Shown here: one piece after another, positions 1-64,000 of the stretch
Layout of the letters: every line of letters begins with the position of its first letter
How positions within the stretch are numbered: position 1 is the stretch's first letter
Translations under genes and position numbers: made by a program
The notes under the pieces: generated by a model
Seen by the model: only the letters and a program-made list of their open reading frames with translations
Told to the model about the DNA's origin: nothing
The model's database searches: none
From: an uncultured Candidatus Saccharibacteria bacterium
Lineage (GTDB): Bacteria; Patescibacteriota; Saccharimonadia; Saccharimonadales; UBA10212
Direction: 5' to 3'
DNA: 64,000 bases
NCBI GenBank assembly: GCA_965231085.1
Contig: OZ246413.1
Coordinates: 27,991 to 91,990 of the forward strand

Positions 1-3000
1 TTACTTGGCCAGAGCTGGTGGTGGCATTGACGTTTATGTCCCCAGCCAAGGTAGCGGCTTTAGTTCCGTCTGTGCTGGTTAAGATTGCAGCAACGCTCAG
101 GGTGGCATTTGTAACGGATTCTGGAACATTAACTGTTGAGCTTGTAGTTTGCCCACCAACCACTACTTGAGTAACGCTACCCGACAGTTCGGTAGTTGGT
201 TGCAGCAATACCTCGTGGGTTGTATCAACTGGCGGGTTGACCGTAACCGTGAAGGTGGATGTCGCAGTGTTGCCAGCCGCATCAGTTTTGGTGCAGGTGA
301 CTGTTGTAGTGCCAAGTGCAAAAGTTGAGCTGGAAGCTGGAGTACAAACCGCTGGAGCCGCACCATCTACGATGTCTGTTGCGGTCGGAGCTGTGAATGT
401 AACTGCCGTGGCGGTTGCTGAGGTAACCGTGATATTGGAATGTGCGGCAATAACTGGCGCAGTTGTATCTCGGACCGTAACCGTGAAGGTAGATGTGGCG
501 GTGTTGCCTGCAGAGTCGGTTTTAGTGCACGTTACGGTGGTTGTACCAAGCGCGAAGGTTGAGCCAGACGCTGGGGTACAGCTAGCTGCGGCCATAGCGT
601 CAAAATTGTCTGTGACGTCTGGGGAGGTGTAGGCAACTATTGCACCAGCAGCCGAAGTAGCCTCAACTGTGATGTTGGCATGTGCTGCAATTACCGGCGC
701 AGTTGCGTCTATAGTGAAGCTACCGGTGGCCGAATAGGAGCCATTGCCTATTGAGTTATGGGCATACACTTTCCACGCGTAGGTTCCGTTAGACAAGTTG
801 GAGCCTGGGGTAAAGCTGGTGCCGGCCTGATCAATGACTGTAGTTGATGAGTCAGGATTGGTTATCACTAAATGGTAACTGCTTACTGCTGGCCCCGCGC
901 TCACCGCATCCCAGGCGAAAGTTGGACGTGGGTTGTTGGTAGGGCTTGTAATTGCGTGCAGAACTGGTGCAGAAGCTGGTGCCGCGGAGAGAATTGTGCG
1001 ATTTTCATCAACATACCATGTGGCGTGCGAAGCACTGCCGTTAATAAGAGATGCGAAGTTAGGATCAGCCGAGCCCCAGTAGTTATTTGTAGCATCAAGC
1101 GTGCCTGTCCCCGCGTTAAGTATTGCCGCAGCTGTGTTGCTAATGAATTTGTTGGTATGGGCCGAAATCGTTGCACCACTGATATTTGCGGCGGGCTTAA
1201 TTGATATGCCGAGGTAAGAATTGCTGAAAGTATTACCTGTAATGCTCGCAACTGTTAAAGGATTGGTGCCATCATAGAAGCGGATGCCTGCACCCCAAGT
1301 TGGGACACTTACAGAATCTGGATTCGTAATAGCGTCAAAGATGTTGTCTCTGATATCTAGATTCGCATTGCCATTAACGAGAACTCCATAGTATTGCACT
1401 CCGTTAAAATGGTTGCCAGAAATTGTTCCGTGGATATCGCTCAAATTCAACCCCCCGCTACTAGTTATGGAAGTGAAGTAGCTATTGGTGAACGAGACAG
1501 TGCCGACTGCCGGCATATGTGATACCCAGAGCTGAATTAGGTCAGAGTTAGGTGTATCTATGCCCGTAAACAAGTTGTCATCGACAGTCAGGTTAGGATC
1601 GTCAAACCCCATGCCATCGCTCATGTTGCCGGTGAAAATATTCTTGCTTAGTGAAATCGTCGCACCAGGCGCATCACTTCGCATCGCAGCACCCATATTC
1701 TCGAACTTCAGACCTTGGAAGGTTACGTGGGCAGAGCTAGAAGTTATATTAAAAGTTGCCGTTGAGCCTGATGCTGACCCATGGATTATGGCTTCCGTAA
1801 CGCGCGTACCACCATTAGGGCTAATTGACGCGTTCGGACCTTGGAATGTGACAGACTTACTAACGGAGATTTGTGTGGAGCCTTGTTCGTATGTACCTGC
1901 TGCTATATTGACCACTCCACCCGCAGCTACGGCATCGTAACCAGCTTGGATGGTTGTGAAAGCATCCCAACCAAAGCTATGACCGTCAGCTGAACCGTCG
2001 CTGTAGGAGCCACTTATATATACAGTGCTTGGCGCGGCAGTATTTACAGTTCCCGTTCCATCTAACGCACCTGTCGATCTAACGAAGTATGTTGTGTGAG
2101 TTACTAGCCCATGAATTCGTGCATCCACCGTTGAAGCCACTGCGCTGCCCCAGTAGTTGTTGGAGGCGTTGAGTGTGCCCAGCCCTCCATTATTAACGGA
2201 GTAACTAGTGTTTGACGAAAAGATGCTGTTATGGACACTTATGTTATCTGCGGTCATGCCGGAAGGCACATTAATACCCATCGTATTGCTTGAGAATGTT
2301 GAGCCAGTAATAATTACTGTTGGCGAGCCAGTGGCACCTGCATTCTGGACATCAACCCCAATATTGTTGCTGGTGAAGGTAGTGCCAGAGCCAATGGAAA
2401 CTACAGGGTCGGTGCTCCCGGAGGCTACTGCAATTGCAATACCTGCCGAATTGTCCGTAAGCACATTATTCCCAGTTAAAGTTACATGTGTCCCGGAGTC
2501 ATCCCACACGGCGATAGCTGCGGAGGTTGAACCGTCAGATGTGGCCACGCCTCTGTTATGAGATATTTGGTTGTCTGAAACTGCAATGTGGGAGCCATAC
2601 TCTATGTCTAACCCATAATCTAGCCAGTTGCCAGCACCTTTGCCTGTGTAGATGTTGTTGCTAAATGTACCAGTACCGCCCTCGGCTAAAAGTCCGTATC
2701 GCCCCATGTTGCTGAAGGTTGAATATGTAACATCCACATTGCCCGACGTGCCTATCCTGACACCACCCCCGTTGTATGTAGGTCCGCTTTGTTCATAGGC
2801 GATGTTTGTGAAACTTACATGGTCAACAGTTCCGCTGCCGTTATAGCGGATGGCCTGGTATATCTTGTGTCCTGTGCCGTCTAAAGTAAGCTCCGAGATA
2901 TTAAAATTCACACCCGGATTTACAAGGAACCATCCTTTTGAGTCGACTGTGTTGCCTGTGTCGCTATTCGTCCTTACTGTCGTTGTACCAATTCCGGATC

Positions 3001-3280
3001 CTACAATAGTTAGGTCCTTGTCTATGACAATTTGCCCAGTCTCTGTATAAATTCCCGAGCCAACACTAATAGTCGAGCCGGGTGAGGCTGCGGCTACCGC
3101 CGCGGTTATTGAGGCTTGGTCACAGCTAGAGTCGCAGACAGTGATTGGCGTGGCATAGGTGTGTGGTGATAAAGCAAGAGAGGCTAGCGCGAAACTAGAA
3201 AAGACGCCGATTGTTAATAAAATTTTATTGAGGGTTTTGGTTGTTTGTTTTGCGGTCCGCGACAAAACTGTCCAGCGCAT
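1..3280 (-). CDS. Secreted right-handed beta-helix repeat surface protein with two HYR-like modules; C-terminal end runs off the left window edge (absent from ORF track)
   Basis: Hand translation of the minus strand from ATG (3280..3278) stays open to position 2. The N-terminus MRWTVLSRTAKQTTKTLNKILLTIGVFSSFALASLALSPHTYA looks like a signal/anchor. There are many G/N/S/T-rich beta-helix-type repeats with recurring NNYWGS. Two 78-aa units end in GTTTVTCTKTDxAGNTATSTFTVTV (HYR-like). The listed short ORFs in 163..3050 are shadows of this frame. Confidence 0.8.
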   Translation of the reverse strand, partial: MRWTVLSRTAKQTTKTLNKILLTIGVFSSFALASLALSPHTYATPITVCDSSCDQASITAAVAAASPGSTISVGSGIYTETGQIVIDKDLTIVGSGIGTTTVRTNSDTGNTVDSKGWFLVNPGVNFNISELTLDGTGHKIYQAIRYNGSGTVDHVSFTNIAYEQSGPTYNGGGVRIGTSGNVDVTYSTFSNMGRYGLLAEGGTGTFSNNIYTGKGAGNWLDYGLDIEYGSHIAVSDNQISHNRGVATSDGSTSAAIAVWDDSGTHVTLTGNNVLTDNSAGIAIAVASGSTDPVVSIGSGTTFTSNNIGVDVQNAGATGSPTVIITGSTFSSNTMGINVPSGMTADNISVHNSIFSSNTSYSVNNGGLGTLNASNNYWGSAVASTVDARIHGLVTHTTYFVRSTGALDGTGTVNTAAPSTVYISGSYSDGSADGHSFGWDAFTTIQAGYDAVAAGGVVNIAAGTYEQGSTQISVSKSVTFQGPNASISPNGGTRVTEAIIHGSASGSTATFNITSSSAHVTFQGLKFENMGAAMRSDAPGATISLSKNIFTGNMSDGMGFDDPNLTVDDNLFTGIDTPNSDLIQLWVSHMPAVGTVSFTNSYFTSITSSGGLNLSDIHGTISGNHFNGVQYYGVLVNGNANLDIRDNIFDAITNPDSVSVPTWGAGIRFYDGTNPLTVASITGNTFSNSYLGISIKPAANISGATISAHTNKFISNTAAAILNAGTGTLDATNNYWGSADPNFASLINGSASHATWYVDENRTILSAAPASAPVLHAITSPTNNPRPTFAWDAVSAGPAVSSYHLVITNPDSSTTVIDQAGTSFTPGSNLSNGTYAWKVYAHNSIGNGSYSATGSFTIDATAPVIAAHANITVEATSAAGAIVAYTSPDVTDNFDAMAAASCTPASGSTFALGTTTVTCTKTDSAGNTATSTFTVTVRDTTAPVIAAHSNITVTSATATAVTFTAPTATDIVDGAAPAVCTPASSSTFALGTTTVTCTKTDAAGNTATSTFTVTVNPPVDTTHEVLLQPTTELSGSVTQVVVGGQTTSSTVNVPESVTNATLSVAAILTSTDGTKAATLAGDINVNATTSSGQV
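239..706 (-). repeat. Tandem 234-bp coding repeat (2 units) corresponding to the two HYR-like modules
   Basis: GACCGTAACCGTGAAGGT recurs at 239 and 473. The antisense ORF 237..632 shows the duplicated peptide TVTVKVDVAVLPAxSVLVxVTVVVPSAKVE. Confidence 0.85.
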
Positions 3281-3385
3281 ACCAACTCCTCCCCGCACCC
3301 TACCTCGTTACATCTTCATTATACTCCTTATATATGAGTGTCAAACAGATACTTGTAATCAACAACATCTGATAAAATCAGGATA

Positions 3386-3706
3386 ATGAGCCACAAAGAA
3401 GTGGAAGAATATATATTGAGTATGCCTGGCGCCAAGCTAGATTACCCGTTTGGCGACGGAGTTGCTGTTTATAAAACAGGCGACAAGATGTTTGCATTAA
3501 TTCAGGAAAAAAGCGACCCTCTGCAGCTCAGCCTAAAGTGTGACCCATTACTGGCCCAAACCTTAAGGGAAAAATACGAGACAGTGTTACCTGGTTATCA
3601 TTTGAACAAAAAGCATTGGAACACAATCCTGCTAACTGGGCAGTTGCCCTGGGATGAAGTGCAGGGCTTGATCCGTCATTCCTACGAGCTCGTTAAAGCC
3701 CAGTAG
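3386..3706 (+). CDS. MmcQ/YjbR family DNA-binding protein
   Basis: 106 aa. DYPFGDGVAVYKTGDKMFALI, LSLKCDP and PGYHLNKKHWNT match the family pattern as I recall it. Confidence 0.7.
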   Translation: MSHKEVEEYILSMPGAKLDYPFGDGVAVYKTGDKMFALIQEKSDPLQLSLKCDPLLAQTLREKYETVLPGYHLNKKHWNTILLTGQLPWDEVQGLIRHSYELVKAQ

Positions 3707-4289
3707 ACAGTGTTTGGGCGCTTTGATAAATACCGGATAAGACCGGTTTAGCCTTAGAGCTAGCCGAGTCGTAGGTAGTTTGAATGCCTGTCTGATACGT
3801 GGCAAGCGCATCTTTTAGATATGACTTATAGTAACTTGCAAGTGTGTTGTTTTGGTCGGCGGAAGTTACCTCAGTGTCGGTAGTCGTCTTTTTATAAGTT
3901 GCAAGAGTTGCGGGGCTAATCTTGCCCGCGCCATTTTTTGTTAAATAGCTCTGAATTTGAGCAACAGCGCTCTTCATTGTTGTTTCGCTAGTTAGGGCTA
4001 AAGACTTTACGGTCGGGTCATCGGAGGCTTGATTAACTAGCTCGCTCACTCTAGATATCTCTTGGGCCCGGGCTGCAATACCAGCGAATCCGCTTGTTTT
4101 ATCTCCACCCCCAGTAAGTAGAGAGTAGATGATTATTATTAAGAATAGGCCGACTACAGCAACAACCGAAATAGCCAGGGGCTTAGGCATAGGGGGCAGG
4201 GGCAGCCTAAACCGGCGTTTTGGTTTTGGGCTATCCTGCAATATAAAGTTATAGTTTGGAACTTGCGGCTGGCTATTCTGGGGAGGCAT
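3693..4289 (-). CDS. Membrane-anchored hypothetical protein (Pro-rich N-terminus, one TM helix)
   Basis: 198-aa ORF with TM segment LAISVVAVVGLFLIIIIYSLL. No recognisable domain. Confidence 0.5.
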   Translation of the reverse strand: MPPQNSQPQVPNYNFILQDSPKPKRRFRLPLPPMPKPLAISVVAVVGLFLIIIIYSLLTGGGDKTSGFAGIAARAQEISRVSELVNQASDDPTVKSLALTSETTMKSAVAQIQSYLTKNGAGKISPATLATYKKTTTDTEVTSADQNNTLASYYKSYLKDALATYQTGIQTTYDSASSKAKPVLSGIYQSAQTLSTGL

Positions 4290-4361
4290 GAGTTAATTCT
4301 AGCAGCAAACTATAAAACGCTTAAGCTGTAAGCTAGGAGTCATTCGCTATATACTGATGAT

Positions 4362-6119
4362 ATGGATGCGGTTACAGAGGTAAGAAGCAGGCTAAATATT
4401 GAGGACGTAATAGGTGAGTACGTCCAGTTAAAGCGTACCGGCCGTAACTTTAAAGGCTTAAGCCCGTGGACCAACGAAAAAACGGCCAGCTTTGTTGTTA
4501 GCCCAGAAAAGCAGATCTGGCACGACTTTTCTAGCGGCAAGGGCGGTGACGTTTTTAGCTTTGTTATGGAGGTTGAGGGCCTAGATTTTAAAGGTGCTCT
4601 CGAACAACTAGCTCGTAAGGCTGGGGTTGACCTGGAGCAGTTTAGAAAACCCGGCCAAAGTTCATCAGGAGCGAGCGCTAATCTAAAAAAACGAGCTCTA
4701 GAAGCCCTAGAACTAGCTGCTAAGTTCTACCAAAAACAGCTAACCGTTAATAAGTCAGCCCTTGAATATCTTATAAACAAACGCAAACTAGAAAAGCAAA
4801 CAATACTTACCTGGCAGCTTGGCTATTCACCTAATAAGGGTGATGCCCTAGCCGAGTTCTTGACTAAAAAGGGCTTTACGACAGACGAGATGAAGCGAGC
4901 TGGGTTGGTTGTCCCGTGGAGCGGCGGCTTTCGAGATATGTTCCGTGGCCGGATTATGATCCCGCTATGTGACGCCTCGGGCCAAGTTGTTGGCTTTACG
5001 GCAAGACTATTGGCCGACGAACCTAACGCGCCAAAGTATATTAATACTCCACAGACCATTGTTTATGATAAAAGCCGCCAAGTGTTTGGACTACATCTTG
5101 CCAAAGAAGCGATTAGAAAAAGTACAGTCGTTGTCGTGGTGGAGGGCAACATGGACGTAATAGCCAGCTGGCAGGCCGGTATTAAAAATGTCGTAGCCAG
5201 CGCTGGCACAGCCATGACCGAACAGCACCTAAGAATTCTTAAACGCTTTACTAGCGATATCCGTCTTAGTTTTGATGCCGACAGAGCCGGGCTCGCGGCT
5301 ACGGAGCGCATAATCCCACTAGCCCAAAAAATAGAACTGAACCTAAAAATTATTACTATTAATGACGCCAAGGACCCCGATGAGCTGATCCAAAAAGATC
5401 CAAAGGCATGGCAAAAAGCCATCGATTCAGCTGTTTACGCACCCGACTGGCTGATTGAGCAGTATAAAAGCCAACTCGATTTATCAACTGCGGCTGGCAA
5501 GAGAGCTTTTAGCGACGTAATAATCGCTGTGCTTAGGAGGCTGCAGGACCAAGTCGAACAAGAACACTATTTAAAGAAAATAGCCGAATTAACAGATACG
5601 ACATTCGATGCCATGAAGGCGAAGTTTACTAACCAGCCCAGCGTTAGCGCGGTTTTACGTAAACCAAAAGTTCAGCAAGCCGATATAGACCAGAATCAAG
5701 TTGAATATCAACGGCTGCAAGACCACTTTTTATCGATGATGCTGATGCAGCCAAAGGCACGCAAATTGTTAGAGGGCTGCAAGGAGGAATTCTTTACAGA
5801 TGGCCCAACTAGGGACCTACTAAAATTCCTCAAAGATAACCCCAAATTTGATGGTTCGGCAGGGCAGGCTAACAGATTGCAGTCCATAGGGGATTATGTT
5901 AAAATTATAACGTTACAGTTTGAGGAATTATATTCGGCGCTTAGCCTTAGCGATCTAGAAGATCAGGCCGCCCAACTCAAACGCCGGTTGATAGACCGAT
6001 ACGTTAAAATCGAAAACCGCAAACTAGCAGAAGAAATGAAGTCCGCAAAAACAGAAAGTGAGATCAAAAGCCTGGCTCGTAGGGCTGATGATCTTAATAA
6101 GCTACAAATTTATAAATAA
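4362..6119 (+). CDS. dnaG: DNA primase DnaG (zinc-ribbon ligands degenerate)
   Basis: 585 aa. N-terminal NEKTASF primase motif and a TOPRIM region VVVEGNMDVI..DADRAG. Located directly upstream of rpoD, as in the classical operon. Confidence 0.93.
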   Translation: MDAVTEVRSRLNIEDVIGEYVQLKRTGRNFKGLSPWTNEKTASFVVSPEKQIWHDFSSGKGGDVFSFVMEVEGLDFKGALEQLARKAGVDLEQFRKPGQSSSGASANLKKRALEALELAAKFYQKQLTVNKSALEYLINKRKLEKQTILTWQLGYSPNKGDALAEFLTKKGFTTDEMKRAGLVVPWSGGFRDMFRGRIMIPLCDASGQVVGFTARLLADEPNAPKYINTPQTIVYDKSRQVFGLHLAKEAIRKSTVVVVVEGNMDVIASWQAGIKNVVASAGTAMTEQHLRILKRFTSDIRLSFDADRAGLAATERIIPLAQKIELNLKIITINDAKDPDELIQKDPKAWQKAIDSAVYAPDWLIEQYKSQLDLSTAAGKRAFSDVIIAVLRRLQDQVEQEHYLKKIAELTDTTFDAMKAKFTNQPSVSAVLRKPKVQQADIDQNQVEYQRLQDHFLSMMLMQPKARKLLEGCKEEFFTDGPTRDLLKFLKDNPKFDGSAGQANRLQSIGDYVKIITLQFEELYSALSLSDLEDQAAQLKRRLIDRYVKIENRKLAEEMKSAKTESEIKSLARRADDLNKLQIYK

Positions 6120-6158
6120 TCCGGCGTGGGAACAATCCGGCCGCCAGCGAAAGGTAAT

Positions 6159-7391
6159 ATGCCAAAGAAATCACTTAAAAAAGTTGAAATTAAGAAGCCT
6201 GCCAAGACACCGGTTAAATCGGTAAAAGAACCAAAGGCAGCTAAGACGTCAAAGGTTGAAAAAGACCAAAAAGCAGCTAAGGGAGCAAAGCGGACTACTA
6301 AAACTTTTGATAAGGAAATCACCCAGCTAATCGAGCAAGGTCGCAAAGATGGCAAGCTTGACCAGCGTGATATTTATTCGGCGATTCCTGATGTGCCAGC
6401 AAATATCGATGTTCTAGATAGGGTTTATGCTGAGCTAACTGAGAATGATATCGAGCTTGTGCCACTAGCCGAACCAAGCGTTGTTGAATTATCTGACGAA
6501 TGGGCGGCCGAAGACGAGGAAGAAGAAATTATCATCGAGGATAACTCTTATATTGACGATATCGCCGACGACTCCGTACGGCTTTACCTTAGAGAGATTG
6601 GTAAAATCCCCCTATTAACAGCCGAAGAAGAACTAGCTCTAGCCAAAAAAGTTGTATCGGGCGATAAGCGAGCCAAGGATGCTATGGCCGAGGCTAACAT
6701 GCGCCTTGTGGTGTCGATTGCTAAGCGCTACGTCGGCCGCGGCTTAGACTTACTAGACCTAATCCAAGAAGGCAACACTGGTTTGCTACGAGCAGTAGAA
6801 AAATTTGATCCGGATCGTGGATTTAAGTTTAGTACTTATGCCACTTGGTGGATCCGCCAGGCCATTACCCGTGCGATTGCCGACCAAGCCCGCACAATCC
6901 GTATCCCGGTACACATGGTTGAAACCATCAACAAACTACTTAGAACGCAGCGCCGCTTAACCCAAGAGTTAAATCGTGAACCAACCAATGATGAAATCGC
7001 AGCCGCCATGGAAATGGATGTCGATAAGGTAGAGCATATCATGAAAATCAAGCAGGATATTTCTAGTCTTGATGCCTCAGTTCGAGACGACGAAGAAGAT
7101 TCTGTACTAGGTGATTTTATCGAAGACGAAGACCAAAAAACTCCAAGCGAGTCTGCATCCGAACAGCTCTTAAAGGAGCAAGTTAAGCAAATACTGGGGA
7201 CTCTAACCGAGCGTGAACAAAAAATTCTGAAACTGCGCTTTGGTCTAGAAGATGGTAAAAGTCACACCCTGGAAGAAGTCGGCCAAGAATTTAGCGTTAC
7301 TCGCGAACGTATAAGGCAAATCGAAGCTAAGGCTCTAGCCAAGCTGCGTAAGAATAAAGAGACCAAGAGACTCCACGAATATCTACAGTAA
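6159..7391 (+). CDS. rpoD: Primary RNA polymerase sigma-70 factor with Lys-rich N-terminal tail
   Basis: [54 protein letters not shown] plus region 4.2 [27 protein letters not shown] at 6159 follows GAAAGG; the track start at 6126 is GTG. Confidence 0.93.
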
Positions 7392-8380
7392 TGGAAGCAT
7401 CATCAGTCACACATCACGAGATTGATGGGGGGCCAGTTTTTGATGATGCCGAACTGTTAGATTTTGACGGAGATGAGCTAGAATTAGCCGCTGCTGATAT
7501 TTCAGCCGAGGACGATGATTTAGAGGACCTTGATCTAGAATTCGACGAAGATGATAGTGAGCTTGATGCCTTAACACTGTTTATTCGTGAGGTCAGAAAA
7601 CGTAAACTTCTAAATGCTGACCAAGAAGTTGCGCTAGCCAAAAGAATCGAGCGCGGAGACATGGCGGCTAAACACGAAATGATTGAGCGTAATTTAAGAC
7701 TAGTTATTTCGATTGCTAAAAATTACCGTAATCAAGGGGTGCCATTCTTAGATCTAATTCAAGAGGGTTCTATTGGTCTGAATCGTGCAGTCGAAAAGTT
7801 CGATTGGCGCAGGGGATATAAGTTTAGCACCTATGCCACCTGGTGGATTAGGCAAGCTGTTCAGAGAGCGGTTGTATACAAGAAAGTGGAAGGTTTAGCT
7901 TTGCCTCTCCACGTTGTTGAAAGAATTTATAAAATCAATACTTTTAAGGGTAGATTCGAATCAGAAAAAGGTCGCGAACCAACCCTGCAAGAAATAATTG
8001 ACGCTACCAAAATGCACCTACGTCATGTCAAGGAAGCACTCGATGCTGCAGCAATAAAAGATATGACTTCACTCCAAGCCGAAATTGGTGATGGCGACGG
8101 TGACCTATTAGATATAGTATCTGACCAAAAAGAATCGTCGGTTGAAGACCAGGTAATAGAAGAGTTGCAGGAGAGTGCAGTACTTGCTCTACTTGATAGG
8201 CTGTCGCCAGTCGACAGAAGATTAGTAGCTGGCTTTTATGGCTTAGATGGGCAGCGCAGGTCATATGCTGAACTAGCCCTAGAGTTGGGGCTTAGTCGTG
8301 AAAAGGCGCGGCTAAATTGCAACAGAGCCATAGAAAGGCTCGGTATGCTTGCTGCTGCCGAGGGCCTGGAGGATATATAA
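7391..8380 (+). CDS. Sigma-70 family paralog 2 (acidic N-terminus, diverged regions 3.0 and 4.2)
   Basis: [41 protein letters not shown]. Its start overlaps the rpoD stop (TAATG). Confidence 0.85.
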
Positions 8381-8381
8381 A

Positions 8382-9593
8382 ATGACTCAGGAAGGGCTAA
8401 GGTTTGGCGACCTGGACCAAGCAGAAGCAGAACTGCCGGTGGCAGTGAGCGATGAGCTTGACGACGGGGGTGATCTAAAAGATACCTTTTTACTATATGT
8501 AGATCAGGCTGGCAAAACGCCCCTACTAACCGCTTTTGAAGAGTACAGTCTAACTCGCAGAGCCCAAGCTGGCGATCTCGATGCTAAAAGGCGAATAATT
8601 GAAGCCAATCTGAGGCTGGTGCTTAGCATTGTTCGCCCATACCGCAACCAAACGCGCGTACCACTTTTGGATTTAGTGCAAGAGGGCAACATTGGATTAA
8701 TGCGTGCTGTAGAAAAATTTGACCCAGCTCGTGAAACCAAATTTAGCACCTATGCCACTTGGTGGATTTGGCAAGCGGTTAATAAGGCCCTCGAAGAAAA
8801 AGGCCCAGGCATAAGGGTGCCTCATCACATGGCCGAGAGGTTAAAAATTCTCCGGAAGGCCCAGGCAAATCTTGAGAGCGAATATGGGCGTGAAGCAACA
8901 GAGGAGGAGCTGTTAGCTAGAACTGGGTTTACCAGGCAGATTATGGCCAAGGTCATTAAGGCCAGTGTTGTGCATGCTGATCCTGATTCTTTTGATAGAG
9001 TTGTTGACACGCAAGATGGCGAGGGCAGCACCTTGGGTGAGATAACTCCGGACGACGTAGATGGCCCTGAGGAGTTAGTGCTCGATTTAATTACAAAATC
9101 TGAGCTTATGGCGATAATCAGCAGTCTAGATAAAAGAAAGGCCGAAGTCGTAATTGAACTTTTTGGTCTGGAAGATGGTGTTCCAAAGACCTTAGACGCC
9201 GTTGGGCAAATGCTTGGTATTACAAGGGAAAGGGTAAGACAAATTCGTGTACAAGCTCTTAAAGAAATCAAAATAGCCTATGAGTCGGTGAAAGTCCCTG
9301 CCAGCAAGCCACAGCGGCAACCTATCCCAGAAGCTACACCAGAAATTCGACAACCTATTGATAACACAAGCCTAGTCAGCAGGCTAACCACATTTATTAG
9401 ATTTAACCCCGATAGCCTCAATTCGCTGAACTTTATTGAAGCTTCGTTGGTTAGAGAATGTTTAGGTCTTTATGGAAGTGGTGAACCCCTAACTTTAAGC
9501 CAGATAGCCCAGAGGCGCAGTATCCAGGTTGAGGACGTAGAAAGTTACTTGGCAGTGGTGCTGCAAAAACTTGAGAGAGTAGCAGCAGCCTAG
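8382..9593 (+). CDS. Sigma-70 family paralog 3 with about 110-aa C-terminal extension containing a second region-4-like HTH
   Basis: [37 protein letters not shown] and region 4.2 LDAVGQMLGITRERVRQIRVQAL. ATG at 8382 lies 1 nt after the upstream stop; the track start at 8349 is TTG. Confidence 0.85.
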   Translation: MTQEGLRFGDLDQAEAELPVAVSDELDDGGDLKDTFLLYVDQAGKTPLLTAFEEYSLTRRAQAGDLDAKRRIIEANLRLVLSIVRPYRNQTRVPLLDLVQEGNIGLMRAVEKFDPARETKFSTYATWWIWQAVNKALEEKGPGIRVPHHMAERLKILRKAQANLESEYGREATEEELLARTGFTRQIMAKVIKASVVHADPDSFDRVVDTQDGEGSTLGEITPDDVDGPEELVLDLITKSELMAIISSLDKRKAEVVIELFGLEDGVPKTLDAVGQMLGITRERVRQIRVQALKEIKIAYESVKVPASKPQRQPIPEATPEIRQPIDNTSLVSRLTTFIRFNPDSLNSLNFIEASLVRECLGLYGSGEPLTLSQIAQRRSIQVEDVESYLAVVLQKLERVAAA

Positions 9594-9616
9594 CAAGTTA
9601 CGCTAGACTAAGATTG

Positions 9617-10183
9617 ATGAGAATAATAGGCATAGCCGGTACCAATGGGGCAGGTAAAGACACAGTTGGCCAGATACTGGCCGAAGACTATAAATGGATG
9701 TTTGTGTCTGGCTCAGACATTTTAAGAAAAGAGCTTGAACGTCGAGGTTTAGAGATCGAAAGAAGTAATCTCCGTGCGTTAAGTGGAGAATGGCGAAGAA
9801 CCCACGGACTTGGCGTACTAATTGATATGACAGTTGATATCTATAATAGATCCACTGGGCAATATCAGGGATTGGCTATATCAAGTATTCGCAATCCAGG
9901 GGAGGCAGCCAGAGTCCATGAACTTGGTGGAAAAATAATCTGGGTGGATGCAGACCCCAAAATTAGGTACCAAAGAATTTATTCACGAGGTCGTAGTGCC
10001 GAAGATAACAAAACTTTTGAACAATTTTTGTCAGAAGAGCGGGCTGAGATGTCGCATTCTGGCGACGAAACCACCCTAAACATGGCTGGCGTAAAAGCCA
10101 AAGCCGATATTTTTATAGAAAACAACGGCAACAAACTCGACGAATTTAAAAGAGTAATTGCCAGGAAGCTCTCTTTACAATAA
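9617..10183 (+). CDS. P-loop nucleotide/nucleoside kinase family protein
   Basis: Walker A IGIAGTNGAGKDT. About 188 aa, the size and layout of small NMP/dephospho-CoA-kinase-like proteins. Confidence 0.6.
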   Translation: MRIIGIAGTNGAGKDTVGQILAEDYKWMFVSGSDILRKELERRGLEIERSNLRALSGEWRRTHGLGVLIDMTVDIYNRSTGQYQGLAISSIRNPGEAARVHELGGKIIWVDADPKIRYQRIYSRGRSAEDNKTFEQFLSEERAEMSHSGDETTLNMAGVKAKADIFIENNGNKLDEFKRVIARKLSLQ

Positions 10184-10202
10184 ATAAATAATCTGGTATA
10201 AT
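10174..10202 (+). promoter_or_regulatory. Near-consensus sigma-70 promoter TTTACA-17 nt-TATAAT with extended -10 (TGg)
   Basis: TTTACA at 10174..10179; TGGTATAAT at 10194..10202. It overlaps the stop of the kinase gene and lies 60 nt upstream of the GC-rich ORF. Confidence 0.55.
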
Positions 10203-10261
10203 ATCCCCAACTGGAGTTTACACCCAGACGCACCTACGTTTTGAGAGAGGAGAGAAGACGA

Positions 10262-11170
10262 ATGCTGCCCGGAAGCAGCTGGACAACGTGGCGGAACGCC
10301 TACGACCTCATCGGTCATGTGCGCGAGCTCGCCATGGTCAGCGGCATCCTGCTGACGCAGGACCCGACGATCGAGCAGATCGACATGCTCTTCGGCGAGT
10401 GGGGGACTGAGAAGGTCTTCGGCAAGAACGTGCCGAAGGTCATGCAGTCCTGGCGCCTCGGCGACGACGGACTTCCCACCGAGGACATCCAGACCACCCT
10501 GGAGCTGTGCACCAACACGCACGGCGGCCAGGGCGTTCGAACCGTCGACGCGCTGCACTACGTGCAGTGGTTGCCGGAGGTCGACGTCATCGTCACCGGT
10601 GGTGTCGCCAACTGGATGGAGCGGCGGGTCAACGAGCTGCGCAGGCAGTCCGAGCCCCGTCTCGGCCGCTACGGTCTGCGGACCGGCGCGGTCTACATGC
10701 TCGTCAGCGACCGTGTCTGCAACACGGACACGGAGATGAGCAACCGCTACGTGCAGGCCTACCACAAGATGCACAAGCGGTACCCGACGGAACGCGAGCT
10801 CCTGCAGTACCTGCTTTGGACGCGCTGTCGGATCAAGCCGACCGGCGTCTTCGTGGCGAAGAGCCTCGAGGAGCAGGTGCGCCTCTTCGCAGCCAAGATG
10901 AAGCGGCGCTCCAAGAGGGAGTACTACGTGCCGACCAACCTCAACGCCGAGTTCGTGCCGCTGCTCGTGCGGCGCGTGCTCTGCGAGGTCTGGGGTCGGG
11001 AGTTCGACACCTGGAGCGGCCGCCGGTTCTGGTTCAGCTACTCGGCGTTCCCGATCGCGAGCACGCCCGAGCAGCTCGCCGACTCGGCGAACTACCAGAA
11101 TCCGTTCACCATCCCCAGCGGCCTCGCCCGCCTGATCAAGGAGATCTACCTCCTCCACCAGGAGGCCTGA
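10262..11170 (+). CDS. Hypothetical protein on a GC3-rich foreign insert (no recognisable family, no signal peptide)
   Basis: 26 of the first 30 codons end in G/C, versus 12 of 30 for polA. SD GAGAGGAGAG precedes the ATG at 10262. The amino-acid composition of this frame is protein-like, while overlapping ORFs 10175..11158(-) and 10507..11235(+) are Ala/Arg/Pro-rich shadows. Confidence 0.7.
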   Translation: MLPGSSWTTWRNAYDLIGHVRELAMVSGILLTQDPTIEQIDMLFGEWGTEKVFGKNVPKVMQSWRLGDDGLPTEDIQTTLELCTNTHGGQGVRTVDALHYVQWLPEVDVIVTGGVANWMERRVNELRRQSEPRLGRYGLRTGAVYMLVSDRVCNTDTEMSNRYVQAYHKMHKRYPTERELLQYLLWTRCRIKPTGVFVAKSLEEQVRLFAAKMKRRSKREYYVPTNLNAEFVPLLVRRVLCEVWGREFDTWSGRRFWFSYSAFPIASTPEQLADSANYQNPFTIPSGLARLIKEIYLLHQEA

Positions 11171-11195
11171 GCTCCTCGCACAACAACGTAGGTTT

Positions 11196-11231
11196 GAGCC
11201 CCCGTCACCGGACGGGGGCTCTTTCCTTTTT
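11196..11231 (+). terminator. Rho-independent terminator
   Basis: GAGCCCCCGT-CACCGG-ACGGGGGCTC followed by TTTCCTTTTT. Confidence 0.8.
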
Positions 11232-11257
11232 ATAAGATAGAGTATACTAATTAACAG

Positions 11258-13888
11258 ATGAGTGAGCGGCGTAAACGACTAGCAATAATAGACGGTAAGA
11301 GTGTTTTTTACCGCGGCTACTATGCTATGCCAAATCTTAGCACTAACGACGGTGTGCCAACTGGCGGTGTTTATGGCTTTGCGGCCATGAGTCTAGAACT
11401 TATTAAAAAACTAAAACCAGATTATGTGGCAGTAGCGTGGGATAAGCCCAAAACTAACATTCGAGCTCGCCTAAAAATCTACCCAGAGTACAAAGCCGGG
11501 CGCAAAACTCCACCACCAGACTTTTATACGCAAATTCCAATCTTGCACGATCTACTAGACGCTTTTGGCTGGCCACTATTAGAGCTAGACGATTACGAAG
11601 CCGACGATATTATGGGCGCCTTAGCTACTGAGGCACGCAAAAAAGACATCGAAACCATGCTAATTACTTCTGATTTAGATGCGCTGCAGCTAGTAAACGG
11701 ACATGTTAAGGTTTATGCGCTTAAAAAAGGATTCAGCAATATTGAGGAGTTTCATCCAGAAAGTTTTGAAGCCAAGTACGGCATAAAGGTTGAGCAGTAT
11801 CTGGACCTTAAGAGCCTAAAAGGCGATAGCTCCGATAACATCCCAGGTGTACCCGGTATTGGTGAAAAAACAGCCATAGAGCTGCTGCAAAAATATGGTG
11901 ACATGGATGGCATATATAAGCATTTACCAGATATAAAAGAGACAGTTCGTAAAAAGCTCGAGGCTGGCCGAGAGAGCGCCGAGATGAGCAAGAAACTGGC
12001 CCGCATCTGGGTGGAGGCGCCGGTAAAGCTGGATCTTGAAGCCATGGATGTAAACAAATTAGACCCAGATAATCTTCGCACGTTGCTGCAAAAGCTGGAA
12101 TTTAGGAGCTTGCTTAGAAACTTACCAGAAAATATGCGTAGTGATGCTTCTCCTAGCGAAGACATCGTTAATGCAAATATAACTATTGGTAAAAATACTG
12201 TAATTTCTAGTAGCAAGGATTTACCCAAACTTGGTGATTCGGACTACTTCTATATTCATTCACGCTCGGCAGACAAGCATGGGGCTAAGCCGGAAGTGTT
12301 GATTATTAGCTTAGATGGCAAAGACACCTATACGCTAGACTTGCGCAAACTAGATACAGCACTTATTGCCAAGCAGTTTACTAATGTTATGCCACTTGTC
12401 GGCTACGACATAAAAGGCACCATGAAGATGCTTCGCCAAATGGGAGTCAAGGTCCTACCAAAGGTTGGTCACGATGTTTTAGTTGGGGCATTTCTGCTCA
12501 ACCCTCTAGTTAGAGCCCAGTCCCTTACCGAGCTAGCCATTAGCCAACTCAAATACAACGGTTCAAGCCTAGAAGACCTAGACCCCGACGAGCTTATTAC
12601 CAAAGCTCCAGAAGTTATGGCCGTGATTCGTGAGCTGTTCCATGGGCAAGTAAGGGCTCTTGAGCAGGCACCAAGCCTAGAAAAAGTAGCGGCCGAAATT
12701 GACTGGCCAATAATACCGGTCCTCGCCGACATGGAGCTAGCTGGTATTAAGCTAGACCCTGGATATTTAAAAAATTTCTCAAAGCAGATAGATGGCACAA
12801 TCTCAGATCTTGAACAAAACATTTATGGCCACGCTGACCAGGAGTTTAACATCAGCTCGCCCTTGCAGCTGGCCGACATACTTTTTGTAAAACTTAACTT
12901 GCCTAAAGAGGGGATTAAGAAGGGTAAAACTGGCTACAGCACGGCAGCCAGTGAGCTAGAAAAGCTCAAAGGCCTACACCCGATTATCGAACTTATTAGC
13001 CAGTACCGCGAAGTCACCAAATTAAAGAACACATATGTTGATACTCTGCCAAAACTAGTGGACGAAAACAGTAGGGTGCATACAACTTTTAACCTCACTA
13101 TTGCTCAAACCGGTAGATTATCTAGTACTGACCCAAATTTGCAAAATATCCCAGTTAAGACCGATCTTGGCAAAAAAATTCGCACAGCCTTTATAGCAGA
13201 AAAGGGCCATAGTTTTGTTAGCGCAGACTACTCACAGTTTGAGCTACGTATTGCCGCCGCATTATCGGACGACAAAAGCATGATAAAGGCCTTTAATGAT
13301 GACCAAGACATTCATGTAAAAACCGCAGCCGAGATTTATGGAATTAAGCCCGAGGAAGTTACAAAAGCTCAGCGCTCATCCGTAAAAGCCGTTAACTTTG
13401 GTATTTTGTACGGCCTTGGCCCGCATGCCTTAAGCCAAAGCACAGGCATGACCTTTGGTGAAGCACGCGAGTTTATAGCGAAATATTTTGAGATTCGCCC
13501 CGAGCTAAAAGCCTTAATCGAATCAGAGCGCAAAAAAGCCGAAAAGCAGGGCTACGTAGAAACTATGCTTGGCCGGCGTCGCCCAACGCCAGATGTGCAT
13601 TCATCAAACTTTGCGGTACGTGAGGCCGCGTATAGAGCAGCCGTGAATATGCCGTTCCAAGGTACCGCGGCAGACATTATGAAACTTGCCATGATAGCCG
13701 TAGCTAAAAAACTTCCAGAGGGCGCACAAATGCTATTGCAAATCCACGACAGTATTTTAATTGAGTGCAAGGATGGGCAGGTGAGCGAAGTCAGCAAACT
13801 TCTAAAAGAAACTATGGAGAGTATTTATAAACTACCCGTGCATTTAAAGGCGGATATTAGTACTGGCAAAAATTGGGGTGAACTGTAA
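11258..13888 (+). CDS. polA: DNA polymerase I
   Basis: 876 aa. 5'-nuclease N-terminus (DGKSVFYRGYYA), polymerase motifs DYSQFELRI and QIHDSILIE. Confidence 0.95.
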   Translation: MSERRKRLAIIDGKSVFYRGYYAMPNLSTNDGVPTGGVYGFAAMSLELIKKLKPDYVAVAWDKPKTNIRARLKIYPEYKAGRKTPPPDFYTQIPILHDLLDAFGWPLLELDDYEADDIMGALATEARKKDIETMLITSDLDALQLVNGHVKVYALKKGFSNIEEFHPESFEAKYGIKVEQYLDLKSLKGDSSDNIPGVPGIGEKTAIELLQKYGDMDGIYKHLPDIKETVRKKLEAGRESAEMSKKLARIWVEAPVKLDLEAMDVNKLDPDNLRTLLQKLEFRSLLRNLPENMRSDASPSEDIVNANITIGKNTVISSSKDLPKLGDSDYFYIHSRSADKHGAKPEVLIISLDGKDTYTLDLRKLDTALIAKQFTNVMPLVGYDIKGTMKMLRQMGVKVLPKVGHDVLVGAFLLNPLVRAQSLTELAISQLKYNGSSLEDLDPDELITKAPEVMAVIRELFHGQVRALEQAPSLEKVAAEIDWPIIPVLADMELAGIKLDPGYLKNFSKQIDGTISDLEQNIYGHADQEFNISSPLQLADILFVKLNLPKEGIKKGKTGYSTAASELEKLKGLHPIIELISQYREVTKLKNTYVDTLPKLVDENSRVHTTFNLTIAQTGRLSSTDPNLQNIPVKTDLGKKIRTAFIAEKGHSFVSADYSQFELRIAAALSDDKSMIKAFNDDQDIHVKTAAEIYGIKPEEVTKAQRSSVKAVNFGILYGLGPHALSQSTGMTFGEAREFIAKYFEIRPELKALIESERKKAEKQGYVETMLGRRRPTPDVHSSNFAVREAAYRAAVNMPFQGTAADIMKLAMIAVAKKLPEGAQMLLQIHDSILIECKDGQVSEVSKLLKETMESIYKLPVHLKADISTGKNWGEL

Positions 13889-14745
13889 TGGACTTGAGCA
13901 GTGAGATTTTTGACTTGGAGATCGTTGATTGGCAAGGGGCCAAGGCAGTTAAAAAAACCGCTAAGCCAGATGCACCACAGGCAAGGATAGATCGTCTGCA
14001 AAATGATGTCTATGGCATGCAGTTTTTTGACCAGCTTGCTGGCAAGCATCCCGCAATTGAACTTTATATTCCAGAGGTGTTTGAAACTAGCGAAAAAAGT
14101 TATACACGAGAATACATTCCAGGCCAGCCGCTGATAAATGAACAAATGGATTTATCAGAAGCAGCACCCAAACTTGATAAACTAGCCCAGGTTTTAGCAG
14201 AAGTAGATAAAATTGAACCCTACGGCGACATAAAGTTTGTAGGTTCAAGCGATTACCGCAATATACTAAGTAGCGTTAACAAATGGTCATCTCAACAGAT
14301 ACATGAGGGCGTTAATACTAAGGAACGGGTTGATGCAGCGATACAAAAAATAGTAGAGCTTAGTAAGTATTTGCGGCCAAGAATTGCTCATGGCGACATG
14401 TCGCCGCACAAACATGTCTATTTAAAAGACGGTAAAATTGCTCTGATAGATTTTGAAAATTTCACACCAAATGCCGCCCGCTATTACGACGCGGCCTGGG
14501 CCTATGCGCGGCTTTATGCGGTTGCTAAAACTCCAGATATTGCTAAGTATTTTTTAAAAAGTTTTATAGAAAAATCTGTGGAAACAGAACATAAAGAAGA
14601 ACAATTACTAGCCGTATTAACACAGCGCATTCTGGGCTTGCAGTACGATGCTTCGGTAGATTACCGCAAAGGTTTGGAGTACCGCACTCGAGCCGTAAAA
14701 CTAATGGACATTTGCCTAGAAGGCAATTTAGATCTACTTTACTGA
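13888..14745 (+). CDS. Aminoglycoside/choline-kinase-like phosphotransferase (APH fold)
   Basis: IAHGDMSPHKHVYL..IALIDFEN resembles the HGDxxxxN / DFE kinase motifs. The start overlaps the polA stop. Confidence 0.55.
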   Translation: MDLSSEIFDLEIVDWQGAKAVKKTAKPDAPQARIDRLQNDVYGMQFFDQLAGKHPAIELYIPEVFETSEKSYTREYIPGQPLINEQMDLSEAAPKLDKLAQVLAEVDKIEPYGDIKFVGSSDYRNILSSVNKWSSQQIHEGVNTKERVDAAIQKIVELSKYLRPRIAHGDMSPHKHVYLKDGKIALIDFENFTPNAARYYDAAWAYARLYAVAKTPDIAKYFLKSFIEKSVETEHKEEQLLAVLTQRILGLQYDASVDYRKGLEYRTRAVKLMDICLEGNLDLLY

Positions 14746-15825
14746 AACTACGCCGGCGTCAGCGTCAACGCTAATTAGCTGGCCGTTTTCTAGAATCTCT
14801 GTAGCGTTACTACAACCCACAATGCAGGGCACTTTAAGCTCACGGGCGACAATTGCGGCGTGAGACAATATGCCGCCCTGGTCAGTCACAATGGCGGCAG
14901 CCTTTTTCATTAAGGGTACGAAGGCTGGGGTTGTAACCTTGCACACTAATATTGAGCCTTTGGGAAAAGGTTTATTGATATCCTGGGCATCAACAATGCA
15001 TACTTTGCCCTTGGCCTTACCCATACAGCCAGTCTGGCCGCTCACTAAACCACTGCTAGCGGTAGTTCTAAACACAGTATCTTCGTACATTTTGCCTAAA
15101 CTCTGGGAATAGTCGATAAACCAAGTTCCGGCGTCTGAATCCGTTGATTCAAAATAGCCTTCCAGATAATCATTGCTAAAAGTTGAGCCTAATTCAGATA
15201 GCAGTTTTTTTTGGATAGTTTTGTTTGGCACGTGTAGGTAGGCGGCAAGTTTTTTAACGTGCTCTAGGGCTTTGTCGTTCTTTGGTAGCATCTTCCAGGT
15301 CTTATAGTCGTAGCGAAAAACGTGTGGCGTGGCTGTTTCATGAAAGCCTTGCGTTAATTGGTGGTGCCCCCCAGAAATTATTTCGCCCTGAATGCCATGT
15401 TTATTAACTACAAAAATAGCGCCCCAGTGGTTGTGCTCCGAGTGGGGAACAAAGTCAGCCTTGTATTTGCCGGCATCAATGTTTTGTTCTAGAAACCATT
15501 TATAGGCCTCTGCAACAGATTTGCCCCGCATTCTTAACTTGGGCAGCCCTTCTTCTTTTGGCATGAGCCTAAGAGCGCAAAGTTCAGAGCCCGATTCTTC
15601 TAAATATTTTTTTAAAGCCGGGGTTTTATTTGCCAAATCTAGGCCGTCAAACTGAACTGGTCTATCAAAAGGGAGGCTTATTAACTCATTTAGAACTTTT
15701 AGGCGCTCACGTTTGTCGTTATCTTCGCGGCGAATTAGAGCTGCATCTTTGTGTTTGATATCCTCTAGCCATTCCGTTAGTGACTTTTGGGTGTGCCAAA
15801 TTGCGGCTAGCTTGTGATCTGACAT
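14734..15825 (-). CDS. PEP-utilising enzyme, unknown middle domain plus C-terminal phosphohistidine swivel domain
   Basis: C-terminus TDQGGILSHAAIVARELKVPCIVG is the PEP-utilisers mobile-domain signature. Confidence 0.75.
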   Translation of the reverse strand: MSDHKLAAIWHTQKSLTEWLEDIKHKDAALIRREDNDKRERLKVLNELISLPFDRPVQFDGLDLANKTPALKKYLEESGSELCALRLMPKEEGLPKLRMRGKSVAEAYKWFLEQNIDAGKYKADFVPHSEHNHWGAIFVVNKHGIQGEIISGGHHQLTQGFHETATPHVFRYDYKTWKMLPKNDKALEHVKKLAAYLHVPNKTIQKKLLSELGSTFSNDYLEGYFESTDSDAGTWFIDYSQSLGKMYEDTVFRTTASSGLVSGQTGCMGKAKGKVCIVDAQDINKPFPKGSILVCKVTTPAFVPLMKKAAAIVTDQGGILSHAAIVARELKVPCIVGCSNATEILENGQLISVDADAGVVSVK

Positions 15826-15839
15826 TTACTTACATTCTA

Positions 15840-16568
15840 TCAGGCAATAGTCGTGATTGGACGGCTTTGTAGTACATAAAATTTACCACCGGCGTATGCC
15901 CACTCAACATCTACGGGAAATCCAAAGAACGCTTCAATATCTCTAACTAGCCCAGATAAGTCACCTATTTGTTTGTCGGTGAGCAGTGGGTCGGGGCTAC
16001 TTCTTGTAATATTAGTCAATTTGACTACGTATGTGTCCGGAGTTATATCGCCTGATACGAGCTTATCGCCAAGACCTTTGGTGGCTTCAATGACGATTTC
16101 ATCTTTAGAATTATTTATAGGGTTGGCCGAAAAAGCTACACCAGCAAAGTCTGGGCGAACCATCTTCTGGACAATAACAGCCACCTTGCCTGGCAGGGTG
16201 TCCATATCTTTGGAGTAAGCTAAAGCTCGAGCCGAATTTGCTGAAGATATACATTCCTTTATTTTGACGATAAGCTCGTTTTTATTGATATTCAAAAATG
16301 ATTCAAATTGGCCAGCCCAGGATGACTTTTGCCCATCTTCGGCTACTGCACTAGAGCGAACCGCTACACGCTCTAAACCCAATGCTTCAACCCACTTCAT
16401 AATTTCACTTTCTAAAGCAGGAGACATTTTGGCGTTTGTGCCGATAACGAAACCTGAGGGGACGTTAAACCCGCCTCTCATCAGCTTTGCCAAACTAGCC
16501 GCTTTGCCGCCAAATAGCTTTATGTCATCGGCCGTTTCGAGGTTTATAATTTCGGGCATCGTATGCAT
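15840..16568 (-). CDS. PEP synthase/PPDK N-terminal ATP-grasp (nucleotide-binding) domain protein
   Basis: FGGKAASLAKL..GFNVPSGFVI..VAVRSSAVAEDG..WAGQFESFLN. It lies 14 nt upstream of the swivel-domain ORF on the same strand. Confidence 0.8.
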   Translation of the reverse strand: MHTMPEIINLETADDIKLFGGKAASLAKLMRGGFNVPSGFVIGTNAKMSPALESEIMKWVEALGLERVAVRSSAVAEDGQKSSWAGQFESFLNINKNELIVKIKECISSANSARALAYSKDMDTLPGKVAVIVQKMVRPDFAGVAFSANPINNSKDEIVIEATKGLGDKLVSGDITPDTYVVKLTNITRSSPDPLLTDKQIGDLSGLVRDIEAFFGFPVDVEWAYAGGKFYVLQSRPITTIA

Positions 16569-16582
16569 ACTATAGATAATAA

Positions 16583-17173
16583 ATGATTAAAGCTGTAATT
16601 TTCGATTGTTTTGGAGTCATCATTAGCGATGGTCTTAAGCAGTTTATGGAAGAACTGGATAAAACCAACCCAGAGGCTCGGCAAACAATAAATTATTACG
16701 TGCGGCTCGCAAATAGTGGGCAGATCCCAGAAAGTGAATACGGCAAGGCTGTGTCCGAAGCTCTTAATATTCCGATAGAAGAGTGGCGTTCAAAAATTAA
16801 ATCTGGCGAGCATAAGGACCCTAGAGTAATCGAATATATAAAATCAACTAGAAAGAATTATAAAACTGCTTTGCTTAGTAATTTAGCGAGTAAAGAAAGC
16901 ATGAACCGCCGGTTTAGCGAAGACGAACTTAAAGAACTATTCGACGTTATTGTTATATCTGGCGAGGTTGGAGTGCAAAAACCTAACCCAGAAATATATC
17001 AAGTTACGGTCGAAAGATTAGGCGTAGATCCAAATGAGTGCGTATTTATAGATGATATCGAGCGGTTTTGTACGGCTGCAAAAGAGGTTGGTATGCAGGC
17101 CATTTGGTATAAAGACTTCAACCAAGCTAAAGGCGAGCTGGAGACGCTTTTAGCTGCCGACTCTGATAACTAA
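16583..17173 (+). CDS. HAD-superfamily hydrolase, subfamily IA-like
   Basis: Motif I VIFDCFGVI (D-x-F, haloacid-dehalogenase-like variant), KPNPEIY, FIDDIE. Confidence 0.75.
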   Translation: MIKAVIFDCFGVIISDGLKQFMEELDKTNPEARQTINYYVRLANSGQIPESEYGKAVSEALNIPIEEWRSKIKSGEHKDPRVIEYIKSTRKNYKTALLSNLASKESMNRRFSEDELKELFDVIVISGEVGVQKPNPEIYQVTVERLGVDPNECVFIDDIERFCTAAKEVGMQAIWYKDFNQAKGELETLLAADSDN

Positions 17174-17389
17174 CTTATCTTTTAACCTGAACTTATCTTT
17201 TATTTTGCCCCGCTCAAACTGCAGAGTTGAGGCGAGCGATGAGCTCCGCACGCTGATAATTATTGCGCCTCGGTCAATCTTTATATTGCAGCGGCTATTA
17301 TATTTGCGGAAAATGTAATCTTTAATTAACTCCATCTCGTTTGGCGGGGTAAAATCTTTTTTGCCAAGAATATCTTGAAGGCTATCCAT
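17150..17389 (-). CDS. Small DUF721/DciA-like protein
   Basis: 79 aa. GAIIISVRSSSLASTLQFERGKIKDKF resembles the DUF721 pattern. The assignment is weak. Confidence 0.4.
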   Translation of the reverse strand: MDSLQDILGKKDFTPPNEMELIKDYIFRKYNSRCNIKIDRGAIIISVRSSSLASTLQFERGKIKDKFRLKDKLVIRVGS

Positions 17390-17432
17390 AACTACAACAA
17401 TCAGTATAACTCCTTACAGTTATAATTAGGAT

Positions 17433-18308
17433 ATGCCGGAGCTTCCAGAGGTAGAAACAATTCGAATTGGGCTAGCCAAGCTATTGCCCGATCTTGAAAT
17501 TAAAGATGTGTGGCACGACTGGCCAAAGTCTTTCCCGAACGCACCAGCTGATGTGGCTCGGTTTTTAATTGGGGCTAAAGTTACCAAGGTCCGTCGTCGT
17601 GCCAAGGTGTTGATTATTGAACTTTCAAGCGGTTGGTCCTTAGTAATACATCTAAAAATGACTGGCCAGCTTGTATATATAGGCGATAAACGTTTCGGAG
17701 CAGGGCATCCAAACAAAGACTTGGTAGAGAGTTTACCGGCTAAGGCTACACGCGTAGTCATAGATTTTACAGATGATTCTAAACTATATTTTAATGATCA
17801 ACGTAAATTTGGTTGGATGAGGCTACTGCCAACAATTGAGATTCCAGAGATTAATTTCTTTAAAACCGTTGGTCCCGAGCCTCTAGACGATAACTTCACG
17901 GCTGCCGCTTTTATAGATCGACTCATGAGGCGCAGTAAAAGTGGTATTAAGGCTGTTTTGCTGGACCAGACTGTAATTGCCGGTGTGGGCAATATTTACG
18001 CCGACGAGGCATTATGGGCGGCTAAAATACATCCTTTGAGCATTGTCTCGGACATTTCAAAAGCCAAATTGGTGTTGTTACACAACAAACTGCGGGAAAT
18101 CCTTAGCTTAAGTATTAAGTTGGGCGGCAGCACCGACAAAAACTATGTTGACGCCGAAGGAAAAAAAGGCAGTTACTTAAAGTTTGCTCAGGTGTTTAGG
18201 CGCGAGGGGTTGGCTTGCCCGCGCTGCGGCAACATTATAAAGAAAACTCGCGTCGCCGGCCGAGGTACTCACATATGCAAGGTATGTCAGAAGGTAAAAA
18301 TCAAATGA
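17433..18308 (+). CDS. mutM: Formamidopyrimidine-DNA glycosylase
   Basis: N-terminal MPELPEVE and C-terminal zinc finger CPRCGNIIKKTRVAGRGTHICKVCQ. Confidence 0.92.
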   Translation: MPELPEVETIRIGLAKLLPDLEIKDVWHDWPKSFPNAPADVARFLIGAKVTKVRRRAKVLIIELSSGWSLVIHLKMTGQLVYIGDKRFGAGHPNKDLVESLPAKATRVVIDFTDDSKLYFNDQRKFGWMRLLPTIEIPEINFFKTVGPEPLDDNFTAAAFIDRLMRRSKSGIKAVLLDQTVIAGVGNIYADEALWAAKIHPLSIVSDISKAKLVLLHNKLREILSLSIKLGGSTDKNYVDAEGKKGSYLKFAQVFRREGLACPRCGNIIKKTRVAGRGTHICKVCQKVKIK

Positions 18309-19219
18309 TAGTTACATTAACAGGCAGTAACCAGTATCAGATAAAGCAGAAACTCGACCTACTTATTGGTGAGTTCGTAAAACAGCACGGCGAATTGGCG
18401 CTAGAAAAGTTCGATGGGGAAGAGCTAGAGGTTAATCAGCTAGTAGATGCCGTTCAAAACTTGCCTTTCTTATCTACCAAGAAGATGGTGGTAGTTAGAA
18501 ACTTGAGCCTGAATAAGACTGGCGCAGAAACCATTGAGCAAATTATTAGTGCAGTTCACGAAGGCGTAGACTTAATATTTTATGAACCTCACATAGACAA
18601 ACGAACCGGGTATTATAAGGTATTAAAGTCTAAAACTGACTTCCTGGAAATGAGTGAGCTAGACAACAGCACTCTGGCTAAGTGGCTCGTGGAGGAAGCC
18701 AGTCAGACTGGGGCTAGATTGAGCCAAGCGGACGCTATTTACTTAATTGATAGGGTTGGTACCAATCAAGTGTTGCTAGCAAACGAGCTGACCAAGCTTA
18801 TCACTTACAGCCAAAAAATTACGCGCGAAAACATTAATTTATTGACTGAAAAAACACCCCAGAGTAAAGTTTTTGACCTAATGGACGCGGCTTTTGCAGG
18901 CAATCGGGTTAGGGCACTGGAACTTTATGATGAGCAAAGAGCTCAAAAAGTTGAACCACAGGAAATTATTGCTATGTTTGCGTGGCAGCTACGCCTTATA
19001 GCAGCCGCCAAGTATGCAGGCAATAAAAAACCCGCTGATATAGCCAAAGATTTTGGCATGAGCCCGTACCCAGTTACTAAAGCTTTCGGGTTAGCAAAAA
19101 AAACAAGCGAGGCTAAGCTTACTCAGATGGTTTCAGAGCTACTAAAAATCGATAGGCTAGGCAAGACTAGTCCTATCGATTTAGATGAAGCTCTAAAGAA
19201 TTATATAATCGGTCTTTAA
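18305..19219 (+). CDS. holA: DNA polymerase III delta subunit
   Basis: About 304 aa from ATG 18305 (ATGA overlap with the mutM stop). General HolA layout, with LLANELTKL and VFDLMDA regions. Confidence 0.75.
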   Translation: MIVTLTGSNQYQIKQKLDLLIGEFVKQHGELALEKFDGEELEVNQLVDAVQNLPFLSTKKMVVVRNLSLNKTGAETIEQIISAVHEGVDLIFYEPHIDKRTGYYKVLKSKTDFLEMSELDNSTLAKWLVEEASQTGARLSQADAIYLIDRVGTNQVLLANELTKLITYSQKITRENINLLTEKTPQSKVFDLMDAAFAGNRVRALELYDEQRAQKVEPQEIIAMFAWQLRLIAAAKYAGNKKPADIAKDFGMSPYPVTKAFGLAKKTSEAKLTQMVSELLKIDRLGKTSPIDLDEALKNYIIGL

Positions 19220-19603
19220 CTACTTCTTAGCGGCTGGTTTTTTCTTGGCAGCAGGCTTTTTGGCTACTACTTTTTTGGCTACCGGCTTAGTAGCTTTCTT
19301 GACTGGAGCGGCCTTTTTAGCCGGAGCTTTTGCAACCTTACCACCGGCTAATTTGGCCTTGGCAGCTAATTGAGCCTTTTGACGGGCAGCTTTGTTCTTA
19401 TGAATAACATTCTTTTTTACGGCTGTGTCGATGGCGCTAACAGCGTCACGCTGAGTTTTGGCAATCTCATCCGCTTTACCGCTAGCCAAGGCTTTAGTAA
19501 AGGCTTTGATAGATTCGCGAAGTGTACGCTTAGTTTTTGCATTGCGAAGATTAGCCTTAGCGGCTGTTTTTACTCGCTTCTTTGCTGATTTGATAATTGG
19601 CAC
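19220..19603 (-). CDS. rpsT: Ribosomal protein S20 with Lys/Ala-rich C-terminal extension
   Basis: PIIKSAKKRVKTAAKANLRNAKTKRTLR. GTG start 10 nt after AAGGAG. The tail is AKKAAPVKKATKPVAKKVVAKKPAAKKKPAAKK. Confidence 0.9.
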   Translation of the reverse strand: MPIIKSAKKRVKTAAKANLRNAKTKRTLRESIKAFTKALASGKADEIAKTQRDAVSAIDTAVKKNVIHKNKAARQKAQLAAKAKLAGGKVAKAPAKKAAPVKKATKPVAKKVVAKKPAAKKKPAAKK

Positions 19604-19748
19604 TAGTTATAACTCCTTAAATATTATTATCTAAAAACTAGATTAAAACTATACCTGTAAGGAGTTAGTTTGTCAAAGAATCTTCTTGCGGGGTATATAC
19701 GGTTATGCTAATCTGACAGATAGAAGTAACTAAAATAAAAACACAAAA

Positions 19749-21218
19749 ATGGACGCTGCAGCCAAACAACAGATAATTGACCGCGTTAAGCAGGCTAATA
19801 ACATATTGGTCACTGTTAGTGCTAACCCCTCTGTTGACCAGCTGGCTGCCTGTATTGGCCTAACACTACTGTTAAACAATATGGATAAGCACGCCACAGC
19901 AGTGTTCTCCGGCCAAGTTCCTTCGACTCTAGAGTTTTTGCAGCCAGAAAAAACAATCGAGACCAACACCGATAGTCTACGAGATTTCATAATTTCTCTG
20001 GATAAGAATAAGGCTGACAAACTGAAGTATAAAGTTGAAGATCAGGTTGTTCGAATCTACATAACTCCTTATAAAACTAGCCTTACCGAGAACGATTTAG
20101 TGTTCAGCCAGGGAGACTACAACGTGGAAGTTGTGATTGCTCTGGGTATTGCCGATAAGAACCACATCGATGCGGCTATTACAGCCCACGGCAAGATCCT
20201 ACACGATGCGACGGTCATAACTATGAACGCGGGGCAGGCCAAGGCTGAGCCACTAGGCCAGATAAACTGGCAAGAGCCCACGGCAAGCAGTTTGTGTGAA
20301 ATGATTGTTAGCCTTAGTGAGGCCTTTGGGAATAATTTGATTGATAACCAGATGGCAACGGCTTTTCTAACCGGTATAGTTGCCGAGACCAACCGGTTTA
20401 GTAATAACAAAACATCGCCTAAGGTAATGACCATGAGTGCTCAGCTGATGGCCGCTGGAGCTAACCAGCAACTTATTGTTAGTAAACTCGAACCACCGGC
20501 CAAGCCAGTCATAAAATATGTTCCAGGACAGGCGCCGGTTAAACCAGCATATAACGGCAAGCCGGAGGCAACACCGCAAGATGGAACCCTAAATGTTCAT
20601 AAATCAGGTAGTAAATCCACAGAAGTCGAGATTAAGCCGGAAGAAATACATATTGATGCTCAGGGTAATTTGAAAACTGCAGCCGATCTTTTGCAGCCAT
20701 TGCCCCCGTTAACGCCACCGGTAACTTCTCCTCCTGTGCCACCGGCTCAGGAGCCAGCCCCAGGCCCCAGCTACATGAGTGCCTCACCAGTTGGTAAGAC
20801 CGTTGTGCCACCAAAAACTGTAGCGCCAGAGCCAGATGTTGGCCCGCACGCGCTTCTTAGCCCTGATAAACAGTCTCAATATGATCAAGGAGCTTTTACA
20901 GCTAATACTCAGCCAGAGTGGGCCGATCCTAACCTAAACACTTCTTTTGATCCTATGAGTATGCCACCACCACCGCAGCAAACTCCACAATCTCCAGAAG
21001 CACATGTTGATTCTGCTAGAAACGCAGTCCAAAGCGCGCTTGCTGGCGCCCCACCACCTGTTCCGAACGCTGAAGTTTTTACGAAACCCGAGTCGATAAT
21101 ACAGAATTCGGAACCAGCCCCCGATATCAGTAAAGCAGCTGCACCACCGTTTCCACCACCGTTGGCTCCCGTTAGCGGGGCAGTGATCCCTGCTGATAGC
21201 TCGCAAAGCCGAGCTTAG
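19749..21218 (+). CDS. NrnA/DHH-DHHA1-like protein with degenerate catalytic motifs and about 230-aa Pro-rich tail
   Basis: The layout parallels NrnA, but HxxPDGD reads SANPSVD, DHH reads DKNH and GIxTDTGxF reads GIVAETNRF. The C-terminal half is low complexity and P-rich. Confidence 0.5.
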   Translation: MDAAAKQQIIDRVKQANNILVTVSANPSVDQLAACIGLTLLLNNMDKHATAVFSGQVPSTLEFLQPEKTIETNTDSLRDFIISLDKNKADKLKYKVEDQVVRIYITPYKTSLTENDLVFSQGDYNVEVVIALGIADKNHIDAAITAHGKILHDATVITMNAGQAKAEPLGQINWQEPTASSLCEMIVSLSEAFGNNLIDNQMATAFLTGIVAETNRFSNNKTSPKVMTMSAQLMAAGANQQLIVSKLEPPAKPVIKYVPGQAPVKPAYNGKPEATPQDGTLNVHKSGSKSTEVEIKPEEIHIDAQGNLKTAADLLQPLPPLTPPVTSPPVPPAQEPAPGPSYMSASPVGKTVVPPKTVAPEPDVGPHALLSPDKQSQYDQGAFTANTQPEWADPNLNTSFDPMSMPPPPQQTPQSPEAHVDSARNAVQSALAGAPPPVPNAEVFTKPESIIQNSEPAPDISKAAAPPFPPPLAPVSGAVIPADSSQSRA

Positions 21219-21236
21219 TTTGCTATTAGTTAAGTA

Positions 21237-21920
21237 ATGGACGGATTATTACTGGTCGACAAACCGGAAGGCATATCCAGCTTTGGTGCATTAGCCAAGG
21301 TCCGTAAGATTATTAGTCAAGCCGAAGGCAAAAAGATAAAAATTGGCCACTGCGGCACCCTAGACCCAGCCGCTAGTGGTTTGCTATTGCTGGTTATTGG
21401 CAAATATACCAAAAGGGCCGGCGACTATAGTAAGTTGGATAAAACTTATGAAACCGAGGTAACTCTTGGTCAGGTCAGCACAACTGCTGATAAAGAAGGC
21501 CAACTAACCAGAATCTCAAGTGAGCAACCAAATAAAAAGCAGGTTGAGGAGGTCTTAAAAACATTTATTGGCGAGATAAGCCAAACACCGCCAGTTTATA
21601 GTGCGATAAAGGTTGATGGTCAGCGGGCCTACAAGATGGCTCGGGCTGGCAAAGAAGTAGTAATCCAACCGCGAAAAGTGAAAATCTATTCAATCGAAAA
21701 TATTAAATATAACTACCCCAAAATCAGCTTTACGGTATCTGTTAGTAGCGGTACTTACATTCGAAGTTTGGCTGAGGACATAGGCAATAAACTGGGCACA
21801 GGCGCCTACTTATCGGCTCTTCGTCGTACTAAAGTTGATCATTTTGATATTAAAGAATCCCTGGACCTAAACAGCATTAGTTTCGAGGATATTTTGGGTA
21901 AGATTCAACAGGGGTTGTAA
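21237..21920 (+). CDS. truB: tRNA pseudouridine-55 synthase
   Basis: GLLLVDKPEGISSF and GHCGTLDPAASGLL. Confidence 0.92.
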   Translation: MDGLLLVDKPEGISSFGALAKVRKIISQAEGKKIKIGHCGTLDPAASGLLLLVIGKYTKRAGDYSKLDKTYETEVTLGQVSTTADKEGQLTRISSEQPNKKQVEEVLKTFIGEISQTPPVYSAIKVDGQRAYKMARAGKEVVIQPRKVKIYSIENIKYNYPKISFTVSVSSGTYIRSLAEDIGNKLGTGAYLSALRRTKVDHFDIKESLDLNSISFEDILGKIQQGL

Positions 21921-21954
21921 AGATAGGGATTTTCTGCTAGAATTGAGCTCAAGA

Positions 21955-22221
21955 ATGATTACTAGTGAGAAAAAAGCGGAGGTCGTAAAAGACTTACGTA
22001 AGCATGAAACTGACAGTGGATCGCCTGAAGTTCAGGTTGGTCTGCTTACTGCTCGTATTGCCGAACTAACAGCTCACATGAAAACAGCCAAGCATGACTT
22101 TGCCGCCCGACGAGCTCTATTAACACTGGTTGGCCAGCGCAAGAAGCATCTTAAATACATTGCCGAAAAAGACGGCGATAAGTATTTAGAGCTGATTAAA
22201 AAACTCGGCATTCGCCGCTAA
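21955..22221 (+). CDS. rpsO: Ribosomal protein S15
   Basis: DSGSPEVQVGLLTARI...LGIRR. ATG 21955 gives about 88 aa, matching the usual S15 length; the track start at 21943 is TTG. Confidence 0.9.
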   Translation: MITSEKKAEVVKDLRKHETDSGSPEVQVGLLTARIAELTAHMKTAKHDFAARRALLTLVGQRKKHLKYIAEKDGDKYLELIKKLGIRR

Positions 22222-22393
22222 AGTGCCCAGACTATAACTCCGCGTGATTGCGGGGAAAGCTTGTGCACATTAAAACACTAATAGTTCGTGGTCAGAGTTT
22301 CAGATATATTGCTAAACTTCATTTAAACGCACAAGTAGCATATATTTGCCCCCTGATCACGACTTACTTTGCCAGAAAGGAAAACATTTAAAA

Positions 22394-24523
22394 ATGGCAA
22401 CAATTAATCCACTAGGGAAACAAATAACTTCAGTTACAGCTGATTTTTGCGGTAAGCCCTTAACACTAGAAGTTGGCCGTGTAGGCTTTAGGACTAGTGC
22501 TAGCGTTATTGCTCGCTACGGCGACACAGTAGTTCTTGGAACAGCTATGGTCAGCCCAAATTCAGTTAGTGGTCTAGACTACTTTCCATTAAGCATTGAT
22601 TACGAAGAAAAATTTTATGCAGCCGGCAAGATCAGCGGCAGCCGCTTTATTAAGCGAGAAGGTCGCCCCAGCGACGAAGCCATATTAATTGGCCGCTTGA
22701 TTGATCGCCCAATCCGGCCTCTATGGCCCAAAGGCTATCGTCGAGAAGTGCAAGGTGTGGCTACCGTTCTTTCTATGGACCCAGGCTTTAGACCTGATGC
22801 CATTGCTATGATTGCTATGAGTGCGGCATTTATGCTAACCGGTGCTCCATTTGAAGGTCCGATAGCCGGGGTGCGAGTTGGCTTGGTAGACGGCAAACCG
22901 CAAGCTTTTGCCACAACCGAGCAGCTTGAAAACGGCGAACTGGATCTGGTAGTTGCTGGCACCGAAGACGCAATTATGATGGTTGAAGCTGGTGCTCGAG
23001 AAGTGTCAGAAGACACTGTAATTGAAGCAATGGAATATGCTCACAAAGCTATCCAGCCAGCTATTGCTCTACAGAATGAACTAGTCAAAAAAATCGGTGT
23101 AGAAAAGCTGGAATACGAACTAGAGAAGCCAAATGAAGATGTTCAGGCTAAAGTCGATAAATGGGTAGACGGTAAGTTGGGCGCAGCCCTAAGAACACAT
23201 TATCCTGAGCGCAATGAGCTTGTTGGTGAGCTGCGTGAGCAAATGCACGCTGAGATTGCCGACGAACTTGGTGAAGATTACGATAGCCAAAAAAACGAAT
23301 ATGACGAAGCTTTTCAGATGGCCATCCATAAAGACGTCCGCAAGGGAATCGTTGAGGATAATGTTCGACCAGATGGCCGTAAGTTCACAGAAATTAGAAA
23401 ACTCTCCAGTGAAGTTGGATTTCTACCTAGAGCTCACGGGTCCAGCCTGTTCGCTAGAGGCTTAACCCAGGCTATGAACGTGGTGACGTTAGCGCCACTT
23501 AGCTATGCTCAACTAATCGATACCATGGAGCGTGAGACAGAAAAGCGCTACATGCACCACTACAATGCCCCAGGCTATACGGTTGGTGAAGTTAAGCGCT
23601 TAGGCAGCCCAGGCCGTCGAGAAATTGGCCACAGCTATCTGGCAGAGCGAGCTTTGTCGGCTGTTATGCCTTCTGAGGCTGAGTTCCCGTACACAGTTCG
23701 CTCAGTAACCGAAATTATGAGTCAGAATGGTAGCACCAGCATGGCTGCGACTTGTTCTAGCTGCTTGGCCTTAATGGATGCTGGAGTTCCGCTCAAGGCT
23801 CCGGTTAGCGGAATTGCCATGGGTCTGATCATGGAAAACGGTAAACCATTCATCCTGAGTGACATAGCTGATGCCGAAGACTTTGCCGGAGATATGGATT
23901 TTAAAGTTACGGGTACCTCAAAAGGTATTACGGCTCTACAAATGGATATGAAAGTTCATGGATTGCCGGTTGAAATTTTGCGCCAAGCTCTCATGCAAGG
24001 CAAAGAAGGCCGTGCCGAAATTTTGAAGCACATGCTCGAAACTCTACCTGAGCCGCGTCGCGAAATGAGCCCATATGCTCCACGAGTTGAATCAATTACA
24101 ATCAACCCAGATAAAATCCGAGAGGTTATTGGTAAAGGTGGTGAAACAATCCAGAGAATTACTGCCGAAACCGGCGCCGACATTGATATCAAAGACGATG
24201 GAACAATCTTTATCGCCAGCCCAGATAAGAAGAGCATTGATGCGGCTCGTCACTGGATCGAGAGCATCACAGCTGAGCCGGAAGTTGGTAAAATCTATGA
24301 GAATGTACCGGTTGTGAACGTTATGGATTTTGGAGCCTTTGTGCAGATCATGCCAGGCAAAGATGGTCTGGTACACGTCAGCGAACTTAGTGAAGAGCGC
24401 GTTGACCGCCCAAGCGATGTAGTGAAAGAGGGGGACAGAGTTACCGTTAAGCTAATGGCGATTGATGATCGTGGCCGTTTGCAACTTTCAATGAAGGCCG
24501 CCGCTCGTGAGCTTAAAAAATAG
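22394..24523 (+). CDS. pnp: Polyribonucleotide nucleotidyltransferase (PNPase)
   Basis: Two RNase PH-like domains plus KH (IGKGGETIQ) and S1 (GAFVQIMPGKDGLVHVSEL). Classical rpsO-pnp order. Confidence 0.95.
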   Translation: MATINPLGKQITSVTADFCGKPLTLEVGRVGFRTSASVIARYGDTVVLGTAMVSPNSVSGLDYFPLSIDYEEKFYAAGKISGSRFIKREGRPSDEAILIGRLIDRPIRPLWPKGYRREVQGVATVLSMDPGFRPDAIAMIAMSAAFMLTGAPFEGPIAGVRVGLVDGKPQAFATTEQLENGELDLVVAGTEDAIMMVEAGAREVSEDTVIEAMEYAHKAIQPAIALQNELVKKIGVEKLEYELEKPNEDVQAKVDKWVDGKLGAALRTHYPERNELVGELREQMHAEIADELGEDYDSQKNEYDEAFQMAIHKDVRKGIVEDNVRPDGRKFTEIRKLSSEVGFLPRAHGSSLFARGLTQAMNVVTLAPLSYAQLIDTMERETEKRYMHHYNAPGYTVGEVKRLGSPGRREIGHSYLAERALSAVMPSEAEFPYTVRSVTEIMSQNGSTSMAATCSSCLALMDAGVPLKAPVSGIAMGLIMENGKPFILSDIADAEDFAGDMDFKVTGTSKGITALQMDMKVHGLPVEILRQALMQGKEGRAEILKHMLETLPEPRREMSPYAPRVESITINPDKIREVIGKGGETIQRITAETGADIDIKDDGTIFIASPDKKSIDAARHWIESITAEPEVGKIYENVPVVNVMDFGAFVQIMPGKDGLVHVSELSEERVDRPSDVVKEGDRVTVKLMAIDDRGRLQLSMKAAARELKK

Positions 24524-24535
24524 GGGGTAGGGCAG

Positions 24536-24727
24536 ATGGTAAAAATGACCAAAGAATCATTAATTGCAGTTGCGTTAGGCGCTATCTTAGTAGTTAGCGG
24601 CTTATATGGTTTTGCACGCTACGGTCTTGAGACCGAGCATCATTATCTGTTTAGCATTAAGAATTTGAGCTCAATAATCATTGGTTCGATATTTCTAATA
24701 GCTATATACAGCAGAGGCAAAAAATGA
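24536..24727 (+). CDS. Small two-TM membrane protein
   Basis: 63-aa ORF with two hydrophobic segments. Confidence 0.4.
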   Translation: MVKMTKESLIAVALGAILVVSGLYGFARYGLETEHHYLFSIKNLSSIIIGSIFLIAIYSRGKK

Positions 24728-24915
24728 AGAACAGGCTACTAACTACTTGGTGGGGAATGTTAATAAGTTCGGTAATTCTATTGGGCGTTGCTTACTGCTG
24801 GATGTTACTGGCTACGGAAACCGGTAACCTATTTGAGTATGCACTGTTAATCGCCTTTCTAATTGCTGGGATTAATCGCTTGAGAGCCGCTATCAAAATT
24901 CTGTTTCACAAATAA
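24724..24915 (+). CDS. Small two-TM membrane protein
   Basis: 63-aa ORF; ATGA overlap with the preceding small ORF. Confidence 0.4.
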   Translation: MKNRLLTTWWGMLISSVILLGVAYCWMLLATETGNLFEYALLIAFLIAGINRLRAAIKILFHK

Positions 24916-24918
24916 ATC

Positions 24919-25482
24919 ATGACTAAACAAGCCAAACTAGATAAAATAAAAGCAGATATTTTAGACAAAAATATTTGTCCAGAGCTAGCGAGCAGTGCAA
25001 CTCAACTTGTTTTTGGTGACGGCAGTGCGGACGCCGAGATCGTGTTTATTGGTGAGGCCCCAGGCAAGAACGAGGATATTCAAGGCTTGCCGTTCGTGGG
25101 GGCAGCCGGGAAATTTTTAAACGAAATGCTAGAGACCATCGGCATGAAGCGAGAAGACGTGTACATAACTAATATAGTTAAGTACCGCCCACCAGAGAAT
25201 CGCGATCCCAGCCCGGAGGAAAAACAAGCTTTTCTGCCATTTTTACAATCCCAGCTAGAGACTATAAAGCCCAAATTAGTGGTAACACTAGGGCGGCATA
25301 GCATGGATAGTCTCTTGCCGGGTTTGCAAATCAGCAAAGTCCATGGCCAGCCCAAAAGGTTTAACGGCCAGGTTTTCTTGCCTTTGTTTCATCCCGCAGC
25401 CGCTTTATATAACGGTAGTCTGCGCAACACTCTTATAGAAGATTTTGTGCGCATACCAAAGATATTGGCTGCAATTAAATAA
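24919..25482 (+). CDS. Uracil-DNA glycosylase, family 4
   Basis: GEAPGKNEDIQGLPFVGAAGKFL motif. Confidence 0.85.
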   Translation: MTKQAKLDKIKADILDKNICPELASSATQLVFGDGSADAEIVFIGEAPGKNEDIQGLPFVGAAGKFLNEMLETIGMKREDVYITNIVKYRPPENRDPSPEEKQAFLPFLQSQLETIKPKLVVTLGRHSMDSLLPGLQISKVHGQPKRFNGQVFLPLFHPAAALYNGSLRNTLIEDFVRIPKILAAIK

Positions 25483-25525
25483 GAAATTCATTTTATATCT
25501 CTTAAATAAGAAAGGAAAATTAAAC

Positions 25526-27595
25526 ATGAATCCAAAATCAAATAATCCCAGCCGCCCTCGGCCAAGTGGTCCACGACCACCGCGCCAGAGTGGTATAAAA
25601 AGGGAATCAACAACCGGCACTGGTCGCAATGTGTCGAGGGGCGCCGCTATACGTGCCCAAAAACGTTCAATCCAGGACGCAAATCGTGTAGCCAACCAAT
25701 ATCAGGATGCTGCGAGCAAACAAATGGATAAGCCGCGACGCGCTAACTTTATCGATGATACCCCGGGCATAAAAATTGTCGGATTGGGCGGTTTCAGCGA
25801 AGGTGGTGCCAAAAACATGATGGTTATTGAGTACAAAAACGATGCAATTGTCATTGACTGTGGTAACGATCTTGGCGTTGACCTACCTGGTATTAACTAC
25901 GGCATTGCCGACACTACCTACCTAGATCAAATTAAAAACAAGTTACGGGCCTTTGTGATTAGCCATGGCCATCTTGATCATATGGGGGCCATGCCGCATA
26001 TTTTGCCAAAGTACAATGTACCGGTTTACGGTAGCCGTTTTACTATTGGCCGAGTTGAGGAAATATTCCAAAACTTTGGGCTGCCAATGCCTGACGGATT
26101 TGAGTTAAAAACCGTCGTCATGAACGAAGATACCCATGAAAGGTTAAAAATCGGCGAGTTCTTTATTGAGCTTATCCGGGTAACACACTCAATTCCTGGC
26201 AGCACAATGATAGTTGTCGATACACCAGTTGGCCGCTTGATTAACACTGGTGACTTCCGACTTGATCCAAACCCGCTCGATCATGAGCGGACCGATATAG
26301 ATCGTCTGCAAGAGCTATCTAAAGATGGCGTGTTGCTCCTAATGAGCGAAAGTACGACAACCGAGAGACCAGGCCGTACCCCAAGTGAAAGCTCTATTGA
26401 AAAAAGCTTTACTGACATCATGGATCAGGCCCCAGGCCGTATTTTTGTGGCCATTTTCTCCACCAACGTTAACCGTATCCAGATGATTGTCAACGCTGCC
26501 ATTAAACACAATCGTAAGATTGCGCTTGATGGACGTAGCATGATGAGCACGCTTGAAATGGCTGTTAGAAACGGCTTCATGAAAATACCAAAAGGAACTT
26601 TCGTACCGATTGCTAATGCCGGTAGCTTTAAAGATGATGAAATTGTCGTTGTTTGTACCGGTGGACAGGGCGAGCCAAATTCAGCGCTCGTGCGCATGAG
26701 TATGGGCGACCACAAACATATCAACCTTAAGCCGCAAGATACCGTAATTCTATCTAGCACGCCAATTCCGTACACCGGAAACGACAGTCTGGTTCGCTCC
26801 ATGGTTGACGATTTGCTAATCAAGGGTGTTCACGTCTTTAGGCACGAAACGCGTGAAGTAGACAACTGCGGCCCATTGCACGTGTCTGGCCATGCTAGCC
26901 GCGACGAATATGCTGACATGATTAATTTTGTTAAGCCAAAGTTCTTTATGCCAATTTGGGGCGACTTTACGGCTAAAAAATATCATGAAGATCTTGCTAT
27001 CGAGCAGGGGATGCCGCGTAAGTCAATCGTAAATCCATTGAATGGCCAGGTTGTTTCACTTACTAAGGACAAGATAGAGATCGTTGGCGATGCGCCACAC
27101 GGTACAATCCTGGTTGATCAAACCGGTGCGATTGTAAGCAATATAGTGGTTAAAGACCGCGTGCTTCTAGCCGAGGAAGGCTTGGTGGCGGTGGTGCTAA
27201 CTATCGATAAAAAAACTGGACAACTGCTAACCAGCCCAGACATCATTAGTCGAGGATTTATCTACATGAAAGATAATGAAGAGCTAATGAATGCCTTTAG
27301 GGCAGAGTTGCGCCGAGCCGTAACTCAGCGATTCAAGCGCGTTGATCTAGATCGCTTTAAAGCCGAACTCAAAGATTACGTTACCCACTTCTTGTACGAG
27401 CAAACGCAACGAAGTCCGATCGTCATTCCAGTGGTTAATGTTATTGGTAGCCGAGTAGAAAAAACCAATAACAACGGTATGCAAGGGCACACCAGCGCTC
27501 AGCAGAAATCCCCGGAAGAAGCCGCTCTAGAGCAGCAAAAAAGATTTGCGCAAATGCGTCAACGGCTTCTAAACCAAGACGCCCGCGTAGACTAG
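25526..27595 (+). CDS. rnj: Ribonuclease J (metallo-beta-lactamase/beta-CASP) with basic disordered N-terminal extension
   Basis: HGHLDHMG motif, beta-CASP region, HVSGHASRDE. ATG 25526 follows AAAGGAAAA. Confidence 0.9.
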   Translation: MNPKSNNPSRPRPSGPRPPRQSGIKRESTTGTGRNVSRGAAIRAQKRSIQDANRVANQYQDAASKQMDKPRRANFIDDTPGIKIVGLGGFSEGGAKNMMVIEYKNDAIVIDCGNDLGVDLPGINYGIADTTYLDQIKNKLRAFVISHGHLDHMGAMPHILPKYNVPVYGSRFTIGRVEEIFQNFGLPMPDGFELKTVVMNEDTHERLKIGEFFIELIRVTHSIPGSTMIVVDTPVGRLINTGDFRLDPNPLDHERTDIDRLQELSKDGVLLLMSESTTTERPGRTPSESSIEKSFTDIMDQAPGRIFVAIFSTNVNRIQMIVNAAIKHNRKIALDGRSMMSTLEMAVRNGFMKIPKGTFVPIANAGSFKDDEIVVVCTGGQGEPNSALVRMSMGDHKHINLKPQDTVILSSTPIPYTGNDSLVRSMVDDLLIKGVHVFRHETREVDNCGPLHVSGHASRDEYADMINFVKPKFFMPIWGDFTAKKYHEDLAIEQGMPRKSIVNPLNGQVVSLTKDKIEIVGDAPHGTILVDQTGAIVSNIVVKDRVLLAEEGLVAVVLTIDKKTGQLLTSPDIISRGFIYMKDNEELMNAFRAELRRAVTQRFKRVDLDRFKAELKDYVTHFLYEQTQRSPIVIPVVNVIGSRVEKTNNNGMQGHTSAQQKSPEEAALEQQKRFAQMRQRLLNQDARVD

Positions 27596-27615
27596 CCATA
27601 GTTAGCAGAGCAGGA

Positions 27616-27645
27616 TTGACATTCTTAAAGTAGTTATGTTATAAT
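27616..27645 (+). promoter_or_regulatory. Sigma-70 promoter TTGACA-18 nt-TATAAT with extended -10 (TGt)
   Basis: TTGACA at 27616..27621; TGTTATAAT at 27637..27645. Upstream of ftsK. Confidence 0.55.
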
Positions 27646-27700
27646 TACAACATTAGTCTTATCTGTTCGGATAAGCTTAAACAGGTTATAATATTAGCTT

Positions 27701-29917
27701 ATGGCAGCCAAAAGAAAAACTTCTCTAAAAAGTCGCAAGAAGGCCAATCAGGACCGCAAAGATAGAACAGCATTTTGGCGCAGTATTGGTGCAGTCAGTC
27801 TGATAATAGCCGGTATAATTTTAGCCTTTGGTTCATTTATATCTGCCCCAATACCGAAAGATTTTTGGGACGGTGTTTGGTGGGCGTTTGGCGCAGCCAC
27901 AATATTTGCTCCGTTTGCTTTACTTTATCTTGGCTCACTTAAGTTTTTGAGCGAGGACCGTCAGATACCGTTACCTAAAATGGTAGGAGTACTTGGTCTA
28001 CTCGTGTTTTTTGCGGGTTGGATGCATGCCCTATTTATTCATCATGACAGCGTGGGCCTATGGGTTGGCGGCCACGGTGGAGCAGTGGGGAAGGCAATCG
28101 GTGCATTGCTGGTAAGCGCTCTCGGAAAATTTTTGGCCACCTTGGTCTTCTTTTTACTAACTGCTTTTGCGGCATTATTTACGTTTGCTATAGATCCTAG
28201 GTCGCTGGGTAAAATCATTGAATTCTTTAGACGCGAAAAGCCAGAAAACGGTGATGAAGATCTAGCTGAGCTTAAAAAGAAAATGAACCCAGACTTCCAG
28301 CTTAACGAGGGGGTGCCAGTAGAGCATCATAATCAGGGGCGAATGACTAGTATGCGTAACACTGCTCAAAAGCTTGCTCCAGAGCAGGATCATGCAGCAT
28401 TGACTATTGCCAGCGACCCAACCTGGCAATTTCCATCAATTGATCTACTGGATTCAAAACAAGACAAAGCCGATGCTGGCGATGTAAAAGGTAATGCAGA
28501 GATTATTAAAGATACGTTCTCTAACTTTAATATCGATGTAGAGGTAGAGGGAGCCAATGTCGGCCCCCGAGTCACTCAGTACACTTTGAAACCGCCTAAC
28601 GGGGTGAAATTGAGCCGCTTAACGGCACTTGAAAATAACTTATCTCTGGACTTAGCGGCTAGTAGTATTCGTATGGAAGCGCCAATACCCGGCAAACGAG
28701 CGGTTGGTATCGAGGTGCCTAATGTAAAAGCTGCAACTGTTACCATTCATGGCATATTATCTGCACCAGAATGGCACGAGTTGAAAACTCCTCTAGCCTT
28801 TGCTATCGGTAAGGATATTACTGGTATCCCGGTTGTTGGCGATCTAGAACGAATGCCTCACCTTCTGATTGCTGGTCAGACTGGTTCTGGTAAGTCGGTC
28901 ATGATTAACACCCTCTTAACCAGCCTTCTATACCGTAACAGTCCGTCGGATTTGAAACTTATATTGGTTGACCCCAAACAGGTTGAAATGGCGCCATATA
29001 AAGATATCCCACATTTACTTAGCCCGGTAATCACTGAACCTGAAAAATGCATAAGTGCACTTAAGTGGTCGGTTGCCGAGATGGAGCGTCGACTAAAAGC
29101 TTTTGCCGAAGTCGGCAAGCGAAACATTGGTGAGTACAATGCCCTTAAAAAAGATGAGGGCATGCCATATATCGTAATTGTAATAGATGAGTTAGCCGAT
29201 CTCATGATGATGGCGGCTCGTGATGTTGAAGCCTTAATTGTAAGACTTGCCCAAAAGGCTCGAGCGGCAGGTATTCACCTCGTTGTGGCCACGCAGCGTC
29301 CAAGCGTAGACGTTATCACAGGTCTAATAAAAGCCAACGTACCGGCCAGAATTGCCTTTACGACAGTAAGCCAAGTGGATTCCAGAACGATTATTGATCA
29401 GGTAGGGGCCGAGAAGCTGCTTGGACGTGGAGACTTACTATTTAGCATTCCAGAATATATGAAGCCAAAGCGTGTTCAGGGCGCACTCATTGGTGAAGGC
29501 GAGACAGCCAAGGTTTGTGACTTCCTAAGAAGCCAAAGACCGCCACAATATGACGAAGAGGTTATTAGTCAGCCAGTTCAGCTCACAGGCCGGGGCGGTA
29601 TGGTATCTAGCCTTGGTCATGAGGATGAAGACGACCCAATGCTCAAAGACGCTGTGAACGTAGTGGCTACGGCCGGTAAGGCCAGCACTAGCTTGCTACA
29701 GCGCAAATTACGTGTAGGCTACGGTCGTGCCTCACGCCTTATGGATATTATGGAAGAGCGGGGTATTATTGCCGGCTCAGATGGTACAAATCGCCCACGT
29801 GAAGTCCTAGTGTCTAGCGCAGATGATGTCTTTGGCGGCCAAGACGAGACACCAGCACCAGCAAAGGTTGGGGGCAACGACGAAGACGTTTACGATGACA
29901 TGCCAGAAGATAATTAA
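27701..29917 (+). CDS. ftsK: DNA translocase FtsK/SpoIIIE
   Basis: N-terminal TM helices, Walker A AGQTGSGKS, C-terminal gamma-domain-like LLQRKLRVGYGRASRLMD. Confidence 0.93.
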   Translation: MAAKRKTSLKSRKKANQDRKDRTAFWRSIGAVSLIIAGIILAFGSFISAPIPKDFWDGVWWAFGAATIFAPFALLYLGSLKFLSEDRQIPLPKMVGVLGLLVFFAGWMHALFIHHDSVGLWVGGHGGAVGKAIGALLVSALGKFLATLVFFLLTAFAALFTFAIDPRSLGKIIEFFRREKPENGDEDLAELKKKMNPDFQLNEGVPVEHHNQGRMTSMRNTAQKLAPEQDHAALTIASDPTWQFPSIDLLDSKQDKADAGDVKGNAEIIKDTFSNFNIDVEVEGANVGPRVTQYTLKPPNGVKLSRLTALENNLSLDLAASSIRMEAPIPGKRAVGIEVPNVKAATVTIHGILSAPEWHELKTPLAFAIGKDITGIPVVGDLERMPHLLIAGQTGSGKSVMINTLLTSLLYRNSPSDLKLILVDPKQVEMAPYKDIPHLLSPVITEPEKCISALKWSVAEMERRLKAFAEVGKRNIGEYNALKKDEGMPYIVIVIDELADLMMMAARDVEALIVRLAQKARAAGIHLVVATQRPSVDVITGLIKANVPARIAFTTVSQVDSRTIIDQVGAEKLLGRGDLLFSIPEYMKPKRVQGALIGEGETAKVCDFLRSQRPPQYDEEVISQPVQLTGRGGMVSSLGHEDEDDPMLKDAVNVVATAGKASTSLLQRKLRVGYGRASRLMDIMEERGIIAGSDGTNRPREVLVSSADDVFGGQDETPAPAKVGGNDEDVYDDMPEDN

Positions 29918-30762
29918 TTCAAAGCAGTTATAACTAGCGCAATAACAATAACGGCAAACCCGACCAACTTATGGCCTAGTTTTCGTTCGTGGAAAGCAAT
30001 ATTACCAAACAGAATCGCAAAGAGCAGCTCGGTGCTTCGGGAGAAAGTCGTAATTACTGAGGCGGGAGCGTATAAAAATGCAAAGCTACCGATTGTTGTA
30101 CCGAGGCCAGTAAATAATGACTGTGTTTCAGTGCGGGCTTTGTATAAATATTTCCAAGTTCGTTCTCTTTTATGTATCCATGCAGCAACTGTAAAGTAGG
30201 CTGTCAACACTAGCCCGACTACGATTTGTTCGGCAGCTATTGAGTTAAAGTGAGTGATATCGTACTTAAACAAAGTTATGTTAATGACAGCCAGTAACGC
30301 CAGTGCAATCACGTATCTACTGCCTTTCTTACTTAATGTTTTATCACCAAGCAGGAACAAAACGGTTCCAAAAATTATCATCATCCCAAGCATGCTCAGA
30401 GCGCTTATTTTATATCCCAAGATAATATCTACCACAAGTAGGAGGGGAATTGTAAGTTGGCGTAAAAACGAAAAAGTGCTTAGCTCTGCTTTATGGATAG
30501 CAATAGCGCCAATTTGGGCCATTATGATTTCAATTACGAGTCTTGGCAAAAAGTACGGCAGGGACGATCGGGAGAAATGGAAATTTGCTCCAAAGGCTAC
30601 AAAGACCATCAAGAAAATAGTAAACCAAAAAACATTTAAGAAAGCATATCCATAGATCGTCTCTTGGCGCTTTGCCATCGATTTCTTGCCGATGGCAGTC
30701 CCAGACTGTTGCAGCAAGTTGCCAAAGGCCATTATAAATAGGGCAAACATATTAAGTGCCAT
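29914..30762 (-). CDS. EamA/DMT-superfamily-like polytopic membrane transporter
   Basis: 282 aa with about 10 hydrophobic segments. Confidence 0.55.
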   Translation of the reverse strand: MALNMFALFIMAFGNLLQQSGTAIGKKSMAKRQETIYGYAFLNVFWFTIFLMVFVAFGANFHFSRSSLPYFLPRLVIEIIMAQIGAIAIHKAELSTFSFLRQLTIPLLLVVDIILGYKISALSMLGMMIIFGTVLFLLGDKTLSKKGSRYVIALALLAVINITLFKYDITHFNSIAAEQIVVGLVLTAYFTVAAWIHKRERTWKYLYKARTETQSLFTGLGTTIGSFAFLYAPASVITTFSRSTELLFAILFGNIAFHERKLGHKLVGFAVIVIALVITALN

Positions 30763-30914
30763 TATAAGCTAAAAGCATAAAAGACAAGAACTGCTAGACT
30801 AATATCGCGCACTTTACAAACAGGGGTAAATAAGTTAAAGTAACAGGGTTAACAACTAATTCAGCTCAGGGCATCTATGGCGCCTGGGCGAAACCCAAAG
30901 GAAGGAGTTCATTC

Positions 30915-31292
30915 ATGAACCAGTACGAAATCGCTGTACTATATCACCCTGATCTAGAAATTGACCTAGAAAAGGCTGAATCTCGGGTCAAGAAAATTAT
31001 TGACGAGAACGGCGGGAAAATAATCAAAACTGATAATTGGGGCAAGCGCAAACTAGCCTACGTTATCAAAAAGCAAGAGTTCGCAGTTTACGTTTTCTAC
31101 ACAGTAGAAATGCCAGCCGAAGGTGTAAATAAGGTGGAGCAAACCCTGAATATCACCGACGAAGTAATTAGATTCCTAATTACCAAGCCTGATCTTAAGG
31201 CAATGGCTAAAGCCGAAGTCGCTAGGGCCGAAAAGGCTAAAAAGCAGGCTGAGCGTGGTGAGCGAACCGAAGAACCAGCAGAAGAAGAGTAA
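30915..31292 (+). CDS. rpsF: Ribosomal protein S6
   Basis: MNQYEIAVLYHPDL..WGKRKLAY, in rpsF-ssb-rpsR order. Confidence 0.9.
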   Translation: MNQYEIAVLYHPDLEIDLEKAESRVKKIIDENGGKIIKTDNWGKRKLAYVIKKQEFAVYVFYTVEMPAEGVNKVEQTLNITDEVIRFLITKPDLKAMAKAEVARAEKAKKQAERGERTEEPAEEE

Positions 31293-31320
31293 AATAGGGA
31301 TATAAGAGGGAGCTCAAATT

Positions 31321-31791
31321 ATGGCACGAAGTTTTAACCAAGTAGTTTTAATGGGTAATCTCACCCGCGATCCAGAACTACGCACAACGCCTAACGGCAA
31401 TAATGTTTGTTCGTTTAGCTTGGCCCTAAACCGTAGCTACAAAGCAGCCGATGGCAGCTGGACAGAAGCCACCGACTTCATAGATGTAGTTGCTTGGGGC
31501 AGTCTCGGTGAACGAGTGGCGCAGTATCTAACCAAAGGCCGTCCGGCGCTAGTTAGCGGCCGCTTACAGAGCCGCAGCTGGGAGCAGGATGGTCAAAAGC
31601 GTAGCAAGGTGGAAGTTATTGCCCAGGACGTAACGTTCCTAGGTGGTGGCCAAGGTGGCGGGCAGGCAGCAGGTGGTGCCGACAACGCAGACAAGCCAGC
31701 ACCAAAAGCAACTAAAAAAGCCGATGATGAAGAAGTAGTTATCGAGGATATTGGTGACGAGCCGATCAACCTTGACGACATACCTTTCTAG
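31321..31791 (+). CDS. ssb: Single-stranded DNA-binding protein
   Basis: NQVVLMGNLTRDPELRTTPNG; Gly-rich linker; acidic tail ending DDIPF. Confidence 0.93.
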   Translation: MARSFNQVVLMGNLTRDPELRTTPNGNNVCSFSLALNRSYKAADGSWTEATDFIDVVAWGSLGERVAQYLTKGRPALVSGRLQSRSWEQDGQKRSKVEVIAQDVTFLGGGQGGGQAAGGADNADKPAPKATKKADDEEVVIEDIGDEPINLDDIPF

Positions 31792-31994
31792 CACTTAGGT
31801 CGTGTCGGCCTGCTTCTGGCAAAGCCAGAATGCCGCCGCCACTCTTGACGCATTGCTGCGTCGGCTGCCTAGAAAATCTCGCTCACCGTATCCTGATACG
31901 ACTCGCTCGACTTTCGTGGCCTCCTTGCACTGCACTCAAGCCTAAGCACTAGACAAACTTAACAAAGCAAATTACTAAGAAAGGAACAATTAAT

Positions 31995-32198
31995 ATGGCA
32001 AAGATTTTTAAGAACAGAACAGACGTAGCATTTTTTGACTACAAAGATTTTAAGACGCTTCAGCGTTATGTGAATCAGTATGGTCAGATTGAGCAGCGCA
32101 AGAAAACTGGTTTACCAGAAAGCAAGCAGCGTCAATTATCGCGTGCTATCAAACGCGCACGTCACCTCGCACTATTACCATTCGTATCTAACGCGTAA
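31995..32198 (+). CDS. rpsR: Ribosomal protein S18
   Basis: DYKDFKTLQRYVNQYGQI..RQLSRAIKRARHLALLP. Confidence 0.9.
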   Translation: MAKIFKNRTDVAFFDYKDFKTLQRYVNQYGQIEQRKKTGLPESKQRQLSRAIKRARHLALLPFVSNA

Positions 32199-32204
32199 AT
32201 TGTC

Positions 32205-32771
32205 ATGGCCTTGAGTATTACTGACCTAAAAAAGGGCACAGTCTTTCAACTGGACGCAGTTCCGTACAGAGTTTTAGAGTATAGCCAAAAAGTGATGGGT
32301 CGCGGCGGTTCAATTGTAAATGTGCGCATTAAAAGTTTGATTGACGGCAAGGTACTAGAAAAGACATTCAAAGGTAATGAGCAAATAGATACAGCCGACG
32401 TAACTAATAGACCCACCCAGTTCCTGTATGAAGCTGGGGGCCAGTATTTTTTTATGGATAATGAAAGCTACGATCAGTTCGAATTGTCCTTGGAGGAAAT
32501 GGAGGGCAAAGCCGGCTACCTGAAGGAAGGCGACATAGTTACCGCCCAAATGTTTGATGGTCGAGTTATCAATGTGGAACTGCCTAAGAATGTGCCGCTA
32601 AAAGTTACCTATGCCGAGCATGCGGTTAAGGGCGATACTAGCAGTGCCATTACTAAGGAGGCGACTCTAGAGACCGGCATTAAAGTAAAAGTACCAGCCT
32701 TTATAAAAGTCGGCGATCTTATTAGCGTTGACACTGCAACTGGCGCTTACAGAGAACGCGTTAAGGATTAA
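32205..32771 (+). CDS. efp: Elongation factor P
   Basis: 188 aa. DLKKGTVFQLDAVPYRVLEY and the three-domain length. Confidence 0.92.
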   Translation: MALSITDLKKGTVFQLDAVPYRVLEYSQKVMGRGGSIVNVRIKSLIDGKVLEKTFKGNEQIDTADVTNRPTQFLYEAGGQYFFMDNESYDQFELSLEEMEGKAGYLKEGDIVTAQMFDGRVINVELPKNVPLKVTYAEHAVKGDTSSAITKEATLETGIKVKVPAFIKVGDLISVDTATGAYRERVKD

Positions 32772-32772
32772 T

Positions 32773-33492
32773 ATGGGCAAGAAACGGCTTGATGTAGCGC
32801 TAGCAGAAGCTGGGATTGTGTCTAGCCGCTCGCAGGCCGAAAGCTATATCAAACTGGGTAACGTTAGAGTTAACGGACAGGTCCAGACTAAGGCCGGAAT
32901 ATTGATTAACGAAACCGACAAATTAACAGTCGAGACAGCCGTTCAGTATGTTTCACGAGCCGCTTTGAAATTAGCTAGCGTAGCTGATAAGTTTAAACTG
33001 GATTTTGCTGGTAAGACCGTTTTGGACGTTGGCAGTAGTACCGGTGGTTTTACGCAATTCGCGTTGCTTGGTGGTGCAAAAAAAGTCATAGCCGTTGATG
33101 TTGGCACAGACCAGCTTCACCCCAACTTGCGTACCGATAATCGAATTGAACTCTACGAAAAAACAGATGTTAGAAACTTAAAAATTGATGAGAAAGTAGA
33201 CATTGTGGTTATTGATGTTAGTTTTATTTCAATGCGACAAATATTGCCGGCTGTTAAAAAGTTGAGCAATAAGGATACTCAGATTATTGCAATGCTCAAA
33301 CCTCAGTTTGAGGCGAGTAAAAACGAGGTTAATAAGGGTGTTATAAAAAACTCCAAACTTCGACGTAATATTATAAAAGAGTTTGAAGATTGGACGAAAA
33401 AGTACTTTAAGACTCTGGATAAAGCCGACAGTAAGGTCGGTGGCGCCAAAGGCAACATAGAACGCTTCTATCTACTAAAGATTGTCGTCTAA
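32773..33492 (+). CDS. tlyA: TlyA-family rRNA 2'-O-methyltransferase (S4 + FtsJ domains)
   Basis: RLDVALAEAGIVSSRSQAESYIKLGNVRVNG and VLDVGSSTGGFTQ. Confidence 0.85.
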   Translation: MGKKRLDVALAEAGIVSSRSQAESYIKLGNVRVNGQVQTKAGILINETDKLTVETAVQYVSRAALKLASVADKFKLDFAGKTVLDVGSSTGGFTQFALLGGAKKVIAVDVGTDQLHPNLRTDNRIELYEKTDVRNLKIDEKVDIVVIDVSFISMRQILPAVKKLSNKDTQIIAMLKPQFEASKNEVNKGVIKNSKLRRNIIKEFEDWTKKYFKTLDKADSKVGGAKGNIERFYLLKIVV

Positions 33493-33715
33493 GGAGTTAT
33501 TTGTTACACTATTTATGGTGGTTGTCGTGAACCAGTCCGAAATATAACGTTTCGCAGGGAGTCTGCAGGGTCTAATAAGACCGGGACGCAAACTTGAGAA
33601 GCTCGGACTTTAAGCCTAGTCGATGGTTGAAATACGCCGCGGCCGCAATGGCTTACAAATCTGACAATTAAAATGGTTTATTCAATGAACCGTCGATCTT
33701 TGATAAGGAGGCAGT

Positions 33716-34108
33716 ATGCGCCTGTTCGCACTATTGATGTGCTTGGTTGTCGTGGTTGGCCTGACGGCCTCCTCGGCTAGCGCTGAGCGACGCATGGCAA
33801 GATCTATTGCCGGAGATTTGCAGAACTCCGCGCGGGAACGGTCTTGCCTCCGTTACAACGAGACAAGAGGTAAAAGCCAACCCTATGTCGCTCTAAATGA
33901 CCAGGGGAGCGGTGCTAAGGGCGCCTACCAGTATATGGATGGGACCTGGCAATATGTACTAGCTGTGGCCGAAGTCTATTACGGGGTTGAGATTTCATCA
34001 GCCCGTGATGCTCGTTCGGCTTCGCCGCTGGCCCAAGACATCGTTACGGCCTTTGCCGTTGAACATCCCCAGATGCTCGACCATAGGCCCTGGCCTTACT
34101 GCTACTAG
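33716..34108 (+). CDS. Small secreted transglycosylase-like (Rpf/SLT-like) protein on a GC-enriched islet
   Basis: Signal peptide ...LTASSASA|ERR. CLRYNETRG..GAKGAYQYMDGTW resembles the catalytic-Glu plus GxYQFxxxTW signature. SD AAGGAGG lies 5 nt upstream. 20 of the first 30 codons end in G/C. Confidence 0.6.
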   Translation: MRLFALLMCLVVVVGLTASSASAERRMARSIAGDLQNSARERSCLRYNETRGKSQPYVALNDQGSGAKGAYQYMDGTWQYVLAVAEVYYGVEISSARDARSASPLAQDIVTAFAVEHPQMLDHRPWPYCY

Positions 34109-34246
34109 CCTACGAAGAAGAGGGGCGTGCACTATAACACCTAGTGCGCGCCCCGTTGTCACGCGATAACCACCAAAAATAACCTTTTTGTAATTATTCT
34201 CGGGAAGATAGCCCGAGAGTCGGATTCATTCCGCTCCCGGCTCTGG

Positions 34247-34267
34247 TAAGAAACCTCATAATGAGGT
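34247..34267 (-). terminator. Terminator of ychF
   Basis: On the minus strand: ACCUC-AUUAU-GAGGU followed by UUUCUU, about 20 nt after the ychF stop. Confidence 0.55.
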
Positions 34268-34286
34268 GTCTTATAAGGCGAAGCCG

Positions 34287-35360
34287 CTATACATTAAATC
34301 GAAACTCGACCACATCGTCGGGCTGCATAAGGTAAGTCTTGCCCTCGGTCCGGATTTTACCGGCTGCTTTAGCGGCTGTTTCTGAGCCCGCAGCCAATAA
34401 GTCCGCATAGCTAACAACCTGAGCGGCTATAAAACCTCTCTCAAAATCAGTATGGATGACGCCAGCCGCCTGCGGAGCAGTCGATCCTTTAGGAATTGTC
34501 CAGGCACGAACTTCTTGTTCTCCAGCTGTCAAATAACTTTGCAAACCAAGTACGTCGTAGGCAGCATGAGACAGTTGGTCGAGCCCGCTTTCGTTTTGAC
34601 CATAGCTAGCCAAAAGCTCCTTACGGTCAACTTCATCCAAACCTTTTAGCTCGCTTTCTATTTTGGCACAGACGAATAGGGCTTTTGCTGGAGCTACGAC
34701 CTGGGCCAGCCCCTGCTTTTTGGTTTCATCTTGTAAGACGCTTTCGCCAACGTTGAATACGTAGATTATTGGCTTGGCGGTTAGAAGCTGAAGATCGGCG
34801 ATGTGGTCAAGATCAATGGTTGGATCTGACCAGACAGGTCTGTTGTCATCAAGCATAGTTTTGACGCGTAAAACTGTGCCATAAACTGGTTTCAATTTAG
34901 CATCTATACGAGCTTCTTTCTCGAGTCGGGGCAGACGTTTTTCAACAGTTTGAATATCAGCTAGAACAAGCTCAGTATTTATAATCTCTATGTCATGCTT
35001 TGGGTCAGTTGATCCTGAGCGTTGGACATCTGCGCCTTCAAAAGCCCTAACCACTTGGCAGATAGCGTTACAGGAGCGAATGTGTGATAAAAACTGATTG
35101 CCTAGACCTTCGCCCTGGCTAGCGCCAGCCACCAAGCCAGCAATATCCACAAACGTTACGGTTGCTGGAATTATCTTTTTGGATTTATAAATTTCGGCTA
35201 GCTTTGCAAGCCGTTGATCAGGTATTGGCACGATCCCAGTATTGGGCTCAATCGTGGCGAAAGGGTAGTTGGCTGCCAGTGCATTGGCGTCTGTCAGCGC
35301 GTTAAAAAGGGTGCTCTTGCCTACGTTTGGCAGGCCTACTATACCAATAGATAAACTCAC
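34287..35360 (-). CDS. ychF: Ribosome-binding ATPase YchF
   Basis: GIVGLPNVGKSTLFNALT; TGS-like C-terminus. Confidence 0.93.
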   Translation of the reverse strand: MSLSIGIVGLPNVGKSTLFNALTDANALAANYPFATIEPNTGIVPIPDQRLAKLAEIYKSKKIIPATVTFVDIAGLVAGASQGEGLGNQFLSHIRSCNAICQVVRAFEGADVQRSGSTDPKHDIEIINTELVLADIQTVEKRLPRLEKEARIDAKLKPVYGTVLRVKTMLDDNRPVWSDPTIDLDHIADLQLLTAKPIIYVFNVGESVLQDETKKQGLAQVVAPAKALFVCAKIESELKGLDEVDRKELLASYGQNESGLDQLSHAAYDVLGLQSYLTAGEQEVRAWTIPKGSTAPQAAGVIHTDFERGFIAAQVVSYADLLAAGSETAAKAAGKIRTEGKTYLMQPDDVVEFRFNV

Positions 35361-35444
35361 AGGAGTTATTCTACCTCTTTTAATCTTGAAAAAACAGATC
35401 TATCCGGCTACAGTCTAAGTAACTTAATAGTGGAGCAGCGACAG

Positions 35445-36494
35445 ATGTCCGAAATAGTAACCAGCCACGGCAACGAAGAAGCATTCGAACAACAATTCAA
35501 GCAAAGTAGGACAATCGAAAGCCAAGGAGGAGTAGTAAGGTTCGTTGATATAGCGCCCTCTGCTGAGAAGATCGAAGATACAGTACCCGTAACAGTAGCT
35601 AGTGGTTTTGGGCTTGGTCCGGATGCGTATAAGGGCCCTGCTGAAACTATCTATAATTCTGGGCGTAGAGGCATACTGTTAGAGCATGCTCGAAGAGGTA
35701 AATCAAAGCTAATGGATGATTCAAGGTCATTGGAGCATCTCAGACAAACCATGGATATGGTCAATATTCTTGAAGCCGCCGGCATTAACCCGGATAAAAT
35801 AAAAGAAGAGTTACAGAAGGCACGAAGCATGGTGGACGTACTACGGGCATCAGGAGTTGAACAAACCGATGTAATTGCTCACTCAGAAGGAACCATATAT
35901 ACCGTTTTAGCTGCACTTGAAAATCCAGAACTATTTCGTTCGGTAGTACTTATTGGCCCAGCGGGAATGATCGGAGAAGATAATATCCTACAACTCGGTA
36001 AACGTTTTTCATCAGCTGCAAGGAGTAGCCTTTGGGGTAAGGATAAAAAGCAGAATCCAGAAGCCGCCAAAGCAACAAACAGGAGCGTTAATAAACACGT
36101 TGCTAAAAGTCTGCTTAATTTTAAGTTTCTTCGTGAAGCGAATCAGATTGCTAAAACGCCTATCGACCAACTTCTATTTTCGCTAAAAAAAGAATCTAGA
36201 CAAAAAGGCCGGGAAATACACGTTGGGTTAATACAGTGGGAGAGCGATCCAGTCTTTACATCCGATCGAATAAGACAGCATGTAGCACTGGAAGGTGTGG
36301 AAAAAGTACTGGACAATGGTGATGTTGAGAGCGTTGTTTACAATGCCAACGTTAGTGCCAATTCCGCGCCCGGTAATATTGACGCATGGGCTTCAGTTGC
36401 TGATCGAGATGCTGGGCATGGGGATTTGCAGATAGACCCCAATTCTAGTACAGTTGCCGCTCTTGATATGCTCAAGACACTAAACTCACAATAA
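35445..36494 (+). CDS. Alpha/beta-hydrolase-fold protein
   Basis: Nucleophile-elbow-like VIAHSEGT. ATG 35445 lies 9 nt after GGAG; the track start is GTG 35430. Confidence 0.5.
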   Translation: MSEIVTSHGNEEAFEQQFKQSRTIESQGGVVRFVDIAPSAEKIEDTVPVTVASGFGLGPDAYKGPAETIYNSGRRGILLEHARRGKSKLMDDSRSLEHLRQTMDMVNILEAAGINPDKIKEELQKARSMVDVLRASGVEQTDVIAHSEGTIYTVLAALENPELFRSVVLIGPAGMIGEDNILQLGKRFSSAARSSLWGKDKKQNPEAAKATNRSVNKHVAKSLLNFKFLREANQIAKTPIDQLLFSLKKESRQKGREIHVGLIQWESDPVFTSDRIRQHVALEGVEKVLDNGDVESVVYNANVSANSAPGNIDAWASVADRDAGHGDLQIDPNSSTVAALDMLKTLNSQ

Positions 36495-36535
36495 ACAGCC
36501 ATCGACGGGTATTAACTGTTATATAATGCTTATGT

Positions 36536-37627
36536 ATGAAGTTAGCTAAGCCAATTGGTCTTTTGTTTATTCTCCTTGCTTCAATTATTGTGATTCCCGC
36601 CTCAGCCTATGCCGATACAAAACCATATTTCAAAGTTTTTGGCGGGGATGTTTTTGTTGGCGGTTGGTTTAATGCGACCACTACCCCTTGTACCACAGGT
36701 GATACAAATTATCAGGCGCCAACTTTTAACCCCCTAAGTAACCAATTTAAAGGGGGCATATTAGCATTTGCCAATGGACGGCATGGATCCTCCAGTGATT
36801 TTGGCGCCTTTGCTATGGGTCTAATACAGGGTGATCCGGCTAATACCTATGGATTTTACACAGGCCAAACAAGCGGTGTAAGTACTTTGAGTTTTTCTAA
36901 CACGAATAGCGGAATAAGCTCCAATTACTGGGGCGGATATTTAGCCGGTGCTACTCAACAAATACACTGCATACCAGACTACTTTACTAATAAGCAAAAC
37001 AAATCAACCCCACCAGCACCTACGCCGGGAGGCACTAGTTTTAATGTTGGTTCTTTAGCTAACGGGCAATATTTAGCTCCAAGTGGTCAGACCAGTGATA
37101 TTACGGCTGGTGCCAATGCAACCATTAACCCAGGCTCAGCGGTTACTGTTTTTATTGATGGCAACGCATACATTAGCCACAATATTGCCTACGCAGCGGG
37201 CTATACGGCCGATAACGTACCAAAACTCGCCATAGTCGTACGGGGCAATATTTTCATAGCTCCTTCTGTGTCTAACATTGATGGTTTATTCATTGCTCAA
37301 CCTAATCCATCTAGTGTGGCTACGACTGGTAGCTTATGGACCTGTCATGATAGCTCAAATACCACCCCGGACGGCTACTGGGTTTATGCTAATTGTGGCT
37401 CAAAACTAACTATTAACGGCGCAATAATTGCCAAACAAGTTAATCTAATGAGAATTAATGGTGATCTTCCAGCCGCTCCGGATAATGAAGCTTCGGGCTC
37501 GGCTAATATAGCGGAAACAATTAATTACATCCCGGCGATGGTTATCGGAGGGTCATTCTTCAATCAGAGCTCTAGCGCGCAGACCCCCAAGATAAATAGT
37601 TTGATCAGTTTACCCCCGATTTTCTAG
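36536..37627 (+). CDS. Secreted hypothetical protein (signal peptide), upstream of the pilus genes
   Basis: MKLAKPIGLLFILLASIIVIPASAYA|DT. No recognised domain. Confidence 0.5.
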   Translation: MKLAKPIGLLFILLASIIVIPASAYADTKPYFKVFGGDVFVGGWFNATTTPCTTGDTNYQAPTFNPLSNQFKGGILAFANGRHGSSSDFGAFAMGLIQGDPANTYGFYTGQTSGVSTLSFSNTNSGISSNYWGGYLAGATQQIHCIPDYFTNKQNKSTPPAPTPGGTSFNVGSLANGQYLAPSGQTSDITAGANATINPGSAVTVFIDGNAYISHNIAYAAGYTADNVPKLAIVVRGNIFIAPSVSNIDGLFIAQPNPSSVATTGSLWTCHDSSNTTPDGYWVYANCGSKLTINGAIIAKQVNLMRINGDLPAAPDNEASGSANIAETINYIPAMVIGGSFFNQSSSAQTPKINSLISLPPIF

Positions 37628-37678
37628 TAGTTTTTTGATTATCAAACCATACCCCTTATGCTATACTGAAGAACAACT

Positions 37679-38725
37679 ATGGACATACTAAGTGGTGGGC
37701 AAACCGACTTTTTTGGCCTCGACCTAGGAACCACGGCTCTGCGAGTTGTGCAGCTGAGGGGGACTGGTCCTGTTAAGGTGCTCGACAAATATGGGCAAAT
37801 GCCGGTGCAGGGGACTGTAGCGGTCAGTGATGCCGCTGAAGACCAGGCTAAGATTGGTCAAATGCTAAAAACTCTTATAGCCCAAACCGGTATTACTACA
37901 AAAAACGTAGCGGTCAACCTACCTTCATCTAGAGTCTTTACGGCCGTTATTGATATGGACAAAGTTTCTGATGCCGAGCTTGCCAAGACCATTAATTATC
38001 AGGCTGACTCACTCATTCCTACACCTCTGAGTCAGTCCAAAATAGACTGGGCTGTGATTGGAGCCTCTCCAAAAGACCCTAAGAAAGTTGAGATTTTACT
38101 CTCGAGTGTTAGCAACGATTACATAGAGCGTCGTATGAATATGTTAGAGACAGCCGGTTTCAACGTTATCGCTATGGAGCCCGATAGCATGGCGCTGACA
38201 AGATCGGTCGTTGCGCCTGGCACAATATCGCCTCAACTTGTTTTGGATATTGGTAGTATCTCCACGGACCTGGTAATCGCTATGGGTGGGGCGCCACACC
38301 TAACTCGTTCGATACCTCTAGGGTCTAGAGCCTTTGTTAGTGCCGCAGCGCAAGGCTTAAATATTGATGCAGCCCAAGCTCAGCAATTTGTCTATAAATT
38401 TGGAATAGGCAAGGATAAACTAGAGGGCCAAATATATAACGCCATTATCGGTACAGTTGAAAATCTGATGGGCGAAATAGACAAATCCATAAAGTATTTT
38501 ATTGGGCGTCATCCTAATGAAAAATTAGACCGTATTATAATGACCGGCGGGGCTTCTAGCCTACCGGAATTACCGCTTTACGTGGCCAATAAGTTTGGAC
38601 TAAACGTAGAAATTGGAAACGCTTGGCGCAATGTTAACTTTCCGCAAGAGCGTCAGGATGAACTAATAAAAACCTCGAACCACTTTGCGGTTGCCGTTGG
38701 TTTAGCCGAAAGGACGCTTATATGA
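37679..38725 (+). CDS. pilM: Type IV pilus assembly protein PilM (actin-like ATPase fold)
   Basis: FFGLDLGTTALRVVQL; 348 aa; followed by pilN- and pilO-like genes. Confidence 0.85.
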   Translation: MDILSGGQTDFFGLDLGTTALRVVQLRGTGPVKVLDKYGQMPVQGTVAVSDAAEDQAKIGQMLKTLIAQTGITTKNVAVNLPSSRVFTAVIDMDKVSDAELAKTINYQADSLIPTPLSQSKIDWAVIGASPKDPKKVEILLSSVSNDYIERRMNMLETAGFNVIAMEPDSMALTRSVVAPGTISPQLVLDIGSISTDLVIAMGGAPHLTRSIPLGSRAFVSAAAQGLNIDAAQAQQFVYKFGIGKDKLEGQIYNAIIGTVENLMGEIDKSIKYFIGRHPNEKLDRIIMTGGASSLPELPLYVANKFGLNVEIGNAWRNVNFPQERQDELIKTSNHFAVAVGLAERTLI

Positions 38726-39399
38726 GCGGCGTGCAGTTTAACCTCCTTCCATCAGTTAAGTTGGACTATATTAGGGCCCAAAATACTCGCAACCGAGTTA
38801 CAGCGATTGCCACAGCTGTTTGCGGCATATCCATTGCCATACTTGTGATAATTGTTTTGTTTGTTGAAGTTGTGCAGAAAAAGCAACTTAACGATGCTTC
38901 TAACCAAATAAACACAGCGGTTAAAGCGATTCAGGCAGAGCCAGATATCACGAAGATATTAACAGTTCAGAACCAGCTAATGACACTATCGACCTTACAT
39001 GCTAATAAACATGTGAGCTCACGGGTTTTTGACTATTTATCTCAGCTCACACCAAACGGAGTTAGTCTGAGCCGGCTGTCTATTGATTACTCCAAAAATA
39101 GCATGACAATTGATGGTAATGCCGACTCAGCTGCTAGCGTTAATAAATTCGTTGATACTCTAAAATTCACAAACTACACAATTGGTACTGGTACAGCTAC
39201 GACCCCAGCATTTTCTTCGGTCGTGGAGAGCAATTTTAATATTAGTACAGCCGCGGTTAGCTATTCGCTAAGTGTTATTTTTGATCCTACTTTGTTTAGT
39301 AATAATGTCAAAGATTCTTCTGGTGCACTATCTGCTCCTAAGCTTTCGGTTCCAAATCAAACAACAACCCGGTCAACCATATTTAGTGGGGGTCAGTAA
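38722..39399 (+). CDS. pilN: PilN-like pilus assembly protein
   Basis: N-terminal FNLLP motif plus a single TM helix; start overlaps the pilM stop. Confidence 0.65.
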   Translation: MSGVQFNLLPSVKLDYIRAQNTRNRVTAIATAVCGISIAILVIIVLFVEVVQKKQLNDASNQINTAVKAIQAEPDITKILTVQNQLMTLSTLHANKHVSSRVFDYLSQLTPNGVSLSRLSIDYSKNSMTIDGNADSAASVNKFVDTLKFTNYTIGTGTATTPAFSSVVESNFNISTAAVSYSLSVIFDPTLFSNNVKDSSGALSAPKLSVPNQTTTRSTIFSGGQ

Positions 39400-39400
39400 A

Positions 39401-40084
39401 ATGGCAAAAGCAACTACTAAAAGAGGCCAAATTAGCGAAGCCCAGTCTCGCATTATGTTAATTGTTTCGATTGCTACGGTTGTCACCGTTTTCTGTTTGG
39501 CTAGCTCTAAGGCACTTTTGAGCCAGGCTGGATATCAGCGCCGGTTGATTAATGCCAGACATGCATCAGTAAAGCAGCTAGAGGCTAACAAAACTGCCAG
39601 CCAGACATTATCGGATCAGTATAGTAACGTGTTTCTAAATCCAACTAGCGCTACAAATATAATTGGCGGCAAAAACGACAAAAGCACTAGCGCCGTACCG
39701 CCGGATGGAGACAATGCACGGATCGTTTTAGACGCTCTGCCAACCAGCTATGACTTCGCTGGTTTGATTTCTAGCGTAGCTAACATATTGTCTAAAAACT
39801 CGATCGGTAGCCCAAGCATTACCGGGGTAGACCAATCAGACACCGCCAGTACCTCCGCGTCGGCTAATCCGCAACCAATAGCTATTAAATTGAGTATTGC
39901 TGGGCAGGGGACTTATACGAACGTTCAGAACGTGATAAAAGATCTGGAAAGATCAATACGACCATTTGATATATCTACAATGCAGATAAATGGTACCAAC
40001 GCCTCTATGAGTTTTACGGCCGATATCACGACCTACTATCAACCAGCAAAAACATTAGATACAACCACGAAGAAGGTGCAGTAA
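39401..40084 (+). CDS. PilO-like bitopic pilus assembly protein
   Basis: ATG 39401 gives MAKATTKRGQISEAQSRIMLIVSIATVVTVFCL (one TM helix). The call rests on position after pilN. Confidence 0.5.
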   Translation: MAKATTKRGQISEAQSRIMLIVSIATVVTVFCLASSKALLSQAGYQRRLINARHASVKQLEANKTASQTLSDQYSNVFLNPTSATNIIGGKNDKSTSAVPPDGDNARIVLDALPTSYDFAGLISSVANILSKNSIGSPSITGVDQSDTASTSASANPQPIAIKLSIAGQGTYTNVQNVIKDLERSIRPFDISTMQINGTNASMSFTADITTYYQPAKTLDTTTKKVQ

Positions 40085-40085
40085 A

Positions 40086-40349
40086 ATGAAGAAAAAAGAT
40101 ATTCTATACCTCGCTCTCACAGCTTTTATCGCTGCAATCTTTTCCTACCTAATTGCAAGTGTCGTCTTTAAAGTGCCGCTTAAAAGAACTGGTAGCGTGC
40201 CGATAGCCCAACCTATTCAGTCGAGCTTTCCAGACGTAAAGAATGATGCTGCTTACAAATCGTTCCTGAATGATCAAGCTCTTGATCCCACGCAGCCAAT
40301 CCAGATAGGAAGCGGCCAAAATAGCACACCATTTAACACGGCTAGGTAG
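40086..40349 (+). CDS. Small single-TM protein in the pilus operon
   Basis: 87 aa with an N-terminal TM helix. Confidence 0.4.
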   Translation: MKKKDILYLALTAFIAAIFSYLIASVVFKVPLKRTGSVPIAQPIQSSFPDVKNDAAYKSFLNDQALDPTQPIQIGSGQNSTPFNTAR

Positions 40350-40363
40350 GGAGTAGGCTCCAG

Positions 40364-42148
40364 GTGAACATTTTACTACCAGCAACCCAGTCAAGAGTTG
40401 AGGAAAACCTAGTCAAAGAAGGTCTGATAACTGAAGATAGGTTAGAGGCCCTAAAGGCCGAAGCGGCGACAAAACACACTCCTTTCTTTAGTCTTCTAAT
40501 TACTGCGGGGCACATCTCTGACGAGCAGTTAACTAAAGCTCTGGCCGACGCTAACAACACACCATATGTAAATCTTACTAACGCCCGAATTAATGCTAAG
40601 GTTCTAGAACTTTTACCTCAGGATGTAGCCGAGCATTACATGGCCGTACCACTGGGGGAGATGCAGGAGCGACTAGTGGTTGCAATGCTCGATGCCGGTA
40701 ATGTACAGGCAGTAGACTTTTTGAGTAATAAAATTGGCCGCCCGCTCAAAGTGTACGCGGCCAGCGAATCAGGGATCCGGCAGGTCTTAAAACAGTATGA
40801 TAAAAACATTCAAAGAGGAGTCTCGTCTTTATTGGAGGGGACTGATCAGGGAGCTGAAGAGACGTCAACCAAAGTAGAGCCAGCTGATAAAAATGTCCAG
40901 GTTATAGTTGAAGATTCACCGATTAGTAAGGCGCTCAGTGCAATCATGGATTATGCCGCCAAGAACCGAGCTAGCGACATACATATTGAACCGCTAGAAA
41001 AAGAGCTTAAAATTCGATGCCGAGTTGATGGCGTGCTCCGCGAAATAATGAAGCTACCCAAAAGCACAGAGGCTCCGCTGATAAGCCGTATAAAAATCTT
41101 ATCTAATCTAAAGATAGATGAACATCGAGTTCCGCAGGACGGTCAATTTACTGTTAAGGCTGATGGTAAGCCAATTGATTTGCGTGTCGCGATTAGCCCA
41201 ACCGTGTGGGGCGAGCAGATAGTAATCAGGCTTTTGGATAAAAGTGGCTCAAGCTTTCAGCTAGAAGATATGGGCTACACTGGCAGGTCGCTAAGGCTAC
41301 TTAGAAAAGGCTTGCAGCGACCATACGGCATGATCTTGACCTCAGGCCCTACCGGATCGGGTAAGTCCACTAGCATGTATGCTATGGTCCAGGAAATCAA
41401 GACCGATAATATCAATATAGTAACTCTTGAAGACCCAGTTGAGTACAAGATAGAAGGCGTTAACCAGATACAAATCAACCCTGATGTAGGCCTAACTTTT
41501 GCTACCGGCTTGCGTTCAATTTTGCGTCAAGATCCAGACGTTGTTATGGTCGGAGAGATTCGTGATAAAGAAACGGCCAACCTGGCTGTACAAGCAGCTT
41601 TAACCGGACACCTAGTATTTAGTACGCTGCACACCAATACAGCGGCTGGTATTTTGCCTCGGCTTCTTGATATGGGAGTCGAGCCTTTCTTAATAGCAAG
41701 TACCGTCAACACCGTAATTGGCCAGAGACTTGTGCGTAGAGTTGTGCCAGGGGGTGAAACTTATCCATCCAGTAAGGCTGAGACAGCTGCTATTCATGCT
41801 ACTCTTGGTAACCTTTTGCCCAAAACAAAAGAAGAAATGCCGGCTATAGCCCAGGATCTGGGATATAAGAGCTTGCCGCTTGCCACCCAAAACGCTTATA
41901 CTTTGGTTAAGGGTAGACCTACACAGGAAAACCCAACGGGGTATCAGGGCCGAATGGGATTATACGAGGTTTTCGAAGTAACAGAGCAGATACAAGATTT
42001 GATTATCAAACGTTCTACCAGCTCTATTATTCAACGTATGGCCCAGTCACAAGGCATGATAACCATGCGTCAAGACGGATATCTTAAAGCTCTAGCTGGA
42101 CTAACCAGTTTGCTAGAAGTCGACAGGGTAGCTGCGAGTGATGAGTAA
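40364..42148 (+). CDS. pilB: Type IV pilus extension ATPase PilB (GspE family)
   Basis: Walker A SGPTGSGKST, Asp box, His box LVFSTLHTN. 594 aa with an N-terminal GSPII-like domain. Confidence 0.93.
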   Translation: MNILLPATQSRVEENLVKEGLITEDRLEALKAEAATKHTPFFSLLITAGHISDEQLTKALADANNTPYVNLTNARINAKVLELLPQDVAEHYMAVPLGEMQERLVVAMLDAGNVQAVDFLSNKIGRPLKVYAASESGIRQVLKQYDKNIQRGVSSLLEGTDQGAEETSTKVEPADKNVQVIVEDSPISKALSAIMDYAAKNRASDIHIEPLEKELKIRCRVDGVLREIMKLPKSTEAPLISRIKILSNLKIDEHRVPQDGQFTVKADGKPIDLRVAISPTVWGEQIVIRLLDKSGSSFQLEDMGYTGRSLRLLRKGLQRPYGMILTSGPTGSGKSTSMYAMVQEIKTDNINIVTLEDPVEYKIEGVNQIQINPDVGLTFATGLRSILRQDPDVVMVGEIRDKETANLAVQAALTGHLVFSTLHTNTAAGILPRLLDMGVEPFLIASTVNTVIGQRLVRRVVPGGETYPSSKAETAAIHATLGNLLPKTKEEMPAIAQDLGYKSLPLATQNAYTLVKGRPTQENPTGYQGRMGLYEVFEVTEQIQDLIIKRSTSSIIQRMAQSQGMITMRQDGYLKALAGLTSLLEVDRVAASDE

Positions 42149-42165
42149 AAATAGAAGGTGGGAAG

Positions 42166-43233
42166 ATGCAGCCACAGCCAAAAATTGAGTTATTGCTAGA
42201 AGAGGTTATAAAAAGAAAAGCCTCTGATTTGCATTTGCAGGTTGGCCTACCACCGGTTCTTAGAATAGACGGTTCTCTAAAGCATCTTGAAGGCCAGCAG
42301 CCTCTAACCGAACAAGCGGTTGAGACCTTGGTATTTTCTCTACTAGAAGAGGATCAGAAAAAACTCCTATTAAGAGACAAGGAGTTTGATTTTAGCTTTG
42401 CTTTTGGTGATCTTGGGCGATTTAGGGTTAATGCTTTTCACGAAAGAAGCAACCTAGCTGCCGCACTAAGACTTATACCCAATAAAATAAAAACCATAGA
42501 TGAGCTAGGGCTACCAAAAATTGTAGCTAATTTTGCTAATTACCCCAGGGGGTTGGTGTTGGTTACCGGGCCAACTGGCTCAGGAAAATCCAGCACCTTA
42601 GCGGCAATAATCGATAAAATTAACACCGAACAGCCAAAGCACATCATAACTATTGAAGATCCCATTGAGTACACACATGAATCTAAAATGTCCGTTGTGG
42701 TTCAGCGTGAAGTCCATTATGACACTTATAGCTTCTCTGCGGCCCTACGTTCTAGTCTTCGTGAAGATCCAGACGTGGTGATGATAGGCGAGATGCGCGA
42801 TCTGGAGACCATAGCCGCCGCTATTACCATTGCCGAAACTGGCCATCTAGTCATTGCAACGTTACATACTAATAACGCAGCCCAAAGCATTGACCGCATG
42901 GTTGATGTTTTTCCGCCACACCAACAGCCACAAGTCAGGGCGCAGCTGGGCAATGTTTTGCAGGCAATTTGCTCACAAAGATTGATCCCAGCGCTTGCCG
43001 GCGGGAGAGTAGCGGCTACAGAGGTTTTGGTAGCCACTCCAGCAGTCAGAAATATCATAAGGGATGGTAAAAACTACCAGCTTGAAGCCGTTATCCAAAC
43101 CGGGGCGGAGAGCGGTATGCAGAGTATGGACAGAGTATTGGTTAATATGGTGCATGCCGGCACCATAAGCTATGACGAGGCGCGTAATTATGCCGTTGAC
43201 CTTGAGCAGCTTGATCGGTTGATGAGGGGCTAG
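42166..43233 (+). CDS. pilT: Twitching-motility retraction ATPase PilT
   Basis: ASDLHLQVGLPPVLRIDG, GPTGSGKSST, IATLHTNNA. 355 aa. Confidence 0.93.
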   Translation: MQPQPKIELLLEEVIKRKASDLHLQVGLPPVLRIDGSLKHLEGQQPLTEQAVETLVFSLLEEDQKKLLLRDKEFDFSFAFGDLGRFRVNAFHERSNLAAALRLIPNKIKTIDELGLPKIVANFANYPRGLVLVTGPTGSGKSSTLAAIIDKINTEQPKHIITIEDPIEYTHESKMSVVVQREVHYDTYSFSAALRSSLREDPDVVMIGEMRDLETIAAAITIAETGHLVIATLHTNNAAQSIDRMVDVFPPHQQPQVRAQLGNVLQAICSQRLIPALAGGRVAATEVLVATPAVRNIIRDGKNYQLEAVIQTGAESGMQSMDRVLVNMVHAGTISYDEARNYAVDLEQLDRLMRG

Positions 43234-43236
43234 CCA

Positions 43237-44454
43237 ATGGAAGTATATAAATACAGCGCCCGGGATACTAAGACCGGAGAGATAGTCAAAGCTGAAGTCG
43301 AAGCCCAAAATGAGCGGGCTGCCGGCAAACTTTTAATCGAAAAGGGTCTTACCCCGATTGAGATAAGTCTAAAAAACCAGTCCAAGAGCTTATTATCATT
43401 CCGAGATCGGATTAACACCAAGCAAAAGGTTATTTTTGCCAGACAACTTTCCACACTTGTTAACGCCGGGCTTCCATTAGTCCAAAGCCTGCAAAATGTT
43501 CAGGAACAGACTCCGAATAAAGAATTCCAAAAAGTAATTGCCAAGATTGTTAATGATGTCGAAGCAGGAGGGACGCTGGCTGATTCTCTTAGTAAGTACC
43601 CAAAACTGTTTGACACAGTTTATGTAAGCCTAGTAGCCGCCGGAGAAACGTCGGGGACTTTGGATAAAACGTTGGAGCGTTTAGCTAATCGCCAAGAGGC
43701 TGATGCTGAGATAGTTGGCAAAGTAAGAGGAGCGTTGGTTTATCCATTAGTGGTTATGCTGGTTTTGTTTGGTGTAGTAGTCTTTATGCTTGTGGCTGTA
43801 TTGCCTCAAGTTCAAAATATATATAAAGAACTGCCTGGCGCCAAACTACCTTTTATCACCTCTTGGCTGCTTTCCATATCACACCTAATGACTCAGCTAT
43901 GGTGGATATTCCTTCTGATCATTATTGGGATTGGGTATGGTCTATATCGTTGGCTTAATACGGCCGAAGGCAAGGAAGTCGCAGATCATCTAAAAATGAC
44001 TACCTGGCCAATGGCGCAACTGTTTAGAAAATTATATATGGCGCGTTTTTCAAGAACAGCTTCAACCCTGGTTGCTAGCGGGGTACCATTGATTCAGATG
44101 CTTGAAATAACATCTAGGGCAGTGGGGAATGTTCATGTCGCCGCTTCGATCAATAAAGCAGTAGAGCAAGTTAAGGGCGGCAAGGCGCTTTCTGAAAGTT
44201 TAAAAAATGACCCGAATTTTCTGCAACTTGTACCGGGGATGATTAGTATTGGCGAACAATCGGGCCAGCTCGACACCATGCTTTCCAAAGTAGCCGATTA
44301 TTATGAGAAGGAAGTTGATAATCAAATAAAATCAATATCATCGATCATCGAACCACTATTGATGATTGTGGTCGGCGCCATAGCTTTAATAATTGTTGCA
44401 GCTGTTCTTCTGCCTATATATAGCCTAGTTGGCAGAAATGTAAATGTGGTATAA
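43237..44454 (+). CDS. pilC: Type IV pilus platform protein PilC (GspF family)
   Basis: 405 aa with a duplicated GspF domain and three TM regions. Confidence 0.92.
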   Translation: MEVYKYSARDTKTGEIVKAEVEAQNERAAGKLLIEKGLTPIEISLKNQSKSLLSFRDRINTKQKVIFARQLSTLVNAGLPLVQSLQNVQEQTPNKEFQKVIAKIVNDVEAGGTLADSLSKYPKLFDTVYVSLVAAGETSGTLDKTLERLANRQEADAEIVGKVRGALVYPLVVMLVLFGVVVFMLVAVLPQVQNIYKELPGAKLPFITSWLLSISHLMTQLWWIFLLIIIGIGYGLYRWLNTAEGKEVADHLKMTTWPMAQLFRKLYMARFSRTASTLVASGVPLIQMLEITSRAVGNVHVAASINKAVEQVKGGKALSESLKNDPNFLQLVPGMISIGEQSGQLDTMLSKVADYYEKEVDNQIKSISSIIEPLLMIVVGAIALIIVAAVLLPIYSLVGRNVNVV

Positions 44455-44523
44455 TCCGCTTATGGTTAAATAGCTTAAAAGGCGCTAAAATTAATAATTA
44501 TATCGAAATTAAAGGGGTAAATA

Positions 44524-45018
44524 ATGAGGGCACCACTAGGTCTAAAAGAAAAAAAGCAAAGCGGATTTACGATCATCGAAGTCATGATTGTGTTGGCCGT
44601 TGCAGCGTTAATTATGCTAATAGTTTTCTTAGCCGTTCCAGCATTGCAGCGTAACGCACGTAACACATCAAGAACAGCTGACGCTTCAAAGATCGCAGCA
44701 GGTGTTAACGAATGTTTGAGTAACAAAAACGGCACAGTATCTAGCTGTAACGCAACCGCATCAGTGGTTGGCCCAACATTGGATGTGAATACCTTAAGCC
44801 AGCTTAAGACTGTTACAGTTGCAGCCGGTCCGGCTGCTGCGTCCAAAGCTAGCTTCCCAGCTGATACAGGTACGGCCGCAGTATTCTTTAAAACAGCTTG
44901 TACGGCCGCAGGCGACGACTACACAACAGGCGCCACTGTCAACGCTAATCAATTCGCTGTTCTATATAACAACGAAGGTACGGGCAGCACAGTTATTAAC
45001 CGATGCGTCGGTAACTAG
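44524..45018 (+). CDS. pilA: Major type IV pilin
   Basis: Class III signal ...KKQSG|FTIIEVMIVLAVAALIML with Glu at +5. Confidence 0.85.
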   Translation: MRAPLGLKEKKQSGFTIIEVMIVLAVAALIMLIVFLAVPALQRNARNTSRTADASKIAAGVNECLSNKNGTVSSCNATASVVGPTLDVNTLSQLKTVTVAAGPAAASKASFPADTGTAAVFFKTACTAAGDDYTTGATVNANQFAVLYNNEGTGSTVINRCVGN

Positions 45019-45055
45019 TAACTAGCCAATACTTTAGGCTATACTCATAAGCAAT

Positions 45056-45853
45056 ATGGGTATAGCCTTTTTGTTTGTTATCGGCTTGTGTATGGGCAGC
45101 TTTGTTAATGCTCTAGTCTGGAGGCTTCATGAAGGCAGGGATTGGGTTAGGGGAAGAAGCATTTGCCCAAATTGCAAACATACATTATCTGTCCGAGACC
45201 TTGTTCCTATAGCTAGCTGGGCGGTGCTTAAGGGCCGCTGCCGCTACTGCAGGGCATCAATATCTAAACAGTATCCGGTAGTAGAATTACTGGCAGCTAT
45301 TTGGTTTGCAGCCTCCTACTATTATTGGCCAGTCAGTCTCTCTACTACAGGTGGCTGGGTACTTTTGGTGACATGGCTTGTATGCTCCGTTGGCTTACTA
45401 GCGCTGATGTTGTTTGACCACAAATGGATGCTGCTGCCTAGCAAGATAATATATTCATCATTGGCCATTGCTGTAATAGGTAGGTGTATATACATTTTTG
45501 GTTATAGCAGCCAGGTTAGTCATGACCTAACTAGCTGGGCCCTAAGTGTTTTAGTCGCGAGCGGATTATTTTTTGTAATACATGAAGTTAGTAAGGGTCA
45601 GTGGATTGGTTTTGGCGATGTACGACTCGGTTTGCTAACCGGTACGTTAATAGCTAGCCCCTCTAAAAGTTTGCTTATGATCTTTCTAGCCTCTGTGCTT
45701 GGCACTATCTTTGCGATCCCTGGGGCCATGGCCAAGAAGAAGTTTCTAAACACTCGCTTTGCCTACGGGCCCTTCTTAATTGTTGCCACAGCCATTGCAG
45801 TTCTTTTTGGTCAAAGAATAATTGATTGGTACCTTGGATTTTTAACTAAATAA
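45056..45853 (+). CDS. pilD: Prepilin peptidase (A24 family)
   Basis: CPNC..CRYC N-terminal motif, GFGDVRLG and polytopic membrane layout. Confidence 0.9.
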   Translation: MGIAFLFVIGLCMGSFVNALVWRLHEGRDWVRGRSICPNCKHTLSVRDLVPIASWAVLKGRCRYCRASISKQYPVVELLAAIWFAASYYYWPVSLSTTGGWVLLVTWLVCSVGLLALMLFDHKWMLLPSKIIYSSLAIAVIGRCIYIFGYSSQVSHDLTSWALSVLVASGLFFVIHEVSKGQWIGFGDVRLGLLTGTLIASPSKSLLMIFLASVLGTIFAIPGAMAKKKFLNTRFAYGPFLIVATAIAVLFGQRIIDWYLGFLTK

Positions 45854-45884
45854 CAGTTCTCAAATCTGTTATACTTATGCTTAT

Positions 45885-46706
45885 ATGAGACGCCTCATGG
45901 GTGGGTATACAGTTGTCGAAGTAATGCTTTTTCTGACGATAAGCGGAGTTATATTTGCTGGGGCGGCATTTGTTTTTAATGGCCAACAGTCCAGGACTAG
46001 CTTTGAGCAGGGCATGAGAGATCTAAACTCGCAGCTTCAAAAATACGTTGATGAAATCAGCACAAGTGTTTTTCTAGGTGGCAACAATTTTACTTGCGCT
46101 ACTTCCGTCTCGACCGGCCGACCCACCTTAACGGCTGGCGGTAATGGCCAAGGGTCAAACCAAGACTGTATCTTTCTTGGGCGAGCCTTTCAAGTTGTTC
46201 CAACCCAACAAAAGATATTTATCTACAGCGTTCTAGGCAATAAGAGTACCTCATCCGGTGAGCCAGTTACTTCCTTTGCAAATGCTTCACCAACTCCAGC
46301 TGTTTCGGCCGGCACGGATTTAACGGAAGAATACGTTACCTCTTGGGGGACCGTAAAATCCTCAAAAGTCACCTACACCAATGGCACAACCGCCGATAGT
46401 GACCTAGTGGGTTTTTATAATAGTCTGCAAGATGGTTATCAAAACTCAGGTGTTACTGGCGCCCAATCCGTTTTTGGCAAGGGTTATGCCTATCAAAGTA
46501 CGGACATTAACAGTGCCCGTAGTACTGGGGTGCAAAGCTGTCTGCAGGAACAAAATGCCAACGGCGTAAGTTGCGCCAACACACCCATAATTACTAGCTG
46601 GGCAGTTTGTTTTGCTAGCACAGGTTCTGCCCAAACCGCGCTGCTTAATATCACAAGTGCCCCGACCGGTGTAACTACCGACATTAACTTTACGAGTTGC
46701 TCATGA
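45885..46706 (+). CDS. Pilin-like protein (minor pilin)
   Basis: MRRLMGG|YTVVEVMLFLTISGVIFAGAAF prepilin-type N-terminus. Confidence 0.65.
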   Translation: MRRLMGGYTVVEVMLFLTISGVIFAGAAFVFNGQQSRTSFEQGMRDLNSQLQKYVDEISTSVFLGGNNFTCATSVSTGRPTLTAGGNGQGSNQDCIFLGRAFQVVPTQQKIFIYSVLGNKSTSSGEPVTSFANASPTPAVSAGTDLTEEYVTSWGTVKSSKVTYTNGTTADSDLVGFYNSLQDGYQNSGVTGAQSVFGKGYAYQSTDINSARSTGVQSCLQEQNANGVSCANTPIITSWAVCFASTGSAQTALLNITSAPTGVTTDINFTSCS

Positions 46707-48385
46707 AAATATTACTAATAAAATTAAAACTGCTGTTCTCTGGCGATGGGGCCGGCCCCTCAAAGTCTAGCCGAGGGGATACGATTGTCGAAGTGATGAT
46801 GTCGCTAGTAGTTTTATCGATGATTCTTACTACTGTCTACGCACTGAGCTCTAGGAGTCTTAGAGCTGGCACGGAGGCCAACCAGCGAACAGAAGCTCTT
46901 AATTATGCACAGAGCCAAGTAGACCTACTAATAAATGCTAAAAACACTGATCCTAATTTTGCTACTAACTATCAAGTAAGCCAACCATTCTGTTTGAATA
47001 CCGATGGCACAAAAAATACTGCTGCTCAAGCAACGACCAACAAGCTTTGCAACAGCTATAACGGCAGCCAATACAATGTGGGCGTCAGCTACAACAACAA
47101 TCTATTTACGGTAACCGCTCAATGGGATAACCCAGATGCCCCGAACGGAACAGCAAACCTAAATCTTTACTACAAGCTACCAGGAGTTTACAAAAAAGCT
47201 CTAGTTACGGCGGGTACTGGCTCAGCTGCTGGGACCTCGGCAACTATCAATGGCACGGTTAACCCTAATGGTAATGTTATTACAGACTGTTATTTTAATT
47301 ATGATACGACCACTAACTACACCCAGCCCAAGAAAGTTAGTTGCTCGAGCTTGCCGGGAGGCTCTGGTACGACAGATATTGCGGTAACCGCTACTATTTC
47401 TAACTTAGACCCAGACACTATATATTATTTTCAGCTGTGCGCTACGAATCTCGTAGGTACCTCCTGCAGTGTTAATAACGGTACGTTTACGACCCCAGCT
47501 AGACCGACAATCAGCAATGAGGGGGCCAATAATACGGTCAGCGCTTCAGGCAATACGGCCGACCTTGTGGCTCAGGTCAACCCCAATGGTACAGATACTA
47601 CCTGTGTTTTTGAGTGGGGATTAACTACGGCCTATGGGGCTAATGGTAGTCCAAAAAATTGTGGAGGCTCGATAGGAGCGGGCACTACACCTGTGCCAGT
47701 TACTGCCAAGGCTGCCAGCTTGAGTGTTGGTCAAACCTACCATTTTAGAGTAGTAGCTACTAATGCGGCGGGCACAACAACTGGCACCGATCATACTTTC
47801 GTTACGTCTTTACCCGCCAAGCCAACCGTAACTTTAACTGCCGATTCAGGATCTAACACAATTGCTTATAATTCAGGCACAACTTTGCGGTGGACGTCCA
47901 CGAACGCCACCAGTTGTACTGGTAATGGGTTCTCCACGGGCGGAACAAGCCCAGTCTCAGGTAACGCCCCAACCGGTAATTTGCTGGTGACTACTAGCTA
48001 CAGCGTTACTTGCTCGGGAGCCGGCGGCACAACAACAAGTAGTCCCGCAACAACAGTGCTAGTTGGCTCACCGCCACCTCCGCCACCACCTCCGCCACTG
48101 GCTTGGTTGTGTGGTAATTTTTGGAATAACGGCTATACCTGCGCTGGCCCATTTGGCCCTGGTGATTATGGCTGGGTAGAACAGTATGGTGTTCAAAATG
48201 ATAATCTTTCATGGGTGAACCTACAAAACACAACCATTGCACTTTATGCTGGAATATATTTCAACACCTATGACGGAGGCGGGGGAGTATGTATCACTCT
48301 TTCTACATCGAGCTGGACACCAGTAAGCCTCTGGGCGTCAAACATGGGCGGTACGTCTTCTTTCAAGGTTGGTGTAGGGTGTTAG
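46703..48385 (+). CDS. Large modular pilin-like protein (prepilin N-terminus, FN3/Ig-like repeats, Pro9 linker, Cys/Trp-rich C-terminal domain)
   Basis: ..SSRG|DTIVEVMMSLVVLSMIL. Two VNPNG...YHFRVVATN-type repeats plus a third Ig-like module. CCGCCACCTCCGCCACCACCTCCGCCA at 48071..48097. Confidence 0.65.
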   Translation: MKILLIKLKLLFSGDGAGPSKSSRGDTIVEVMMSLVVLSMILTTVYALSSRSLRAGTEANQRTEALNYAQSQVDLLINAKNTDPNFATNYQVSQPFCLNTDGTKNTAAQATTNKLCNSYNGSQYNVGVSYNNNLFTVTAQWDNPDAPNGTANLNLYYKLPGVYKKALVTAGTGSAAGTSATINGTVNPNGNVITDCYFNYDTTTNYTQPKKVSCSSLPGGSGTTDIAVTATISNLDPDTIYYFQLCATNLVGTSCSVNNGTFTTPARPTISNEGANNTVSASGNTADLVAQVNPNGTDTTCVFEWGLTTAYGANGSPKNCGGSIGAGTTPVPVTAKAASLSVGQTYHFRVVATNAAGTTTGTDHTFVTSLPAKPTVTLTADSGSNTIAYNSGTTLRWTSTNATSCTGNGFSTGGTSPVSGNAPTGNLLVTTSYSVTCSGAGGTTTSSPATTVLVGSPPPPPPPPPLAWLCGNFWNNGYTCAGPFGPGDYGWVEQYGVQNDNLSWVNLQNTTIALYAGIYFNTYDGGGGVCITLSTSSWTPVSLWASNMGGTSSFKVGVGC

Positions 48386-48423
48386 GAACTGTATAATTAA
48401 ACATAAGCGTTAAAGAGGTAAAT

Positions 48424-49173
48424 ATGCAACCACAGACTCCCAATTTAAAAAGGAGAATAAATCTCCCCAAGATAAAACTGCCAAGATTATCTAGCATGCA
48501 AATAAAAGCGGTATTAGCTGTGCTAGTATTAGCAATCGGCGGGTATTTTGGTTACAGATGGTATGCCAATAGAACACCAGCACCAAGTGCCTTCACCTTT
48601 ACTTATAACAAGACAGAAGCAGTTAAGCTGCCGGGTCAGCAGGCAGGTTCGGGTATGTCCTTGGTCAGGCCAACCGATCTTACCCTAGCTCCAATTGAGG
48701 CTAAAGCTACTCAAGCCAGTATGTACCACGTTCTACTAAAGAATAATCAGCCAGTTACGGTGGCTCAAATTGCAGTTGCCTCGGTTTACGCTGGTATAGA
48801 GTTAAGCAGCGATTACCTAAAAAATTTAAATACCGCAATGACTGACGTAAAGTCAGCTAATCATGCTGGGGTTATAAAGCCCGTCAAAGAGTTTGTGACC
48901 AATAGGGCTCAAACGGGGTACAATATTACCTTTTCAGATCCTAAGACCTTTACCTCAGATACCATTAAATCAAATGCTTGGTATATGACTTTCACTGGTA
49001 CCGCAAAAGATGCAAAAGCAGTGCCCACATTACCGCCGCTTAGTGGTGAAGTTGTTCTATCTACCGGGAAAAGCACTTTTTACTACTTTATGGTTGATTC
49101 TATTACTGTTAACTGGCAGCCAAACCAGAAAGTATGGGATCAGGTTATCAATAGTCTAAAAATTGACCAGTAG
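48424..49173 (+). CDS. Membrane-anchored hypothetical protein in the pilus locus
   Basis: 249 aa with TM segment AVLAVLVLAIGGYFGY. Confidence 0.45.
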   Translation: MQPQTPNLKRRINLPKIKLPRLSSMQIKAVLAVLVLAIGGYFGYRWYANRTPAPSAFTFTYNKTEAVKLPGQQAGSGMSLVRPTDLTLAPIEAKATQASMYHVLLKNNQPVTVAQIAVASVYAGIELSSDYLKNLNTAMTDVKSANHAGVIKPVKEFVTNRAQTGYNITFSDPKTFTSDTIKSNAWYMTFTGTAKDAKAVPTLPPLSGEVVLSTGKSTFYYFMVDSITVNWQPNQKVWDQVINSLKIDQ

Positions 49174-49179
49174 GACGGC

Positions 49180-49809
49180 ATGATAAAGACCAAGCAAGAT
49201 AAGGGATTCACGCTAGCGGAGCTGATGATAGCTACTAGTGTATTTTCCATAATCTTGCTGGTAGGTGCAGCGGCTTTTGTGCAGCTGGGCCGCTCTTATT
49301 ATAAGGGCGTAACAGTTACTCAAACTCAGCAGATAGCCAAACAAATAGTTTCAAGCGTATCGTCCAATATTCGTCTAAGTTCAAGTGTTTCCGGCTTGAA
49401 CACCGCTACCTCTGGCCGCAACTACTACTGCATAGGAGGCCACCGTTATAGCTTCAAACTCTTTAATTTAGTAGATACCTCGGCTCACAATAATACATCC
49501 AATTTTGGTCTGATTGCCGATGAACCAAATGGCGATGGTTGTGGTAACCCGTTCGATGCACCAATTACAGCCATGGTCAATCCAGCAGAACTCTTGGGCA
49601 ATAATATGAGGCTTCTAGCTTTTTCGATATCGCCCATAGCTGGAGGGGGTACGGCTTATTCGGTGAATGTTACCGTTGCCTTTGGCGCGGACAATGTCTT
49701 AACTGATCCTAAATCAGCCAGCGCCGAGTGCCAAGGTAGTGGCAATATAACCCAGTTTTGTGCTGTCACTCGATTAAGCACCGTCGTTTATCAGGGGGCT
49801 AATATATGA
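49180..49809 (+). CDS. Pilin-like protein (minor pilin)
   Basis: MIKTKQDKG|FTLAELMIATSVFSIILLVGAAAF. Confidence 0.7.
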   Translation: MIKTKQDKGFTLAELMIATSVFSIILLVGAAAFVQLGRSYYKGVTVTQTQQIAKQIVSSVSSNIRLSSSVSGLNTATSGRNYYCIGGHRYSFKLFNLVDTSAHNNTSNFGLIADEPNGDGCGNPFDAPITAMVNPAELLGNNMRLLAFSISPIAGGGTAYSVNVTVAFGADNVLTDPKSASAECQGSGNITQFCAVTRLSTVVYQGANI

Positions 49810-52073
49810 GACGGCATAATCAAACCGGCATGGCCTCCCTAGTCGTTACCGTTGTGCTTATTTCTTTATTGAGTGCTGTTGCTGTGGCCTTCTCGGTCAT
49901 TATGAACCGCGAACTTCAAAGGTCTCTCAATAATCAACTCGGGCAAGCCGCATATAACGCCGCGGCTAGTGGTATCAACGACTCAATCAGTTTTTTGCGT
50001 GATAATCCGAACACTAATGTTACCCAATGTAGCGATCTAGTGGGTAGCGGTAAGCCCCTTAATGCTGCCTCAAACCTGTCTGGAGATGGGAATACCAAAT
50101 ACACCTGCGCTCTTATTAATACCAAGCCGCTAGACATTGTTTATCAAGCAATAACGTCTAATCAATCTCAGGTTATTAGAACCAGTTTTTCGGCTCCGGC
50201 GGGCAAGATGATGGTTAGCTGGCAGGCAACCAACAGGGGTTATAACAACTTTGTGCCATCCGCACAGGCTGGCCAATTGTTTGACGAGACTGCTTGGCTC
50301 TCAGCCAAGGACACCCCAATGCTAAAGGTTAGTCTTTACCCGGTCCCAGCCGATACTAAGGATGCTTCTTATGCTACGGCTAACTCAAAGACCTTCTACC
50401 TTTACCCTATTAAGGCCTCGGGATTTAGTGTTAATGCTCTGTCTTATGCAGCAACTTCAGGGTCTTTACAGCCGGTGGAATGCGGACTCAAGAATTTAAA
50501 CGGTGCATTTAATGGATCGGCCGATTATGATTGCAGCCTGATAATTAATAATCTCCCAACGGCTAATCCGGCTGGCTATATGTACTACATCCGGCTTACG
50601 CCAATTTATGGTGCTGCTGATGTTAAGATTAGGGCTAATGACGCAACAGCTTCAAGCGCGCCAGTTAGTTTTGTTGGCACTCAAGCAATTATTGATGTTA
50701 CGGCGCAGTCTTCCAACGCAGTAAAGCGCTTACAGGCCAGGGTAGATATAAGCGGCTTAAGTAGTGCTAGCCAAAATATTACCTCTACGGATGACGCGTT
50801 TCCAGAGTACGCGCTGCGGTCAGCCAATGCAGTTTGCAAACGTTTGTATAATACCAACTCGGTTGATTTTCCTGCTTATATAAACTCTGACACGATTAAC
50901 TATTGCGGCTTTGATCAGTCTGGTTTTGATAAATTAGTCCCACCCACAGTTAATGGTAGCTGTAGCAGCGCGGGGGACTACTCTAATGCTAATTGCAGCT
51001 TTTCTATCAATCCAAAAAACGGTCGTATCACCTACTGCAAATTGTTGATAGACGGTTCAGAAGTAGCAAACTGCATATCACTATTCCCAGCCACTCATTC
51101 AAATCAACCACAAACCCTATCCGGGACGTATAATCTTGGTTCCGGCGAGCATAGTTATAGTTTGTGTGCGGATAACCCAGCTGGCAAGAGTAACCCGTGC
51201 GCTACCGGTAATTTTACTATACCTACGCCTACGCCTCCGCCGGCATTTCTATCAAGCTTCACTCAAGATACCAACTGTGTATACGGAGGCGTAAGGCACG
51301 GCAATTGCTATAACTTTACGGGTAATAATCTTGCTGCCTGGCCCTGCACATATACTATTGATGGCGGGCAGTCTCAGAGCGGCTATTCATTAAACGGTGC
51401 TGGAACGGCTGGTAGCTTTACTTACGGTAACGATGGGGTAGTGGCAAAAACAGGGAACATTACTTGCGGTTCCGCCAGTTGCAATCTTAATGCTGCTGAC
51501 TGTACTAATGTCCCACCAGTTCCAAGCGGTGGTGGAGTCTCTGTAGCAATAGGTATACCATCTGGCTTTGGCCAATATGCTTTCTCCTGGAGTGTGACTC
51601 GCCCTAATGCCCCTAACGACTGTAGGGACGATGCCCACCATACATTTATTGGGTGCTTTGATATTACCGCTAGTCAAAACGGCGACTATTCAAAAATTGA
51701 ACGCTGTGCAGTCAACACAGACACAGGTAACGCCTATAGTTACGGCTTGAGCGCTTTCTCTACGTTTCACAGAGCTAGTATTGGGCACTGGATTGATGTA
51801 ACGGTTGGTTGGCCCGGTACCTCCGTTTACTCTCTATATAGCACTACCGGAGCAAGCGTAAATAACCGTGGAATGCCGGGCGCCGATGGCAACGGCAATG
51901 CCACAGTTACCGTTATTTGTTACGCGTTTGACGGGAGCAGTGGTACCGATAGTAAAACAATGCACTGGAACACATGCTACGATGTCGGCAAGGACATCCT
52001 GCACCAATCATGGGAGGGCACTTACTATACGGATGTAGCCTCTAATGGCTGTAGCTCGCCAAGACCAAATTAA
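49806..52073 (+). CDS. Large PilX-N-like anchored protein, candidate pilus-associated adhesin
   Basis: N-terminus GMASLVVTVVLISLLSAVAVAFSVIM resembles the PilX N-terminal segment. 755 aa, Cys-rich C-terminal half, PTPTPPP linker. Confidence 0.5.
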   Translation: MRRHNQTGMASLVVTVVLISLLSAVAVAFSVIMNRELQRSLNNQLGQAAYNAAASGINDSISFLRDNPNTNVTQCSDLVGSGKPLNAASNLSGDGNTKYTCALINTKPLDIVYQAITSNQSQVIRTSFSAPAGKMMVSWQATNRGYNNFVPSAQAGQLFDETAWLSAKDTPMLKVSLYPVPADTKDASYATANSKTFYLYPIKASGFSVNALSYAATSGSLQPVECGLKNLNGAFNGSADYDCSLIINNLPTANPAGYMYYIRLTPIYGAADVKIRANDATASSAPVSFVGTQAIIDVTAQSSNAVKRLQARVDISGLSSASQNITSTDDAFPEYALRSANAVCKRLYNTNSVDFPAYINSDTINYCGFDQSGFDKLVPPTVNGSCSSAGDYSNANCSFSINPKNGRITYCKLLIDGSEVANCISLFPATHSNQPQTLSGTYNLGSGEHSYSLCADNPAGKSNPCATGNFTIPTPTPPPAFLSSFTQDTNCVYGGVRHGNCYNFTGNNLAAWPCTYTIDGGQSQSGYSLNGAGTAGSFTYGNDGVVAKTGNITCGSASCNLNAADCTNVPPVPSGGGVSVAIGIPSGFGQYAFSWSVTRPNAPNDCRDDAHHTFIGCFDITASQNGDYSKIERCAVNTDTGNAYSYGLSAFSTFHRASIGHWIDVTVGWPGTSVYSLYSTTGASVNNRGMPGADGNGNATVTVICYAFDGSSGTDSKTMHWNTCYDVGKDILHQSWEGTYYTDVASNGCSSPRPN

Positions 52074-52198
52074 GACATTTACAAAAGACACATTTAGTGA
52101 GATAATATATTCACGTTCTAGTAGTTTTAGAGCGCAGTTTTTCACAGCCGGTAGAGAACACCGGCCACTCCCGTTAATTCAACGCTGCGAGGTGAGAA

Positions 52199-53140
52199 AT
52201 GCGCAAGATGTTCGTAGCAATTCCCCTGGCAGCCGTCGGCGTTCTGCTGGCAGCTGGCGGGGCCAACGCAACGGTCCCCAAGGCCAAGCTCAAGCTGGTC
52301 TGCAGCGTGCCTGCGACTGGCTTCAAGCTGGCAGGCGACGGCGTTGGAGTCACCAACCCCAACGTGGTCTGCACCGTCGGCAAGACGCGGCTCACGCCAC
52401 TGAAGACCCCCGGGGTCTTCAAGTTCTTCTGGAAGGTCGCCGTCACCGATCCCTCGGGTGGCGCCTGTCAGAAGCTCTCTGGCCTGTCGCAGAAGCCGGA
52501 GTGGATTGCGGCCAACCCGCTCAACGGCGATTCGGTTGCGGTTCCCTCTGCCAAGGCGATCCTGACGGTCACCGCCCGCTACAAGGGCATGACCGCCAAG
52601 GCCACCGGTAGAGGGGTCGTCAACAACCCCGCTGCTCGGGTGATCTGCAACATCCCGACACGCGTGATCGCGACTCCAGGGCCAGCAGCCCCCGTATGCA
52701 CTCTGTCGCCAGGCTCGAGCTTCAACGGCTTGGTCGGCAAGAGCGCCCCTGTCATCTGCACGGGGGGAGATGGGGTCTGTACCGTCCAGCCGGTCGACGC
52801 TGGGGCTCTCCAGGCCCAGCAGTACTTGACCATCGGACCGGACGGGTTCACCTGCACGATGGGGACTGCCAAGTACAGCTACTGGATGCTGTCGGCAGTT
52901 CAGTACAGCAGGGACGGAGTCAACCCAGTCTGCAAGGGCTACTTCGACCATCTCACAACGCTCCGGACGGATGATGCCAAGAGCTGGGCTCCGGGCTACT
53001 TCCGGGTCGTGTTCTATGTCTACAACAGCGACAACCAAGACCACTATCCGGCTGCGGGCATCTGGCGTAGCCAGTGGACTCGGGTTGATGGTGCGTCTGA
53101 TCCGTGCACTGACGGAAGTCTGCCAATCCCCGCTAACTAG
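52199..53140 (+). CDS. Secreted Cys-rich hypothetical protein on a GC3-rich foreign insert
   Basis: 22 of the first 30 codons end in G/C. SD GAGGTGA. Signal peptide MRKMFVAIPLAAVGVLLAAGGANA|T. About 12 Cys in recurring V-x-C-x-V contexts. Overlapping ORFs in other frames are shadows. Confidence 0.7.
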   Translation: MRKMFVAIPLAAVGVLLAAGGANATVPKAKLKLVCSVPATGFKLAGDGVGVTNPNVVCTVGKTRLTPLKTPGVFKFFWKVAVTDPSGGACQKLSGLSQKPEWIAANPLNGDSVAVPSAKAILTVTARYKGMTAKATGRGVVNNPAARVICNIPTRVIATPGPAAPVCTLSPGSSFNGLVGKSAPVICTGGDGVCTVQPVDAGALQAQQYLTIGPDGFTCTMGTAKYSYWMLSAVQYSRDGVNPVCKGYFDHLTTLRTDDAKSWAPGYFRVVFYVYNSDNQDHYPAAGIWRSQWTRVDGASDPCTDGSLPIPAN

Positions 53141-53211
53141 GACGAGTGCGGGCGGACGGGAGAAGGCGAAAGCCAACTCCCGTCCGCAAACGAAACATCA
53201 AGCAAGATATT

Positions 53212-53232
53212 CACCCGATCGGGTGTTTTTTT
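53212..53232 (+). terminator. Rho-independent terminator
   Basis: CACCCGATCGGGTG palindrome followed by T7. Confidence 0.75.
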
Positions 53233-53236
53233 ATAA

Positions 53237-53264
53237 GAAAAGGCTCTGAAATACATCAGAGCCT
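53237..53264 (-). terminator. Terminator for the minus-strand cutinase-like gene
   Basis: AGGCTCTGA-AATACA-TCAGAGCCT hairpin. On the minus strand it is followed by TTTTCTTATAAAAAAA. Confidence 0.6.
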
Positions 53265-53333
53265 ATGCGCTTCTTTGTCGCTCAGCTAGGGTGGCAGCCT
53301 GCTTTCACTGCCACCCTTTAGAACACATTACCT

Positions 53334-54431
53334 CTAGTTCAGAAAGAATACCTTCACAGCCTCTTCTGGCTCCCCAAGCTGGTCGTAGTTGTTGTGGTAC
53401 TTAAAGCCGAACCTGAGCAGTTTGCGTAAGGAGCCGTGGCAAACTGGGTCGTCGTAGTGGCAGAATGACCTAACTTTCAAGGTGTTGAACATCGCTCTAA
53501 GGCCAAGGCTCCCAGCTTGAGCGTTGATTTCGCTTTGTTCATCACTGCTGTCGAGCGGGTTGAGCAGCGGGTCGCCAAAGAGTGCCACGCCATCTACGTT
53601 GCTGTAGGTACCGCCTTGGTAGACGTTCCCGGTTACTTGGGCTCCTTGGCTGTACCCAGTTAGGTACACCTGAGTGTGTCCGCACTTCTGGGCCACATCA
53701 GCCAGCTCTTGCCGTAACCACTTCTCGCCTACGGATACGGACAGATTGTATGGGACCAGGAGTCTTAACTTCAACTTGGCAGATATTTGCGAGCTGAGTA
53801 CGGCCATCAACATATTCATGAAACCGCCGGTGGCCGGGTAGGGGTTAGCGATTGGCAGGATTGCTGGGCCGGTCTCTGTAAAACGGGCCAGGTTGTACAG
53901 GGCGAGACCCTGTGCGAACTTCTGGCCAGGCGGGCTGATCGTGCCCGGCTTGGCGCCAGACCCCCGAGAGTCAATCACGACCATCTCGGGGCAACCTATA
54001 TTCCAGGGCTGAACAAGCCCCCTGGCTTGATCCAGTGTCCATAGTTTGACGGTGACCGTTGGTTTTGGCTTGGTCGCACAATCTTGCTTGACCGTCAGAG
54101 ATTCGGTTTTGCCTGGACTCAGTTTGTCCTCAACGTTGAGCCAGTAGGTGAAGTTGTTGTTGCCAGGCCCAAGGGCCTCCTCGTTGCCAAAGGGCCCGGC
54201 GTCACCTGTTAAGCTAGTCTTCACCGTCACGGAATTATTCGCCACCAACACCAAACGGAATTGGTAGGAGTACGTACCATCGGGGCGGTGTACGGTCAGG
54301 GTGTTGATGAATGTCCCGACGCTAATATCCGGGCATACTTTAGGCCCATTTGCCATGCTAGCCGAAGTACCAACCCCGCAGATTACGGCGATGCAAGCCG
54401 CTACCGCGAGTGTTCTCAAGCGAATAAACAA
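53334..54431 (-). CDS. Secreted cutinase-fold serine esterase with about 140-aa N-terminal beta-rich domain
   Basis: GCPEMVVIDSRGSG, nucleophile elbow LTGYSQGAQV, C-terminal YDDPVCHG ... KYHNNY. N-terminal signal-like MFIRLRTLAVAACIAVICGVGTSASMA. TTG start. Confidence 0.72.
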   Translation of the reverse strand: MFIRLRTLAVAACIAVICGVGTSASMANGPKVCPDISVGTFINTLTVHRPDGTYSYQFRLVLVANNSVTVKTSLTGDAGPFGNEEALGPGNNNFTYWLNVEDKLSPGKTESLTVKQDCATKPKPTVTVKLWTLDQARGLVQPWNIGCPEMVVIDSRGSGAKPGTISPPGQKFAQGLALYNLARFTETGPAILPIANPYPATGGFMNMLMAVLSSQISAKLKLRLLVPYNLSVSVGEKWLRQELADVAQKCGHTQVYLTGYSQGAQVTGNVYQGGTYSNVDGVALFGDPLLNPLDSSDEQSEINAQAGSLGLRAMFNTLKVRSFCHYDDPVCHGSLRKLLRFGFKYHNNYDQLGEPEEAVKVFFLN

Positions 54432-54584
54432 CTCTCATCACCGAACCTTTCAAGTTGTGGAGGTCTAGTTATCTAGGTGCGAGCATAACTAAAGAAGTCG
54501 CTAAGCCGACTTTATAATAAAAATCTAAAAATACCAATAATAGCCCAGAACTAAAGGTCGATAGAGATTCTTAAATTTAACTAG

Positions 54585-55046
54585 TTATATTTGAGATAAT
54601 GCTTCTTGAACAACGACCCCAGCATTACCTGGTTCCGCAACATAAATTCTCTGCATTCCTTCGGAGCCATTGGCTCCCACTACAAATGCAAATGCGGACA
54701 AAATGGTTGCTTCAGCTGGCTCTCCGTTGGTAGGCCCAAGAAGTTCGCCGTAAAGTGCAACTTGGCTAGCGTCGGGCCGTTTAAAAACTACAGATAATTC
54801 TTTTTGGGTGGAATCGCCAGGATTGGCAAATTTAAAAGCAGGGCCCATTTCGGCAGGGACGGTTGGCTGTTGGCCTGTTTCGGCGTCTGGTAAAACGACT
54901 TCCCATCCATCTAGTTCGGCATCACGTTCGCCTGGCAATGCCGCAATTGTCGCCCAGGCTTCAGGCGCTAGAGTCACAGAGTCTCTTACGATTAAGACTT
55001 TATCGCCGGAAGTATGACCTGCCTCTGCTCCTATACTCATAGTCAT
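54585..55046 (-). CDS. Hypothetical protein (acidic, 153 aa), divergent from the XRE gene
   Basis: An ORF with protein-like composition but no recognised domain. Own promoter-like TTGAAA-18 nt-TATTGT on the minus strand. Confidence 0.45.
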   Translation of the reverse strand: MTMSIGAEAGHTSGDKVLIVRDSVTLAPEAWATIAALPGERDAELDGWEVVLPDAETGQQPTVPAEMGPAFKFANPGDSTQKELSVVFKRPDASQVALYGELLGPTNGEPAEATILSAFAFVVGANGSEGMQRIYVAEPGNAGVVVQEALSQI

Positions 55047-55060
55047 TTTTTATCACAGGA

Positions 55061-55070
55061 CAATAATTAT
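55061..55070. promoter_or_regulatory. Perfect 10-bp palindrome AATAATTATT, candidate operator in the divergent promoter region
   Basis: Self-complementary. It abuts and overlaps the -10-like element (55059..55064, minus strand) of the 54585..55046 gene. Confidence 0.35.
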
Positions 55071-55098
55071 TACAAACACCAATTTCAATAAACTACGT

Positions 55099-55127
55099 TT
55101 GACAGATAGAAAATATAATTTTACTAT
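55099..55127 (+). promoter_or_regulatory. Promoter TTGACA-17 nt-TACTAT; predicted near-leaderless transcript for the XRE gene
   Basis: TTGACA at 55099..55104 and TACTAT at 55122..55127. The ATG at 55135 lies 8 nt after the -10 and no SD is present. Confidence 0.5.
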
Positions 55128-55134
55128 CCTCAAT

Positions 55135-55644
55135 ATGGTTAGAGGAGCAGAGGACAACCCAGACGTACCCTTCGCCCTAAGTATCAGGGGACTGGTGCCG
55201 GCAGAACATGCCGAGGCTTTTTATGCGCATATGCTTTTTCTGCTTCAAAATATTGGCCGCACATCTACAGCCAACCAAGTAGAGATATCGTTTAACGTCC
55301 CAGCACTTGATCTTGGCTATAGCAACAAATTAGCTCTTGAAGGGCAGGCTAACCCGGTACCAACAGAAATGAGCCCCGAGCAGCTGGCAGAACTGGTAAA
55401 AGCTTTTGGCGAATATGTACGGTCTGCAAGAGTTGCAGCTCATGTTTCACAAGCTAGAGTAGCTGCCGAAGCTGGAATTAGTCAGAGCTATCTGTCGCAA
55501 ATAGAATTAGCAAAGAGTGGGGCCAATGGCCCCTTGCGCCCCTTGCCAAATGCGGTTTTTGGTTTGGCGCGAGCACTTAATTTGGATCCCGCGGATCTAT
55601 TAGCAAGAGCTGGGTACTCTCAGGCCGAGCAAGACCAGCAGTAA
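55135..55644 (+). CDS. XRE-family HTH transcriptional regulator with unknown N-terminal domain
   Basis: C-terminal FGEYVRSARVAAHVSQARVAAEAGISQSYLSQIELAKSG is an XRE/Cro-type HTH. The track TTG start at 55099 is the -35 hexamer. Confidence 0.7.
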   Translation: MVRGAEDNPDVPFALSIRGLVPAEHAEAFYAHMLFLLQNIGRTSTANQVEISFNVPALDLGYSNKLALEGQANPVPTEMSPEQLAELVKAFGEYVRSARVAAHVSQARVAAEAGISQSYLSQIELAKSGANGPLRPLPNAVFGLARALNLDPADLLARAGYSQAEQDQQ

Positions 55645-55656
55645 ATCATCGGCTAT

Positions 55657-55871
55657 TTGACAAAATTGTCCCCGGGGCACTATACTTCTCTTCGTATAAA
55701 GCGTTATTAGTTCCAGTCACGCCGGAACGAGCTGAGCGTCAAAATACGCTACGGAAACTAAACCGTAAAATATAGTAACCGAAATCGCGTTTTACGTTGA
55801 GCCGGTGCCAAGAGCTTTAAGATAGTAATATCCTAAAGAACAAGGATGGGACCGCGAGGGGTCCTTTTTTT
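55657..55871 (+). promoter_or_regulatory. Promoter plus about 180-nt structured leader with T-box core motif and intrinsic terminator (candidate tRNA-sensing attenuator)
   Basis: TTGACA-18 nt-TATACT at 55657..55686. AAGGATGGGACCGCG at 55842..55856 compares with the T-box consensus AGGGUGGNACCGCG. Hairpin GGGACC-GCGAGG-GGTCCT plus T7 at 55848..55871. No promoter is evident between the terminator and the downstream gene. Confidence 0.5.
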
Positions 55872-55922
55872 ATAGCCTCTCGTTCCTTGGAAGAAAAATA
55901 GACTACGAATGGAGTGCTTCCA

Positions 55923-56627
55923 ATGGTTGAGAGAGTATTACAATCAACGCCAATAAAACCTAGCCCCTCTGAATTAGCCGAATACGGTGGATCGTTTGAA
56001 TTAATTCAGCGCTTCATGGAGGCGCCCGTGAAGATCGCCCTACAAAAAGATGGCGGACTAACGGAGATATCCAGAGCAATTTATAATGAACGGCTAGGAA
56101 TTGGTGTGCCCCCATTGCCTCCCGACGAAAGGGACTTAGTCAGCGTTTCGCCGGATGGGTTTTTTGGATATTTGTTCGTGAGAAATAAGGATATCTGTAA
56201 TTTAGTGGCGTCTGGCGCAGTTGATCAAGCGATAGTCGGACTTGATAGACTAGTAGAGGATCAAGATTACGACAAGGTCGAAATGGTGGCAACGTTTCGT
56301 GAATACGGTTTATGGTCGATTGTGCTGGCAACGGCTAACGGATCAGGAATTGTCTCATTAGATCAAATACAAAGAGTTGCTTCAAAGTATCCCGTAATTA
56401 CAGGGGAGTACTTTAGGACTCTTGGCATGCCAAACGTCGAGGTCGTAAGTGTCAACGGCGCTACAGAGATATTCCCGTATCTGCAATATCAAGAGGGGCC
56501 AATCGATGCGATAGTGGATCTTACGGTTTCAGGTAGATCCCTAAAGCAAAATAACCTAGTTGTTTGGGACCCACCAATTGGGGAAGTTTATCCGGTGTTA
56601 ATTAGAGCTAAGGAGGGGGTGAAATGA
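55923..56627 (+). CDS. HisG-like ATP phosphoribosyltransferase, short form (type IV PRTase)
   Basis: IALQKDGGL, FVRNKDICNLVASGAVDQAIVGLDRLVE, RVASKYPVITGEYF and the PRPP loop DAIVDLTVSGRSLKQNNL. ATG 55923 lies 8 nt after GGAG. Confidence 0.72.
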   Translation: MVERVLQSTPIKPSPSELAEYGGSFELIQRFMEAPVKIALQKDGGLTEISRAIYNERLGIGVPPLPPDERDLVSVSPDGFFGYLFVRNKDICNLVASGAVDQAIVGLDRLVEDQDYDKVEMVATFREYGLWSIVLATANGSGIVSLDQIQRVASKYPVITGEYFRTLGMPNVEVVSVNGATEIFPYLQYQEGPIDAIVDLTVSGRSLKQNNLVVWDPPIGEVYPVLIRAKEGVK

Positions 56628-57157
56628 GAAAGTATCAAATTGGCGTAATGGGCTCGGCTGCTGATTTAAAGTACAGCAAAGCCTTAGAAAAAGCTGCCAC
56701 AAAACTCGGCGAAGTAATTGCCGAGAACGATGCCATTTTAGTATTTGGTGCGGAAAAAGATACCGATTCGCTTTCAACAGCTGCCGCTAGAGGAGCGAAA
56801 AGCAGAGGTGGCTTAACAGTTGGTATAACCTATGGCAAAGGAAAAGATATTTGGCAAAAGGATGCAGATATCGTCATACCAACAGGACTTGAAAGAGGCG
56901 GTGGTAGAGAAATGGTTCTAGTTTTGTCGTGCGATGTGGTGATTGCGATCAGCGGCGGTTCGGGGACTCTTACAGAATTAGCTATAGCCTACCAAGCTGG
57001 TATTCCTGTTGTGGTGCTTTCTGGCTTTGGTGGTTGGTCCGATAAACTTGCGGGTAAATTTCTCGACTCAAGAAAACGAATAAAATTTGTTAACACAAAG
57101 ACTCCTGAGACAGCGGTCAAGAAGGCCTTAGAGCTTGCCCGAAAGGCAGGCAAATGA
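56624..57157 (+). CDS. LOG/TIGR00725-family Rossmann protein (nucleotide N-glycosidase-like)
   Basis: IGVMGSA...; VVIAISGGSGTLTELAIA matches the PGGxGTxxE-type motif. ATGA overlap with the upstream gene. Confidence 0.72.
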   Translation: MRKYQIGVMGSAADLKYSKALEKAATKLGEVIAENDAILVFGAEKDTDSLSTAAARGAKSRGGLTVGITYGKGKDIWQKDADIVIPTGLERGGGREMVLVLSCDVVIAISGGSGTLTELAIAYQAGIPVVVLSGFGGWSDKLAGKFLDSRKRIKFVNTKTPETAVKKALELARKAGK

Positions 57158-57864
57158 AAAATAAAAAAATATCTGTAGTTTCGTCATTCAGTGACGACGT
57201 TATTATTGATGAAAACGATGTACTTATAGGAGTTAAGCCTGGCGGCCCAGCTTTATTTATTAAAAATGTACTCGAAGCTGAAAAAGTTAAGTTTGATATG
57301 TACACGGGTGACAAAATTATTGTAGAAATAAAAGTTATGAAAGGTAATGAATTTGGTAAATTGGACACTTTGCCAGCGACTCGCAGTGTAAGCAAGTTGG
57401 ATCTGGAGCAGTGGACCTTGATATCAACAATCACCAACGAATGGGATATCAGCAGGATAAAAAAGTTGGATAGATTATTCGTAGATATACAAGGCTTTGT
57501 TCGCGAGGGTAAAAGCTTTGGAAAAAAGAAAAAATGGCCCGAGATTAGGCAGATAGCCGATAAAATTTACGGGCTCAAAGGTACTGCCGAAGAGGTGGCT
57601 TGTTTGCCGGCCGATTTTGTAAAAAAACAGAAGAATAAGCTATTAGTGATAACATATGGTTCAGACGGGGCAGAAGTCTACGAAAAAGGCGAAAAGTACA
57701 AAATATCAGCCGAGCACATAGACAATCTCAAGGATACAATCGGTGCCGGAGATACCTTTTTCACCTATTTTGTAGTTAATCTATACCGAGGTTTTGACTC
57801 AAAGAAAGCTGCAGAAGATGCGGCAGAGAAAACAACTAAATTTTTAAGGCAAAAAAATGCTTAA
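57154..57864 (+). CDS. PfkB-family sugar/nucleoside kinase
   Basis: C-terminal DTIGAGDTFF signature and LLVITYGSDGAEVY. Confidence 0.72.
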   Translation: MKNKKISVVSSFSDDVIIDENDVLIGVKPGGPALFIKNVLEAEKVKFDMYTGDKIIVEIKVMKGNEFGKLDTLPATRSVSKLDLEQWTLISTITNEWDISRIKKLDRLFVDIQGFVREGKSFGKKKKWPEIRQIADKIYGLKGTAEEVACLPADFVKKQKNKLLVITYGSDGAEVYEKGEKYKISAEHIDNLKDTIGAGDTFFTYFVVNLYRGFDSKKAAEDAAEKTTKFLRQKNA

Positions 57865-58693
57865 GCAAGAGGGCGCATTCCCAATCCCAGATAGTCGGAT
57901 CGCACTATTTGATCTAGACGGAACATTAATTGGCGGTAAGTACGAAGTTACTGATGATAAAATTTATCCCGCGATCCAGCAAGCCCAAGAAACTGGTTGG
58001 CAGATGGGATTAAGCTCCGACACTCCGTTTGAAGCTTTGACCCTATGGCGCCGCAGACTAGGTATGAATGGCCCAATAATCGCAGAAAAAGGTGCCGTAA
58101 CGGTGGCCAACCACGAACTCTATTTTAACCGAGCCGAGGCCTCGATTTTTACAAGGTCTAGAATCCAAATTTGTGAAAGATGGGAGGATATGGGAGCCAG
58201 GATGTGGTATGGCAACCCGGTAGAAGCGTTACGAAACGGGCAAGTCTCGGGAAACCCCGGAGAGATAATCGCACTAGTAAATATATTAAGAAGAAACAGC
58301 ATAGGCTTCCATATACGTCAGGTTCAAGAAGATGGTTCTTTAGCTATCAGCCCAGCTTTGCTTGACGGTTTTGCTAAAGCTGCAGAACCTTTTTATCCGG
58401 CCTTTGATGATCTACATATTGATCTTAACCATGACTACGGATTATTAATATTGTCTCGTGAGGCAACCACAAAAAGGTCGGGCACCGAAAGACTTGCCTC
58501 TGTCTTGCAAGTAGGTAAGTTCGCTATGGTTGGTAATTCGATTGCCGATTTTCTCGGCAGAGACCTAGCTTTTCACTACGCGGTAGGTGATTCAACAGAT
58601 GAATATAAAGAATCAGCAGATTATATATCACCGTACCCAGTGACCAGCGGCGCCGTAGATATCATCGAAAAAATGACAACAGAGTCTAGATAG
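57857..58693 (+). CDS. HAD-superfamily phosphatase, IIB/Cof-like
   Basis: Motif I IALFDLDGTLI and late motif MVGNSIADF. Confidence 0.68.
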   Translation: MLKQEGAFPIPDSRIALFDLDGTLIGGKYEVTDDKIYPAIQQAQETGWQMGLSSDTPFEALTLWRRRLGMNGPIIAEKGAVTVANHELYFNRAEASIFTRSRIQICERWEDMGARMWYGNPVEALRNGQVSGNPGEIIALVNILRRNSIGFHIRQVQEDGSLAISPALLDGFAKAAEPFYPAFDDLHIDLNHDYGLLILSREATTKRSGTERLASVLQVGKFAMVGNSIADFLGRDLAFHYAVGDSTDEYKESADYISPYPVTSGAVDIIEKMTTESR

Positions 58694-58726
58694 TTTTAAA
58701 AATAATCGTGCTACAATTGGCGTACG

Positions 58727-59668
58727 ATGGCAAGTCCAGAGGGGAAGTCTCCATACGTTGTTACGGCTGATGGGCATGAACTTCTGCATGCCTGGGGTAA
58801 ACAACGAGGTATAAAAACCCCATCTTCACGATACTTCGAAGACTACACCTCAGATCTACTTGCAATGTTGGCTCAATCAACTGACGCACCTGTTGAAGTA
58901 GTCGATCACGATGAGCTTCAAGAGGGGCTTGCTTTACTCGTTAGTAGAAGTCGATTGCCAGTAATTTCATTAGACAGGGCTTACACAGATGGTATGCATA
59001 ATCTTGCAGGTTACATCGACGCTACACGTGCTGTCGATCCAGACTACAACGATATACCCTTATCAAATAGGCCAGGCACTCCTCATTTAGAGGCTCAAAT
59101 TAAGGAATTTAGAACAAGTGAAATTGCACCGGTTACTGTTATGGAAGATGTCGTATTCTCGGGCGGTACGATACTCAAACTTAATGAACTGCTGACAGAA
59201 GCCGGTAGGCCAATACGGTCGGTGATTGCTGGCGTCGCAATCCAAAAAGGAGTAAAGGCCTTAGAGGATGCCGGAATAGCAGTAGAGCACGTACGATTTT
59301 ACCCAGAAGTTGAGGACGAAGTATGTCAGCGAGATTTTCTGGCCTGCATGCCATACTCTGGGCGAACAATAGTTGATGGTCAGGATGTTTGGTCGGCACC
59401 GTATTTCTGGCCTTTTGGTGATCCAGAGGTATGGGCAAGCATAAAGGGCGAAGATAGAATAAGAGCATTTTCTAGATTTTGTTTAGGCCGGTCACTTGAC
59501 CTTTGGGACGAAGTTTCAAATATTTCAGGCATTAACGTATCAACTATCGAAGTACCAAGACCCCTTAAGGGGATGGCCGGTCGAATTGAACCAGTTACTC
59601 ACTTCTTAAATCGTCATCTTCGACAAGTTATAGAGACTGAACCTATAAAGGAAGAAGTATATGGCTAG
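58727..59668 (+). CDS. Type I phosphoribosyltransferase-like protein with unfamiliar flanking regions
   Basis: PRPP-binding-type motif VTVMEDVVFSGGTILK. The remaining regions are unrecognised. Confidence 0.45.
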   Translation: MASPEGKSPYVVTADGHELLHAWGKQRGIKTPSSRYFEDYTSDLLAMLAQSTDAPVEVVDHDELQEGLALLVSRSRLPVISLDRAYTDGMHNLAGYIDATRAVDPDYNDIPLSNRPGTPHLEAQIKEFRTSEIAPVTVMEDVVFSGGTILKLNELLTEAGRPIRSVIAGVAIQKGVKALEDAGIAVEHVRFYPEVEDEVCQRDFLACMPYSGRTIVDGQDVWSAPYFWPFGDPEVWASIKGEDRIRAFSRFCLGRSLDLWDEVSNISGINVSTIEVPRPLKGMAGRIEPVTHFLNRHLRQVIETEPIKEEVYG

Positions 59669-60983
59669 AGAATTGGGCCCAATGTCAGGATTTCGTGATT
59701 TGCTGGCTGAGCAAATGATTCCTAGACAAGCTATGTTAGATACGATACGTGGTGTTTATGAATCATATGGTTTTGTACCCCTTCAGACTCCAGCTTTAGA
59801 GCTACTTTCTACAATGCAGGGCAAGTATGGAGATGAGGGCGATAAACTTATGTATAGTTTTGAAGATAACGGCGGCCGGGCCGTAGCTATGCGCTACGAT
59901 CAAACCGTGCCATTTGCTAGGGTTATCGCTCAGCACAGAGGCAGAATCCCTATGCCTTATAAGCGTTATGCCGTTGGGCAGGTTTGGAGGGGCGAGCGCC
60001 CGCAAGCAGGGAGATATCGAGAATTCACCCAGTTTGATGCCGATACGGCCGGTACAACAAGTCCAATTGCCGACGCAGAAATTGTTGCTATGATGTCGGA
60101 CTCGATGCTTGCTCTTGGTGCCGACACTGTTATTAGGGTTAATAATCGTCGAATTCTTGATGCTTTAGTCGAAAAGGCAGGTGTAGGCGACGACGAATCT
60201 ACAGCTAGGCGCCTAATAGCTACCATCGACAAAGTCGACAAGATTGGCCTAGAAGGTGTTTTAGAAGATGTTACCTTACTCGCTTCGGATAGGGTAGCCA
60301 GACTTGTGCGTGATTACCTGGCCGTTGAGGGCCCGCCCAAGGAAAAACTAGAAAGGCTATCTAAGTTGCTAGGTGGCTCGGAGGCTATGGAAGAGGGCAC
60401 AGAAAACTTAAGAGGCGTGTTTGGCATGCTTGAGGCGTCTGGCTACACGGCCGAGAAGATAGTTTTTGATCCAGCTGTTGCGAGGGGGCTAGATTACTAC
60501 ACTGGCATTATTTACGAAACTACTCTAAAGGGCGCTCCCGAACTCGGGAGTGTTTGTAGCGGCGGTCGTTTCGATAATCTTATTAAAGCCATGGGTGGCC
60601 CAGACATCCCAGCTGTCGGGACTTCTATTGGTGTTGATAGGTTATACGATGGTTTACTCAAACTAGGTTTAACGCAAGAGGCGCATACCAATACCAAAGT
60701 ATTGATAACTAATTTTGATGCAAATCAGGCACCTGATTATATGGCGGTGGCCACCGCTCTAAGAGCTGCTGGTTTGCCTGCCGAGATTATTTACGAGCCA
60801 ACCGGTCTAGGCAAGCAACTTGGAAAAGCCGACAGCATGGGCATACCATACGCAGTTTTTCTTGGTCCAGATGAATTAGCCAGGGGCGAAGGTGTAATCA
60901 AGGATTTAAATAGCCGTGAGCAGCTGACGGTACCAATAGCTGAGATCGCAGGGACTATTATTCGCCTTGCCAACGGGGAGTAG
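59661..60983 (+). CDS. hisS: Histidyl-tRNA synthetase (archaeal/eukaryote-like motif variant)
   Basis: RYDQTVPFARVIA, motif 2 WRGERPQAGRYREFTQFDAD, motif 3 CSGGRFDNLI, and a C-terminal anticodon-binding domain. Confidence 0.92.
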   Translation: MARELGPMSGFRDLLAEQMIPRQAMLDTIRGVYESYGFVPLQTPALELLSTMQGKYGDEGDKLMYSFEDNGGRAVAMRYDQTVPFARVIAQHRGRIPMPYKRYAVGQVWRGERPQAGRYREFTQFDADTAGTTSPIADAEIVAMMSDSMLALGADTVIRVNNRRILDALVEKAGVGDDESTARRLIATIDKVDKIGLEGVLEDVTLLASDRVARLVRDYLAVEGPPKEKLERLSKLLGGSEAMEEGTENLRGVFGMLEASGYTAEKIVFDPAVARGLDYYTGIIYETTLKGAPELGSVCSGGRFDNLIKAMGGPDIPAVGTSIGVDRLYDGLLKLGLTQEAHTNTKVLITNFDANQAPDYMAVATALRAAGLPAEIIYEPTGLGKQLGKADSMGIPYAVFLGPDELARGEGVIKDLNSREQLTVPIAEIAGTIIRLANGE

Positions 60984-60984
60984 C

Positions 60985-61905
60985 CTAATTCTTCTTTGAT
61001 CTATGAAATTCCTCATGAACTTTTTTTAGATGGGGGTCGGTGACGTGAGTATATATCTGGGTAGTAGAGATGTTGCTGTGGCCCAGCATAGCTTGTACGC
61101 TGCGCAGATCAGCGCCATTCATAAGCAAGTCCGTTGCAAAAGAATGTCTTAGGGTATGAGGACTGACATGTTTAGTAATGCCGGCCAACTTGGCGTATCG
61201 GGCTACCATTCTTTGGATGCTCCGGGCAGTTAACCTTTGAAAATTACCACTATTATCGGCTTTTTTTGAACCACTATAGCGTATGAACAGAGGGTTTGAG
61301 TTATCTTGGCGGAGATTTAGGTATTTTTCAATCCAGTCAGCTGACTCCTTACTTATAAAAACAGGGCGATCTTTTTGCCCCTTACCCCTAACCATGAATT
61401 CGCGACGTTTTAAATTGATGTGGTCTCGGTCTAAGTTAACGAGCTCACTGATACGCAGGCCGCTAGAGAAGAGAAGTTCAATTATGGCTCTATCACGGGC
61501 GCCTACCAGCGTATCCGGTTTTACCTGGGCGCCCAGTCGGTCTAACTCCTCAGGAGTCAAAAAGGTTACTTGGGGTCGTTTGGTTCGAGCTAGCTCAATT
61601 TTATCCGCAGCCATAGTTTTATAGCCTCTCTTGGAACAAAACTTTAAGAAAGACCTTAGAGCAATCAAGTGGTAATTCTGAGTTGTTTTGGACAACTCAT
61701 CACTGTTATTTGTGCCCAATCTGTTAAGCCAAAGCCTCCATTTTCGAATCAATTCATCGTCTATATCACTTAATTTAACATCGCCAGCATAATCTGATAG
61801 CCGGGTAAGGTAATGTTTATAGTTAGCGATAGTTTTACTTGAGCGATTTTGCTCCAGTTCCATATACTCTAAAAAATTGGCAACTGCTTCTTCATAAGTG
61901 GGCAT
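60985..61905 (-). CDS. Tyrosine site-specific recombinase, XerC/XerD-like
   Basis: SAM-like N-domain (NYKHYLTRL) and catalytic RHSFATDLL..LGHSNISTTQIYTHV. Confidence 0.85.
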   Translation of the reverse strand: MPTYEEAVANFLEYMELEQNRSSKTIANYKHYLTRLSDYAGDVKLSDIDDELIRKWRLWLNRLGTNNSDELSKTTQNYHLIALRSFLKFCSKRGYKTMAADKIELARTKRPQVTFLTPEELDRLGAQVKPDTLVGARDRAIIELLFSSGLRISELVNLDRDHINLKRREFMVRGKGQKDRPVFISKESADWIEKYLNLRQDNSNPLFIRYSGSKKADNSGNFQRLTARSIQRMVARYAKLAGITKHVSPHTLRHSFATDLLMNGADLRSVQAMLGHSNISTTQIYTHVTDPHLKKVHEEFHRSKKN

Positions 61906-62005
61906 AAGCTCATTCTATCAAATTAAGAAAGCGAACATTATTATTGTTCAAATTGTAAAGGAACATTCAATCTGTTAAAATGCTAGTAATTAATCGGAAA
62001 AAACA

Positions 62006-62500
62006 ATGGAACAAACACTAATACTTCTTAAACCGGACGCAGTAAAAAGGGGATTAATTGGCGAAGTTTTATCCCGCTTTGAGAAAGCTGGCCTTAAATT
62101 GGTTGGCATGAAAATGGTGCAACCAGATGAAGCCCACTACCACCATCACTACGAGACTATCAGTAAGCTAATTTCACGGCGCGGCCAGGAAGTTTTTGAC
62201 CGAAACGCCAATTTTATGATGACTGGACCAGTTGTTGCTGTTGTTCTTGAAGGAGTTGAAGCTGTTGAGGCCGTTAGAAAAATAGTTGGTGCCACTGAGC
62301 CGAAATCTGCTCAACCGGGGACAATTCGCGGAGACTATGCCCATATGAGCATGCAGCACTCTAACGCTAAAGACTCAGGACTACCAAATATTATCCACGC
62401 CTCAGGTGATATCGGTGAAGCTAAGCAAGAAATTGAGCACTGGTTCACCAAAGACGAATTGTTTAATTATCAGACTGTACACGAAAAGCTTACTCAGTAA
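62006..62500 (+). CDS. ndk: Nucleoside diphosphate kinase
   Basis: TLILLKPDAV, GTIRGDY, active-site NIIHASG. Confidence 0.92.
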   Translation: MEQTLILLKPDAVKRGLIGEVLSRFEKAGLKLVGMKMVQPDEAHYHHHYETISKLISRRGQEVFDRNANFMMTGPVVAVVLEGVEAVEAVRKIVGATEPKSAQPGTIRGDYAHMSMQHSNAKDSGLPNIIHASGDIGEAKQEIEHWFTKDELFNYQTVHEKLTQ

Positions 62501-62513
62501 GCTAGCCAAAACA

Positions 62514-62589
62514 TGGTGACCCGGGCAGGATTCGAACCTGCGACGCCCGCCTTAGGACGGCGGCGCTCTATCCACTGAGCTACCGGGCC
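62514..62589 (-). tRNA. tRNA-Arg (anticodon CCU), CCA encoded
   Basis: The reverse complement GGCCCGGUAGCUCAGUGGAUAGAGCGCCGCCGUCCUAAGGCGGGCGUCGCAGGUUCGAAUCCUGCCCGGGUCACCA folds as a cloverleaf. Anticodon stem CCGCC/GGCGG with loop GUCCUAA. Confidence 0.9.
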
Positions 62590-62647
62590 ATGCAGTAAAA
62601 CATCTAACTCACACTAATTTTAGTATTTTTAAGCTAAAATACTAAGC

Positions 62648-63244
62648 ATGAGCACTGAAACTGGCAAAAAGCCAAAACCAGTAAAACATAAGCGCAAGCA
62701 TTTTAAAGAGCAGTTCGACGAAGAAGAAGTGTTGCTCGTCTTTAGAAAGCATCCAATCGTAATGCGCAAGGGTCTTGTTCTTGCATCGGTCGGTATGGTG
62801 CTTGGTCCAATCTATACTCTTATTCTTACCTACGCAAGGCCAAATAGTCCACCGAGTATTGGGTTTTTCTTTGCTAGTCTGGGAATAAGCTTAATTATTG
62901 CTTGTATTCTAATTTTCCCCTGGTGGGTGAAGTGGTACTTTAGCGTCTATATAATGACTAATCAACGTTTTATCCAGCAGACTCGCAGTATTTTGCAGGT
63001 TAACGTCGTGGATATCAGCCTCGATCAGGTGCAAATGATCAACTATCAGGTGTCCGGGTTGGAGCAGACACTGCTGGGGTTTGGTACAATAGTCGTACAG
63101 ACATACGTGGGCGATCTGATAATACACGACGTTCACAAGCCAGGAGAGGTCCAAAAGAAAATGGTCCACGCTCTTAGAGAGCTTGGTATTCATCCAAGCG
63201 TTAGGGCGCTGAGCGATGAGGGTCAAAAAGTAATTGAGTCATGA
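62648..63244 (+). CDS. Membrane protein with bacterial PH-like (YdbS/YdbT-type) layout
   Basis: EEEVLLVFRKHP followed by two TM helices and a soluble C-terminal domain. The family call is weak. Confidence 0.4.
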   Translation: MSTETGKKPKPVKHKRKHFKEQFDEEEVLLVFRKHPIVMRKGLVLASVGMVLGPIYTLILTYARPNSPPSIGFFFASLGISLIIACILIFPWWVKWYFSVYIMTNQRFIQQTRSILQVNVVDISLDQVQMINYQVSGLEQTLLGFGTIVVQTYVGDLIIHDVHKPGEVQKKMVHALRELGIHPSVRALSDEGQKVIES

Positions 63245-64000
63245 TAAAAAAGCCAAATATTAATAAATTCAAGAGGGCCGAAGAGGTCAAAAAAGTTAAG
63301 AGCCTGGTGCAGGAAAATGTCGTCACGCCCGTGGTCGAAAGAGCAGTTGAGCTCAATCCACTAAACCCTCCAAAGCCCGAAGAACCGATTTCGCTTAAGG
63401 ACGTTCCAAAAATTACCGACCAGAATATCACTGAGCATCGCGAAGAAGTGCTAAAGGGTGCCAGAAAATATATTTATCCTTTGCAGCACTCCAAACATCG
63501 TATAGTTCTGATTACCTTATTAATTACTGCCGCTACAATTGTTACTTTTTTTATATATTGCATGCTCGCTTTGTACCGCTACTATCAGTACAATACCTTT
63601 CTCTATAAAGTTACTCAGGTGGTACCGTTTCCGATTGCTAAAGCCGGCAGCGACTACGTAAATTATGAGAATTATCTATTTGAGGTAAGACATTTCACCC
63701 ACTATTATCAGACTCAGCAACCGCAAAACAACAGTGTTAATAATAGCCAGATTCAACAGTTCAGAAAGCAGGCTCTGACCGACTCAATAAACAACGCTTA
63801 TATAAAGCAGTTGGCTAGCAAAAACGATATTTCTGTATCAGATAAAGAAGTTGATGATCGGGTGGCTATAGTTAGGGCCCAGAATCGCCTAGGTAGCAGC
63901 AACAAAGTTTTTGCCGACGTACTGCGCGATTATTGGGGTTGGTCAGTTACGGATTTTAAACGTAGCCTTAAAGAGCAGATGTTAACGGAAAAAGTAGCTG
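63241..64000 (+). CDS. Membrane-anchored SurA-N/PpiD-like chaperone domain protein (3' end beyond window; absent from ORF track)
   Basis: Hand translation from ATG 63241 (ATGA overlap) is open to 64000. One TM helix, IVLITLLITAATIVTFFIYCML, then ..QFRKQALTDSINNAYIKQLASKNDISVSDKEVDDRV typical of SurA N-terminal-type domains. Confidence 0.5.
   Translation, partial: MIKKPNINKFKRAEEVKKVKSLVQENVVTPVVERAVELNPLNPPKPEEPISLKDVPKITDQNITEHREEVLKGARKYIYPLQHSKHRIVLITLLITAATIVTFFIYCMLALYRYYQYNTFLYKVTQVVPFPIAKAGSDYVNYENYLFEVRHFTHYYQTQQPQNNSVNNSQIQQFRKQALTDSINNAYIKQLASKNDISVSDKEVDDRVAIVRAQNRLGSSNKVFADVLRDYWGWSVTDFKRSLKEQMLTEKVA

Follow-up and report, generated by a model that had tools for sequence, protein, structure and literature searches.

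In E. coli and Bacillus, the primase gene dnaG and the housekeeping sigma gene rpoD form the macromolecular synthesis gene pair. Patescibacteria have tiny genomes with few recognisable regulators, and the control of their transcription is largely unknown. Besides the housekeeping factor, several bacteria encode non-essential, principal-like factors of group 2 (RpoS, cyanobacterial SigB-E, Streptomyces HrdA/C/D, Mycobacterium SigB), which comprise regions 1.2-4 and lack region 1.1. Among the group-4 factors, ECF41 and ECF42 are fused to C-terminal SnoaL-like or TPR-type sensor domains (PMC3426412, PMC7826278). In the literature that could be searched, we found no description of an accessory-sigma slot such as the one reported below, or of its tailed sigma factors.

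The window, i.e. the whole stretch of 64,000 nucleotides that was analysed, comes from a Saccharimonadales genome and contains a co-directional string of dnaG, rpoD, two further sigma-70 genes (sig2 and sig3) and a kinase gene (4362-10183, all on the forward strand; Table 1). As in the E. coli/Bacillus pair, dnaG is followed by the housekeeping sigma gene on the same strand, which is the case in 69 of 69 related rpoD-bearing loci, while one or two more sigma-70 genes and a kinase gene distinguish the arrangement found here; no rpsU was seen upstream of dnaG. It is rather probable, in our assessment, that sig2 and sig3 are intact accessory sigma factors in a fast-turnover slot, of which sig2 derives from Actinomycetota and sig3 carries an added region-4-like domain.

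Table 1. Features of the sigma gene string, in positions of the window.
Feature	Position	Strand	Remarks
dnaG, DNA primase, 585 aa	4362..6119	+	Heads the string; Pfam Zn_ribbon_DnaG/DNAG_N/Toprim/DnaB_bind
rpoD/sigA, group-1 sigma, 410 aa	6159..7391	+	Lys-rich N-terminal extension, region 1.1
TAATG stop/start overlap rpoD/sig2	7389..7393	+	Read from the sequence
sig2, accessory principal-like sigma, 329 aa	7391..8380	+	Actinomycetota type
GGAGG, Shine-Dalgarno-like, within 3' end of sig2	8368..8372	+	9 nt 5' of the sig3 start
sig3, accessory principal-like sigma, 403 aa	8382..9593	+	Pfam regions 1.2, 2, 3, 4
Second region-4-like helical domain of sig3 (predicted), aa 328-403	9363..9590	+	Weak Pfam match and AlphaFold2 model
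AAA_18 nucleotide-kinase-like gene, 188 aa	9617..10183	+	Pfam AAA_18/AAA_17; conserved, bounds the sigma slot on its downstream side

A sequence-only reading had described dnaG and three tandem sigma-70 genes joined by a TAATG overlap and a 1-nt gap, and this description of the ORFs and their junctions proved exact. The peptides that it quoted (44 protein letters) are all present, and so are the Lys-rich N-terminus of rpoD and the acidic N-terminus of sig2 (aa 1-58). The rpoD gene starts with ATG and has AAAGG upstream, and the A of its TAA stop serves as the A of the sig2 ATG, with no Shine-Dalgarno motif seen 5' of the sig2 start when the junction sequence was read. One base lies between the sig2 TAA and the sig3 ATG; no terminator was found between sig3 and the kinase gene, and the string runs on. 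A 669-kb NCBI contig and, independently, Logan contigs encode identical proteins, so the arrangement is not an assembly artefact.

DnaG passes TIGR01391 (395 bits; cut-off 283.6). The product of rpoD contains Pfam regions 1.1, 1.2, 2, 3 and 4, all five above their cut-offs, passes TIGR02393 (367.3 bits; cut-off 354) and is the housekeeping group-1 sigma. It was found in every related locus having sequence downstream of dnaG. In most related loci the kinase gene directly follows either rpoD or the extra sigma gene(s), and its start often overlaps the stop of the preceding gene.

To summarise the occupancy of the slot between rpoD and the kinase gene, we counted the extra sigma genes in 64 related species-level loci, of which 47 have none, 15 have one and 2 have two. 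Among the 23 closer relatives, 8, 13 and 2 loci contain zero, one and two extras respectively, and among the 41 more distant ones the corresponding numbers are 39, 2 and 0. The slot thus appears lineage-specific and highly plastic, with sigma genes gained, lost and replaced quickly, and its vacancy in many relatives suggests that the function of the extra sigmas is dispensable. The arrangement is not an isolated expansion but one state of such a slot in a Saccharimonadales clade. The sequence-only reading had considered, as the case against it, that relatives would have a single sigma and that the extra copies would be inactivated pseudogenes: most of the more distant relatives do have rpoD only, whereas the extras are intact and free of inactivating changes.

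Of the two extra proteins, sig2 matches Pfam regions 1.2, 2 and 3 significantly, and region 1.1 is absent from both sig2 and sig3. Region 4 of sig2 scores 19.9 bits, below the Pfam cut-off of 24.1, and can be aligned from end to end. In NCBIfam and the PDB, the sigmas match RpoD, SigA, RpoS and SigB best, which bears out the earlier proposal that all three are group-1/2-like and not ECF or sporulation factors. In sig2 and sig3, models of group 3/4 (FliA, SigB/F/G, sporulation, ECF) score 93-115 bits and models of group 1/2 score 200-230 bits; with regions 1.2 and 3 present and these low scores, membership of group 3/4 was ruled out. Like the group-2 sigmas, the two proteins appear to have a region 2 near that of the primary sigma and match best the models or structures of RpoS, cyanobacterial RpoD and SigB. 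They differ in scoring below every curated family cut-off (e.g. 217.5 for sig2 and 231.9 for sig3 against the RpoS cut-off of 378.7, TIGR02394/NF004207), in being encoded in tandem with rpoD and in evolving much faster than rpoD; moreover, sig2 appears to come from another phylum and sig3 to carry a second region-4-like domain.

Both proteins keep the equivalents of Y430, W433, W434, Q437, H455 and E458 and the core-binding motif DLIQEG. Of 65 ultra-conserved columns, 10 are violated in sig2, where the 2.4/3.0 junction is altered with loss of the R451 equivalent, and the 4.2 helix is diverged (SREKARLNC); the Q589 equivalent is also lost. The sigma core of sig3 (aa 15-298) breaks 8 of the 65 columns and has a canonical 4.2 helix (TRERVRQI); in its region 2.3/2.4 equivalents we noted G424E and R436W in conserved columns, together with Y425T and T440N as read from the alignment. 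Most likely, sig2 and sig3 are intact group-2-like accessory sigmas with altered reading of the upstream promoter.

The extras share 25-60% identity, in contrast to 86-99% core identity among the rpoD orthologs of 69 related loci, which makes rpoD the slow-evolving copy. No relatives of sig3 above 47% identity exist among 5.8 billion proteins. Because sig2 and sig3 themselves have no close relatives, dN/dS was taken from the sister pair L038/L084, whose slot gene is other than sig2 and sig3; the extra sigma has a value of 0.157, compared with 0.019 (rpoD), 0.050 (dnaG) and 0.075 (kinase), and its dN is ~9x that of rpoD. The extra sigma of this pair is thus under purifying selection, and the protein sequences of the slot occupants are estimated to change some five to nine times faster than that of rpoD. 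Across the slot sigmas, ultra-conserved columns are violated in 28.5% of cases in region 4.2 and in 9.6% in region 2 (Fisher p = 3e-11), a pattern of preserved region 2 and diversified region 4.2 recognition helix. The suggestion that the sigmas may have different -35 preferences fits this concentration of change in the -35-reading helix.

The same divergence could mean that sig2 and/or sig3 are decaying remnants, under relaxed constraint and no longer sigma factors, which we consider unlikely. Their divergence is very high and without close orthologs, most relatives have an empty slot, region 4 of sig2 is below the Pfam cut-off with two residue equivalents lost, and sig3 has two substitutions in conserved columns. 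Nevertheless, the two frames of 329 and 403 codons are uninterrupted although the proteins have diverged by ~50-60% from any relative, both give significant Pfam matches to regions 1.2, 2 and 3, the melting/-10 residues and core-binding motif are kept, start contexts are preserved (including the GGAGG before sig3), and the slot sigma of the sister pair has a dN/dS of 0.16.

As for the origin of sig2, its nearest proteins are Thermoleophilia-like sigmas with 51-54% identity (of these actino-type proteins, only a few bear a taxon name), compared with 40% to its own rpoD. At 17 discriminating columns sig2 shows 11 actino-type (A) and 0 Patescibacteria-type (B) states, and it clusters with actino sigmas in 99.5% of bootstraps, in trees that are neighbour-joining only, with long branches and a poorly supported backbone. 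The motifs GLNRA, FDWRRGY, QRA and a further one of 10 residues, common to actino-type sigmas and found as signatures in the principal-like sigmas of Gaiellaceae/Thermoleophilia, are also present in sig2. The contigs bearing its best matches are high in GC and contain Usp-sigma-Lon, MurT/GatD and DapD genes. A comparable case is the slot gene of L038, which shares 71-78% identity with Gaiellaceae/Thermoleophilia sigmas (the L038/L084 slot sigma alike) vs ~44-47% with its own rpoD, and is sister to the Gaiellaceae-type clade with 99% bootstrap support (neighbour-joining). By contrast, sig2 is only ~43-52% identical to these sigmas and differs from them in its low GC and in its altered 2.4/3.0 junction and 4.2 helix. 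By these signatures, sig2 is classified as an Actinomycetota-type xenolog rather than a copy of the resident rpoD. The extra sigma genes have native GC and GC3, and no gene-conversion tracts were found among rpoD, sig2 and sig3; the acquisition of the extras is therefore estimated not to be recent.

These results bear on the alternative that sig2 and sig3 arose in place as tandem duplicates of the resident rpoD and have since diverged. It has some arguments on its side: the genes are directly 3' of rpoD, on the same strand and tightly coupled; FDP and the FGLEDG length variant are common to sig3, rpoD and Patescibacteria RpoD; 62% of bootstraps place sig3 with the Patescibacteria (neighbour-joining, long branches); and some relatives have a slot gene that is clearly rpoD-like (L024a with 1 A-type and 11 B-type states, L036 with 1 and 10). 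For sig2, which the sequence-only reading had taken as a paralog of rpoD, the signatures and bootstraps already contradict such an origin, as does its identity of 48% to actino-type sigmas and just 37-40% to its own and Patescibacteria RpoD; the placement of the L038-type gene beside Gaiellaceae sigmas also argues against it. The signature of sig3 is mixed (6 A-type, 4 B-type), and the neighbour-joining trees give it no secure position. As an account of both genes, tandem duplication has a low probability.

Beyond its core, sig3 has a C-terminal tail of 105 aa, in which a Pro/Gln-rich linker (aa ~299-327) joins aa 328-403 to the core. This tail and the downstream kinase gene are additions to what the earlier reading had described. 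The tail matches Pfam Sigma70_r4 weakly (15 bits, E 0.018, below the cut-off of 24.1). In the AlphaFold2 model of aa 320-403 (pLDDT 85, pTM 0.71), 50 of the 50 best PDB matches are region 4 of sigma-A, with probabilities of 0.98-1.00 but E-values no better than 0.03-0.16, for example 4g6d_A (rmsd 1.8 A over 55 columns). No relatives of the tail were detected by sequence in 1.84 billion representatives, and BLASTP against sig3's own region 4 gave no similarity. Judged from the model, the tail folds as a second region-4-like domain. Its recognition helix is acidic (VEDVESY) and the domain has a net charge of -1, which argues against DNA binding by the tail. Other slot sigmas also carry a domain after region 4, i.e. 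Pfam GerE in L015 (40.4 bits) and L020b (38.0; cut-off 23.5), with L003 slightly below the cut-off (21.6 bits); neither sig2 nor sig3 gave a GerE match. As in ECF41 and ECF42, a domain is appended after region 4, suggesting on-board modulation of activity or specificity; unlike those group-4 factors, the slot protein is a principal-like sigma whose extra module is itself an HTH, of the sigma-4 or the LuxR/GerE type.

Under the preferred reading of intact accessory sigmas, sig2 would have been transferred horizontally from a Thermoleophilia-like Actinomycetota sigma and later adjusted to the local base composition, and sig3 would have gained its second region-4-like domain. Since region 2 retains its residues for core binding and for -10/melting, both may engage the RNA polymerase core of their own cell and melt -10-like elements. 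Having lost the R451 and Q589 equivalents, sig2 would read the spacer/-35 side differently or weakly, while sig3 keeps a canonical -35 helix, and its tethered sigma-4-like module could contact either an additional site upstream or a partner protein. The tight and overlapping junctions suggest that sig2 and sig3 are made together with RpoD, and the three would then compete for the core enzyme.

A role towards the host appears far less probable. It has been considered that host-type sigma(s) are delivered to an Actinomycetota host, where they redirect or titrate its RNA polymerase like phage-encoded sigma factors; some slot genes are of Actinomycetota type, the rapid evolution and copy-number turnover resemble those of host-interaction genes, and cultured Saccharibacteria need Actinomycetota hosts (PMC12173739). 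Against this, the proteins have no signal peptide or known secretion tag, the genes belong to the housekeeping dnaG-rpoD string with coupling to rpoD, their composition fully matches that of the local genome, and the searched literature offered no precedent. In a broader form, equally doubtful, Saccharimonadales would repeatedly capture sigma genes of their Actinomycetota hosts in a fixed slot behind rpoD for use where symbiont and host meet, either by delivering a host-type sigma or sigma-4 decoy that redirects the host's RNA polymerase, as phages do, or by reading host-type promoters on acquired DNA. If this were true, the slot turnover and fast evolution would be marks of an arms race between symbiont and host. 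A function in anti-phage defence or as a decoy (MzaA-like), or a prophage origin, is very improbable, because the PADLOC and NCBIfam MzaA models match sig2 and sig3 through the generic C-terminal sigma domain only (PADLOC 108-116 bits; NCBIfam 182-194 against a cut-off of 800) and the neighbours are dnaG, rpoD, the kinase gene and polA, with no defence, phage or MZA partner genes flanking.

In conclusion, the locus suggests that one clade diversifies its transcription through a fast-turnover slot of principal-like sigmas behind rpoD, some of them from Actinomycetota, the phylum hosting cultured Saccharibacteria, and some fused to a second HTH of sigma-4 or LuxR type. A sigma with two region-4-like modules would, if so, be an unusual architecture for promoter recognition. 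If active, these sigmas would offer a way to test which promoter classes and condition-specific programmes an episymbiont uses.

Two extra sigma-70 genes, sig2 and sig3, directly follow rpoD in the window (see table), and the dnaG-rpoD-sig2-sig3 layout with its junctions, described earlier from the sequence alone, was borne out by the ORF list and the raw sequence. The peptides quoted in that sequence-only reading were also all found in the window. The rpoD TAA and the sig2 ATG have one base in common, and a 1-base gap separates the sig2 stop from the sig3 start, with GGAGG 9 nt upstream of the latter. No terminator-like site was seen between sig3 and the kinase gene, and a promoter scan of the string found no internal terminator and no enrichment of consensus promoters, which says nothing on co-transcription. 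These three are the only sigma genes within the 64-kb window. An assembly artefact was rejected, since identical proteins occur on a 669-kb NCBI contig and also on Logan contigs assembled independently; a binning artefact was likewise rejected, with native GC and junctions coupled to native genes. Run SRR13076588 contains this organism as well.

Coordinates of genes and sites, in the window unless a related locus (L number) is named
Feature	Position	Strand	Content
dnaG	4362-6119	+	ORF list and raw sequence; all primase domains
rpoD	6159-7391	+	ORF list and raw sequence; Pfam regions 1.1, 1.2, 2, 3, 4
rpoD N-terminus	6159-6300		~31 extra residues rich in Lys, Ala, Pro vs L038 and L084 orthologs
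sig2	7391-8380	+	ORF list and raw sequence; Pfam regions 1.2, 2, 3; region 4 weak
sig3	8382-9593	+	ORF list and raw sequence; Pfam regions 1.2, 2, 3, 4
AAA_18 nucleotide-kinase-like gene	9617-10183	+	23 bases past sig3
Promoter-like site	10174-10202		flanks 309-aa ORF
309-aa ORF	10241-11170	+	between kinase gene and polA
Terminator-like site	11196-11221		flanks 309-aa ORF
GC island, 313-aa protein	52199-53140	+	~1 kb, sharp, about 65% GC
L044, three sigma-70 genes	16761-20383		tandem, very divergent
L017, stretches noted	7540-8629 and 9222-11000		MAG; rpoD broken into two overlapping ORFs (frameshift or sequencing error), and a 593-aa sigma
L028, slot sigma	9468-10598		interleaved signature states
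L082, three sigma-70 genes	6809-7705, 12682-14253, 14994-15705		within 9 kb

RpoD scored above the cut-off of the curated RpoD C-terminal model (367 vs 354 bits). None of the curated family models was passed by sig2 or sig3, and region 4 of sig2 (19.9 bits) fell below the Pfam cut-off of 24.1. The top matches of both were the RpoS, cyanobacterial RpoD, SigA and SigB models at 200-230 bits, against about 93-115 bits for RpoH, SigF/G and FliA, which agrees with their earlier description as group-1/2-like; the closest PDB chains are SigA, RpoS, SigB and RpoD. Identification as RpoS, ECF, sporulation or FliA sigmas was rejected, the scores being under the cut-off or far lower than those of group 1/2 models. 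Recent gene conversion among the three genes was rejected too, as their alignment is confined to a ~100-nt region-2 stretch (72-80% identity). RpoD is 410 aa long in the window and 379 aa in the related loci L038 and L084.

To see how common the extra genes are, we scanned with DnaG and obtained 80 species-representative loci (54-71% identity), nearly all labelled Saccharibacteria or Saccharimonadales, and counted extras in the 64 with at least 1.5 kb beyond rpoD. Generally, the order is dnaG, rpoD, extra sigma genes if any, kinase gene, a variable part and polA, so that a slot between rpoD and the kinase gene holds zero, one or two sigma genes. For the 23 closer relatives (DnaG identity 58% or more), the slot has no extra in 8, one in 13 and two in 2 (L002, L020); for the 41 more distant loci (below 58%), it has none in 39, one in 2 and two in 0, and in 5 of these distant loci further sigma genes lie at another place in the flank. 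In total, the slot is empty in 47 of the 64 loci, and 15 and 2 loci have one and two extras. Of the three closest relatives (DnaG identity about 70%), one has two extras, one has a single extra and one has none; therefore the window represents one state of a plastic slot and not an expansion peculiar to it. At L044, a more distant relative whose rpoD has no adjoining extra sigma, a tandem sigma cluster lies ~4 kb downstream, directly before polA.

Between the kinase gene and polA, the window carries a 309-aa ORF without family match, with a GC3 of 0.92 against 0.37-0.46 in all neighbours. Its syntenic homologs in L024, L004 and L025 are only 31-40% identical and have a GC3 of 0.74-0.82; a distant homolog in L056 has 0.43, and L084 lacks the gene. 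Such retention of high GC3 over divergent orthologs is not explained by a single recent transfer. The product of another GC-rich ORF (GC3 0.78) is a Cys-rich protein of 313 aa that carries a signal peptide; it matched no family, and neither the fetched loci nor a metagenome scan yielded relatives. Metagenome scans for both ORFs gave no matches.

The first reading had called both extras paralogs of rpoD, and plain tandem duplication is one rival explanation. For sig2 it is contradicted. Of the 17 columns by which two reference groups differ, sig2 shows the actino-type state in 11 and the Patescibacteria-type state in 0, and 99.5% of 200 neighbour-joining bootstraps (the only tree method, about 260-290 columns, very long branches) join it with actino-type sigmas, apart from Patescibacteria and primary sigmas. 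When 286 columns aligned by MAFFT were compared, sig2 averaged 48% identity with the actino-type group (maximum 52%), vs 37.5% with Saccharimonadales rpoD and 36% with RpoD of other Patescibacteria. Sequence motifs common to sig2 and actino-type sigmas are [29 protein letters not shown] and QRA, and no rpoD-type states were found in sig2. Its named nearest proteins come from Gaiellaceae, Thermoleophilia and "Actinobacteria", few donor-side proteins carrying taxon names, and two of the nearest lie on 71% GC contigs where genes are arranged as Usp-sigma-Lon and where MurT/GatD and DapD genes also occur. By these signatures sig2 is classed as Actinomycetota type. The Actinomycetota-like contig with its nearest relative, L082 (0.71 GC), has three sigma-70 genes, one of them located between a universal stress protein gene, which it directly follows, and Lon.

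For sig3, tandem duplication may apply. This gene has FDP and the length variant FGLEDG in common with rpoD, and falls on the Patescibacteria side in 62% of neighbour-joining bootstraps and on the actino side in 30%; its signature is mixed (6 actino-type and 4 Patescibacteria-type states of 17 columns), and HMM scores gave it no clear side, with reference sets biased by the manner of their choice.

The clearest case of an Actinomycetota-type slot gene is that of L038/L084, which is 71-78% identical to Gaiellaceae/Thermoleophilia sigmas vs about 44-47% to its own rpoD, has actino-type states at 15-16 of 17 columns and is sister of the Gaiellaceae clade with 99% neighbour-joining support. Most other actino-type slot genes, including sig2, are nearer a different, shorter Actinomycetota sigma group, which makes more than one acquisition likely. 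The GC and GC3 of these genes fit the recipient genomes (0.44-0.50 vs about 0.71 in the donor-like contig), which indicates that the transfers are not recent. Cultured Saccharibacteria require Actinomycetota hosts and are naturally competent (PMC12173739), so a plausible route for such transfer would exist. Besides, L024a and L036 are clear rpoD/Patescibacteria-type slot genes and several others are mosaic. Interleaved runs of actino-type (A) and Patescibacteria-type (B) states in L028, L018, L027 and L012, e.g. ABBBAA.AA.AAABBAB, point to recombination among adjacent sigma genes, or to convergence.

Across 255 core columns of the alignment, identity among rpoD orthologs is 86-99%, and slot sigmas share 25-60% identity with each other, with any rpoD and with sig2/sig3; the values in the window are 40% (RpoD/sig2), 42% (RpoD/sig3) and 37% (sig2/sig3). 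A search of 5.8 billion proteins found, apart from self, none above 54% identity to sig2 and none above 47% to sig3. One slot sigma has close orthologs (L038, L084, L086). For the pair L038/L084, the Nei-Gojobori method gives a dN/dS of 0.019 for rpoD, 0.050 for dnaG, 0.075 for the kinase gene and 0.157 for the slot sigma, whose dN is ~9x that of rpoD; therefore slot sigmas, as measured on this gene, are constrained, with the constraint weaker or shifting. High divergence, frequent loss and the weak region 4 of sig2 would suit decaying relics, but the frames of sig2 and sig3 are open with key residues kept despite about 50-60% divergence, which argues indirectly for constraint on both, and the slot sigma of the sister lineage has a dN/dS of 0.16.

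For residue comparison, we took 65 columns conserved to 95% or more among 55 reference group-1/2 sigmas, with E. coli sigma-70 numbering inferred by alignment. It turned out that sig2 departs at 10 of 65 (including R451A, R586K, Q589L and E591C equivalents) and sig3 at 8 (including G424E, R436W, R441K and E591R equivalents), and the core-binding motif DLIQEG is retained in both, as are the equivalents of Y430, W433, W434, Q437, H455 and E458. In the slot sigmas as a whole, departures from ultra-conserved columns amount to 9.6% in region 2 vs 28.5% in the helix of region 4.2 (Fisher p = 3e-11), and about half of these sigmas have a rewritten TRERxRQ helix. This pattern fits sigmas in which binding of core enzyme and opening of a -10-like element would be retained and the differences would lie on the -35/upstream side, the element of the sequence-only interpretation that the data back.

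The sigma core of sig3 ends near residue 298, followed by a Pro/Gln-rich linker and ~76 residues. Among 1.84 billion representatives, the tail matched only sig3 itself and three TPR proteins, judged spurious helical matches; Pfam gave a weak Sigma70_r4 match (E 0.018), and BLASTP no alignment with sig3's own region 4. The AlphaFold2 model of residues 320-403 is helical and of good confidence (pLDDT 85, pTM 0.71), and the full-length single-sequence model (pLDDT 49) has low confidence outside the tail. The best 50 PDB matches are all sigma-A region 4 (probability 0.98-1.00, E-values only 0.03-0.16), such as 4g6d_A (1.8 A over 55 columns) and SigA-r4/WhiB complexes, so the predicted fold is most likely a second sigma-4-like module. 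Its putative recognition helix is acidic (VEDVESY in place of the TRERIRQ of sigma-4), and the net charge of the domain is -1, which makes a protein-contact role at least as likely as DNA binding. Tails occur on other slot sigmas: GerE/LuxR HTH in L015 and L020b (above the Pfam cut-off) and L003 (just under), and HTH-like tails in L009 and L002b. A 593-aa sigma of L017, located after the kinase gene and not before it, has two further sigma-4-like repeats. A degenerate 4.2 helix was not significantly linked to a C-terminal HTH tail (5/7 vs 6/18, Fisher p = 0.18).

That sig2 and sig3 are host-directed sigma mimics is an unlikely reading. A defence or decoy system, MzaA included, was rejected, the matches being generic sigma-domain ones without partner genes.

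Accessory sigmas of the principal-like kind are well known, and so is the classical dnaG-rpoD pair. No account of sigma paralogs in Saccharibacteria or Patescibacteria came up in full-text literature searches, and the combination appears to be new: a slot of fixed position and fast turnover behind rpoD in an episymbiont clade with reduced genomes, Actinomycetota-derived occupants, and fusions of principal-like sigmas with a second sigma-4 or a LuxR-type HTH. Beyond the gene structure, domains, synteny, rates, origin signatures and tail fold established here, we consider rather probable an overall reading in which the extra genes act as accessory sigmas. In this reading, the five genes from dnaG to the kinase gene would be co-transcribed, and sig2 translation would be coupled to rpoD via the stop/start overlap. 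Sig2 and sig3 would form alternative holoenzymes with the core enzyme of the cell itself and compete with RpoD, sig2 reading a changed or relaxed -35/spacer context and sig3 a canonical -35, to which its extra module may add an upstream or protein contact.
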